A stretch of DNA of 64,000 nt from Heterodontus francisci (taxonomy: Eukaryota), in NCBI RefSeq assembly GCF_036365525.1, contig NC_090399.1, positions 31,218,430 to 31,282,429 on the forward strand. The letters run 5' to 3'. A program made the translations under genes and the position numbers. The notes beneath the pieces are model-generated. The model saw nothing but the letters and a program-made list of their open reading frames with translations, had not been told where the DNA came from and searched no databases. Each line of letters opens with the position of its first letter. Position 1 is the stretch's first letter. Positions 1-64,000 of the stretch are shown in pieces.

Positions 1-248
1 GGCATTTATCAGTAGGTGATAACCGAAATAGAGTTTAAGTTTAAGTTTTACTAAATTTCACTTTTCTTCTTTAAACCTAAGAAAACCTGTTTGTGCTCAT
101 TTCTTTCCTTATAATTGGAAAGAGGTGAACATGGATTCACCAAGGGGGAGCTCAAAACACGGTGCATTTAAAATTAAATCCTGTTAGAGTCAGACCAGGT
201 GAAGGCTGAAAGGAGACCCCTAGACCTCTTTCTCACCTAGTCATAACA
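1..248 (+). mobile_element. Probable LTR remnant (3' end ...tcataaca)
   Basis: Ends in the ...TAACA terminus typical of Gypsy/ERV LTRs; recognised by pattern only. Confidence 0.3.
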
Positions 249-818
249 GTATCGATGCATATCCTGTCCAGTTTCCTTTGCCACTGTTTTTCCTCAGGCG
301 TTTCAGTCAACATTTAGCACTGAAACTTTAAAATGACATCCTAGAGTTAAGCAGTTGCCTGTACCATGGAGTTGCCAACACTAGCTACTAAGTGAATTCG
401 ATTTCTATCATGTATAGACAAATATATTCATTTACTGACTGTGACAATGACACAGTCAACTCATTAACCTGCTTTCAGATTCTTAGAGGCATTATAAAAT
501 GACAATAATATGGTTAGCATTTCATATGAATAATTCTGGATTGATTTACTATCAAAATTATTGCTATTAATAATATTTTATATTTAAGCATTGTCAGATG
601 TTACAAGTGCATTACTTGAAGCAGTAGTGAATGATAGAAAATAAAAGGATCCTGGGCTGATTCTTTTAGCTGAGCTCTGATAAGCTAGCTGAATGGGCGC
701 TATAAATGACTTTAGCACCCTTTGACTAGATTGGTAAAAAATAAGCAATAGTAGCTTTCATTGCTACTGAATGCCTTTTGGAAAGTGCAACAACAAAGGT
801 ATTCGCTCTGATGTTCAT

Positions 819-909
819 TTATAGCTCGAGAAGCCGACGACGCTCCCTATCGAGGCTCACAGCTGAAGATTTAACACCGGTGCGCGCTTCAGATGAACAA
901 CTGGCAACT
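819..909 (-). CDS. Gene A candidate terminal coding exon (VASCSSEARTGVKSSAVSLDRERRRLLEL*)
   Basis: ttctag| acceptor; CpG-rich segment in AT-rich surroundings; open for 29 codons in phase 2. Requires the micro-exon model. Confidence 0.35.
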
Positions 910-1994
910 CTAGAACCATAACTCAACATCAAGGAGATGAAGAAAAATATTCAACAATATCGATTGTTCGGAATTTTGATTGGAACCACGATTGTAACCA
1001 AATTAAGCTGCAGTGCTTAACACCAGGATGAAATTTCAAATAGTTTGAAATTGAAAAGAAATGTAAGGGCATATTCTTACAGATTTGTTACAAGTGTGGG
1101 AAGAGTTTACTCGGACTGAATTCTAATCTGCTAGTGTAAGAATGATATCTATTTTCTTGATATCATAGAAATATTATCTTCTAACTTTTTTGTTAAGCAG
1201 AGAAAGAAAAAAAAACATTTTAAAAGTAGTGATCATTCAGCGTTAGAACTGAGATTGACCCTAAGACATTGGCTGCATTTAATACAAAGTAACCAACTTC
1301 ATAATGAGGAATCTTAATTATACACTGGCTTGTAAGTTTCGAGAAGCTGTATTGAATGACATGGATGCAAGGACATTAGTTATTCCTGAAGCAGAAAAAC
1401 ATCTGAGTAAATAGCATATATACAATTCGGGTTTGTATAGCATGAGAAGGAAATTTTAAAAAAAGGTTAGATATTTCCTTTGAGGAAATGGCAATTATAT
1501 TTAACAAGAACAAAATTAGCGATAAGATACTTAACGAGGAGAGGTGTGCCAACATAAATACAGCTTGTTGGTAAGGAAAACAGTTCATTAATTTAAGTTG
1601 TTGATAAGGTCGATTATAGTAGCTTGACATGGAGTTGTATTTTTGGGAGAGTCATAGTGGTAGGTGTGAGGGAATTATATAAAAGTGATAGTTTGTAATG
1701 AGCATTGGGATTTGAGAGGTTTTGAGCAGCCTAAAGAACGAAGCTCGAAACAGTATTGCACTTACATCATTAAGTGCAATTGTAAATACTATCTTCTCAG
1801 TGGATGTTTTAGTACTTTTGCATGGATTGCATGCTTATTACGTCTACACGTTTTAATTCAACGTCTCAAGAACAGATTTTATTTTTGGGTATATACTAAA
1901 AGATCTAATGATAAATATCATCAACATTCATCGAACAAGTATCACTTGTTTAAGAAGATAAGCACACGCCTGCTCATTTTGAGGTGTCATGTAC

Positions 1995-2035
1995 CTGATT
2001 TCCAACTCCGGACGAAGGTCCTTCATCACGTTTCT
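1995..2035 (-). CDS. Gene A candidate cytoplasmic exon (41 nt; RNVMKDLRPELEIR or EKRDEGPSSGVGNQ depending on phase)
   Basis: ttttctctctgacacattatacag| acceptor, CAG|gtacat donor. Ends in AATCAG, as does the 45088-45122 exon. Confidence 0.55.
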
Positions 2036-2289
2036 CTGTATAATGTGTCAGAGAGAAAATGTAACATGTTAGAAAGATCAGCGTCCAGAAATCGCCACTC
2101 AGCACTCCCAACCTCGCTCCCGTTATGATTCGAACTCAGCCAGTTTACTATCCAACTGTACTATCACAAAATATAAAGCACACCCATAATGTAGATATTA
2201 TTGTATTGATAAAAGGGATAGAGAAAATGCTGGAATCTATTGCAAAATATGTTATAGCAGTTCATTTAGAAGATCTCAATGCAACCAGG

Positions 2290-3540
2290 AAGAGCTAACC
2301 TGGTTTGTGCAAGGGAATTCGTGTTTAAATAAGTTATTAGAGTTCTTTGAGGGATTAACCAGCAACGTGGAGGAAGGGGAACATGTGGATGTGGTGTACT
2401 TGGATTTCCAGCAGACCTTTGACAAGGTACCACATTAAAGGCTGTTGCCCAAGGAAACAAAAATGAAACTGCTGAACACTGTGTCTCACACGTTCCGGCC
2501 CCTTCTCTCCCTTAAAAGTGCCTTGTTTTTTAACAGAGTCTTAAAGGCACACACAAACTATTAATCCGAGGAGAAAAAAATAACACTAGTCAATGACAGG
2601 ATGAAGGGACAGAATGTACAGTTGCTAATTTGCTGATGACACAAAGATAGGTAAGACAGTATATTGTGAAGAGGACATAAGGAGCCTTCCAGGGGATATC
2701 GATAGGTTAAGTGAGTGGGCAAAGATTTGGCAGATGGAGTATAATGTGGAAAAGCGTGAACTTGTCCACTTTGACCAGAAAATGGAACAGCAACATACTC
2801 TTTAAATGTAGAGAGATTGCAGAGATCTGATATGCAGAGGGATCTGGGTGTCCTCGTACATGAAGCATAACACGTTAGTATCCAGGTACAGCAAGTGATT
2901 AGGAAGAAAAATACAATGTTGTCATTTAATGCAAGGGGAATGGAATACAAAAGTAGAGATGTTTTTCTACATATGTACAGAGCATTGCTGAGACCACATC
3001 GAGAGTATCGTGTACAGTTTTGGTCTCCTTACTTAAGAACGGATATGATTGCATCAGAGAAGGTTCACTCGACTAATTCCTGGGATGAGATGGTTATCTT
3101 ATGAGGAAAGGTTGTACAGGTTGTGTCTGTATTCAGTGGAGTTTAGAAGGATGAGAGGTGATCCTATTGAAATGTATAAGATCTGAGGGGACCTGACAGG
3201 GTGAATATTGAGAGAATGTTTCTCCTTGTGAGGGAAACTAAAGCTGGAGGGCACAGTTTAAAAATAAGGGCTGTCCCATTTAAGACAGATGAGTTTTTTT
3301 TTCTCTCAGAGGATCCTGAGTCTGAGGAACTCTATTTCCCGGATAGCGGCAGAGGCAGGGTCATTGAATGTTTTGTTTTAAGGCAGAGGTAGACAGATTA
3401 TAGACAAACAAGGGAGTCAAAGAGATCGGTGATTGGAAGGAAAGTGGAGTTGAGTCCACATACAGATCAGTCATAATCTTGCAGAATGGCGGAGCAGGCT
3501 CGAGGGGCCGAATAACCTACTCCTGCTTCTTGTTAATATA
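2290..3540 (+). mobile_element. Degenerate CR1 LINE 3' fragment (in a gene A intron)
   Basis: RT C-terminal remnants (YRALLRPHREYRVQFWSPYLR) and CR1 3' UTR ending ggggccgaataacctactcctgct. Confidence 0.85.
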
Positions 3541-3657
3541 CTCGCATGCAAGATTTCGTTGAAAGGAAGCGCGTAAGTAGCTGATATATATATTATAAAA
3601 ATACATTATAAGAATTCGATTTTATTTTCGTGCTGACAAATAAATAGTAAAACTTAC

Positions 3658-3671
3658 GCCAATTTGGGAAG
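3658..3671 (-). CDS. Gene A possible 14-nt micro-exon (ASQIG)
   Basis: ctcccctcag| acceptor and |gtaagt donor. Phase 1 to 0 would link the 63-nt exon to the 41-nt exon in the frame that resembles gene C. Speculative. Confidence 0.3.
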
Positions 3672-4310
3672 CTGAGGGGAGCTCATTGGAACGCAGTAAT
3701 ATAAAGTATTAGCGAGGCGAAGTGAGATGCAAAACTGATGTGTGACCAATCGACCACAGGGGAAGCGTGTAACTGAAGTGCGACAAGTAGGTTAAGCTAG
3801 TTTCCATTGTAAATGAGTGGAATTAGAAGTTTAGAATTACAAAACGTTGACCCAAATTTGTGACAAAACGTGAAAACAGAATGTCAGATTTTTTAAAAGG
3901 AAAAGACATGCAGAGGTACGATGTTAATATTTGATGGATGATGTCATATGCCCACGTTTACAAAAAAAACTAGTGGCCCTGAAATGCTACAGTCCTGTCA
4001 ATGGTGGCACTGTAGCTCCTCATTACTGAATCTCCCAGTTCCTCAACCTGTATTGCATGAAAATATATTTTTTCAAAATGTTATGTCTGGTGCATTTATC
4101 TCCCCTTTCTAACCCCACTGCATCTGAAGAGTAAACTTGGTCTGAACTAGCCCTTTGTTGGTATTTATTATTCAGCAAGATAATGGGCAATTTCGTCTGA
4201 TTGCAGTGAAATTACAAAGAAAGGCACGTTTCTCTTTTCACAATAAATAGGGAACAGTCAAACTCACAATGAAAGGGTGAATGCAATTTTTTCTTCTCTG
4301 CTAGAATTAC

Positions 4311-4373
4311 CTTTGGAATCGTGGAGACTTCCGGTCTTTGTACAAAACATCTTCAGTGATTTCACGTTCCTAT
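4311..4373 (-). CDS. Gene A candidate cytoplasmic exon (DRNVKSLKMFCTKTGSLHDSK)
   Basis: 63-nt phase 1-1 exon with polypyrimidine tract + tttag| and donor AAG|gtaatt; open in the frame set by the TM exon. Confidence 0.6.
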
Positions 4374-4607
4374 CTAAATAATTGGGGGAAATTGAGAGGA
4401 TTAAACGTTGTCATCAATTTCAAAACGAAAACACATACCAACACATGGAAACAGATTTGTTTAATTTCACAATTTGTGATTGCTGAACGTCCATTTGGGG
4501 AAAGTAGAGGATTCAAAAATGTTAGCATAAAGTTGGAGTACTATTTTATAAAAATACAATTGATATGATTACCACAGTTTGAGATAGTATACAAAAACGA
4601 TAAATAC

Positions 4608-4745
4608 CTTTAGTTTTGTTTCTGTAGGAAATGACAGTGGTTATCGCTGAGAATAGCGTCAGCAGAAATAAAGTTGCTATTATAAACAGGGTTGTCTGCA
4701 CATCCATGGAACTACGCGGCTGTTGCGATTGATTTCTCGCTCTCA
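4608..4745 (-). CDS. Gene A exon 3: stalk + uncharged transmembrane helix (VRARNQSQQPRSSMDVQTTLFIIATLFLLTLFSAITTVISYRNKTK)
   Basis: Acceptor ttttcttatcgtag|, donor AAG|gtattt, phase 1-1, in frame with the V exon. About 22 hydrophobic residues followed by basic stop-transfer RNKTK. Confidence 0.82.
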
Positions 4746-5152
4746 CTACGATAAGAAAACAAAGGTTACTTTCTTCTTTCTTAACGCTTGCCTCCTCCCC
4801 CACCATAACTACGTGCTTTAAGTAACACTTTAACCCTTCAAAAGTTAGATGCAAAAATGCTGCATTTGATGAGAGATAATTTGACCCTGACCCATCTGTC
4901 TAGGAACTGGCTTGATCTGGTGAACGCTGGTATTATAACTCGCCGCATTTTACTCGCTGTTAAATTCCATGAAGAATAATACTGATGTGGTGTAAACCGG
5001 AGTTCTATCCTATCCCGTGCATTTCCAGCCCGGCAAGTTATTTTAAATTACACCCGATATTCGTAAATTTAATTTTACTTCAACAGTGAAGTGCTCCCTT
5101 TAATCTATTTTTTAAACAAACTCATAAAACCAACAGCAGGTAACATGCTCAC

Positions 5153-5491
5153 CTGTCACAACAAGTGTTGTTCCTTGCCCATAATATTCACCAGGGGTTA
5201 TAAATTCCACCTTGCAATAATAAGTTCCCGAATCGCGCACTGTCACGTTTGTTAATTGAATCGAAGCCCCAGTCTTTCCGTCGATTTGTTCCCTATTTGG
5301 TCCAATGACTCGGCCTTTGTATTCTGGTGTACTGTTGGAAAGTTCAATTCCACCTCTACTGTTCTTGTACCACTTGCAGGCACCTACTCCCCTAAGTCTC
5401 TCGTACATACAGTACAGAACCGCTATCTTCCCCTCGGTTATATTAATGGATGCCGGGCTTTGAACAACCACAACGTTCTTTGCATTCACTG
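5153..5491 (-). CDS. Gene A exon 2: VJ-type Ig V domain, NKp30/NCR3 family
   Basis: Acceptor cttttacag| and donor G|gtgagc, phase 1-1, 339 nt. B-strand Cys (VLYC), C-strand Trp (KWYK), DSGTYYC and J-like YGQGTTLVV. GIELSNSTPEYKGRV resembles human NKp30 GKEVRNGTPEFRGRL (recalled, not searched). Confidence 0.92.
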
Positions 5492-6752
5492 CTGTAAAAG
5501 AGCATGCAATGTTTCACACTGAAGCCAGAAACTTACGCTGTGCTTAGACGTGTTTGAAATTCCGCTCCTAAAATAAGCATCGCTCACGGAGCGATGCTGA
5601 TGTGCGCTTGTCTCAAGTGCGGTCTTCGATTACGGACATTCATCGACGAAAATAAAGTGATTAACTCTTTCACTATAATAGTGGGCCAATAAGTATCATA
5701 CACAACTTCAGTTTTTTCAAGTATAAGCATAACATTTTTGTTACTTTGATGAAGATTAGGGAGGACATTCATGAAAATGAGCTGATTTATATTTGTAAAC
5801 ATTTGTACCCATCAAATTGCAGTAAAGGTTAAATAGTGCCTTTAAAAGATACATTATATGCGAGTTAATCCTTCCATAGCAATATAGAGCACACAGTGTT
5901 ACATATTACATTTCAAATTGTTATATATTTGAAATTATAGCCAGAAATATGCAGCTTAAAAGCGCACAGAAGAAGTACAGGCGATATAAAAAAATCTTCA
6001 AAATGCACCGCTGTTGTACATAACGTTCTCATGAGCACAATGTCAAGTGCATGCCATTAACAGAAAGAAAGCAATGTGCAGGACTCCAAGATCTAATTGC
6101 AGTCCAATCGCTCAATCGTACAGATAAAGACGTTCTTTAAATGTATTAAATTTCGCTCATCGATTTGATTGTTGTTTTGTTTTTTCAAAGCAATTATGGA
6201 ACTTGCTTCTAAATTTATCTATACTGTGGATAATTTTAGCTTTTCGCTAAGTGTAAAACCGGCGATATCGGATCTGCCGCCAATTATACACCTCCCCTTT
6301 TTTCCTGCTTGAAATGGAAGGAAGATCGGGCGGAGTGCATAATATATCCCCTGTTTGTATTATTGCCAACAGTACATCTTTCTCACTAGGTTCGTGTTCA
6401 ATCTGCTCCAAAATTGTATTAAATAAACATAGCATAATCACGGGCGTACTTGTTTGCTATTTTTCTGAGAAATCGCATGACATAATATTGCATTTAGTAT
6501 TTAAAGTAGATACTGTATTGGTGTAAATCAATTAGTTACGTCGGTCTATCACTGCGGCATTGAGATCACAAGATCCCAATATCAAGTTGCCATCTTTGCA
6601 GAAATAGGTGTCGCCAGTGAAGGACAATTCGTCTCGGAAACCATGGAATAAAGAGGGGAAATCGCTCTTTTATCAGTCCCGATTATTAAGAAAAACAAGA
6701 AATGCTGGAACCACTCAGCAGGTCTGGCAGCATCTGTGGAAAGAGAAGCAGA

Positions 6753-6787
6753 GTTAACGTTTCGGGTCAGTGACCCTTCTTCGGAAC
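6753..6787 (-). ncRNA. Hammerhead-like motif with variant core (CCGAAGA) in the Penelope terminal repeat
   Basis: GTT-CCGAAGA-aGGGTCactGACCC-GAAA-CG-TT-AAC: stems I and II intact, palindromic AACGTT stem III, U4 replaced by C. Confidence 0.5.
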
Positions 6788-7436
6788 AGACAAATATTAA
6801 AAATGTCACAGGTTATAAGCAAGTGAGGTGGGGTGGGGCACGAGATAACAAAGGAGAAGGTGTAGATTGGACAAGGTCACATAGCTGACCAAAAAGTCAT
6901 GGAGCAAAGGCAAAAAATATGTTAACGTTGTGTTGAAAGACAAAGTATTAGTACAGAATAGGTGTCAACGGATTGCATATTGAACAGCAGCAAGTGCAAA
7001 CATGAAAACAAACAGTGGGTAAGCAAACTGAACAAACTAAGATGAAATGAAATAAATGCAAAATAAAGATTGCAAAACATGTAAAAAAGAAAAAAAGAAG
7101 AAAAAAAGAAAAAACAACTAAAATGAAAGTAAAATGGGGGGCTGTCATGCTCTGAAATTATTGAACTCAATGTTCAGTCCGGCAGGCTGTAGTGTGCCTA
7201 ATCGGTAGATGAGATGCTGTTCCTCTAGCTTGCGTTGATGTTCACTGGAACACTGCAGCAATCCCAGGACAGAGATGTGAGCATGAGAGCAGGGGGGAGT
7301 GTTGAAATGGCAAGCAACCGGAAGCTCAGGGTCCTGCTTGCGGACCGAGTGGAGGTGTTCCGCAAAACGGTCACCCAGTCTGCGCTTGGTCTCCCCAATG
7401 TAGAGGAGACCACATTGTGAGCAGCGAATACAGTAT

Positions 7437-10309
7437 TCTTTCTTTTTTTGGGCCTCCTTATCTCGAGAGACAATGGATACGCGCCTGGAGGTGGTCAGTG
7501 GTTTGTGAAGCAGCGCCTGAAGTGGCTATAAAGGCCAATTCTGGAGTGACAGGCTCTTCCACAGGTGCTGCAGAGAAATTTGTTTGTCGGGGCTGTTGCA
7601 CAGTTGGCTCTCCCCTTGCGCCTCTGTCTTTTTTCCTGCCAACTACTAAGTCTCTTCGACTCGCCACAATTTAGCCCTGTCTTTATGGCTGCCCGCCAGC
7701 TCTGGCGAATGCTGGCAACTGACTCCCACGACTTGTGATCAATGTCACAGGATTTCATGTCGCGTTTGCAGACGTCTTTATAGCGGAGACATGGACGGCC
7801 GGTGGGTCTGATAGCAGTGGCGAGCTCGCTGTACAATGTGTCTTTGGGGATCCTGCCATCTTCCATGCGGCTCACATGGCCAAGCCATCTCAAGCGCCGC
7901 TGACTCAGTAGTGTGTATAAGCTGCGGGTGTTGGCCGCTTCAAGGACTTCTGTGTTGGAGATATAGTCCTGCCACCTGATGCCAAGTATTCTCCGAAGGC
8001 AGCGAAGATGGAATGAATTGAGACGTCGCTCTTGGCTGGCATACGTTGTCCAGGCCTCGCTGCCGCAGAGCAAGGTACTGAGGACACAGGCCTGATACAC
8101 TCGGCCTTTTGTGTTCCGTGTCAGTGCGCCATTTTACCACACTCTCTTGGACAGTCTGGACATAGCAGTGGAAGCCTTACCCATGCGCTTGTTGATTTCT
8201 GCATCTAGAGACAGGTTACTGGTGATAGTTGAGCCTAGGTAGGTGAACTCTTGAACCACTTCCGGAGCGTGGTCGCCAATATTGATGGATGGAGCATTTC
8301 TGACGTCCTGCCCCATGATGTTCGTTTTCTTGAGGCTGATGGTTAGGCCAAATTCATTGCAGGCAGCCGCAAACCTGTCGATGAGACTCTGCAGGCACTC
8401 TTCAGTGTGAGATGTTAAAGCAGCATCGTCAGCAAAGAGGAGTTCTCTGATGAGGACTTTCCGTACATTGGACTTCGCTCTTAGACGGGCAAGGTTGAAC
8501 AACCTGCCCCCTGATCTTGTGTGAAGGAAAATTCCTTCTTCAGAGGATTTGAACGCATGTGAAAGCAGCAGGGAGAAGAAAATCCAAAAAAGTGTGGGTG
8601 CGAGAACACAGCCCTGTTTCACACCACTCAGGATAGGAAAGGGCTCTGATGAGGAGCCACCATGTTGAATTGTGCCTTTCATATTGTCACGGAATGAGGT
8701 GATGATACTTAGTAGCTTTGGTGGACATCCGATCTTTTCTAGTCGTCTGAAGAGACCACGTCTGCTGACGAGGTCAAAGGCTTTGGTGAGATCAATGAAA
8801 GCAATGTAGAGGGGCATCTGTTGTTCCCGGCATTTCTCCTGTATCTGACGAAGGGAGAACAGCATGTCAATGGTCGATCTCTCTGCACGAAAGCCACACT
8901 GTGCCTCAGGGTAGACGCGCTCGGCCAGCTTCTGGAGCCTGTTCAGAGCGACTCGAGCAAAGACTTTCCCCACTATGCTGAGCAGGGAGATTCCACGGTA
9001 GCTGTTGCAGTCACCACGGTCACCTTTGTTTTTATAGAGGGTGATGATATTGGCATCACGCATGTCCTGGGGTACTGCTCCCTCGTCCTAGCACAGGCAT
9101 AGCAGTTCATGTAGTGCTGAGAGTATAGCAGGCTTGGCACTCTTGATTATTTCAGGGGTAATACTGTCCTTCCCAGGGGCTTTTCCGCTGGCTAGAGAAT
9201 CAATGGCATCACTGAGTTCCGATTTGGTTGGCTGTATGTCCAGCTCATCCATGACTGGTAGAGGCTGGGCTGCATTGAGGGCAGTCTCAGTGACAGCATT
9301 CTCCCTGGAGTACAGTTCTAGGTAGTGCTCAACCCAGCGGTCCATCTGTTTGCGTTGGTCAGTGATTATGTCCCCCAATTTAGATTTGAGGGGGGCGATC
9401 TTCTTGATGGTTGGCCCAAGAGCTCTCTTCATGCCATCATACATTCCTCTGATGTTTCCGGTGTCTGAGGCCAGCTGAATATGACTGCATAGGTGTTGCC
9501 AGTAGTCATTTGCGCAACACCTAGCTATTCTTTGTGCAGTACTTCTGGCTGCTTTAAGTGCTGCGGATGTTAAATCGCTGGGGGCTTTCTTGTAGTTCAA
9601 CAGTGCAATGCGCTTAGCGGCTATGACAGGTTCCAGCTCTTCATTATGAGATTGAAACCAGTCTGCATTTCTCTTTGCACTTTTGCCGTAGGTGGTCAAA
9701 GCTGACTCATAGATGGCGTCTCTGATGAGGGCCCACTTGGTCTCAGCATCCCCTGTGGGAGTGTTTTGAAGGGCTGTTACAAGTGAATTTAGAAATTTTT
9801 GTAACAGCTGTGGGTGAGAAATTCTGCTCGTGTTGATGCGCGGGTGGCCCTTCTGCTTGGAATGATGCAACTTCTTTGGTCTGAGTCTAACCTTGCTGCA
9901 CACAAGGGAGTGGTCGGTGTCGCAGTCCACACTGTGGAAGCTGCGTGTGATTTGAACACTGTTTAAGGCGGCTCGCCTTGTGACAATGAGGTCTAGCTGG
10001 TGCCAACGACGCGATCTTGGGTGCCTCCATGAAACCTGGTGACAGGGTTTAGTGTGAAAGAACGAGTTGGTGATGCAGAGGTTATGATAGGTACACAACT
10101 CAAGCAGACTCTGCCCGTTCTCATTCATCCTTCCAACGGCATAGCGCCCAAGGCAGGAGGGCCATGAGTCATGGTCGGCCCCAACCCTGGCATTAATGTC
10201 CCCCAGCAGGAATAGGTGTTCGGTGTTGGGGATGCTGCTAATGATGTTATGGAGTTGTTCATAGAACTGGTCTTTAGCTTCAGGTGGGAATCAGAGTGTT
10301 GGAGCATAG
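7437..10309 (-). mobile_element. RTE (BovB-like) LINE, 5'-truncated, young; APE-RT-C2H2 zinc finger
   Basis: ORFs 9088-10128, 8134-9063 and 7495-8100 share one frame, broken only by point stops. Motifs LLGDINARVG, TDHSLV, GVKQGCVLAP, LLFADD and CSTCGRACHSRIGLYSH. A-rich/AAAG tail; AGTAT duplicated at 7432-7436 and 10308-10312. Confidence 0.95.
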
Positions 10310-11482
10310 TATACTACATTGAAAGAAGTACAAGTAAATCTCTTCTTCAACTGAAAGGAGTGTTTCGGGCCTGGGAGAGTGAGGAGAGAGGAGTTAAATG
10401 GGCAGGTATTACACCTCCTGCGATTGCAGGGGAAGGTGCCATGGGATGGGGATGAGGTGGTGGGGGTAATGGAGGAGTGGACCAGGGTGTCACGGAGGAA
10501 ACGATCCCTTCAGAATGCTGACAGGGGAAGGGAGGGGAAGATGCGTTTGGCATCACGCTGGAGGTGGCGGAAATGGCGGAGGATGATCCTTTGGATATGG
10601 AGGCTGATGCGGTGGAAAGTGCAGACAAGGGGAACCCTGTCACGTTTCTGGGAGGGAGGGAAAGGGTAAAGGTACGGGAAATGTGCCGGACACGGTTGAG
10701 GGCCCTGTCTACAACAGTGGGGGGGGGAATCCTCGGTTGAGGAAAAAGGAGGTCATACCAGAAGCACCGTCATGGAAAGTAGCATCATCAGAGTAGATGC
10801 GTCGAAGATGGAGAAATTGGGAGAATGGAATGGAGTCCTTACAGAAGGTAGGGTGTGAAGAAGTGTAGTCGTGGTAGCTGTAGGAGTCGGTGGGCTTATA
10901 ATGGATATTAGTAGACAACCTAACCCCAGAGATAGAGACAGAGAAGTCGAGGAAGGGAAGGGAAGTGTCAGAGATGGACCATGTAAAGGTGAGAGAAGGG
11001 TGGAAATTGGAAGCAAAGTTGATAAAGTTTTCCAGTTCGGGGCAGGAGCAGGAAACGGCACCGAAACAGTTATCAATGTACCGGAAAAAGAGTTGGGGAG
11101 GGGGCCTGAGTCGGACTGGAACAAAGAATGCTCGACATATCTCACAAAAGACAGGCATAACTAGGTTATAACCGATTATTAATGGTAGGCTGTGCACTTG
11201 TGTGGACCTCTAGTGAAGACGAATCGAGCTGGGCTATGAACATCTGGAGTGGGTACTCACTGCGCTGTAAGAAAATGATGGGCACTTGGATAACAATGGT
11301 ACATCCACATCTAATGGCAGGATAGAACAGAACTGAAGGGGTAAAATTACACCCTCTAGTAACTAACTGAACTGAAATGAAATGTTATATGTCAAGTTGA
11401 TAGCATGTGTAAGTGAAATAGAATTCATGGGTTACCATGTGTTTCGCTTTATATCAACAAGTAAATTAATGAAACTACTTAC

Positions 11483-11525
11483 CAAAGACAAGAGTCACAA
11501 TCCAGAGTCTGAGACTGGAAACCAT
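11483..11525 (-). CDS. Gene A (NKp30/NCR3-like receptor) exon 1: signal peptide MVSSLRLWIVTLVF
   Basis: ATG at 11525 in context aggATGG; 14 mostly hydrophobic codons + 1 nt, then strong donor G|gtaagt. Phase 1 joins the V exon to give ...LVF-AVNAKNVVVVQSP. Confidence 0.8.
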
Positions 11526-11599
11526 CCTTTCCGTCGATAATTTTACTTCTAAATAATTCGCGGGACTAATGGCAGAAGGTTAAAATTCATTTCTTTATA

Positions 11600-11680
11600 A
11601 TGATGGAGCCGACAGGAAATGACGCAATGGAAAACAGCAGGCGATATTTTTTCTGTATTGGCAGAAACTTCGGACGTGGT
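11600..11680. promoter_or_regulatory. Putative promoter of gene A: ETS + CRE/CEBP-like + NFAT motif cluster
   Basis: ACAGGAAATGACGCAATGGAAAA at 11612-11634, about 90-110 bp upstream of the gene A ATG, plus ATTGG (CCAAT on minus strand) near 11657. Motif-level evidence only. Confidence 0.4.
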
Positions 11681-12999
11681 CAATGTTTCCAGCAAACTGA
11701 GGTTTTCAGATCTTTGCACTCTCAAGCATCTGAACTGAAGCTCCGATGAGGAAATGGTTGTGAACAACGGCGAAAATTCCGTTTGATATCAGCAAGTCAA
11801 GCCAATATGAAACAACTACATATCAAAGAGTATCCAGATATCGGGACGAGAAATCATTCTTTCTATGAGGTCAGTGCAACGAAATTGCGCCCATTAATAT
11901 TTCCCAAGGATAAAGAGACCTGGTTAATACTGGAATTCTGGAACAAGGAATAGAAAAATACATGGAATTACCCAGTGGAGCTATGAACATTTAAAGAAAA
12001 AAACAGATTAACATTTCAGGTAGGGCCATCTATTTGAAAATCAGTGAGCCTAATTTAAACTTTTGGCAGGAGTGTGAAACGGGCGATCCGTTACAAGTCT
12101 CTCGCAACTTCCAGAAAGAAACATCAGATGAGGTGAATAATGGGGGTGGGGTTCGCATTTGCCTGCTTTATACTTTTACATAAAGTTTAGCTTTTTTGTT
12201 GGTAAGTATCAGTTTTGATGAGTTTATCGCACTGAGGGGGAAATTTTCACTTTGACCGATGGTGTAAAACAGGCTGAGAGGACCCGGGCTCTCTTTTGTT
12301 ACTTTTTTCTTTTTAAAAAAAATAATTGTAGAAACTCTTACTAAATGTTTTTTTATATTTCTACCTAGCTTTTTTTCATGCTCTAATTTCTCCCACCTTT
12401 TTCAAAAATCATTCACTTCTGGTTTTTGAAATCTGTCCAATCTTCCGATCTACAACTAATCTTCGCAGAATCTTACACTTTTTCTTTCAATTTTTTATTT
12501 GATTATCTGTTTCGACTGTTAATTTTTGGATTCCTTGGCTTTTTATGTCTCAGTTTCATAATGAATCAACAATAGTTACAAAGATGTGTGTGCAAGACCA
12601 GTAAATCAAACGGCCCATATTTAATAAGTAAAAATAGCTTCAGTAAAAGACTTGATAAAGAAGCAAGATCCATCAGATGTCAATTAACGTAGGCTGTCAA
12701 GGATCTGTAGTCATATGTAGAATCTCAAATTAATTCAAAGCCGACCTCAAATACAGATATTTCTGCCCAAGAAACTAATAACATCAAAGGAACTCGGAAC
12801 TAACATGCCTCTGTAATTGCCCCATCCCTCTGCTGCATTAATGTTCCACTGTTTATATTGGATTGATATTTGCTGGATGACTTCAGGTGCTTGGGTAATT
12901 TTCTCTGGCATTTGCATGTAGTCCACGGCAAGTATGTATAGAAACATTTCCTGTACTGGGCATCTCCAGCTAAGTCCCGATTATATTCGGAAAGAACTT

Positions 13000-15475
13000 A
13001 TTTTACTATTCCATAAAACTGCTAACTCTGGTTGAGCTGACAACTGCCGTCAGTTCCTTCGACACAAGTAAAACTCTCAGAAGCGACAGCTTACAGGTCA
13101 TGTTGTATTCGGCTCTGTGGGATTGGATCGGCCCAGAACTGCTGGAAGTGTACGAGAGACTGCTTCTGGACACAAGCATGTCAGAATCCACGATGAAAGC
13201 ATCATCACCCTCATCTACAAGGAAAAGAGGGAGGAAATCAGACATTGGTGGCCCCTCTCACTGTTTAATGTGTCCAAGGTCATCGGCCGTCGGGTCAAGT
13301 GTGCTTAGAAGTTGGTGATTCACCCCGATCAGACCTGCACTGCACCCTCACACTACTCAAGCATACGCTCGCCTCTGTACGGGACATGGGGGTGGACACT
13401 TGCCTCATCAGCTTTGACCAGGAGAAGGCCTTTGACAGGATATTGCACATCTAGATGATGGACATGCTCTCCAAAATTGGGTTTGGGGGAGGGAATCCTC
13501 AATTGAACCCAACTGCTCTACACAACCATTCGTAGTGCAGTTTCACTCAATAAATGGATGGGAATTAGAAGGTTTTCCAATCAAATCTGGAGTCAGACAG
13601 GGCCGTCCCCTCTCTTCTGTCTTGTTCATTTGCTGATGTGTGCATAAGAGGGGTGACAATCCCAGGGAGCAGAGGCACTCAGGTCAACGTTTCCCTGCCC
13701 ATGAATGATATTGCTGTTTCTGCTCAGATCCATTGACAGTTCGCAGACTTTTGAGCGTCTGTGACCAGTTCGAACTGGTCTTGGGAGCCAAAATAAATTG
13801 CAGCAAGAGTAAGGCCATGTGATTTTAACATTAGGTCAGACTGCTTGAAGGTGCTAGGCAAATGGTTTGGAGAGACTGGGCCATGTGCCAAAAACTGGAA
13901 GGAGGAGCAGTCATCATAAACAGAAATTAAGCATTGGGAATGGTGCTCCCTTTTCCATTGCGGGTAAGAACCGGGTCATTAGATGTTGCTGTACGTGGTG
14001 AGGTCTGGCCCATACCCCACCCTTGCACTGTGCCAGTCACCTGAGCCATCTTCCACTTTATCTGAAGATCGAAATCCATATTGACACGATATTCGAACCT
14101 CCAGATAAAGGAGGAAAACCCGGACCCAACGTCACCCTAATGCTGATGGCCACTATTTTGTACAGCTGTGCCCCAGTATGCAAAATACTAATTTGCTGAG
14201 GTTCTTTCTGCCTTCGGTGTTGCAAAGGATGGGTTTAGCTACGTTGCCCTGGAATGCTCCATTCAGTTGGACTGTCCCATACCCCTGTCCCTGGTGGAAA
14301 CGTTTGTGCAGAAAACAACCTAGACCACTAATCCATCAGCACATAGCGTCCTCAAGGCCCTGTGGGAAAAGGAGATGGGAAATTCTGTCAGATGGTCCCC
14401 GGAGCGGACTGTCAAACTCATTTGACATAATGCCTCATTTCCAGAACATTCAAACAAGCACCAATACATAGCTTGGGTGGCAGTGAGGAGGACTCTCCCC
14501 GTCAGAGCCTTCCTGCACGCCCAGAGGCTCACTGTCTCGACACACTGCCCTCGAGGTGGCTGTGCGGGTAAGAGACCATCACCCACTTCCTTCTGGACTG
14601 TGCTTTCACAAAGCAGGTCTAGAAAGAGATGCAGTGTTTTTGTCAAGGTTCATTCTGAACAGCTCCATAATGCAGTGCTCAGTGCTCTGTAGGTTGTTTC
14701 TAGACAGACACACTGAGATAAACATCAACTGCTGCTGGAGGACGATCTATTGAGTGAAAGGTACCCTTTGGTCTGCCCAAAACTAGCTGGTTTTCCTGTG
14801 CAAAGAGCTGTCCACTGGTTCTTTACAAGGTCCAGGACTATGTGCTGAGAGACGCACTGAAGCTTGGGGTAGCCATTTCAAAGGCTCAATGGAGAAAGAT
14901 CACGGTGTAAGGTCTTCCCACAATCGTATACCAAGGGGCTAGAAACCTATAAAATCCCTCTGCTTGTCTGAACCAGGGAATGTTTAAGGTATGTAATGCA
15001 AATGTACATTGTAATCATGCCAGTAATGGCAAGGATAGCAAGGGCGGCACAGTGGCGAGCACCGCAACCTCACAGTTCCAGCTACCCGGGTTCGGTTCTG
15101 GGTCCTGCCTGTGTGGAGTTTGCAAGCTCTCCCTGTGACTGCGTGGGCTTCTGTCGAGTGCTCCGGTTTCCTCCCACAAAGACTTGCAAATTGATTTTTA
15201 AGTTGCACCTAGTGTAGATAGGTGGTAGGAGAATGGTGGGGATGTGCTAGGGCACATGAGATTAATATAGGATTAGTATAAATAGGTGTTTGTTGGTCGG
15301 CACAGACTCGGTGGGCCGAAGGGACTGTTTCAGTGCCGGATCTCTCTCTGACCTCATGTACTGTGCTGAAAGAAACTGATCTGCATTGTACTCTACTAAA
15401 TGTCCAATTTGAGTTGTTTTGTGATGTATCTTAATTTTTTATGAATAATGCATATTTTTGGGGAAAAAATAAAAC
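13000..15475 (+). mobile_element. Degenerate Tx1/L1-clade LINE
   Basis: RT remnants LYSALWDWIGPELLEVY, ITLIYK...WWPLSL, DQEKAFD, SGVRQGRPLS; 3' region with LPVRAFLHA and CPRGGC; A-rich tail near 15470. Confidence 0.8.
15041..15350 (+). mobile_element. tRNA-derived V-SINE (HE1-like) inserted in the Tx1 3' UTR
   Basis: GGGCGGCACAGTGG head, B-box-like GGTTCG, V-domain tgtgtggagtttgca...ggtttcctcccaca, CR1-like tail gggccgaaggg. Confidence 0.85.
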
Positions 15476-18400
15476 TACGAGCAGACCAAATCTTCACGCC
15501 ATGATCACGATGGTCCCATTTATATTTTAATACACGCATAAAGTCAGTGTTTGCACAATATAGTTTTTTCCCTGAAAATAATGATGGTTGGTACGTTGCA
15601 TTTTTCACGTGATGTCGCTAAGGCATTATCGAGTACATTTCCGACTTACCACCCAGGCGTAAAACTGAAATTGCGCATCAATTGCCTGCAACAGACACAA
15701 TTTACATTTCCATTGAATTGTTACTTTTCATCTAGTGCTGCACTGAAAAATTAACTTGTCCATCTTCACCACGGATGATGATTAGTCAACTCAATGTTTC
15801 GAGTGTTTCTGTTTTACTTTGAGCTTTCCAACACCTGCCAAGTGTTTGTATTTTTCTCCGTATTACATACAGCCAATTTTGCAAACAAACTGAAGTTAAT
15901 GGCACTGGCCCGCAACTTTAGGTTTTTTTTTCCAGCAGTAAAACCGCATTCAACATCGAACTAAAGCAAAATATATAAAAGCTGCAACTACGTGCAAACT
16001 TTCAAGGTTGCAATAACACTGACCCAGCTACCGATCTCCAGGACATCTGATGTCTGACGGGCACTGCAAAACTAAACTTGAGATTTTAAAATACAAACCT
16101 AGATCTTCTTTGTTCATGAAGATTACTTTACGATAATTCTATTCTTACTTTTATTTAAATAAGATATTGAACGATTCAACTGAAGTACAAGGTGAATAAT
16201 TCGCAGTTAATTCAATATTTGAGAACCGACTGCGAGAACTAAGGAATCATTTAGCGTGAATACACCTCTTGTGAATACAATCCGCTCCATCACGAGAGAT
16301 ACCAGCGAGGAAAGCCCATCCAGTCTCACTCATTCAAAAAGATGCTGGGGCTTTTATGAACCAAAACATTCAATTATCAATGATTCCAGGAGATTGGTTT
16401 CCAGTAACTCACCCAGAAGCTCATTCATCGTTAATGATCAGTCCATTTAAATTACACATGATAAATATAAATGTGCATTGTAAAATGCGTACAATGAGAA
16501 ACATTTCCCCAGACAAGTAAATTACAAGTAAGCAAAAAATATAGCTATATATACATATAGATATTTATCTCCCGGCACTGCAAGTCTCCAAGAATATTCT
16601 GTCTTTGGGTTTAACCAGTAATTCATAACTTTATGACACACTAACGTCCGTATCAAGTAACATTAGCAATACTTTTTTTTCATTTCTAACTTAATCTAAC
16701 ATGAGCCTTGGTTCTGCTTTAGATTCTCAGGATGAAAAGTGCCCCTTTGCCATTTGGGACAGTTAACCCTGTGGCCGCATAAAAGTTTGGATGAAAAAGG
16801 CCAATCATCTAAACAATTCCACTCTCTCAGTACTAGACAATCAACGGTGGTTAAATGTTGCCGTCAGGAATGCTATTGAACTTCACACTGTTACTTCAAA
16901 CATTGCACCAGTGTATTTGGACGCGAGCACCTAGCAATGAAATATACAAAGGCTTCACAGAATACATTTGCGCATGTAAATTTCTGACATTAACGTTAGT
17001 GGGAAATATGTGACTCTGCAAGTTTATGCGCAGCACAAAAAAGGACAGGAGTCTGACCCGAACCTGTTCGGTTCTGGAACGGGTTCGTTTATCATCTGAG
17101 CACTTTATACCTGCATAAAAAACATAAACAACAGAGGCTGCTTTTAAAATGAATGTGTTAACTTTGTCAGGACTTTGTCAGGACACCGTGGAGTAAGTTT
17201 CAACTTTCGCTGAGGGTGTGAAGCTTGTGCTATCGGTTCCTTCTGCACCGCTTTACTTCCTCCCTTGCACCCCACCCAGCACAAACTCCCAACCGCACAT
17301 AGTTCCTCCTTTTTTATGATACAGGTCAAATTTTTTGAATGAGAGCATATAACGGAATATGAAGTGCAAAATTTAATCTTTGCAGCACAAAACACTTAAA
17401 TGAGTAAAAATGTATTATATTACAATGAGCATATGTCATGATAAACGCAGACTAACGGCTTTGAGGAATTAGCACACTCACCCAAGAATCCATTACAATG
17501 GCTGGTGCACTAACAGAGCTAGTGGGAAGAATTTTCAACTTAACACCCGGACCAAAAACTGACCTTGCTGATTCGGTGTCCGTTATAGCAACAACCTGAT
17601 ATTCATTACTACAACAATGGGAATGAAAATCGGTCTGTTTCGCTCCTGGGGGTGCGAAGGAGGTGGGGTAGAAATTTGCCTCAGGCGGTGGCTGTAGTAG
17701 AACTGAATATCAAACACTGCTCATAAAAGCCAGTCCATCCAATACCACAGGTTTTGCACCAGCATGCGAGCCACATTCTTACCCCGAGAGAGCGGGAGAT
17801 TCGCTCTACAGAGATAAGTTTGACTGTTGGTCATAGTTAAAAATGGACGGTATGGAAATAGCCATAGATTATAAACAACGCATTACTTCCATCCCATTGA
17901 GGTCAACGAGTGTTAAAAGCAGGCGGAGTGTGTAATGGAAGGCCACTACGCCTATTTTGCACTCTCACGCAAAGCTAAAATTAATCCCCCTCTACAAGTG
18001 TTGATGGTGAAATTATTCCCTGTGTGGTTAAGTGCAAAGTAGCTGGACAAGTATTGCTGCTCTGCTTTATTTTTAGCAACCTTGATTTCAACTGTTAGCT
18101 GTTTGAATTAACATAAATACAGTTTTGGCATGATGGTGTGCTCTCACAATAAGTGAATCCTCTGATATTTGAACATTGAAGAGACAGAGACATGTGTGGC
18201 ACATACAGAATGGCTTTCACCTTCACAGCTTGAATGTAATTTCTCCTTTTCGAATTTTGCCCATTTATTTCAGCTCTTTCTCCAATTTCATTACTACAGG
18301 AAGAATGAATCCAATCTGCATCCTGTGGATATTAATTCCACTCTCTAGTAAGTAGATATCTCATTTTTTTTCCATTCGTTATAATCACCCGGATGTGTCC

Positions 18401-19302
18401 ACCTCGTATCTAGAAATACCTATTCATGTTCCAGTATTTTTATTAGAACTTAGGACTATCTGGAGACTTCCATCCTGTATTCGGATTTTCCGTCTCTCAC
18501 AGGTACTTTGGTGGGGGGTGGGGGGCTGGTGGGTCGGGGGGTGGAATTGGACATAACCTAGGATTCAAAATAAGGCGTAAGCATGAGTCTCACGTTATAC
18601 GCCCCTCCTGAAATTCAATTTTGTTGAATTTTATGGAACTCAGTATCGAGTACATCGTATAACGAGCGGTAAAAGCGATTCCACCCGGAGTGCATCATCA
18701 GTCATGTCCAATTTCATCTCCAGTATATTCAATCTGCACTCTATGCCAATTTTTGTCCTCTGATGTCCTAAACATCTCTAAACACTGGAATGCAAATCAT
18801 ATTGCTTATAGATTTGCCCCTGGCTTTGAGATCGACCGCTCGTGATAGAAACACGCCTGATCTTCAAATGCATTAAAATCAATTGAATGAAATTGGTCTT
18901 GCACGGTAGCACAAAATGGACAATAGAAAATCGTAGCCAGATTTACGTCTTGCCTGATTTTCTTCTGCAATAACTTCAGCGGGAAAGAAAAACAAGTGCC
19001 AAAACCAATTGTGCCCCAAATGGGCTGAAAATCAGGCACGTTCTCTCGCAAGCGATGGATTCACTCCACCAAGCAATGAACATGGAGCATTAACCTCTAG
19101 TAATCCATAAAACTGGACATGTGAGTTATTCATGCAGATTTTAAAAAACTTTAATGTTTACATTTTAACGATAGAAAAACAACAGCACAGATTAATTCCC
19201 GAATAAAAAGAGTGGTGAGCGAACTAGTATATTACTTGCATTGGGATAGAATTTTAGCTTTCCGCTAGGCAGAAGTCTGGCATAGCGAAGTTGCTACCGG
19301 GA

Positions 19303-19345
19303 ATGGATTTCAGGTTGGCAGTCTACAGCAGCAGTGCAATACTGA
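19303..19345 (+). CDS. Gene B possible leader exon (MDFRLAVYSSSAIL)
   Basis: Same length (43 nt) and phase as the gene A leader, with a |gtaagg donor. Only weakly hydrophobic, so the true leader may lie elsewhere. Confidence 0.2.
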
Positions 19346-19509
19346 GTAAGGCAAGATTTTTATTCCCAGCAATTCTTGCTGAGGTGGTCACATTTATTCA
19401 AAGTTTAATCGGTGTAAAATCTTGGAATGGTCAAATGTTCCCATACAGGACTCTCTCAAAGTTCCAACTTCCAACCAGAAACCAGAGACATTTTTTTTCT
19501 GATTTCCAG

Positions 19510-19851
19510 GAATTAACGCCAAGAAGTTCACAGTTATTCAAACGGTGCCCAGGATTCTGACAGAGGAAGGGCAGACAGTTTTCCTCCCCTGTACCTACAC
19601 AGCCAACCTCTCCAATGTGATAGGAGCTTATAGCTGGTACAAGGACGGCAGAAATGGCACAGAGGTTTACAACAAGACAGCAGAGTACAAAGGACGGATC
19701 TACAGACACAAAGAGGATTTCTTTCATGCCAGAGATGCGTCCATACTAATAAAGGATGTGAGAGTGAACGATTCCGGGGTGTATTACTGCAAAGTGCGAC
19801 TGATGCAACTGGGCGAGGAATATGGAGCAGGAACAAAACTCACTGTGAGAG
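19510..19851 (+). CDS. NCR3: Gene B V exon: NKp30 (NCR3) VJ-type Ig domain
   Basis: Acceptor ttttttctgatttccag|, donor AG|gtaaat, phase 1-1, 342 nt. PRILTEEGQTVFLPC...WYK...GTEVYNKTAEYKGR...DVRVNDSGVYYCKV...LGEEYGAGTKLTV aligns by eye along its whole length with human NKp30 (PEIRTLEGSSAFLPC...GKEVRNGTPEFRGR...DVRGHDASIYVCRV...LGVGTGNGTRLVV, recalled). Confidence 0.92.
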
Positions 19852-20229
19852 GTAAATGATTCTCCTGCCTGCAATATCGTGCAACTGATGGTTAGGAGAG
19901 CCGGTCCCATAGTGTTGTGCCTCTTTCTCCGACAGGCGTGGGTCTGCCCAGAACGGCTGCTATGTGGTAAATGTCGATTGAGGAGGCAACTGAATCATCA
20001 AAAATAACGAATTACTGACCAGGCGTGAATTTGACTTGGCGACAATGCAACTCAATGGCCTTTTACAACCATGCCTGAAATTCAGCTCTACTGCAACAGA
20101 ATATCGGGTGGGCCGTATAATTGGCGGCTGATGCCACATGACTTGTTTTGCATTGCTGTTGAAGAGCAATGTAACCGTCATGGTGGGTGGGGATGGGGTA
20201 AAATTACATAGCCCCTGACAATGGGCTTG

Positions 20230-21524
20230 CAATGCGCAAAAATAGACTCCAGGATGGTATGTTGCCTCCCTGGTGCTAGGGTCAAGGATGTCTCTGAGCA
20301 GCTGCAGGACATTATGAAGGGGGAGGGTGAGCAGCCAGAGGTCGTGGTCCATATTGTTGCTAACGGCATAGGCAGGAAGAGAGATGAGGTCCTGCAAACT
20401 GAATATAGGGAGATAGGGAGAAGGTTAAAAAGCAGGAGCTCTAAGGTTGTAATCTCAGGATTCCCCCTGTGCCACGTGCAAGTGAGGGCAGGAATAGGAG
20501 GATTAGGCAAATGAATGTGTGGCCGAAGAGCTGGTGTAGGTGGGAGGGCTTCAGCTACTTGGATCATTGGGATCTCTTCTGGTGCAGAGGTGACCTGTAC
20601 AAGAAGGACGGGTGGCATTTAAACTGGAGGGAGACGAATATCCTTGCGGGAAAGTTTGCTAGTACTATTCTGGAGGGTTTAAACTAGTCTTGAAAGGGGG
20701 TGGGACCCAAAGTTGTAGTCTCTCCGATGAGATAGTTGAGGCAAATGTAGAGGTTAAAGCAAGCAAGTCCAGTAGGCAAGCCGGGCAGGGGCACGACAGG
20801 GAGCGTGGAAGGTCTGGTAGGCTAAATTGCATTTACTTTAATGCACGAAGACTTACAGGTAAGGCAGATGAACTCAGAGCATGGAATGGTACATGGGATT
20901 GTGGTATTATAGCTATTACGGAAACGTGGTTGAGGGATGGGCAGGACTGGCAGCTCAATGTTTCGGGGTACCAATCCTTCAGGCATGACACATTTGGAGG
21001 TAAGAGAGGAGGGGGAGTTGCACTATTGATTAGGGAGGTCATCACGGCAGTACTTAGGCAGGATATCCCGGGGGGAATGTCCAGTGAGGCCATATGGATA
21101 GAACTAAGAAATATGAAAGGGGTGATCACTTTGATGGGATTATACTATAGGCCTCCCAATAGTCAGGGGGAAGTGGAGGAGCACATATGTAGGGAAATCA
21201 CAGATAGGTGTAGGGATTATCGGGTTGTAATAGTAGGTGATTTTAACTTCCCTAATATTGACTGGGAATTTTCTGAAGCAGTATGTGGATGGCCCTACTA
21301 GAGAAGGGGCTACACTCGACCTCCTCTTAGGAAATGAGGATGGGCAGGTGGTTGATGTGTCAGTGGGGGAGCACTTTGGGACCAGTGACCATAATTCTAT
21401 TAGCTTCAAGATATTTATGGAAAAGGATAGGACTGGTCCTCTGTTTGAAGTCATAAATTGGGGGAAGGCTAATTTAGATGGCATCAGACAGGAACTCGCA
21501 AAAGTTGAATGGGAGAGGCTGTTT
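20230..21524 (+). mobile_element. CR1 LINE fragment (ORF1 esterase end + APE endonuclease), 3'-truncated
   Basis: CCLPGARVKD...VVVHIVANG, IYFNARRL, AITETWL, GGGVALLI, GDFNFP, SDHNSI. Confidence 0.88.
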
Positions 21525-24500
21525 AGAGCAGCGAGAGCGGCGGCAGCGAGAGCGGGAACAGGCGAGAAGAGCCGGGAGATAAAAGGAGCCGAAGCCAGAG
21601 ACCAGAAGCAGCAGCAAGAGCGCTCCGTTCTGCTCTGTGGACCTGCTTGATCAGCAAAAATTGAAGTGTGACGTCACAGGAGAGCTGCTAAGTGATTGGT
21701 GGATATTTCTTTCTTGCATTTGAGCAGCGGGAGCGGTGAGAGCGCGAGCCAGGAGGCAGCCGGGAAGGTAAGTTGAGCTAGAAAGTACTTACCTCGTGAT
21801 TCGGCGGACGCAGACACGGGGACTGCTGGGTAAGTGAAGTTATATATTCGGGCAGTGACTAAACCCTAAACACTAAACGTGAAGTGTCTCGCACCCATCC
21901 TCCTCCTATAACCAAAAAAAAGGACTCTTGTGTGGAGGGTTTGGTAAGGTAAGGTTCTCCTTTATTTTTTTAATCTCTTTTGTCAATTTAGAGCGGAGGG
22001 GATCGAAGCTAGGGCAGTTGCATGCTCCTCTTGCAGCATGTGGGAGGTAAGCGTCACCACTGGTGTCCCTGCTGACTTCACCTGTGAGAAGTGCATCCAA
22101 CTCCAGCTCCTCACAGACCACGTTAGGGAACTGGAGCTGGAGCTGGATGAACTTCGGATCATTCAGGAGGCTGAGGGGGTGATAGAGAGCAGTTATAGGG
22201 AAGTAGTGACACCTAAGTTACAGGATAAAGGTAGCTGAGTGACCGTCAGGGGAGAGAAAGAGAATAGGCGCGCAGTGCAGGGATCCCCTGTGGCTGTTCC
22301 CCTCAATAATAAGTATACCATTTTGGATACGGTTGGGGATATGACCTACCAGGGGAAAGCCACAGCGGCCAGGTCTCTGGCACTGATCCTGGCTCTGTGG
22401 CTCAGAAGGGAAGGGGGGAGAATAGGAGAGCGATAGTGATAGGAGATTCAATGGTTAGAGGAACAGGCAGGAGATACTGTGGTCGCGAACGAGACTCCCG
22501 GATGGTATGTTGCCTCCCAGGTGCCAGGATGTGGGATGTCTCAGATCGAGTCTACAGGATTTTTAAGGGGGAGGGGGAGCAGCCAGAAGTCGTGGTACAC
22601 ATCGGCCCCAATGACATAGCTAGGAAAAGGGATGAGGACCTGAAAAGCGAATATAGGGTGTTAGGTTGGAAGCTGAAAGGCAGGACGAGCAGAGTAGTAA
22701 TCTCAGGGTTGATACTGGTGCCACGTGCTAGTGAGGCGAGAAACAGAGAGCGAGTGCAGCTGAACACGTGGCTACAGAGCTGGTGTAGGAAGGAGGGCTT
22801 CAGATAGGTGGATCATTGGGATACCTTCTGGGGAAGGTGGGACCTGTACAAGAAGGACGGGTTGATTCTGAACTGGAGGGGCACCAATATCCTGGGCGGG
22901 AGGTTTGCTAGAGCGCTTCGGGAGGGTTTAAACTAGTTTGGCAGGCGGATGGGAACCGGAGCTACGGATCAGTGGATGGGGTAACTGTTGAACAGGCAGA
23001 TTCAGAGTGCAGAGAGTCTGTGAGGAAGGTTAGACAGTTGACAGGGCAAAGTTGCAGCCAGTATGATGGGTTGAAGTGTGTCTATTTTAACGCAAGAAGT
23101 GTCAAAAATAAGGGTGATGAACTTAGAGCATGGATCAGTACTTGGAGCTACGATGTTGTGGCCATTACGGAGACTTGGATATCACAGGGGCAGGAATGGA
23201 TGTTGGATGTTCCGGGGTTTAGATGTTTCAAAAGGAATAGGGAGGGAGGTAAAAGAGGTGGGGGAGTGGCATTGCTAATCAGGGATAGTATCACAGCTGC
23301 AGAAAGGGAGGTCGTCGAGGAGGGTTTGTCTACTGAGTCAGTATGGGTGGACGTCAGAAACAGGAAAGGAGCAGTCACTTTATTGGGAGTTTTCTATAGA
23401 CCCCCCCATTCGCAACAGAGACATGGAGGAACAGATTGGGAGGCAGATTCTGGAAAGGTGCAGAAGTAACAGGGTTGTTGTCATGCTTGACTTCAATTTC
23501 CCTAATTTTGATTGGAACCTCCTTAGTGCAAATAGTTTGGATGGAGCAGATTTTGTCAGGTATGTCCAGGAAGAATTCCTGACTCAATATGTAGATAGGC
23601 CGACTAGACGGGAGGCTATGTTGGATTCGGTGCTTGGTTACGAACCAGGCCAGGTGGCAGATCTCTCGGTGGGAGAGCATTTCAGTAATAGCGATGACAA
23701 CTCCCTGACCCTTACTATGGTCATGGAGAGGGATAGGAGCAGACGGGTTAGGAAAATATTTAATTGGGGGAGGGGGAATTACAATGCTATTAGGCAGGAA
23801 CTGGGGAGCATAAATTGGGAACAGATGTTCTTCGGGAAATGCACGATAGAAATGTGGAGGTTGTTTAGGGAGCACTTGCTGCGACTGCTGGATAGGTTTG
23901 TCCCGATGAGGCAAGGAAGGGATGGTAGGGTGAAGGAACATTGGATGACAAGAGATTTGGAACAGCTAGTCAAGAGGAAGAAGGAAGCTTACTTAACGTT
24001 GAGGAAGCAAGGATCAGAAAGTGCTCCAGAGGGTTACAAGGTAGCCAGGAAGGAACTGAAGAATGGACTTAGGAGAGTTAGAAGGGGACATGAAAAAGTC
24101 TTGGCGGGTAGGATTAAGGAAGATCCCAAGGCGTTCTACACTTATGACAGGAACAAGAGGATGGCCAGAGTGAGGGTAGGGCCGATCAGGGATAGTGGAG
24201 GGAACTTGTGCCTGGAGACGGAGGAGGTAGGGGAGGTCCTTAAAAAATACTTTGCTTCAGTATTCACCAATGAGAAGGACCTTGTCGTTTGTGAGGACAG
24301 CGTGAAATAGGCTGATATGCTCGAACAGGTTGATGTTAAGAAGGAGGATGTGCTGGAAATTTTGAAAGAATTGAGGATAGATAAGTCCTCGGGGCCAGAC
24401 GGGATATACCCAAGGTTATTAAGGGAAGCGAGGGAAGTGATTGCCGCGCCTTTGGCGATGATCTTTGCATCCTCACTGTCCACTGGAGTAGTACCAGATG

Positions 24501-25934
24501 ATTGGAGGGTGGCAAATGTTGTTCCCTTGTTCAAGAAAGGGAATAGGGATCACCCTGGGAATTACAGACCAGTCAGTCTTACGTCGGTAGTGGGCAAATT
24601 ATTGGAGAGGATTCTGAGAGACAGGATGTATGATTATTTGGAAAAGCATATTTTGATTAGAGATAGTCAGCATGGTTTTGTGAGGGGCAGGTCATGCCTC
24701 ACAAGCCTTATTGAATTCTTTGAGGATGTGACAAAACACATTGATGAAGGAAGAGCAGTGGATATGGTGTATATGGATTTTAGCAAGGCGTTTGATAAGG
24801 TTCCCAATGGTAGGCTCATTCAGAAAGTAAGGAGGCATGGGATACAGGGAAATCTGGCTGTCTGGATACAGAATTGGCTGGCCCATAGAAGGCAGAGGGT
24901 GGTAGTAGATGGAAAGTATTCAGCATGGAGCTCGGTGACCAGTGGTGTTCCGCAGGGATCTGTTCTGGGACCTCTGCTCTTTGTGAGTTTTATAAATGAC
25001 TTGGATGAGTAAGTGGAAGGCTGGGTTAGTAAGTTTGCCGATGACACGAAGCTTGCTGGAGTTGTGGATAGTGTGGAGGGCTGTTGTAGGTTGCAACAGG
25101 ACAGTGACAGGATGCAGAGCTGGGCTGAGAAGTGGCAGATGGAGTTCAACCTGGAAAATTGTGAAGTGATTCATTTTGGAAGGTCGACTTTGAATGCGGA
25201 TTACAGGCTTAAAGACAGGATTTTTGGCAATGTGGAGGAACAGAGGGAACTTGGGGTCCACGTCCATAGATCCCTCAAAGTTGCCACCCAAGTTGATAGG
25301 GTTGTTAAGAAGGCATAAGGGGTGTTGGCTTTCATTAACAGGGGAATTGAGTTTATGAGCTGCGAGGTTATGCTGCAGCTCTATAAAGCTCTGGTTAGAC
25401 CTCACTTGGAATATTGTGTTCAGTTCTGGTCGCCTCATTATAGGAAGGATGTGGAAGCTTTGGAGAGTGTGCATAGGAGATTTACCAGGATGCTGCCTGG
25501 ACTGGAGGGCATGTCTTATGAAGAAAGGTTGAGGGAGCTAGGGCTGTTCTCATTGGAGCGAAGAAGGATGAGAGGTGACTTGATAGAGGTGTACAAGATG
25601 ATGAGAGGCATAGATAGAGTGGATAGCCAGAGACTTTTTCACAGGGCGGAAAGGGCTATCACCAGGGGTGATTGGAGGAAGGTTTAGGGGAGATGTCAGA
25701 GGTAGGTTCTTTACACAGAGATGGTGGGTGCGTGGAATGCACTGCCAGCGGTGGTAGTAGAAGCAGATACATTGGGTATATTTAAGCGACTCTTGGATAG
25801 GTACATGGATAATAGTAGAATTAAAGGGTATGTAGGTAGTTTGATCTTAGAGTAGGTTGAAGGGTCGGTACAACATCGTGGGCAGAAGGACCTGTACTGT
25901 GCTGTACGGTTCTATGTTCTCTGTTCTATGTTCT
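21525..25934 (+). mobile_element. Near full-length CR1 LINE (5'UTR, ORF1 ZnF/zipper/SGNH esterase, ORF2 APE-RT) in the gene B V-TM intron
   Basis: ORF1 CEKCIQLQLL...LELELDEL and IVIGDSMVR; ORF2 APE motifs, [18 protein letters not shown]; few stops or frameshifts; (TTCTATG)n tail. Confidence 0.95.
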
Positions 25935-26064
25935 AAAATTGCCCTGTGATCTGCAGAGCCGATTCATTATCGCCCATATTGTGTTCCCGACCAAAATCGC
26001 AGAGCCAGGCAGCAGCTGAGAATAAGAACGATGCCGTTATCGACTTTTGACTTGTTCTCCGTAG

Positions 26065-26154
26065 GTTCTTTGAGTGCAAATACAGTTCTGTATATTGTAC
26101 GAGGAGTGGTTGTAATCACAACGATCATCAGTATTTTATTCTGGAGAATGGGAG
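26065..26154 (+). CDS. NCR3: Gene B transmembrane exon with TM arginine (GSLSANTVLYIVRGVVVITTIISILFWRMG)
   Basis: cttgttctccgtag| acceptor, GAG|gtaaga donor, 90 nt, phase 1-1, in frame with the V exon. TVLYIVR parallels human NKp30 TVLLLR. Confidence 0.85.
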
Positions 26155-26931
26155 GTAAGATTATTCAATGTCTTTTCAGTAAATAGTCGATAGATCTGAA
26201 TTGAAAATGTTCTTTCTGAATGTTGCCATCATTGAAGTGACAGATGACACGGGATAGTACAATTCACTCCTTACACGGTCCGATAACAGCGCATGCATAT
26301 GTTCACATTTGTCTGAAATTGCTTCGCCCTCACTTTAGAGGAGCAATTATCCTGTTGAAAATAAATGGCTTAATAGTTCCTGTAAAAGGCAAAGGAAAAA
26401 CAGTTCAGACGAACACCTAACATATTAAGCAGTCCAGGTGTAATTTCAGTCTGGAATCTCCCCACCTATACGGTACTTTTCTCAAACAATGCACTCCAGC
26501 AGCAACTTGAAAGATAGCTGTCTATTGTTTTCAGGTGACTTTTCCATTGCCCACATTCGCTTGCGTTTCACAATGACTGGGTCACATTGCGACCTGAGGA
26601 CTGGACGTTCATCTCGGGTCGTGGTGCTAAATGAGTGGAATAGATTGGCCGTTTGTTCCACACAGCACCGAATACTTAGTTCCATTGCCGTCAATAGATA
26701 TCAGACGCTGCGTATAACTGGCAGCCAATCCGATATCGCCCAATTTACGCCACTGCCTGAGATGAATTTCCAACCGTTATTGCCAAATTAGGAATTGCTT
26801 AATGTTATTTACTGTTTAAAACATTTCAATTTAGAAGTCACGTTGTGTTGTGAATATATAAAACATTTGAAATACTAAGGTTAATATAGCTAATATGATT
26901 CTGTATTTTTGACTAGCTTGCCGATTTTATG

Positions 26932-27312
26932 GGAGACTGTGGCGGACTGGTCATGCCACTGACCTAGTAATCCAGAGGCCTAGGCTGGTGCCCTGAGGTC
27001 AAGGATTCAAATCCCACCACGGCAGGTGGGTAGCATTTAAATTTGATAAATAAAGTCAATTAATTAAGTTAAAATCAATAATGGTGCCATCGATTGTCAC
27101 AAAAACCCATCTGGTTCACCAACATCCTTTAGGGAAGGAAATGTGCCGTCCATACTTTGTCTGGCCTACACGTCCAGATCCACAGCAATGTGGTTGACTC
27201 TTAACTGCCCTCTGAAGTGGCCTAGCAAGCCACTCAATGGTCAAGGGAAATTAGGAATGGGGAACAAATGCTCTTCTTGCCAGCGACACTCACATCCCAT
27301 GAAAGAATAAAA
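26932..27312 (+). mobile_element. tRNA-derived SINE (second family) with CR1/L2-type tail
   Basis: B-box-like GGATTCAAATCCC; body aaaacccatctggttcac...ggaaggaaat; tail cacatcccatgaaagaataaaa matches the LINE end at about 47500-47555. Confidence 0.8.
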
Positions 27313-27424
27313 CAGACTGTTCTCCCTTCGATGGCTGCCCAACAAACACAAAGCTACAGAGCAACCATATCTACCTTTTAGGTGTTAAAGCTATGAACGC
27401 CAATGTGTCTTCCTTGCTCTGTAG

Positions 27425-27510
27425 GCACAACCTATAATTTGCAGAGATCATTAGTATCACCTAATAAGAGGGAAGAATGCACTTCCATTATTGATTCTGG
27501 AGACAGATAG
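27425..27510 (+). CDS. Gene B candidate terminal cytoplasmic exon (GTTYNLQRSLVSPNKREECTSIIDSGDR*)
   Basis: tcttccttgctctgtag| acceptor, phase 1, short tail typical of NKp30. Competing acceptors near 26534 and 27563 cannot be excluded. Confidence 0.4.
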
Positions 27511-29094
27511 CCAAATTCCTAAAGGTCTCATTCACAAGTGTAATGTTCTTTTGTTGTTTTAGGTATTGAATTTCTTATATATTCCTGCTTGCTCGCATCA
27601 AAGTTAATGAGAATTTTTAATCATTTTCTGAATGATTGTATTTCGTTGATTCATAGTCTCATTAGAGATCATTAGTAATTAATTAACTGATAAGTTCCTT
27701 AGAGGAAAGATGAGGGAAATTAAGTAGAAGCGCTCAAAATCAGGAATGGTTTTGATAGATTCCACCTGCAGGAATCGATAAGAAAAAGACTCAGATTTCA
27801 AATAACTGGCAAAAAATAAAATCCCAGGGGAGATGAAAAGATTTTTCTGTACTCAGAGTTGTTGAGGTCTGCCGCGCAATGTCTGCAAAGGGGTGGAAGC
27901 AGATCCAATAGTAACTTTCAAAAGAAATTGGATATATACTAGAAAAAAAAATGCAAGGCTATGAGGAAGTCACAAGGGAGTGGGACAGAGCGGGCACAGG
28001 CACAATAGAGTTAATGTCCTCTTTCTGTCCAGTTTGACTGTACGATTAACACGTAAGAGATCGTATTTTAAAACTGTGAACTGCTGCAAAGGTAATGATA
28101 AAACGCAAAGAGAGGCAGAATACAAGCACGTTATTTCACAAAGAATAAGTGACTGATCATATAATCTGGGTTATTTAAAATTGGTGGAAGGAAATATGAG
28201 GACAGATGTTCCTGTTCTCGTGTCTTGGACTATTGTATCGCCTGAATACAGAGAGTAAAGGAAAACTGAGGGTGGAAGAGCACACATTCGAAGGAGAGCC
28301 TAATTGCATCGGGCCACATCCGCCCATCTGCCCCCAGACCAACCCATCCGACCTGCCCCTCACCACGTCCGATTTCCCGAGTCCTGGTGCTGGGACAGAG
28401 AAATGTTCCCCTGTTTGAACTCCTGCTCACTGTTTGACCCCAGCCAGAGCATGATGGTCCAAATAACGTACTGGGGAGCTGTCCATGGAAGGATATCCAG
28501 CTAGATAGAAATTTAAAGAAAACGAGAAGGAAGCAAGGGTGCGGGGAGGAGGGGGGTGGTGGATATCAACTCATTGGCAAGACTGCATGAAACTGCATAC
28601 TGATAATTATGTTGTATTAATTATATTTGCAGCAATTCTCAGCATCTGTCCTTCATTTGGAGTGATGAGGGTTCGTAGCACAACGGTTTTGATATTTCTA
28701 CTTTGATATTTTTGTTGGAGTATTAACGTGAGGCAAAGTATCATAGACTTCAAACTAAATAGATTACCATGTGCGTTAGCCATTGATGCCGTTGCTGGGG
28801 TGAACAAAATGCTCCTAAAAACATTAATGACCCTACAGGTAAACAGCACTACCATTTATAATTTGTATTTATTGAGTGGGAAAGGTGTGTAGCTGGTGGG
28901 TGTGTTAAAAATAATAGTGTCTGCCAGCTACATTGCTGTCAGGTGAAGAGTAGAGCTCTCTCCTTAAGTATCTTGACCTTAAAGTGGTGATTCGAGTTTA
29001 GCTGGGATCAAAGTTACCAATCATAGTCTATCTGACTGTGACCTTAATGTGCTATCTCAGATATGCTCTTTGGCCAAAGTAAATCACAACCAGA

Positions 29095-29490
29095 GGTTCA
29101 CCATCAGCACAGACTACGTGAGGGTGCTGGGAAGATGGTTCTGAGGGTCCGGGGCATGTGCCGAAAACGGGAAGGAGTGAATAGCCGTGGTGAAACTGAA
29201 ACTGGGTGTCTGGGAGTAGTGCTTTCTATCCATTGCGGTTAAGAACCTGATCATGAGGTACAAGGTGCGGTGTGTGCTGTTCTGCATGGCACAGGTCTGC
29301 CCACACCACACTCCTGCACTGTGGATATCGCCTGAACCATCTCCACTTTATCTGGCGATTGAAAATTGACAATGTCCACAGAGACTCAACGTTCAAGCCT
29401 GTAAAGGAAGGAAAAACGTACCCAATTTCGCCATCATCCTGATGGTACCTTTGTCTGCGGCTGCATCAAGCTGTGTGTAGACCTTCGGTA
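29095..29490 (+). mobile_element. Tx1-like LINE fragment
   Basis: Similar to 13830-14180 (gtgctgggaagatggtt..., ccatctccactttatctgg). Confidence 0.65.
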
Positions 29491-30667
29491 TGTAAGTCTT
29501 GGGCAGGACAAAGATAGTGAAATAAACGGGGAGTGTTAGAGAATTAGATGAAGCGTTGAGTGTTGAGATGCGTCACGGTATCTTGAACAGAATTAGAACT
29601 TTGCATATAGATTCTCAGCTGAAGGGAATAGTAACATGGAAGCCGGGCTTTTTGTGAAAGGTTAAGGCGAGGACAACTTTTTTTAGGAGAGGTACCATGT
29701 TTGAGGAGGGGCAGATTTCCGTTGAAATAGGGTAATTGAGTTGGTTTTAGAGGGACTCTGAAAGCTAGAAAGTCTCATGGAGGCCCTGAGTCTGATTAGA
29801 ACAAGTTGGGACATAGTGGGTAAAAATAGAGCATTGGGAGCGGGAACTGGAATGGGTAGGACTTGAAGTAGAGAGGAGGCAGGAAGCAAAGGGAGACAGA
29901 CGAAAGGATAAACATAAGGGAGGGTTTATTCTCATTCAGTGACTGCTTCCAACTTGGCTAAATATTTCTATTCTCTGTTAATTCCTGGATTTATGTATTA
30001 AAATATGTTCTGCGACATTAATATGAAAAAGTGATATGGAGTGAAAAAAGCTCAGCGACTTGACAGCTGTCCCAGTTCAGGTGCAACTCAGTTGCATTTT
30101 CAAGCACTTCAGATGGAAGGAAAAGTGGCAGGAGATTTTACACAGTATGACTTGTCAAATGCCATGGACAATGTTTTAAATCCGTTAAGTCTAAGTAGTG
30201 AACAATTGTTTTATTTCCATTCCATCTTCTCCGTGCACCCCTTAAAACGTGCGGTCCTCAAAACATTGAGCTTGTTGTCTAATTTGGTTATTTCTCATTT
30301 AAGGTGTTCTTAGTCTTTTGTGGCAAGTGTGAATATTAGATCAATGCAAATTTACATCCTACCTACTCAGCTTGCCACCTAATTCCGTCAGTTTTCCGAA
30401 ACACCAATTGTGTTAGAATCGCCACATTGTGTTGACATCGACACTCATTACACAGTCTCCTGTCATGTTTCAGTCCTCCTCAGGCCCAACTGTTGATCAT
30501 TATTCTTGAACATGGGCAGCTAAAAGTTGTATTTGACATGCGTTGCGAGGGAAAATTGGAACTGAGTAACCTGCTTTCGGCGGGTCTCTAGTACACCCCA
30601 ACACTATTGAGAGACTGCCGTGAACCTGTCTCATTAATTCAAGCTGGAGGTAAAGATCTTGTTTTAT

Positions 30668-31080
30668 ATATATTCTTCCATGGGATGTGGGCATCGTTGG
30701 CAAGGCCAGCATTTATTGCCCATCCTTAATTGCTCTTGATAACTGAATGGCTTGCTAGGCCATTTCAGAGGGGAGTTAAGAGTCAAGCAGTTTGCTCTGG
30801 GTCTGGAGTCACATGTCAGCCAGACCAGGTAAGGACGGCAGATTTCCTTTTCGAAAGGACATTAGTGAACCAGATGGGTTTTTACGCAAATCGATGATAG
30901 TTTTATCACACTATTATTGAGACTAGCTTTTAATTCTAGATTTTTTTAGTAATTGAACTCATTAATTAATTGAATTTAAAGTCCACCGGCTGCCATGTTT
31001 GGCTTTGAATCCGTCTTTCCGAGGCATTGGCCTGGGCCTATAGATGACTAGTTCAATGATATTGCCACTACACCACCGTC
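30668..31080 (-). mobile_element. tRNA-derived SINE (same family as 26932-27312)
   Basis: Reverse-complement match including aaggacattagtgaaccagatgggttttt and the tail. Confidence 0.8.
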
Positions 31081-33781
31081 GCTGGCGCTGTGAGTTGGGA
31101 GTTTACCTACTGTGTCCAAGAACCCTGAAAACCATCCTCGCAATGGATAAGGTGGTTCTGGTTGAATGGTGTGCAAGGAGCTTGTCAATGCAATGTGCAT
31201 GGATATGGTTTTAGATGACTTAGCACACAGCAACACCCTTGCACACACTTGAGTCCCATTAAATCTTGTTCTTACCTGTTTGGACTTGGGTAACCAGGAT
31301 TGAGACAGGATTTGCACTCCTCACTGGATAAACAAAACCTGCTGGGATGGATTTCTCTAATCTGGATTGTAGATGATTCAGTTTGACGGTTGACATCTGC
31401 ATGTCAGATACTCGTCTTACCAAAGGTCATTCTCAACAAATTACGCCTCCACTTAGCCTTGTCTACATTCTGCAGTCCAGTACAGCTCATGTTTTGGATA
31501 ATCTGACTTGAAATATTTATTGAATTTTTGACTCTCGGCTTTTATTTGAACTTTGAAAGTTTGCATTATTTAAATCCTTGGCCATTCCCACTGGTTTATT
31601 TCAATTGTTTAAAAGTAACGTATATCGTTATAACAGGATGGTATGTTTGGTAATGTTAGTCAACAGCATGTTAGATAAAACCTGCATGTTGGCGGCTTCC
31701 TGAGTACTCTTGCAGACAGGAAAAATAAGACCAGAACTGAGGGAATATTGCTAGCCGATTTGTAATGTATTGAAAGCATTTCTTTTAGTTCCACGTATTC
31801 AAAGAGAGCAGGTCCATATTCTCCAACTCCAGTAACCCCAGGACAACTGTTTATTTCCACAAACTAGTTCCTGGTATTTTGGGTGAGGAAATCAGAACTG
31901 TCTTTACAGTAACACAGTATGAAACATCCGCATGTATTATACAGTCGAGTCCCTCAAAACTACAGTATATTAAGGGCAACTCGTTGCTTAACCACACCTG
32001 CCATGTCATAGAGACATGTGGGTGGGGGCATTTTTCGATGGCTTTGCATCAGATGCGAGGCTTTCACCTCGATTTCACACGTATTAGACGGAAAATAATG
32101 GGCAGTACACCAACGTGTTTCTGCTAAGCTGTTTCCCCCTGCGTGCGAAGCTCGCCCACCAATCACACGTCATGTCTGCACTGCATTGCCCCGTGATTAC
32201 TTCTTCATTGTGCGGATGCTGCCGGTTACTTATTCTCCTTCGCACTGTTTTAAAGCTACACATGGAAACATGAATGCAATATGAAAAGGTCACCAACAGC
32301 GGTGCGTGAGAATACCTTCAACCACCTGACCTGTTACTGAAATCAAAATTAATCCGTTTTAGTTACCCGGCTCTGCCTTAACACCCTTTTTAAAAATTGG
32401 AATTATATCAGGATCATCCCAATTTGAGGGAATAGTTCCCAACTCCATTAAAGTTGTAGGCAAGGAGCTCCCCTAGCAGCTGTCTCCGTTTCTTTATGGA
32501 GCATTAGGAGGATTTCATCTCGGCCAGGGAACTGATCTATTTTAACTCTTATTATTCTGTCTATGCTACCCTCATTTATGCTAATAACAATAATTTCACT
32601 GTCAACAACCCAACCTATTGCTGTTAGTTGAGCGTTGCTTACAAGTGTGAAGACTGATGCAAAGTATTTATTTAATACCTCTTCCACACCCCTCGACTCT
32701 ATGGTGGTCCTGAGACTATTTAAGTAACTTAAAAACTTTTAATGTTATCACTACAATTGCCAATTAACATCATTTTCATTAAAATTCTAGCTGATCTGAT
32801 AGCACCCTTAGGTTGACTTAATTGTATACGGTTCAACCTTAGATCTGAGAAATAAATCCGCTTCTCAATTTCCAAACTTCTTTTTTTTATTTATGATTTA
32901 GAGATACAGCACTGAAAAGGGCCATTCAGCCCACCGAGTCTGTCCCGACCATCAATCACCCATTTATACTAATCCTACATTAATCCCATTATCCTCTCAC
33001 ATCCCCACCTTACATTGAATGATTTAAAATTCGTCTCCAATCATATTTAGACAGCAGAGGGAGTTTTTCTATATGAATGCTTAGCTTCATGATAACAAGT
33101 CCTTTGCTTTATTCAGTGATCCCCTTCTAGAAAAGAAACCTTTGTACCTTTTTTGTGCTGATGTTATTTTTTTAATGTGAGTATTTTGTTCTTCGACAGG
33201 CACACTGGCTGCTCTCGGCCCAAGCAACTGAACTGATGTAATATTCTTAAGTACCTGCACGGTAATCAACTCGAGAGAATGGAGACTGCTTGCATTTTAT
33301 ACATCACTTGTTCCGAACATTTTAACAGATATGTCTCTATGTCACTGTTTAATTCCATCGTACCACATTATGTCAAATTGTTGCAACGTTTCTTCTGCAA
33401 ATTAGGCTTTAAAATGGCGTGTGTTAGCGCAGTGTGTTCTGCAATTCCTCTATGTTGCTACGTAACTAGCTCCTTAAAGATCCATCATGAAGGATAATGA
33501 ACTTGCGCTGTTATTGAGGCAAGATGATAAATTCCAGATGAAAATGCTTCATAAAACGGAGACATATTATATCGTGAGCATATTACAAAAATGTTTAACA
33601 TCTAAGTCACCAACTCGAACCAACTTCTGAACAGATGTACAGATATAAACAAATTGATTCTTTAGGACTTGTCCACAACCAGTACACAATCCCAAGGTTA
33701 TGTGCGTCGACCTCTACTGTATGCGGTAACTGAAGCGACCGAGTGATGTAATGTGATCTTCCGAACCTTGAGTTTAAGGTG

Positions 33782-34004
33782 AAAGCAAAATACTGTGAAT
33801 GCTGGAAATCTGAAATAAAAACAAGAAATGCTGGAACCACTCAGCAGGTCTGGCAGCATCTGTGGAAAGAGAAGCAGAGTTAACGTTTCGGGTCAGTGAC
33901 CCAGTTCCAAAGAAGGGTCACTCACCCGAAACGTTAACTCTGCTTCTCTTTCCACAGATACTGCCAGACCTGCTGAGTGGTTCCAGCATTTCTTGTTTTT
34001 ATTT
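33782..34004. mobile_element. 223-bp Penelope-derived fold-back insertion with 12-bp target-site duplication
   Basis: 90-bp inverted arms (33813-33902 / 33915-34004, 2 mismatches) nearly identical to the Penelope end at 6690-6780; GAGTTTAAGGTG at 33770-33781 and 34005-34016. Confidence 0.85.
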
Positions 34005-36287
34005 GAGTTTAAGGTGCCGGATTCAAATCCAACTTCAGACAGTGTCGCTGAGTGGAGATCTGAATTCTGGGTTGACAGTGTTTGTTTGCAGATTAATCAA
34101 TTTCTACAATCTACTGAAAATGTACCAATTTTATGTTCATGTTAAAACAGTGTTTTTAACCATCTAGCAAACATTTAATTACATATGTGTTGGGTTGTAG
34201 TGGGTGTTTCTTTCAGAGGTCAGTATTTCCAGGGTTGCTAAAAAGGTCTAAACTGTTAGCACCACCTACATAAATTTCCACCATACGTTGTCAAGCAACG
34301 AAACCTTCGTCTCCGTTCGAAGTTTCTCCTTTGGTGCATCAATGATTGGGTAGAATCTCCCCAAGCCCAGCACACAACTTTTGGAAAATCATGTCTCAAA
34401 GAATCTTGATAATTAAAACATTTTTTACATATAAAACCGTCTGGTTATCGGGCACAAACGTCACATGGTTAACTATCTGTTAGGAAACTCACAATTGTAT
34501 TTTATCGTGTGGTGCTGGGCCATGAAACCAGGAAGGTCCCAGTTCGGGTCTCCAGTCCCGGTTGTATTAAATGTTCAAGAGTAGCCATTGAAATAAGAAG
34601 TGGATCATCCCTGCTCTCTACATTTCTAAATTGCTTAAGTTTAAAAAGAACCGAGTGGTCCTCCTTCGAACTTTGCAGCTGCATTCGATGTCATGTTGAT
34701 AGCAACTGCGGGGAGAAACATACCCTCCTCCAGGGATTTCATCCTAGAGTAAGGTCGGGTCTTGACCCCTGATTTCCATTCCAGTTTTAGCAAAATTGGG
34801 CAGAGTTTCCGAACTCCAGAACACTTTCACCCTGGCTGCCCATAGCTCCGGACTGCAACTGCAACTTTATGATAAGTTGCAAAGTCAGAGAAGACTCGGT
34901 GCTGACACGACAGTTGCAACATACATGTGCCTTACGCCTGTCATCTTGGTACCCCATGGGATCTCAGTTCCTCTGGATGTATTTCAGACAGAAGCACCCA
35001 GGGTTGCTGTCACTGGTTACCATGCACTGACCTCTTTTAGACCTGTGTAGAGATGAGAAGATGGAGGGGCAGAACTGTGATGGTTTACACCTACGGTGAC
35101 ATTTAATGGACTCTTGGGTTCGAGGTCACAAAAGATTGGCGGTCTCCTGTGCAGCCAGCCCTGACTAAACTCAGAAACCTTAGGAGACCATAAGACAAAA
35201 CTGGAAGGAGAAATAACATTGTTGAACATTTAGTTCAAACCAATGTTTCTCTCAGCGAGAATCCAATGCATTTCATATTTCCAACATTCAATCTTATCGC
35301 TCTTTAATTATGCGAAAAGGTCCCAAATTCCCTGCATAGCTGTGATGAATGAAACTGATGATTTACCAATTCACAGTGTGCATGTTTCTCCGATCTCTCC
35401 TATCAGTTGCTTATCCACTGTAAGATGTTTGTGGTCACAGCTTTGGAAACAACCTAAGAATTAACTGATAGGGCAAATTAATTGAATCATAATTATAAAA
35501 TGTAGCAAAGTTTTTTTTTTACTATTCATATTGATCTTTGATTATTTCTTGTTTATGAATATGTGTGAGTCAGATCGCTTTTCCGTCTTAACTTTAGCAG
35601 GGCTTTGAGTGTTCAATGGTGGAGGCATAACCGGGAGGTTAGTTCTCTGCCATAAGTAGGACATGTTCTGACCGAATTAAGTTATCACACCCAGCTTCTG
35701 CATTCTGAAAGGCGTTTGTTACAATAAAATGTCAATCGTAAGGCATTGCGATCTTCACTGTTACCCTTTCGGCTTAAGTTTGAACCTCAAGTTAATGTGC
35801 TGGATTAGACAATGGCTATCGGCTCTCCCGCCCGTTGGGAAACTGCCGAGATCGGGTCCAATACTGGTTTTACACCCCATCCGATGTTGCTGTCCACTGA
35901 AGGCATTGGAGAGGAATATTGGGCGAAGTGTAATACTGGAGTGTAACACAAGCTTTCCGCCCTTTGACTTAGGATGAAATCACCGGGTTGATAGTCACTT
36001 GGCAGTTTCAAGAAATTGGAATATCTGCGGCAATGCATTCCATTCTGCTTTTTAACAAAATCATGGGCCTTACTGGCCGATGCATTGAATTACCATTTTC
36101 TCCTCTCTGTTTTGGGAGGTAGGTTAAAAACCCATCACAGTCTTATAAAACACCAAAATTGCAAAACAAAATCACCAAAACATTTATATGTTACACATCA
36201 CACACTGATTTGCACAACTCACGTTGAGTGAGTGCGCAAACGACTGTTAAAATAATAAGAAATAAACTTTTATTCATCTGCTGCCTC

Positions 36288-36371
36288 TCACGACCTCGGG
36301 TTTTCCCAAAGTGTCCGCTTTACAGCAGCTTCATTGGCTGTGAAGCACTTTGGGACGTCCTGAGGTCGTGA
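36288..36371. repeat. Hairpin formed by two inverted Deu-SINE/L2-type tail fragments
   Basis: tcacgacctc...cccaaagtg...gctttacagc / gctgtgaagcactttggga...gaggtcgtga. Confidence 0.6.
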
Positions 36372-37102
36372 TGGTAGCTGTACAAAGGCTAGTTGTTTGT
36401 TTTACAAAAGGATATTAAAAATAAACTGGAACAGCACCACAAGGTCTGACATCATACCAGATTTGCTGCTGCGTTTAAACCCGAAGATTAGCTCCAAGAC
36501 AGATCTTCATTGCTGCATTTGCTCAGCAGCTCAGCACACTGGTCAGAATCTGTTCCATTTTCCAGTGTAAATTATGAAAAAAAGTGTAATACCCTCAATT
36601 CGGTTAAGCTGAATACTGCTAAAAGTGCTGCTGCTTAATGCCATCGTATAAATTTCAAGGTTAACACAAAGTATCAAGTAGTTTTATTTTAATTACCAAC
36701 TTCACCAACAAGTCGATAATTGTTTCTACATTTTAATTATGGTGGCAGAATCTGGTCTGAAGTACACCAGGAGACTCCATACGACTCTGTGTGTATAGCC
36801 CTGGAGTTTGCATTATCCGTACTCCGGTATGCTCTTTCTAAGACGTCTGGGTGACCACAAAATATACATTGTTAAATTGTTTGCTTACTTAGCCAATGTC
36901 CAATTTGGAGGAGGTAGTGACAGTCATGATTGACAGTTACTGTCATGCATATTTATACAAAAAAATCATTATGAACAGATTGTAGAAATGCCACAAGATC
37001 ACCAGATCGCTGTGAGGTGAAAAGGACGTTTTATCACATCTGATCTCCTCCCTCTTTAATATCATCTCTACAACATTCCCATAGCAGTATCCAGCTGTTC
37101 TC

Positions 37103-40100
37103 TTATTGAATCCACCAGAATTCTTCCTGGTCATATGTTCCAGCTACTGGTTCCTGTCTGTGCAGAAAAATTTATGGCTAATTAGGCACTAATCTTTAAC
37201 TTGAATGGGTTAATTAACTTAAATTCCGACTTAGATTTACATAAATGAATGGGACATCCATTGCTCTCTTACCTGATTCATTGACTTGCTTTGAGGCTGA
37301 GGGTCACGTCTAGCTGTGAATTGAATGAAAAAGAAGTGTCTGTAAATAGCATAACGTTTCAACCCCACAAAGACACAATCTGAGAACATATATTTCAAAT
37401 GCTGATTTTTTTAAGCTTGTTTCGATATAATGTTGCCATTTAAAAAAGAAAAACGCGCCACAAGTTTGGTTCAGGTCATTTGCAGTAAAATTGTTCATGG
37501 AAGTTTGTCTGCTGCGTTGTGGGGAAAGAGAAGGGGAGTGGGACTTACTGGATAGCCCTTTCAAAGAGCCAGCACAGACGCAAAGGGATGAATAGCCTCC
37601 TTCTGTGCTGGATCATTCTACGATAGTAGCAAGATCATGGGAGCAGAACAGCCTCAGCTCCTCCTCCAAGGGATGTGTCATTCTCACTTGGGCATATACT
37701 CCAGTTTGGTTATATGTGTTGTGTCAAAATCCTGAAATTATCTATCCAATGCCATTGTGGTAGCACTATCACCAGAATGACTGCAGATGTATAAAAAAAT
37801 TCACTATTACCTTCGCGGAACAACTAGGGATGGATCAAAAATGTGGCTCGGTTAACATTACCAAACAAATTTAAAAATCACACAGAGACATTACATAGAA
37901 TCTATTGGATTTTATAGTGGCAATGTTGGCAAAATCGTTAGTGCTCACCGTCATTACTCCACTGAAGCTGACAACAACTTTGGAGACCGCACACGTACAG
38001 GAGATCAGAAATCCGGAAGTAGCTGCCGGTAATTCTACACTTCTCCAGAGGGTGTGCTGCTGAGGCTTCTCCATGTTGCAATTGAGGGGAAATCACTGAA
38101 ATGACCAGAAATTCCACTCTTCGGCTTTTCCTCTCCACTGCAAAGACGTTTGAAAAGTTACACTTTATTGAATGAGATGTAATTCGGTTTTTAACGGAAC
38201 ACTAACTTCATAGTTTCTGCTTAAATCCCTCACTGACTCAGAAAAGCTAATTTTCTATTTGTGGTCAAATTTATGGTCAAAATTATATATTTATAAGTTA
38301 AATTATCTTTATTTTAGCTTCTTCATGGACCAATGATTAGTCATTCATTTTTTATCTGAAATTTTAACTTAACGGTGAAGGGATTCAGTGTTTTTAACTT
38401 CCTAGTTGGCTGTCTGCCAGAATACTTCAATGCGATTGGCTACTTACCTTGCGTGTTGCGATCACTGCAGTTGCACGTCTGGAGTTTCTTTTGATTTGGT
38501 GCTGCATTCAATCTGACAATGGGGAATTTAATGACACAAAGATCGCCAGATCTGGACAGCTCCATTTGAGGGTAGTAAAATCTGAACCAAAGAATTATAT
38601 GATATTGTCACGCAGCACAAGCTGACTCAAACGTGTCTTCAGATGAACTCTGGTGAGCTCTCCAAAGTCAGCGTTGTCATTTGAGCTTCCAGATGTTTTA
38701 TCATCTCTCTGATTGAGAATTGAAACTAGGAGTCAATTTGTACCAAATTACAGATTGTTTTCTCCTCCTGAGAAGATGAGGTAGAAATTAGTCAGGGGTG
38801 GTGGGGGCAGGGGAGCACAAAATATTAGGGGTATTAGATCGACCTGTGGTTTTCTCCACTGATTTCAATAAATTTTAATATTAATTAGGGTGTATAATTG
38901 GCGGCTGAAGGGGCAACACCCGTGCTGTGCAAGATGAAATTGTACATTCATAAAAGGTTTCAGTACTTACAGACAGTAGAACGGGAAAAGACATATTCAA
39001 TTAGTAACTGCTTGACACAAATTCACGAGGTTACAGGACAAAACTGATAATAAAGCATTTAGTTCCCCCAAAGAATGCACTTTTTTTTGTATCAGCCGCC
39101 TTTTGCGTTAAGCTTTTCATATCCATAATCTTTCCTGTGAAATTAAGGGGGACATTTTACTTGGCTTGACAATAAAATGTACATCAAGAAAGTAGTTCTG
39201 ATTTGATAGCTTGTTAACTTCCAGCAAGTTGGATGTAAACAAATAATTTTTAGAATCTCAATGCAAGTTTGTATTTATTTGTTTGGGGGCGTAGTTGGCA
39301 AGGCCATCATTTATTGTCCATCTCTAATTGCCTTTGAGAAGGTGGTGGTGAGCTGCCTTCTTGAACCACTGCAGTCCTTGGGGTGTAGGTACACCCACAA
39401 TGCTGTTAGGAAGAGAGTTCCAGGATTTTTACCCAATGACAGAGAAGAAAGAGCAATATAGCTCCAAGTCAGGATGGTGTGTGGTTTGGAGGGAGACTTG
39501 CAGGTGGTGGCGTTCCCATGCTTCTGCTGCTCTTATACTTCTAGGTGGTGGAGGTTGCCTTAATTTCCCCTTCATTTCAGCCAGGACCAGCCTCGGCAGC
39601 ACACCCTCTGGAGAAGTGTAGAATTACCGGCAGCAACGTCTGGATTTCTGTTCTTCTGGACGTGTGCTGTCTCCAAAGTTGTTGTCAGCTTCAGTGGAGT
39701 AATGACGGTGAGCACTAACCATTTTGCCAAAATTGCCACTGCAAAATTCTATGTTATTGCACTGTGCAATTTTTAAAATTGGTTGGTACTGTGAACAGAG
39801 TCACATTTTGCTCCATCCCTCGTTGTTCCGCGAAGGTAATAGTGAAGAGAGACATGTTCCTGTGAAAATGAGGGGTAGAAATGGCAAGATTAGGGAACCA
39901 TGGATGACAGGTGAAATTGTGAGACTAGCTAAGAGGAAAAAGGAAGCACACATAAGGTCTAGGCGGCTGAAGAAAGACGAAGCTTTGAAAGAATATCGGG
40001 ATTGTAGGCGCAATCTGAAACGAGGAATTAAGAGGGCTAAAAGGGGTCATGAAATATCTTTAGCAAACAGGGTTAAGGAAAATCCCAAAGCCTTTTATTC

Positions 40101-43100
40101 ATATATAAGGAGCAAGAGGGTAACTAGACAAAGGATTGGCCCACTCAAGGACAAAGGGGGAAAGTTATGCGTGGAGTCAGAGAAAATGGGTGAGATTCGA
40201 AACGAGTACTTTGCATCGGTATTCACCGAGGAGAGGAACATGACGGATGTTGAGGTTAGGGACAGATGTTTGATTACTCTAGGTCAAGTCGGCATAAGGA
40301 GGGAGGAAGTGTTGGGTATTCTAAAAGGCATTAAGGTGGACAAGTCCCCAGGTCCGGATGGGATTTATCCCAGGTTACTGTGGGAAGCGAGAGAGGAAAT
40401 AGTTGGGGCAACAGATAACAGATATCTTTGCAACATCCTTAAACACGGGTGAGGTCCCGGAGGACTGGAGAATTGCTAATGTTGTCCCCTTGCTTAAGAA
40501 GGGTAGCAGGGAAAATCCAGGTAATTATAGACCGGTGAGCCTGACGTCAGTGGTAGGGAAGCTGCTGGAGGAGATACTTCGGGATAGGATCTATTCCCAT
40601 CTGGAAGAAAATGGGCTTATCAGTGATAGGCAACATGGTTTTGTGCAGGGAAGGTCATGTCTTACCAACTTAGTAGAATTCTTTGAGGAAGTGACAAAGT
40701 TTATTGATAAGGGAAGGGCTGTAGATGTCATAGACATGGACTTCAGTAAGGCGTTTGATAAGGTTCCCCATGGTAGGCTGATGGAGAAAGTGAAGGCGCA
40801 TGGGGTCCAAGGTGTACTAGCTAGATGGATAAAGAACTGGCTGGGCAACAGGAGACAGAGAGTAGTCGTGGAAGGGAGTTTCTCAAAATGGAGACGTGTG
40901 ACCAGTGGTGTTCCACAGGGATCCGTGCTGGGACCACTGTTGTTTGTGATATACATAAATGATTTGGAAGAAAGTATAGGTGGTCTGATTAGCAAGTTTG
41001 CAGACGACACTAAGATTGGTGGAGTAGCAGATAGTGAAGGGGACTGTCAGAGAATACAGCAGAATATGGATAGACTGGAGAGTTGGGCAGAGAAATGGCA
41101 GATGGAGTTCAATCAGGGAAAATGCGAGGTGATACATTTTGGAAGATCCAATTCAAGAGTGAACTATACAGTAAATGGAAAAGTCCTGGGGAAAATTGAT
41201 GTACAGAGAGATTTGGGTGTTCAGGTCCATTGTTCCCTGAAGGTGGCAACGCAGGTCAATAGAGTGGTCAAGAAGGCATACGGCATGCTTTCCTTCATCG
41301 GACGGGGTATTGAGTACAAGAGTTGGCAGGTCATGTTACAGTTGTATAGGACTTTGGTTCGGCCACATTTGGAATACTGCGTGCAGTTCTGGTCGCCACA
41401 TTACCAAAGGACGTGGATGCTTTGGAGAGGGTGCAGAGGAGGTTCACCAGGATGTTGCCTGGTATGGAGGGCGCTAGCTATGAAGAGAGGTTGAGTAGAT
41501 TAGGATTATTTTCATTAGAAAGACGGAGGTTGAGGGGGGACCTGATTGAGGTGTACAAAATCATGACAGGTATAGACAGGGTGGATAGCAAGAAGCTTTT
41601 TCCCAGAGTGGGGGATTCAATTACTAGGGGTCACGAGTTCAAAGTGAAAGGGGAAAAGTTTAGGGGGGATATGCGTGGAAATTTCTTTACGCAGAGGGTG
41701 GTGGGTGCATGGAACGCATTGCCAGCGGAGGTGGTAGACGCGGGCACGATAGCGTCTTTTAAGATGTATCTAGACAGATACATGAATGGACAGGAAGTAA
41801 AGAGATACAGACCCTTAGAAAATAGGCGACAGGTTTAGACGGAGGATTTGGATCGGCGTAGGCTTGGAGGGCCGAAGAGCCTGTTCCTGTGCTGTAATTT
41901 TCTTTGTTCTTCTTTGTTCTTTGAAATGTTTTCTTTTACATCTGCAGTCATTCTGCTGAAGGTGGTGCCGAAGGGGTTTCTGTGAGTTGCGACAGTGCAA
42001 CTTGCGTATGGTACACACTGCTGCCACTCTGCATCAGTGGTGAAGGACGTGAATAATGAAGGTTGTGCATGGGGTGCCAATCAAGCGGGCTGCTTTGTCC
42101 TGGATTGGTGTCAAGCTTCTTGAGACTTGTTGCAGCTCCACCATCCAGGCAAATGAACACTATTCCAGCACACTCCTGACTTGTGCCTTGTAGATGGTGG
42201 ACAGGAATTGAGGAGGAAGAAGGTGAGTTAGTCGACCTCTGAATTCCTAGCCTCTGTCCTGCTCTTGTAACCACAGTATTTAGGTGACTGGTTCAGTTCA
42301 GTTTCTGGGCAATCTTGACGCCCAGGATATTGATAGTGAGGGATTCAGCGATGAGAATGCCATTGAACATCAAGGAGAGATGGTTAGATCCTACCTTGTC
42401 TGAGGTGGTCATTGCCTGGCACAAATGTAACTTGCTACTTATCAACCCAAGCCTGGATGTTGTTTTCACTTCTTTAGTACCTGAGGAGTCGCGAATGGTG
42501 CTGAACATTATGCAATCATCAGTGAACATCCCCACTTCTGACCTTATGATGGAGCAAAGGTCATTGATGAAGCAGCTGAAGATGTTTGGGCCTAGAACAC
42601 TAACCTGGGGAACTCCTGCAGTGATGGCCTGGGACTGAGGTCATTGACTTTCAACAACCACAGCCATTTTCCTTTGTACTAGGTATGACTCCAAGCAGAT
42701 AACAGTTTCCCCCTGATTCCCATTGACTCCAGGTATGCTCGGGCTCCTTGATGCTATACTCGGTCAAATGCTGCCTTGATGTCAGAGGCAGTCAATCGCA
42801 CTTCACCTCTGGAGTTCAGCTCTTTTGCTATGTTTGGCTGTTATGACGTCAGCAGCTGGCGGAACCCGAACTGAGCATCATTAAGCAGGGTATTTCTGAG
42901 CAAGTGTGGCTTGACAGCACTGTCGAAAACACCTTCCATCACTTTACTGATGATTGGGAGTAGACTGATGGGGCAGTAATTGGCCGGGTTAGACTTATCT
43001 TGCTTTTTGTGTACAGAACATATCTGGACAATTTTCCACATTGCCGGGTAGATGCCAGTGCTGTAGCTGAAATGGAACAGCGTGGCTAACTGTTTTAAAC

Positions 43101-46100
43101 ACAAATATCTCCACCCCAACATGCCCCCTCTCTTGTAGATGTCCTCTCACCATTTTATTTCATCACAACCTGCAGTCCAACAGGTCATTATTTACGAATG
43201 CTAGTTTCAGATTGGTGCCATTATTTGTTTAGACATACAGCACTTCGGCCACCGAGTCTGCGTCGACCATTTATACTGATCCTACCTCCCTACCCCATCC
43301 TGACCTTCCCTCAATGCCCCTACCACCTACCTATACTAGGGGAAATTCATAATGGCCAATTTACCTATCAACCGACACGTCTTTGGCTGTGGGAGGACAC
43401 CAGAGTACCCGGCGAACATGCTAACTCCGGACAGGCAGTACCTAGAATCGAACTGTGAGGCTGCGGTGCTAACCACTGCGCCACCGTGCTGCCCCAGGTC
43501 TAGCGATATTGTCCAAATCTGCATTCATCAACAGTGCCCTGCTTATTGGCATTCCAATACGCTGGTCCATTACTTTGGCTGATAGCATATAAAAGGTATT
43601 TCAGTGAATTTTGAAAGCTTCCAAGTCGTCCGTTTTTTAAGACTTTTATTTGCAAGGAACCTACAGTTATACTTCAGCAGGTGTGAAACAGAAGAGGTGT
43701 AAAATGAACAGCAGGTTTCAGGAATGCCAACACGGACTGATTCCCAGCTCCTCAGCCCGAGCACAGCCCAGCAGTAATAATCCCTATCGCACGTGGGAGC
43801 CAGTAATCCAACCTGTATCTTCCAAGGTATGGGTCAGTAACACACTGATAGCGTGTTTCTTCACAATTAGTCAAGCGTCTAATTCATTGTCAACTTCCCG
43901 TAATCACATAAAGTCTTTTATTTTAACAGTTGACGGAAGTCAGAAGATTATTATACCTGAGTAATAAATTGTTGGGAAACTGACTCCAACCTGCCACCTC
44001 GTGGCCACAACCTGTCACAGACATCTACAAGAATAACCGTTGTCACAATCTTATGCTAAAATCGGGTTTAACTGAAAAAAGATATTGGGACAGGAAGTCC
44101 ATGTCTAGGACAGTATTTGTAATGATATATAAAGGAACGAAGCTGCTTAATTCCTTCACTGTGTTATTTAGTTATACTCTGGAACTCGGGAAATAAAGAT
44201 TTCTTTCTGACCTATTCGTCGCTATGGTACCAAAAGAAAAACTAAAAGAAGCCGAATCTGAAATAGGTTCAACAAAATATAATTTAGAGAAATTCTTGAC
44301 TCACTCTAAATCAGCATGTTCCGAAATCGCACCCAGATAATATCGTTGTTGAAAATAATCCATCCGTATCGTCGCTTATTGTACCCAGTCTCTTTCAGTT
44401 TTCTGTTTAAATAGAAAGATTAGGTTAGACTGGATTGGGCAGACATTGTGTACCCTTCACAAGCCCCATGCTGACACTCTTTGTTTAGTTGATGTTTGCA
44501 CAAGTGATCAGTCATTCCATCTCTTTAAATTTTGATTAAGAAGGAAAGGTACCCAAAAGTAGTAAAGTTGGATTTAAAAAATACCAGTCTAGGTAATCAA
44601 ACTGCAAAGTATAGATGAGCTCAAACAAGAACTGGATATATTTTTGCAGAGACAGAGTGGGGATAGAGGGATATGATGAAAAGATTTGATATCAGATAAA
44701 GATTTGAATTCCTGGTTCTCTTACCGCCTCCCGTTCTTAACAAGATCGTGTTGTCTTAAAAGTAGATATTTTGAAAGAATTACCTTCGACGATATATCAA
44801 TATAGGTAATTGCCAAATATATTACTCTATGAAATCCATCCATTTGATACAGTTAACAGATTATGTTCTGTTGTGTTTCGCCTTTGCTACTGCAGAAAAG
44901 CTTGAGAGGACAAAGTACATCTGAACAGTTTTCTAAACCTATGATTTTGATAGTGTAGTTTTATTAGAAGGAACATGTGTCAAATTACGTGTGCCAAGGG
45001 TGAGCGTTCTGCGTCGAAATATGTTGAAATTAAAGATTATATTTCACAAAGTTGGTGATAAACTGTTCTGTTAATATTGCTGCTTACCTGATTTTGTGAG
45101 TTGATTGGAGAACTTTCGGCATCTACAAGTACAAAATATAACGTATGAGAAAATTCCAATGGAGTTTAATACAGAAAAGTATAGCACAATATTCAGATTG
45201 ATAGATGAATGTTTGATTGGTGATAGATGGATAGGTAGATAGAGAGAGACCATAGATTTATTCGAGGTACAGCTCAGCCACGATCTAATTGAATGGCAAA
45301 AAAGGTTCAAGGTCTTGAATGACCTATTCCTGTTTCTATGTTCCTATAACGTCTGACCATGCATCTCAGGGAGTCCAAAGCGCTTCTCAGAGAGTTAATC
45401 ACTGGGTGTCTAATCACTGTTGTTACGAAGGTAAAGATACAGCAAGGTTCAAGAAACAGCAATAAGATGACCAATTCATCATTTTGGATCTTTCTGTATG
45501 CTTGTATGTGGTGGGTGTGTTTCATTAAAGAGCATTAGGTAGGATACGGAAATCATGCCTTGTTGTTTGCTTCTCAAACATCGACAACGTCCATCTGACC
45601 AAATAGGCAGGACTTCAGTCTTTTCTCCTCCAAAGGATAGAATATCTGGCAATGTAGCACTCTCTCAGTCCGACACAAAGCTACAATTATTTACCGACCT
45701 CTTGAAGTAGAACTTAATACTGCAATCGTTTGGTTCAGACCCGAGAGCACTTCCAATTGAATCAAACTGACATAAAATAGGCCGATCACCAACAGGTACA
45801 CATACATTTGTGTAATGTCTCACTGCCATTCATTAATAGCTGGCAATAGCTGGAAATCATCCTGGAAGAAAATAAATTAAAATAGCAAGCAAAGTAGTTT
45901 GATACAGATGCAATAAGCATTCCCCAGATAAGCTATAGCAACCGACTTGTTACAACAACTGGAGACAACATTCATCTGATTTACCACATAAAGACAGATA
46001 GTTCATATAATCGTGATATCAAGAAACAACTGAAGGCACTGGATACTGGAAAGGCTATGAGCCCCGACAATATTCCGGCCACAGGACTGAAGGCCTGTGC

Positions 46101-49100
46101 TCCAGAACTTGCCGCACCCCTAGCCAAGCTGTTCCAGTGCAGCTACAACACTGGCATCCACCCAGCAATGTAGAAAATTGCCCAGGTATGTCCTGTACAC
46201 AAAAAGCAGGACAAGTCCAACACGGCCAGTTACCGTTCAATCAGTCTACTCTCAATTACCAGTAAAGTGATGGAAGGTGTCATCGACAGAGCTATCAAAT
46301 GGCACTTACTTCGCAATAACCGTCTCAATGGCGCTCAGTTTCGACCTAACAACATCCTTGGTTTAAGCATGGAAAAAATAGTTGAAATCAAGAGGTGAGT
46401 TGAGAGTGTCTGCCCTTGACACCAAGGCAGCATTTGTCCGAGTATGGCATCAAGGAGCCCGAGCAAAACTGAAGTCAATGGGATTCAGGGGGAAAAGTCT
46501 ATACTGGTTGGGGTCACACCTAACACAAAGGAAGATGGTTGTGGTTGTTGGAGGTTAATTATCTTAGCTCCAGGACATCACTGCAGGAGTTCCTCAGGGT
46601 AGTGTCCTAGGCCCAACCATCTTCAGCTGCTTCATCAATGACCTTCCTTCCGTCATAAGTGGGGATTTTGCTGATGATTGCACAATGTTCAAAACCATTT
46701 GTAATTCCTCAGATACTGAAGCAGCCCATGTAGAAATGCAACAAGACCTGAACAATATCCAGGCTTGGGCTGAGAAGTGGCAAGTAACATACGCGCCACA
46801 TAAGTGCCAAGCAATGACTATCTGCAACAAGAGTGAATCTAACCATCTCCCTTTGACATTCAATGGTATTACCATCACTGAATCCCCCACTATTAACTTG
46901 CTAGGGATTACCATTGACCAGAAGCTGAACTGAAGTAGCCATATAAATACCGTGGCTACAAGGGCAGGTCAGAGGCTAGGAAACGTGCGGTGAGTAACTC
47001 AACTCCTAACTCCCCAAAGCCTGTCCAACATCTACAAGGCGCAAGTCAGGAGTGTGATGGAATACTCTCCACTTGCCTGGATGGGTGCAGCTCCAACAAC
47101 ATTCAAGAAGCTCGACACCATCCAGGACAAAGCAGCCCGCTTGACTGGCACCCCATCTACAAACATTCACTCCCTGCACCACCGACGCATAGCGGCAGCA
47201 GTGTGTACCAAGATGCACTGCAGCAACGCACCAAGGCTCCTGAGACAGCATCTTCCAAATCTGTAAACTCTACCAACTAGAAGGACAAGGGCAGAAAATG
47301 CATGGGAACTGCACTACCTGCAATTTCTTCTCCAAGTCACACACCAGCCTGACTTGGAACTATGTCGCCGTTCTTTCACTGTCATTGGGTCAAAATCCTG
47401 GAACTCCTTTCCTAACAGCATTGTGGGCATTCCTATCTCACATGGACTGCAGTGGTTCAAGAAGGCAGCTCACCACCACCTTCTCAAGGCAGTTAAGGAT
47501 AGGCAATAAATGCTGGTGTAGCCAGGCACGCCCACTTCCCATGAATGAATAAAAAGAAAAGTTGATCCCATTTTGTGTTCATTAAAATGACGGATAAGTC
47601 CATTTTTGTTGCGTTAAGTGTTAGGTAAAGCATGGGTCCAATTGAGATCTCAAGAAAGTACCTCCCCTGTAACACTTCCATTTCCCACTGCAGCCATTTT
47701 CTCTGGGGTGGGGTGAAGTGGTGCGGATAATTGTCCATTTTGTGGCAGAGATTGAATTGCGATGCAGAGATTGAATTGAGGCTCTTCAAACTCATTTCAT
47801 ATATCACATTTAGACCCAACAGTGGATAGGATTTAGTCTTCTCTGTCTGGACTGATTATATTCATATGTGGGATATAGGCGGTGCTGACTAGGCCAGCAT
47901 TTATTACCCATCCCTTATTTCCCTTGATCTGAGGGGCTTGCTAAGGCATTTCAAAGGGCATTTAAGAGTCAACTACCTTACTGTGGGTCTGCAGTCACAT
48001 GTAGTCCAGACCAGGAAAGGACAGCAAATTTCATTCCCTAAAGGACATTCGTGAACCAGATGGGCTTTTACGACAGTCCACAATGGTTTCATGGTCACCA
48101 TTAGACTAGCTTTTTTAAATTCCAGATTTGCTAATTGAATGCAAATAAGCTTGGGCTCTGAATTACTAGCCCAGTGGCATTACCACTATGCTACGAGCGC
48201 CTCTCCTGAATTAAGATAGCAAATCTAATGCACTACATCAGAAGCTCCTTTCTATAATTATTCAGGATAGCTCCATTTTGCTTTCATGTGGTTGAGTGAG
48301 TGATATTCTGTTATCTTTGAGGCAGAAATTTGGGGGTTCATGTTCCACTCCAGGTACTTGCACACGAAATCCAGATGACACTCTATTGTAGTGCTGAGGG
48401 AGTGTTGTATTGTTGGAGGTACTACCTTTCGGTTGAAATTTTAAACCAGGGCGGGCATAAACTGTCCCATGTCACTACTTTGAAGAACAAGGGAGTTCTC
48501 TCATTGGTGGGAGATCCACCGGATCAGTGGGAATGCTAGTTTTGCGTCCTGGCCAATAGAATTCTCCAGGGAATGAAATGGGCAGTAATATTAGGTGGCG
48601 TGTAAAAGTTGCTTTGTCCTGACGGGTAGGTCAGCTGCAGCATTGGTTTTACACTCTGATTAAACTCCCTATTGAAGAGTAATATAGGGCATGATGTAAA
48701 CAGGCATTTCACCTGATCATGCGTGTTTCTGCCTTAGGTTAGAATTAGCACCCATTTCATCAATCCGTGCCACTGCAGAAGAGAAATGATGCAAGATCAT
48801 GCCGATATGAAAATTAGTGTAGTATTCATCAAGACGAATCAAAGATAAGGTGGAATGAGGAATAAAATGAAACAGATTTTATGCATTTCAGTTAAAAGAT
48901 GGAGTAAAATGGTAGGGGTGAAATTCAACTTCCCTGGGATGTAGAACAGCAGCCTGTTCCACCTGCAATGTTTTCACTGGGAATAGAAGTTGGCGGAGTG
49001 TATTGACAGGGGGCTGACCATTTAACACCCATTTTACGACCCTGCAGGTGTTACGTTTTATGCCCATGTGTCTTAAGCAGGACACAGAGATGCACAGTTT

Positions 49101-52100
49101 TGACTGTTGGAACCGTGTTGCACGATATAAGTAACCGACAAGTTAACCAGCTCCTATGAAATCCCTAATCTCTCTGATCTGAAATAGTGAACAAACTTTC
49201 ATATGTATGTGTCAACATGCTCAAAGCCAACAGCACACAACTCGTGTGGAACCCACTGGGATGGAGATTTGCTTTGGTTCATAGTGCTAAATGGACGGTA
49301 TCACCTCGCCTGCCTGTTAAAAGCCCACTTGATATTCAAGACTATTTCAGTCTATCACATGCCTGCAATATTGCTTTGCTCACTTTTTAACAGAGCCATT
49401 AGCCAATTTAAAATAAAACTGTTAATGCTTCACAGTGCTAACACGAAAGAGTTAATCGTGTCAATCATGGAAATAATCATTTCTAGGCTATATATTTTAA
49501 GATAAAACAAAAACATTGAGGTGGATCAACATATTTTGGATGGTTCTGTGTGTAGGTAATGCAAAGCCCTGGTCAAAGGAGCATTATTTGATATCCACCA
49601 CCCACCGCCCCCCCACCCCCCCGCCCCGCCCCCACCCCACGTCCCACGACCACCCGCTTTCCCATGATGCAATATTGAACTCTTTCATCAGGGGACAGCA
49701 GCGGCCGGAGGTGCAGTAAACACATAAACACACATGAAATAGGAGTAGGGGTAAACCATATGGCCCTTCGAGCCTGCTGAGCCATTCAATACGATCTTAG
49801 GCTTCAACTGCACTTACCCGCCCGCTTGCCATACCACTTGATTAGCTGAGACACCAAAAATCTTTCTACACCAGTCTTAAATGTATTCAATAATGGAGCA
49901 TCCACAACCCCGAGGGATAGAGAACTCCAAAGATTCACAACCCTTTGAGTTAAGTAATTTCTCCTCATCTCAGTCCTAAATGATGGGTCCCTTCTCCTGA
50001 GACTGTGGCCCCGTGTTTTAAATTCCCGGCCAGCGGAAAACATCTCTCAGTGTCTATCCTATCCAACCCCCTTAGAATCTTACATTTTTCAATGAGATCA
50101 CCTTGCATTCTTCTAAACTCCAGAGAATATAGCCCCAATTGACTTAGTCTCTTGTCATAGGACAACACCCTCAATCCAGGGATCAATCTAGTGAACCTTT
50201 GCTGCACTGCCTCTAATGCACGTATATCCTATCTCAAATGTGGAGACCAAAACTACACACAGTATTCCAGATGTATTCGCACCAAAACCCTGTACAATTA
50301 TAGTACTAAACGTCCATTCATTGGAATGCAAATAATTGGTTGTTTCTTTTAGGTTGAGAGTCTTGAACTAGGGCTCATAGTCTCAGGATAAGGATGGGGA
50401 TATTTTGGACTTAGATGAGGAGCAAGTTTTTCACTCAGATGGCTGTGAATCATTGACATTCTCTATCCCAGAAAGATGTGGATGCTCAGTCACTGGACAT
50501 ATTCAAGACACTGGTCGATAGAGTTTTAGACACTAAGACAATCAAGGGATATGATGATAGCATGGGACAGTGAAGTTGAAGTAAAAGATCAGTCATGATC
50601 TTATTGATGGAGGTTCAGCCTCAAGGGCCATAAGGCCTACTACTCCTGTTCCTATTTCTTAACTTCTGAGTGACCTCAATCCTAAAGTGGAGATATTATT
50701 ACCCAGGGAATCAGTATCAGATTGTCCTGCATTTTGCATAAGACTTCAATGTTGTCTTTGGGACTGGCATTGCCAATTTACTGACAGCTTATGACAGATT
50801 ATGATTGTATCCCTGATGAAGGCCCTTTCACTCTGAGACGTGGCTGAAGACTACACCAGGTTTGTTTGACTCAGGATGCCTAGAGCTGACAGATGCAGGA
50901 AGGCTGGATTCCAACTCACCCAGCTGGTGAAAGAACAGGCTATTACATCACCGTGTCTTCTGTCTTCAGAAACAATCAAGTTTTGTTTCATCTGGCAATA
51001 TTGAACAAGGGTGAGGGCGAATTGAAACATCTGATGCGCAAGTGTGTACAGAGCTCTTTTGTCTGGTCATGCGTATGCTGACCCAATCTTATGCTCAGCA
51101 AATACTAGTCTCAAACTAATGTCGCATCTATTTTTAGACCACCCTCCCTTTTACACTGCTTACCTTAAATCATTCCACCACCAGCATCAGTTCACAGCCA
51201 GTGAACAGCCACGCAAAATGTACAGTGAAACTTCCCAATGTTTGTGCTGTTACTCCAACAGAATGCCTGAATAATATAAACTTAGGCGGGAACTAGCAGA
51301 GAACCACCAAATAGTTGCCATCAAATTTGTATTTCTTTAAACACGGTACTTCTTTCAACTCAGATTTCAGCAGAATCCAAACCTCACTCTGCAAAAGGCT
51401 ATATAAAGATGCCCACGTGTGAAAAATAGGCCTATCAATGTAAATACAAATTTCCTTAACAGTCTGGTGTTGTGACTTGCTTATAGTGATAGGTTATGAA
51501 AGTCTAATGAGGAACTAAATTCGCCTCACTGAAAAAGGCAGATTTACATTTGATGGGCTCAATATTATTTGCGGAATAAACACTCCCTTTTCTTGAAATA
51601 AGCCTGTTATAATGTCAGCATCTATCATAAAAGAAAACAATTCCCTAACTCAAGATCGTGTTCCGTGACAAAGTACTTGTTTAGGATTCAAGTTTTGCAG
51701 CAACATGATAACTGCTCCTTCTTTGAGTCTAAGTTTATGTGGTGACATACCCATTGGAGTTAGGTTGTGTAGAAACTCTGGTGGGTATAGACTGTTATCA
51801 TCTTTTTCTATGCTGATGTATTCTTTTAATTCAGCTTTTCATTCAAACCAAGATTTTCATTTTAGCACAAAGAATAGCTTTTGAATAATAAAGTTGTATC
51901 AAATAATTGTCCCCACCATTTTGCCACACTTAAGAATTTCTATCATTTCATCCACCCCCATGCCATCCCCAACCCACGCCATTCCATAATTATCATGCCA
52001 TCCCTCTAAATCCACCCTATTCCATTCCTTCCGTCCCTCCCAAACCATCCCTATCCCACTCTTTCCATTCCCATCACTCACAGAAACAATCTCTTCAGCC

Positions 52101-55100
52101 AGGGTAACGTTGTTGTTGGCTCCCCTTAGCTTCTGCTGTTTTTGCTGGCCAGCCAACCAACTCCTCCACCAGCAACCACCAACCCACCCCGCAACAACTG
52201 TTGACAGCCGCCTGTTCAACACATGCTCCAGTCCTCTCCATGACCATGTGCCTCCATGTGCGCCACCTATCGCACAACAAATAAACCCACAACGGACGTG
52301 CCTCCTAAATTGACCAATTAAAAACAGTCCAGACAGCTAAAATCCGAGTATTATTATTAGAGATATAACTTTTATTAGGGTCAACTTCTGCCTTTGATCA
52401 TGTTCAGATACATTGGACTTCTCAGAACACTTAGTAATATGTAAGTGCATGAGAAGGCTGATAAGCGGCTTTTGCATATGTCAGTATAACACCTGTCAGG
52501 TCCAGGTTTGAATGCAGAGCATAAAAGTGATGTGAGATAACACCAGCGCTTACAATCAAATTGTTGTAATAGATTGGCATCGTGGTGCCAAGCTGTATTT
52601 TGTCATGTCCAGTATACTCATTCGACGCCTGACAAAATTTAATGTCATGCGATAGCGAACTCTGCTGCTCTATCCTAACTCTAAAGGTCAGTTGCTAATG
52701 CACCGTGGAAGCACATATCCATATTTGTCACTGACCTCAATGCCACACGAAACAACAGGAAAAATCAATTCTGCCAACTGCAGAGACACTGGTGACAGAC
52801 TAATAGCTGCAAACTGACTGTAATCATAGTGAAACTTACCTTTCTATAGGAGTGTCGATTGATTGTTGTTCTTTGTTCATATCCTTTGGAACACAAGTTA
52901 AGCTCTGTCAGTGATTACTTGCATAACTTTTTTTTTATATAGCGACACAAAATGGAACATAATTCGTTACCATACACAAAGGATCAGATTGAATTTGACT
53001 CTCATCTTGATTCTGTCATAAAATAAAATATTTACCACTGAAATAGATATTTATGTCGGCCTAATTTATAGGCCTAATCCTAATTTATAAGCCTAATCCT
53101 AATTTATTACATTAAGAATTCCTCTACCAGTTACCTCTAGAGAAATCATAACTGTCTAATTTTAAAGTTAAAAATATATTTTCTCCAATCAGCATTGTAC
53201 TAAACTATTCGAAGCTTTATTCTGGTTATTACGAGATAACAACACAGACAATGAAGTTGGATTGATGAATGCTTCAAGCGCAGACACCCCAAAATAATTT
53301 TACTTAAATTAGACGTCAAAGCAATCTTTAACATGTCACTAGCACAGAGGGAATAAAGGAAATATTCCCACGATGATGAACACATCACTAAGTCATAAGA
53401 GAAAAAATTGACTTGGCCCCAATGTTAACCATATCACCGAAACATTGGGATCAAAGGAATCTTCCCATTATGTTTACCGCACATTGAGACCAGAAGATGT
53501 TTTACTATTTTTATGCTATTGCCAACATATAACAATGAGGGGAAATCGTGCTTCTCTATAGTCACATCAATGCGGATATACACTGTCACATTTAAATAAA
53601 ATGTCTGCACATAACTTGAAATACCAGAAGTATCCAGGATACAAGCCTTGGAGCGTTGGGTTTAATCAATATCCATCAATGTAATACAAGTTTTCAAGGT
53701 GTTCCTCACCACAGCAGGACTGGTAATGCCTGTTTGATCTTGGAGCGTGATGGGCATCCTTGGAACTGTACTAAAGAATGACTAAGCCTTCCCCTCCCTA
53801 TCTGTGAAAAACTAAACGTGACGGACAGGCATGTTTCCTATGCCTACTTAATATCAGTTGAGTAGATACAAAATATAATGGCTCAGATTTTGCAGGTGAA
53901 AGAACAGGGCTTGCTGGTAACCTCGCTGACAGCTGCCCAGGCATCCGATAAATTGACCTGCCATCTATTGTGGGGGTTGGGGAGGTTGGAGTTCTAAGGC
54001 ACTTGTTAGCAAGGCAGGAAACAGTGAGGCTCTTCAACCAATAAGATTGAACAATCCTTATTGGAAGACGCATGCTCATCTTGAGTGGTGGCACAGAATG
54101 GATGGCATCAGATTGGCTGCCAGCTATAACAGTGCATGACATTTAATCCCATTGAGTGCAGTGCAACCAAATATCAGGTACTGTGTATAACCAGTGGTCA
54201 ATCTTATATCACCTGATTTATACCACAACCTGAGATGAATTTCTAGCCCAGAGTCTAAACCAGGAATTGTAAAACAAGCAGTATAAATTAGTTCTAATCA
54301 TGCACGGAAAGCAAAATGCAGATTGTAAAATACTGATGGGATTAAAAGAGAGAGATTTTAAAAAAACAGGGAGAAGAAGTTAATGTGTATACATTATCTG
54401 ATTAGAAAAAAAAATGCAGGGCTGCAGCTAAAAGCCAGTGAAGTGGGACTGGCATGGATATAATGGACTGAATGGCCTCTTTCTGTGTGTAAATATTCTA
54501 TGAGTCTATGATATATTTGTACGTAAATCTCCAACACTATTTATCTTTCAAGGGAATGAGACTTCACACTTGTAAAATAAATTTTTCAAAGTCAGAGAGG
54601 TTGTTTGGCTGTAATTAGCACAACGTACAAAAGTTACTTACTTCTGAATTCACCAGTTCTAACTATTTTCCACCATTCATAGTGGGAAACCTGTGGGAAA
54701 ATAGCCCAAGTTCAAGCCGTTGCATTGCTCTCAGTGCCAAGACCATTGGCAAGGACTCCAACAGTGAACTCTATGGAGGAGTGGGCTAACTCCGAGGGCA
54801 TCTTCCCAATTTCCACACTTAACTGCACAGGTGCAGACACTAAAATATGCTGTTAGATTTACCCCATTATATCAATGAGCATTGTTAGTCACATAGTTAT
54901 TGTTATCGCAAAATCTGGCCCATTATACATTCCTTTTCTAATATTTATATATGATATTCATTTCCAGCAGCAGGACAGTTATTTCTACAACCTAATATAT
55001 AATATATGAGTTGGGTATATGTTGTCCAAACCTTATTCTGGGAATAAAAACGAAATACTGTGGATGCTGGAAATTTGAAATAGAAACAAAAAGTTCTGGA

Positions 55101-56145
55101 AATGCACAACAGGTCTGGCAGAATCTGTGGAGAGAAAAACAGAGTTAATGTTTCAGGTTTGTGACCTTTCATCAGAATAGGCAAGGTTAGAAATATAATA
55201 GGCTTCGAGCAAGTGAAAGCGGGGACGGTGGGGGAGAAGAATAAAAGGGAAGGGCTCTGACAGGGCAGATGGCAGGAGAAATTAAATGATAAAGATGTCA
55301 TGGAATAAAACGTAAAGAGAGTAGTAATAGGCAACGTAAACGACAAAACATTTGTCCAGAGAGAATTTTAATGCCATAATAATGAACAGCTCGGTCCAAA
55401 AGCAAAAACATGAAAAACAAGTTTAAGACTGGTACATGGTCAATGAAAAAGAACCACCAAAATTTCAGTCATAATCTGAAGTTGTTGAACTCAGTATTGA
55501 GCACATAAGACTGTTGAGTGCCTAATTGGAAGATAAGGTGCCATTCCTTGAGCTTGCGCTGAGCTTCACTGGAACACTGCAGCAGGCCAAGGACAGAAAT
55601 TTGGACATGAGAGTAGGGTGGTGAATTAAAATAGCAAGAAACCGAGCGCTTGGGTAATGCTTGCAGGCTGAGTGGAGCTCTTCCACATAGCAGCAACCCA
55701 ATCTGCATTTGGTCTCCCCAGTGTAGAGGAGATAGAGGATCTGGATCGGCGCAGGCTTGGAGGGCCGAAGGGCCTGTTCCTGTGCTGTAATTTTCTTTGT
55801 TCTTTGTTTTTTTGAGATCGCATTGTGAACAGCGAATACAGTATACTAAATTTAAAGAAGTACAAGCACATTGCCATTCACCTGGAAGGAGCGTTTGGGG
55901 CCTTGAATGGTGAGGAGAGGGAGGATGTAAAAGGACAGGTATTACACTTCCTGTGATTGCATCGGAAGGTGTCGTTGGAAGGTGTTGAGCTGTCGGAGGT
56001 GGTGAAGGAGTGGACCAGGGTATGGAGAGGGAACGGTCCCTTTGGAATACTGACAGCAGAGGGGAGATGTGTTTGGCGGTGCCATGTAGTTTCAAGTGAT
56101 GTGATTTGCCTTATTGTTGGGTTACTTACCAGATTTGCATTCCTG
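37103..56145 (-). CDS. Putative gene C: chain of small cytoplasmic-type exons (56145-56130, 52904/52883-52840, 45122-45088, 37157-37103) of a further receptor paralog whose 5' part lies outside the window
   Basis: Three strong gtaag donors with phase-compatible acceptors (0-1, 1-0, 0-2, 2-stop). The 35-nt exon PKVLQSTHKIR resembles gene A MKDLRPELEIR, and both end AATCAG|gt. Minus-strand AATAAA at 36688-36683. Confidence 0.35.
37906..39751. repeat. Pair of ~162-bp inverted repeats (37906-38067 and 39589-39751)
   Basis: About 90% identical by eye as reverse complements, e.g. ttagtgctcaccgtcattactccactgaagctgacaacaactttggaga. Confidence 0.8.
39285..43090 (-). mobile_element. CR1/L2-clade LINE (second family), split by insertions between about 39558 and 41956
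   Basis: RT remnants DKSNPANYCPISLL, FTDDC, LKKLDT. The two halves join almost contiguously when compared with the plus-strand copy at 47215-47300. Confidence 0.8.
39830..41922 (+). mobile_element. Young 5'-truncated CR1 LINE (RT region)
   Basis: ORFs 39724-40452, 40403-41494 and 41413-41838 separated by two frameshifts; [18 protein letters not shown]; (TTCTTTG)n tail. Confidence 0.95.
43225..43495 (-). mobile_element. V-SINE (HE1-like)
   Basis: Reverse-complement match to the 60649-60998 SINE. Confidence 0.8.
46000..47555 (+). mobile_element. Degenerate CR1/L2-clade LINE (RT to 3' end)
   Basis: [44 protein letters not shown]; tail cccatgaatgaataaaaa. Confidence 0.88.
47860..48200 (-). mobile_element. 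tRNA-derived SINE (same family as 26932-27312)
   Basis: Contains ccctaaaggacattcgtgaaccagatgggc and the family tail in reverse orientation. Confidence 0.75.
48280..48560 (+). mobile_element. Deu-domain SINE remnant (SacSINE1/AmnSINE-like)
   Basis: gtgctgagggagtgttgtattgttggaggt...ttaaacc...gaagaacaagggagttctc; matches the Deu-SINE core as recalled. Confidence 0.6.
49800..50310 (-). mobile_element. CR1 3' fragment
   Basis: QQRFTRLIPGLRVLSYDKRLSQLGLYSLEFRR. Confidence 0.85.
50350..50665 (+). mobile_element. CR1 3' fragment
   Basis: CR1 3' coding end and UTR with cctactactcctgttcctatttctt tail. Confidence 0.7.
55045..56085 (-). mobile_element. Penelope-like element 3' part (GIY-YIG + terminal repeat), with an 80-bp CR1 tail inserted at 55734-55813
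   Basis: NLVYCIRCSQC...ISVLGLLQCSSEAQRKLKEWHLIFQLGT...NTEFNNFR. The insert matches the CR1 end at about 41840-41922 and is flanked by GAGAT duplications. Confidence 0.85.
55144..55178 (-). ncRNA. Minimal type I hammerhead ribozyme motif in the Penelope terminal repeat
   Basis: Minus strand reads att-CTGATGA-aAGGTcacaaACCT-GAAA-ca-TT-aac: canonical core with stem II; stems I and III imperfect. Confidence 0.55.
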
Positions 56146-56394
56146 CTAAAGGAAACGAGGTCAAACTACCGCCAAAATAAATTATGGGGACATAAATATA
56201 AAACATACTAGCAGGTCTCCCCTATCATTGTTCATGGTGAATAGGACTGTGCACTGCTTTATAATAACGGTAAACTTAGTAAAGAAAATTACTGATAAAA
56301 TGTTACAAGTATGGGTGTTATTTACAGGAAGTGCTTGTTATGTGTAAGATACTTATTATATTGCAAATATATCCTTGAGACATTAAGCCATTCC

Positions 56395-56790
56395 AGCTTT
56401 GCTTAGTTGGCAATATTAAATGGTGACAGTTGTGGATTCAAACAATGCTCCAGAAACTGAGCACATAAACATCCCTGGCATTGCCGTCCAGTGCTGAGGG
56501 AGTGCTGCACTGGCAGAGATTCCTCATTCAGTAAGGTGCTAAACAGATTCCTGTCTGCCTGTTCCAGTGGACAAAACGTCACATTGCCCCATTCAAAGAA
56601 GAGTAGGCTGTTCTCCCAGTGTGCTGGTCAGTATTCTTCATATAAGCAACCCCACTAAGAACCAGTTGAATGGTTATTACTCTCAGTTGCTGTTTGTGAC
56701 ACTTTGCAGTGGTCAAATTGTCTGTCACATAATCTATTGGTTGCTGTGTGCTTTGTGAGTCCCCACTAATAACTGTGAAATAAAGATGCA
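56395..56790 (+). mobile_element. Deu-domain SINE remnant
   Basis: gtgctgagggagtgctgcactgg...aaagaagagtagg...ttgctgtttgtg...caaattg core. Confidence 0.6.
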
Positions 56791-58809
56791 CCTTCTTGCT
56801 TATGTTTGGCAAATTAACTGACTGAATTTTAAAAGAAACAAAAAAATATATTTCAACAAAGTCAATTGAAACAATTAAAATTTGAAACTATTGAGAATCT
56901 GAAAAGATTGGTTGGAGCATTGGGTTTCACCCCTACACAATATTACACTTCGTTCAAGTCAATGGGCGGGGTGGGTAAACCCAACGTTGCACCTGATCCT
57001 ATGGGATTCCTTCCCGGATGGATTTCCATATTGACGTCGATAGTAGCGAATAGCAGGTGGGCCAACCCCACCCATCACCGCCCGTATCAAATTTCACCCC
57101 AATGTCTCTTAGAACATCAGACAATGGAATGTCTCGGGTATTCATACACTAACATCACAAATAGATTGGAATCATTGAATAGAACAGTACAGCATAGAAG
57201 GAGGCCACGTGGCCTGACGAGTCTATCCTAGCCATTTCGCAGAGCAATCCAGTTAGTCCCACTTCCTCACTATTTCCCCATTTCCCTGAAACTTTCCCCA
57301 TTCTTCAAGAACGTATCCATTTCCCTGGAATTGTAAACTTGCTGCCCCGACACAACTTTGAGCTTCTCCACTTTGCATGACTACATACAGACTCTGTGAA
57401 TTAGAGGCCTATTAATGAATGGAATTGTAATTATCGACACTGATGGCAGGTTTGTTAAATGGAACAGAAGAAAAGCAATGGTGCCTTATGATAAAGCAGA
57501 TCCCAGAGACTGAGGACGTGCATTCTTGAACAAATGTAGCAAACTTTTCTAAAGAGATGAATATGAACAATTTTAAGAATATAAAATATTTTAATGCTGG
57601 CCATTTGCGCTCTGAATAAGATTTTGTATAAAACAAAGCCATCAAATGTTCTACAACAACTGTAATGGCACCGTTTGAAAAGCCTGGTTTTAGGGATTTC
57701 TCCTGAACCATAACTTATGGATCAAACTGTAATCTTTTCGACCAGTTTTAAACCTTTGGATAATTTTTTTGAGGTTCTAATATCCCCATGGAAGCTTATA
57801 TTGTTTGTCGATAAATTAACAAACAGATTTTCATACCCACCGTGGAAGTGATTTCTGCAATCTTGTGGTTTCTTGTCTGCAAAGCAAGAAATTGAAAGAA
57901 GTCAATTGCATGTGCTCATACCACAACAACAATATCAACTACTACTTATATTTAGATAGCACCTTTGATACGTTCATTATAAAACAAAATATGGCACAGA
58001 GCCACATAAGGAATATTAAATGAGATGACCAAAAGCTTGGACAAAGATCTGGCTTTCAAAAAGTGTATAATAGGAAGAAAGTGAGGAGAGGGGCGGAAAG
58101 GTGTAGGGAGGGCTTTCCACAGTTTTGTAACATAGTAAAATAGAAAAACCTAATACACAGAAGAACGCCGTTTGGCCCATCATGTCTATGTTGGTCGAAA
58201 ATGAGTTATCCATCCTAATCGTACCTTCCAGCACTTGGTCTGTAGCCCTTTAAATTACAGAACTTCAAGTGCTTTTTTAATGTGATGTGTTTCTGCCTCT
58301 ACCCCACTTTCAGGCAATGAGTTCCAGAGCTTCACTACCATCTGATGAAAATAATTACTGCTCAACTCCCCTCTAAACCTTTCACCAATTCCTCTGCGCA
58401 TTTCCTATCATATGAAGGTCTACTTACTAACAATTTCTCATATTGGAAAATGAAGAACATCTAATGAAAAGGGAGATACAAAAGGAAAGTGCTTTACCAA
58501 TTACATTTCTTATTACTTAACTTTTAGTTCTTATTGTTGCCAGTTTTGCACACAGAGCAATGCTGACTTCAAAACAATTAATTGTGCGAATAAATATATG
58601 TATATATAAATATGTATGAGACACTTGATAAATCCACAGTATGAATGGAAGTTGTTTCATTTTTGAATGCATTTTACCTTAAAATACATCTCTGGAAAAG
58701 AACAGGCTGAGGGATGGCCCAAGAGAGGCGTGCCACCCATCACCACCTGTATCCAATTTCACCCCAATGTCTCAGGTATTCATATAAGTGTGCACAGAAA
58801 ATCTAGGAA

Positions 58810-59190
58810 GATCATACCAGAAATGCGTGGGTGTACATCTCGGAGAAGGGTGAACAGGCTGGGTCTCTTTTCTCTTGAAAAAGTGGCTGAGAGGTGACGT
58901 CATAGAAGTCTTCAAAATTCTGAAAGGTTTTGATAGAGTGGATATGGAGAGAATGTTTCCATTTGTGGAGAAGAGCATATCTAGAGGCCATCAGTATCAA
59001 ATAGTCACCAAGAAATCCATGAGGAAATTCAGAAGAAATTTTTTTGCCTGAAGAGTGTTGAGAATGTGAAACTCGCTACCACAAAGCGTGGTTGAAGTGA
59101 ATAGCATAGATGCATTTAAGGGGAAGCGAGACAAGCATATGAGGGAGAAAGGAATAGAGGATTATGGTGATAGATTTTGATGAGGAAATA
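58810..59190 (+). mobile_element. CR1 3' fragment
   Basis: RVNRLGLFSLEK...IEVFKILKGFDRVD remnant. Confidence 0.8.
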
Positions 59191-59419
59191 TTACTGGACT
59201 TGCCCCATTTCTAAAAGATATTTGCCCAGACTTTGTGATCAGTGGCGAAGGAACGGCGCTGGCTTACCACAAAATCCATTTTTCAGGGGCTTTTGAGAAG
59301 GGATTTGCTGTCACCGGGCTTCATCTCCAACGCTGCGCCCTCTACAGGGGATCTGTGCCATGGTGAGCAGGGCAAGAAGCAACGAGGTTCTTCCAGCAAC
59401 CAACTTTGAAAATCCTCAC

Positions 59420-62400
59420 TGAGACAGACAAAAAGTAAAAGGCGGTGGAGTTGCATTGCTGGTTAAAGAGGAAATTAACGCAGTAGTGAGGAAGGATATT
59501 AGCTCTGACGGTGTGGAACCTGTTTGGGTAGAGCTGAGAAAAACTAAGGGGCAAAAAAAGTTAGTGGGGATTGTATATGGACTCCCAAACTGTAGTAGTG
59601 ATGTTGGGAATGTCATTAGATAGGAAATTAGAGACGCATGTGATAAAGGAACAACTGCAATTATGGGTAACTTTAATCTGCATATAGATTGGACAAATCA
59701 AATTAGTCGCAATACCATAGAGGAGGAATTCCTGGAGTATATACGGGATGGTTTTCTTGACCAATACATTGAGGTACCAACTGGAGAACAGGCCATCTTA
59801 GACCGGGTATTGTGTAATGAGAGAGGAATAATTGACAATAAAATTGTGCTAAACCCCTTGGGGACAAGCGACAATAATGTGATAGAATTCTTCTTCAAGA
59901 TGGAGAGTGACGTAGTTGATTCTGAGACTAGGGTCCTTAATCTTAATAAAGGAAACTATGAAGGTATGAGGCACGAGTTGGCTATGATGGATTGCGAAAC
60001 GTTACTTAATGGAATGATGGTGGATAGACAATGGCAAAAATTCAAAGAGTGCATGGATGAACTGCAACAACTGTTTATTCCTGTCTGGTGCAAAAGTAAA
60101 ACAGGAAAGCTAGCCAAACCATGGCTTCCAAGGGAAATTAGAGATAGCATTAGATCCGAGGAAGAGGCATGCAAATTCGCCAGGAAAAACAACAGAGCTG
60201 AGGATTGGGGGCAGTTTAGAATTCAGCGAAGGAGGACAAAGGGATTGAATAAGAAGGGGAAAATAGAGTACGAGAGTAAGATTGTGGGGAACAGAAAAAA
60301 CTGACTGTAAATGTTTCTGTAGGTATGTGAAGAGAAAAAGATTGGTGAAGACAAATATAAGTCCCTTATAGTCAGAAACAGGGGAATTTATTATGGGGAA
60401 CAAAGAAATGGCTGACCAACTAACTGCACATTTTGGTTCTGTCTTCACAATGGAGGACACGAATAACATGCTAGAAATGTTGGGGAACACAGGGTTTAGT
60501 GAGAGGGAGGAGCTGAAGGAAATCAGTATTATTAGAGAAATGGTGTTGGGGAAATCGATGGGACTGAAGGCTGATAAATGCCCAGGGCCTGATAATCTAC
60601 ATCCCAGAGCACTTAATGAGGTGGCCCCAGAAATAGTGGATGCATAGTAGGGCGGCACAGTGGCACAGAGGTTAGCACCGCAGCCTCACAGCTCCAGCGA
60701 CCTGGGTTCAATTCTGGGGACTGCCTGTGTGGAGTTTGCAAGTTCTCCCTGTGTCTGCATGGGTTTTCTCCGTGTGCTCCGGTTTCCTCCCACAAGCCAA
60801 AAGACTTGCAGGTTGGTAGGTAAATTGGCCATTATAAATTGCCCCTAGTATAGGTAGGTGGTAGGGAAATATAGGGACAGGTGGGGATGTGGTAGGAATA
60901 TGGGATTGGTGTAGGATTAGTGTAGATGGATGGTTGATGGTCGGCACAGACTCGGTGGGCCGAAGGGCCTGTTTCAGTGCTGTATCTCTAAACTAAACAT
61001 TGGTGGTCATCTTTCAAGATTCTCCAGACTCTGGAACAGTTCCTACAGACTGGAGGGTAGCTAATGTAACCCGCTTTTCAAAAAGGGAGGTAGAGAGAAA
61101 ACAGGGAATTATAGACCAGTCAGCCTGACGTCGGTAGTGGGGAAAATTCTAGAGCCCATTATCAAAGACTTTATCGCAGAACACTTGGAGAACAGTGGCA
61201 GAATCGGACAGAGTCAGCATGTATTTACGAAAGGGAAATCATGCTTGACAAATTTACTAGAATTCTTCGAGGATGTAACTAGTTGAGTTGATGAGGGGGT
61301 GACAGTGGATGTGGTTTATTTGGACTTTCAGAAGGCTTTTGACAAAGTCCCACATAAGATTAAAATTAAAGTGCATGGGATTGGGAGTAGTGTATTGCGA
61401 TGCATATAAAATTGGTTGGCAGGCAGGAAACAAAGAGTAGGAACAAATGGGTCTTTTTCCGACTGACAGGCAGTGACTATTGGTGTACCACAGGGATCAG
61501 TGTGAGGACCCCAGCTATTCACAATATGTATTAATGATTTAGATGAGGGAACTAAATGTAACATCTCCAGATTTGCAGATGACACAAAACTGGGTCGGAG
61601 GGTGAGTTGTGAGGAGGATGCAGAGAGGCTTCAGGGTGATTTAGACAAGTTGGGTGAGTGGGCTAATGCATGGCAGATGCAGTATAATGTGGATAAATGT
61701 GAGGTTATCCACTTTGGTAGCAAAAACAGGAAGGCAGATTATTATCTAAATGGCTATAACCTGAGAGAGGGGAATATGCAAAGAGACCTGGGTGTTCTCA
61801 TACATCAGTAACAGAAGGTAAGCATGCAGGCGCAACAGGCGGTAAAAAGGGCAAATTGTATGTCGGTCTCTATAGCGTGAGGTGTCTAGTACAGGAGCAG
61901 AGATATCTTACTGCAATTTTACAGGGCCTTGGCGAGGCCACACTTGGAATACTGTGTGCAGTTTTGGTTTCCTTACCTGAGGAAGGATGTTCTTGCCATA
62001 GAGGGAGTGCAGCAAATAATTACCAGACTGATTCCTGGAATGGCGGGACTGAAGTATGAAGAGAGATTGAGTCGGTTAGGATTATATTCGCTGGAGTTCA
62101 GAAGAGTGAGGGGGGATCTCATAGAAACCTATAAAATTCTAACAGGACTTGACAGGGTAGATTCAGGAAAGATGTTCCCGATGGTGGGGGAGTCCAGAAC
62201 CAGGGTTCATAGTCTAAAGATACAGGGTAAACGTTTCAGGACTGAGATGAGGAGAAATTTCTTCACCTAGCGAGTGGTGGGTTGTGGAATTCGCTAGCAC
62301 AGAAAGCAGTTGAGGCCAAAACGTTGTTTGTTTCCAAGAAGGAGTTAGATATAGCTCTTGGGTCTAAAGGGATCAAAGGATATGGGGGAAAGCGGAAACA

Positions 62401-62507
62401 GGTTACTGAGTTGGATGATCAGCGATGATCATAATGAATGGTAGAGCAGGCTCGACTGGCCGAATGGCTTACTCCTGTTACTATTCTCTATGTTTCTATG
62501 TTTCTAT
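59420..62507 (+). mobile_element. Degenerate CR1 LINE ORF2 (APE-RT), interrupted by a SINE
   Basis: MGNFNLHIDW, LGTSDNN, DKCPGPD, FADDTK, RPHLEYCVQFW; (TATGTTTC)n tail. Confidence 0.92.
60649..60998 (+). mobile_element. Young full-length V-SINE (HE1-like) inserted into CR1
   Basis: A/B-box head, V domain, CR1-type tail, (CTAAA)n end; host CR1 sequence gtggatgcat|tggtggtc resumes after it. Confidence 0.9.
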
Positions 62508-64000
62508 CTAAATCGGTAAGTATAAAGTAGAAGGTATAAATTATGTACAGAAAGCGACATAAAAATTTGGGGAAAATGGAATGAAGAGAGATAAAAGAGA
62601 CATGCATAAAGGTTATTTTTAAATCTCCATAATAACGTTGAGCGCTTTTCGCCCTACCCTTATTCCCAACGCAAAACCTGGGCCATTGTTCTGCATAACT
62701 ACTTGCACTTACATAGAGGCTTTAATGTTGAAAAAATCCTCAAAGTACTTTTTAAGACTTAAGGAAATTGAGTCAATAATGAGGTCTTGAATGAGAGATG
62801 GGCTTGAATGATTGTCTTAGAGGAATACAAGTGGAATTGCACTGGCTTTAGGGAGAGAATTGCAGAACCTATATGGGGCGGAAGGAATGGGCACCATTGG
62901 TGGAGCAAAGTGACGCCGAATATACAAGAGACCGGCATCCGTTGAAGGGAGAATTCTGGGATGTATGGTGAATGCAGTTAGAATCTCTACAGTTGGCTAC
63001 TCATTAGATGTAATTTTAACTTTGCCGAAGTTGCAAAATTGGCGAAATCATATTGGCTGTCCATTGAACACCCGTTCGATTTTTCTGTCATTAAATTCAA
63101 TAGAAATGAAAATTGGATCTGGTGAATAATGTCATCTGATATGTGTCAGCCCTTTTCACCGGACTGCCTATCTCTTCCTGAGGTCTGCTCCTGCCCTCTT
63201 CACTTTTCTGTCACCTATAACGCTAACCCCCAGTGAACACCACTGTACATGTCTTCTCAGTCTGAAAAAACTGATTTTCCTTCCATTGAAATCAATAGAA
63301 GAATAATATGAAGGTAAAAGTGTGAGATCCTCTTGCCCCAGATTTTCTATGCCTTCGTTCAGGGGAAGCTTTTATAGATAGCCTTTAATATAGAAAAATG
63401 GCTCCAAAGCACTTCACAAATTCTCGAAGAAACTCTGACGCAACAAAGACGAGGAAATGAAAAGATGTGGCTTTGGCCCCTTCAGAGATGAGTTCCAAAG
63501 GATTGCTAAATTAGTGCCCACAAAGATCACAAGGAATGGATATGAATGAACAATTGGAACAGATGTTATTTGTCTCTTCCAACCAGCACTTTAGATGTCT
63601 CCTGTCGAGTCCTGAATAATTCCAACACTGCACTTCGGGGCACCTAGCAGCAATGTCACTTATATTGCACATACAGCTGGAAACATTACAAAGAACATGC
63701 ATTTCATGCACAAATGGTGCAGTTGTTTCCCTGGTCATTAATACTTCTGCATATGAAAATTGCATTGTGAGGAATATGTAGATGAAGAAGCTCTTGCATC
63801 TATAGAAAAGTGCCTCACCTATTTTTGGACAGTGCAGCTCAAGGTGGAATTATGCCGCTCATAAACTTAATGTTGCTGCAAGAATAGAGTCTGTTCAGTA
63901 ATCTGAAGATGAATGCGTATAAATCTTGTCTGTTGCACTACGCTGATATTCCAGACTTTTCTTTTATAATTTGGGTGATTTTTTTTCCATGTTCAGGAAG

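Follow-up and report, generated by a model that had tools for sequence, protein, structure and literature searches.

A 64,000-nt stretch of the horn shark (Heterodontus francisci) genome, here called the window, contains two genes arranged head to head, gene A on the minus strand and gene B on the plus strand, each with a single VJ-type V exon. This arrangement raises the question of whether the two genes encode a functionally matched pair of activating and non-activating receptors of the NKp30 (NCR3) kind, as proposed in a preliminary description of this DNA. Our analysis gives a different answer with reasonable confidence: A and B are probably adjacent, divergent members of the horn shark NCR3 multigene cluster which have opposite predicted signalling, and are neighbours rather than a matched pair. 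Both belong to the known shark NKp30 family, and from their motifs one is predicted to turn cells off and the other to turn them on.

The features of the locus are listed in Table 1. The divergent orientation, the single V exons and their shared motifs were all confirmed in the sequence. Each exon served as a separate query in the searches, and codons split by an intron were read by eye. Both V exons are phase 1/1, both match the Pfam V-set domain, and they are 45% identical to each other (E 4e-27). The characteristic V motifs are ELSNSTPEYKGR, DSGTYYCKV and EYYGQGT in gene A and EVYNKTAEYKGR, DSGVYYCKV and EEYGAGT in gene B, and both domains finish in a J-like G-x-G-T-x-L-x-V end (YGQGTTLVV in A, YGAGTKLTV in B). 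No further V exon of this kind was found elsewhere within the window, and a pattern scan for family-like leaders detected two, one belonging to each gene. A third YKGR at 46957 was rejected as a family motif, being a chance match within a retroelement. The region between the two genes contains just two short repeats when compared with itself, and none of its small ORFs matches a Pfam domain. No MHC marker was found within the window.

Table 1. Features of genes A and B, numbered from the first base of the window.
Feature	Position	Strand	Evidence
Gene A leader exon, coding part (MVSSLRLWIVTLVF + one base)	11483..11525	-	100% tblastn match to residues 1-14 of XP_067865381.1
LINE retroelement in gene A intron 1, in the gene's own orientation	7200..11200	-	Long minus-strand ORFs; RVT_1 2.1e-34 at 8137-9063
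Gene A V exon (VJ-type V-set)	5153..5491	-	Pfam V-set E 4.4e-12; RNA contig pieces 5153-5492, 5153-5489
Gene A stalk + TM exon (RARNQSQQPRSSMDVQT / TLFIIATLFLLTLFSAITTVISY / RNKTK)	4608..4745	-	RNA joints 4745/5153, 4373/4608 (GT..AG); 100% match to XP_067865381.1
Gene A cytoplasmic exon 4 (DRNVKSLKMFCTKTGSLHDSK)	4311..4373	-	RNA joints 4373/4608, 2035/4311; 100% tblastn match
Gene A cytoplasmic exon 5 (EKRDEGPSSGVGNQ)	1995..2035	-	RNA joint 2035/4311
Gene B leader exon, predicted (MNPICILWILIPLS + one base)	18305..18347	+	Pattern scans; resembles homologue leaders MNPSPILWIL / MSPSPILWIL
Gene B V exon (VJ-type V-set)	19510..19851	+	Pfam V-set E 1e-14
LINE copies in gene B intron 2 (V-TM), in the gene's own orientation	20200..25700	+	Endonuclease + RVT_1 at 20690-21298, 23423-24307, 24317-25009
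Gene B short stalk + Arg-TM exon (GSLSANTV / LYIVRGVVVITTIISILFW / RMG)	26065..26154	+	55% identity (29 residues, E 3.5e-6) with the Arg-TM part of basking shark XP_078422539.1

RefSeq annotates gene A, under XP_067865380/381, as "natural cytotoxicity triggering receptor 3-like". The gene is transcribed and spliced, with the V, transmembrane (TM) and two tail exons all represented in RNA. Of the two transcripts supposed in the preliminary description, RNA mapping covered that of gene A and confirmed it in two of the three runs of one sample; run X3 did not contain it. Spliced contigs from the two positive runs carry the joints 5153/4745, 4608/4373 and 4311/2035, all GT..AG, and as three splices are seen in RNA the multi-exon tail is real. 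The exon at 4745..4608 is therefore in use; it encodes a 17-residue stalk followed by an uncharged TM, so that the longer stalk, uncharged TM and multi-exon tail described earlier for this gene hold. The leader coding part, which has a 5' UTR upstream, ends in the donor G/GTAAGT, and the V exon is bounded by an AG acceptor and a GT donor. Through a tandem NAGNAG acceptor the V exon can begin at 5491, as it does in isoform X1 and in the RNA contig, or at 5488, as in isoform X2, and the gene A proteins P0151 and P0005 differ by one Ala.

The tail of gene A required more extensive correction. The coordinates of the preliminary description truncate the gene, which extends to 1995 and beyond the window start. 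An exon at 819-932, put forward as its terminal exon together with a di-leucine idea, was rejected, since RNA depth there is zero and different exons appear in both the RefSeq and the RNA model. Exon 5 instead has the donor CAG/GTACAT, and the RefSeq protein continues past it (...GNQ/ANEDDNVQYSAL...) with a part that has no match within the window. The RefSeq tail is about 95 residues long, and at its end lie two ITIMs, VQYSAL with Tyr 216 and VQYCTL with Tyr 245, whose tyrosines are the only cytoplasmic tyrosines of the protein (P0005). Both conform to the pattern (S/I/V/L)xYxx(I/V/L), and their spacing of 29 residues falls within the 25-30 residues or so that usually separate two such motifs. 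The ITIM exons would sit to the left of the window start, as predicted by the RefSeq model, and about 320 bases of the RNA contig are left unplaced. White shark P0015 shares this tail module, as does horn shark P0011. Because its RefSeq tail carries two ITIMs, gene A is predicted to be inhibitory, not merely non-activating.

Membership of both genes in the NCR3/NKp30 family is supported by comparisons of their V domains. Against solved structures, gene B matched human NCR3 best by far (1e-17; next 2.8e-8). The gene A V domain searched by itself gave SIRP and antibody (scFv) V domains scores nearly level with NCR3, which would fit a lineage of SIRP-like or other VJ-type inhibitory receptors merely resembling NCR3. 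Several cluster members are indeed named 'signal-regulatory protein beta-like' in RefSeq, and the V-domain tree was built from NCR3-type sequences without a non-NCR3 outgroup to root it. We nevertheless regard a SIRP-like origin as most improbable. A first family profile (A2) was dropped as independent evidence because it includes a horse NCR3, and was replaced by a profile of the A-type clade made from shark sequences only (A3). With this profile human NCR3 ranked first among solved structures (1.5e-20, compared with 2.2e-17 for SIRP), a margin of about three orders of magnitude, and the AF2 model of the gene A V domain (pLDDT 90.5) likewise had NKp30 as its top fold match. The match between A and B is far better than that of either to SIRP, gene A has a single V domain and lacks the C1 domains typical of SIRPs, and its own RefSeq name is NCR3-like. 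The V-domain tree gives the A-type clade, with support 90/92, a sister clade that includes a published nurse shark NCR3. The named single-V proteins looked up among the profile matches were all NCR3 or NCR3-like, ranging from elephant shark to horse and including two published nurse shark NCR3 sequences. The earlier placement of the gene A V domain within NCR3 is thus supported by the A3 profile as well as by the fold comparison.

Gene B has the TM Arg that was reported for it, within LYIVRGVVVITTIISILFW, as the fifth residue of the TM and near its outer end. The leader ends in the donor A/GTAAGT, and the TM exon has the donor GTAAGA at 26155; read unspliced, its frame ends at a TAG at 26184-26186, and an AATAAA lies downstream of this read-through stop at 26360. 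No downstream cytoplasmic exon was recognised, as nothing between 26.1 and 36.5 kb significantly resembled the tails of other Arg/Lys-TM proteins. Word-based searches with the gene B V exon, with basking shark P0022 and with residues 1-135 of P0011 did not find an annotated gene B protein; the last of these returned eight proteins, none of which is gene B. Such searches match shared words and may miss proteins, and for the V-domain queries they covered annotated proteins of 62-450 residues. Gene B is probably an unannotated gene with a predicted Arg-TM.

It might alternatively be a silent or decaying relic, which would leave A as the sole working gene, so that the locus would consist of one inhibitory NCR3-like gene and, next to it, an activating copy that is dead. 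This would agree with the failure of the V-domain searches and of the basking shark Arg-TM query to find a gene B protein, with the approximately 5.5 kb of sense LINE that separate its V and TM exons, and with the lack of a recognisable cytoplasmic exon downstream. The tail exons of the gene that follows on the right have decayed and contain in-frame stops, which shows that genes of this cluster can decay. However, the leader, V and TM exons of gene B are open and all its splice sites are canonical, including two strong donors. The ten positions that never vary in a 24-sequence family alignment are all retained by gene B as well, and its terminal branch in the tree is short (0.11). A sense LINE of comparable kind in intron 1 of gene A does not prevent that gene from being spliced correctly. 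We consider it unlikely that gene B is a relic.

The preliminary description viewed genes A and B as an activating/non-activating unit, perhaps co-regulated through their shared intergenic region and competing for the same B7H6-type ligand. The head-to-head arrangement and the opposite TM and tail logic are in favour of this, and an opposite signalling logic of A and B, as predicted from their TMs and the gene A tail, is supported. The remainder of the proposal fares less well. Classical pairs have nearly identical ectodomains; matched pairing of A and B is unsupported because their V domains are just 45% identical and fall in separate lineages. Both lineages are old within sharks, as each contains members from other shark orders. 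The closest relatives of gene B are the horn shark proteins P0011, P0013 and P0001, with V domains 76-77% identical to its own, and these have uncharged TMs and ITIM tails. They are therefore better candidates than gene A for the inhibitory counterpart of gene B. The ATGs of A and B are 6.8 kb apart, which does not suit a compact two-way promoter, and run X3 of the RNA sample lacked gene A. Competition of A and B for B7H6-type ligands is not favoured by the 45% identity. A functional pair with shared regulation and ligand is accordingly a quite improbable reading; the non-activating half of the proposed unit carries ITIMs, and their V domains mark the two genes as relatives that diverged long ago rather than as a matched pair newly discovered.

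The interpretation we prefer is one of neighbouring cluster members employing both signalling flavours, with A and B derived from different old V lineages. Gene A would encode a type I membrane protein that combines a single NKp30-like V domain with the 17-residue stalk, the uncharged TM and the ITIM tail. Ligand binding would lead to phosphorylation of the ITIMs, which may then recruit SHP-type phosphatases and damp the cell. The TM Arg of gene B would pair with the Asp in a CD3zeta/FcRgamma-type ITAM adaptor and lead to cell activation, the role of the corresponding Arg in NKp30 having been described (PMC6514059). According to a survey from 2014 (PMC4016189), the FcR gamma chain arose in bony fish, which makes the adaptor for gene B in sharks uncertain.

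Mammalian NKp30 has a single VJ-type V domain in one exon, together with a short stalk and an outer-end TM Arg as in gene B, which also follows its leader / V / TM exon plan. It is also the best match for the V domains of both genes, for B by sequence and for A by shark profile and fold. Mammals differ in having one gene, which is activating only, whereas the horn shark has a cluster in which gene A is without TM charge and has two ITIMs. With human NKp30 the V-domain identity is low, at about 30%. A basic TM residue, characteristic of NCR3, is present in gene B and absent from gene A.

Nurse sharks reportedly have a multigene family of diverged NCR3 genes. The GenBank set comprises MT914154-914161 and includes QTT61898 and QTT61904. 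One of these two retrieved proteins has a Lys in its TM and the other an uncharged TM, so a basic TM residue is not defining for the shark NCR3 family. The clade of QTT61898 is the sister of the gene A clade, and neither protein is a close orthologue of A or B. A close parallel to gene B is basking shark XP_078422539.1 (P0022, LOC144695539, uncharacterized), in which a B-type V domain (64% identical) is joined to the same Arg-TM segment, LHIVRGVIIITMIIAIFFW compared with LYIVRGVVVITTIISILFW. The basking shark protein differs in having a longer stalk and a 50-residue tail without counterpart in the window.

Clusters that combine ITIM members having uncharged TMs with short-tailed members having basic TMs are also found among KIR, SIRP alpha/beta and PILR, although the classical pairs in those systems have near-identical ectodomains, unlike the 45% of A and B. 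The activating forms of paired receptors usually arise from inhibitory ones by point changes in the TM. In bamboo shark P0004, which belongs to the A-type lineage, the TM exon is homologous to that of gene A (z 7.6) and has Arg where gene A has Ala, and each V lineage includes Arg-TM as well as ITIM forms somewhere among sharks. A bolder reading is that the head-to-head unit, which sets a minus-strand ITIM gene against a plus-strand Arg-TM gene, is an ancient block of the shark NCR3 cluster that has been duplicated repeatedly, that both V lineages have switched between inhibitory and activating forms, and that gene B is a working activating receptor missed by annotation. We consider this rather unlikely; were it true, paired-receptor logic on the NKp30/B7H6 axis would date to the base of the jawed vertebrates.

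The practical gains from adjacent NCR3 members with opposite predicted signalling are modest, consisting of a corrected gene A tail and a probably unannotated Arg-TM gene. To our knowledge, NKp30 is the one natural-killer receptor whose history can be followed between sharks and humans, and its mammalian form serves activation only. In the horn shark the same type of V domain appears to be wired both to ITIM tails, in the transcribed gene A, and to an Arg-TM, in gene B, where the combination is conserved in the basking shark. If gene B is expressed, the two genes would provide a concrete inhibitory and activating set with which to ask whether balanced signalling on the NKp30 axis is ancient.

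The preliminary description had placed two V-type exons with shared motifs on opposite strands, and this observation is confirmed: one exon belongs to gene A, an NCR3-like (NKp30-like) gene on the minus strand, the other to gene B, its head-to-head plus-strand neighbour, and both carry the motifs. The DNA is vertebrate and rich in LINE elements. The two V exons are 45% identical (E 4e-27), and no third V exon of NKp30-like kind was found in the whole window; a 'YKGR' at 46957 was rejected as one, as it falls within a retroelement frame. Family-like leader exons with strong donors number only two in the window, one for each gene.

Coordinates of exons of the NCR3-like genes in the window (TM, transmembrane segment; Arg-TM, TM with Arg)
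Feature	Position	Strand	Details
Gene A leader exon	11525..11483	minus	encodes MVSSLRLWIVTLVF; donor GTAAGT
Gene A V exon	5491..5153	minus	AG acceptor, GT donor; phase 1 at both ends; Pfam V-set 4.4e-12
Gene A exon 5	2035..1995	minus	41 bases; donor CAG/GTACAT
Gene B leader exon, predicted	18305..18347	plus	encodes MNPICILWILIPLS; donor A/GTAAGT
Gene B V exon	19510..19851	plus	AG acceptor, GT donor; phase 1 at both ends; Pfam V-set 1e-14
Gene B Arg-TM exon	26065..26154	plus	AG acceptor, GTAAGA donor; GSLSANTV-LYIVRGVVVITTIISILFW-RMG
Third NCR3-like long-tail gene, tail exons	36455-36562, 44304-44453, 45076-45156, 52842-53012	minus	

A profile built from both V exons was run against 1.8 billion representative proteins, and the named single-V proteins looked up among its hits (elephant shark, two published nurse shark sequences, bamboo shark, lungfish, sturgeon, reedfish, frogs, newt and horse) were all NCR3 or NCR3-like. 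Against solved structures, human NCR3 was the best match to gene B by nine orders of magnitude. The gene A V domain alone gave a mixed picture; a shark-only profile of sequences from its clade and the sister clade placed NCR3 first (1.5e-20 vs 2.2e-17 for SIRP beta), and its confidently predicted structure (pLDDT 90.5) matched NKp30 structures first. The shark NCR3 family is already published, and PMC12227049 cites eight NCR3 genes in nurse shark.

Gene A is already annotated. The profile search returned P0005 (XP_067865381.1, 264 aa, "natural cytotoxicity triggering receptor 3-like isoform X2", Heterodontus francisci), to which the gene A exons match at 100%; isoform X1 (P0151) has one additional Ala. 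A tandem NAGNAG acceptor (cag/cag) of the V exon at 5488-5493 (minus) accounts for both isoforms, the difference lying at the predicted signal-peptide junction, and the gene A contig uses the upstream acceptor, like isoform X1. The leader position makes intron 1 6 kb long, and this intron contains a LINE (RVT_1 2.1e-34). A TATAAA motif lies at 11593-11598 (minus), ~70 bases upstream of the ATG; a contig appears to extend ~99 bases 5' of the ATG, that is, beyond the motif.

Transcript evidence for gene A comes from contigs of two public runs of one sample. Their spliced joints (5153/4745, 4608/4373 and 4311/2035) are all GT..AG on the minus strand, and although the RNA nature of the runs was only guessed, it is safe because three introns are cleanly removed. 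Of the two transcripts to be sought by RNA mapping, that of gene A was thus recovered. The contigs also carry 142 bases 5' of the V exon and ~320 bases 3' of exon 5, none of them within 819-6800. A 49-base apparent match at exon 5 consists of the exon plus 8 bases that nearly match the next exon. At 5226, in a Gly codon of the V exon, contigs from runs X1 and X2 (run labels, separate from the isoform names) carry C against T in the window, a synonymous difference that is probably allelic. Unspliced contigs at 5599-6507 in intron 1, at depth 4-6 vs 20 for the spliced contig, are probably pre-mRNA, and very high depth in all three runs at 2619-3218, 3419-3618 and 6619-6800 reflects transcribed high-copy repeats in gene A introns.

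The uncharged TM and multi-exon tail described for gene A are borne out, the spliced contigs showing the TM exon (4745..4608) in use. A tail exon proposed at 819-932 is not: contig depth there is zero and the RefSeq protein lacks it. After ...GVGNQ that protein continues as ANEDDNVQYSALNVNEREEKRRSSVDKDKTNEADNVQYCTLTFNEGKQNNRSSDDKK, which has no match anywhere in the window, so these exons sit left of its start. The stretch holds two canonical ITIMs, spaced 29 residues apart, and this tail module recurs in white shark P0015 and horn shark P0011. With no cytoplasmic tyrosines other than those of the ITIMs, no charge in its TM and a stalk of 17 residues, gene A is predicted from its sequence to be an inhibitory, ITIM-type receptor.

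Gene B appears to be unannotated; word-based searches with its V exon, basking shark P0022 (XP_078422539.1) and residues 1-135 of P0011 found no annotated protein for it. Its predicted leader is close to the homologue leaders MNPSPILWIL and MSPSPILWIL, and its V exon keeps 10 of the 10 invariant columns of a 24-sequence family alignment. The TM Arg reported earlier is read in the Arg-TM exon and falls within the outer portion of the TM, a placement shared with horse NCR3 and sturgeon NCR3-like. What this residue does in mammalian NKp30 has been described (PMC6514059). The exon and the corresponding segment of XP_078422539.1 share 55% identity (E 3.5e-6), and the V domains of that protein and of gene B share 64%, so the V/Arg-TM combination is conserved across two shark orders. 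As weak points, 5.5 kb of sense-oriented LINE sequence separates the V and TM exons, and no exon downstream of the TM was recognised at 26.1-36.5 kb by tails of other Arg/Lys-TM proteins.

The third NCR3-like gene must have its V exon past the end of the window. In-frame TAA stops occur in two of its tail exons (44378..44376 and 36490..36488), the first at the exact site of the paralogues' ITIM tyrosine (WVQ*ATI vs WIQYATI), and the tail has the look of an inhibitory one that is decaying or truncated.

Opposite signalling logic of A and B is supported, and the two ITIMs make the case for gene A sharper than first thought. The further proposal of a matched, co-regulated pair competing for B7H6-type ligands is not supported, as the V domains fall in separate clades; nor is a compact shared promoter, the start codons being 6.8 kb apart. 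Few recognisable repeats lie between them. In a maximum-likelihood tree of 40 V domains (midpoint root, without a non-NCR3 outgroup), cartilaginous-fish sequences stood apart from those of bony vertebrates. The gene A clade (support 100/99) includes white shark P0015, with its ITIM tail, and bamboo shark P0004, whose stalk/TM exon is homologous to that of gene A (z 7.6), with an Arg in place of gene A's Ala; the sister of this clade (90/92) contains nurse shark NCR3 QTT61898. The gene B clade (95/79) includes catshark P0003, the Arg-TM protein P0022 and horn shark P0011, P0013 and P0001, which are 76-77% identical to gene B and have TMs without a basic residue; P0011 and P0013, the two single-V members of this trio, have ITIM tails. 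P0013 and P0001, B-type paralogues encoded outside the window, have TMs of the uncharged type with a Glu inside (LFISAAVEVGILLIV, LFISAAGEIGIFLIV), which is unusual among inhibitory receptors. The horn shark RefSeq models P0001 and P0153 ('turtle homolog B-like'), likewise from outside the window, have three tandem B-type V domains; they represent genuine multi-V receptors or else neighbouring genes fused into one model. From the make-up of the two clades, both lineages arose before these shark orders separated, and each contains both signalling flavours.
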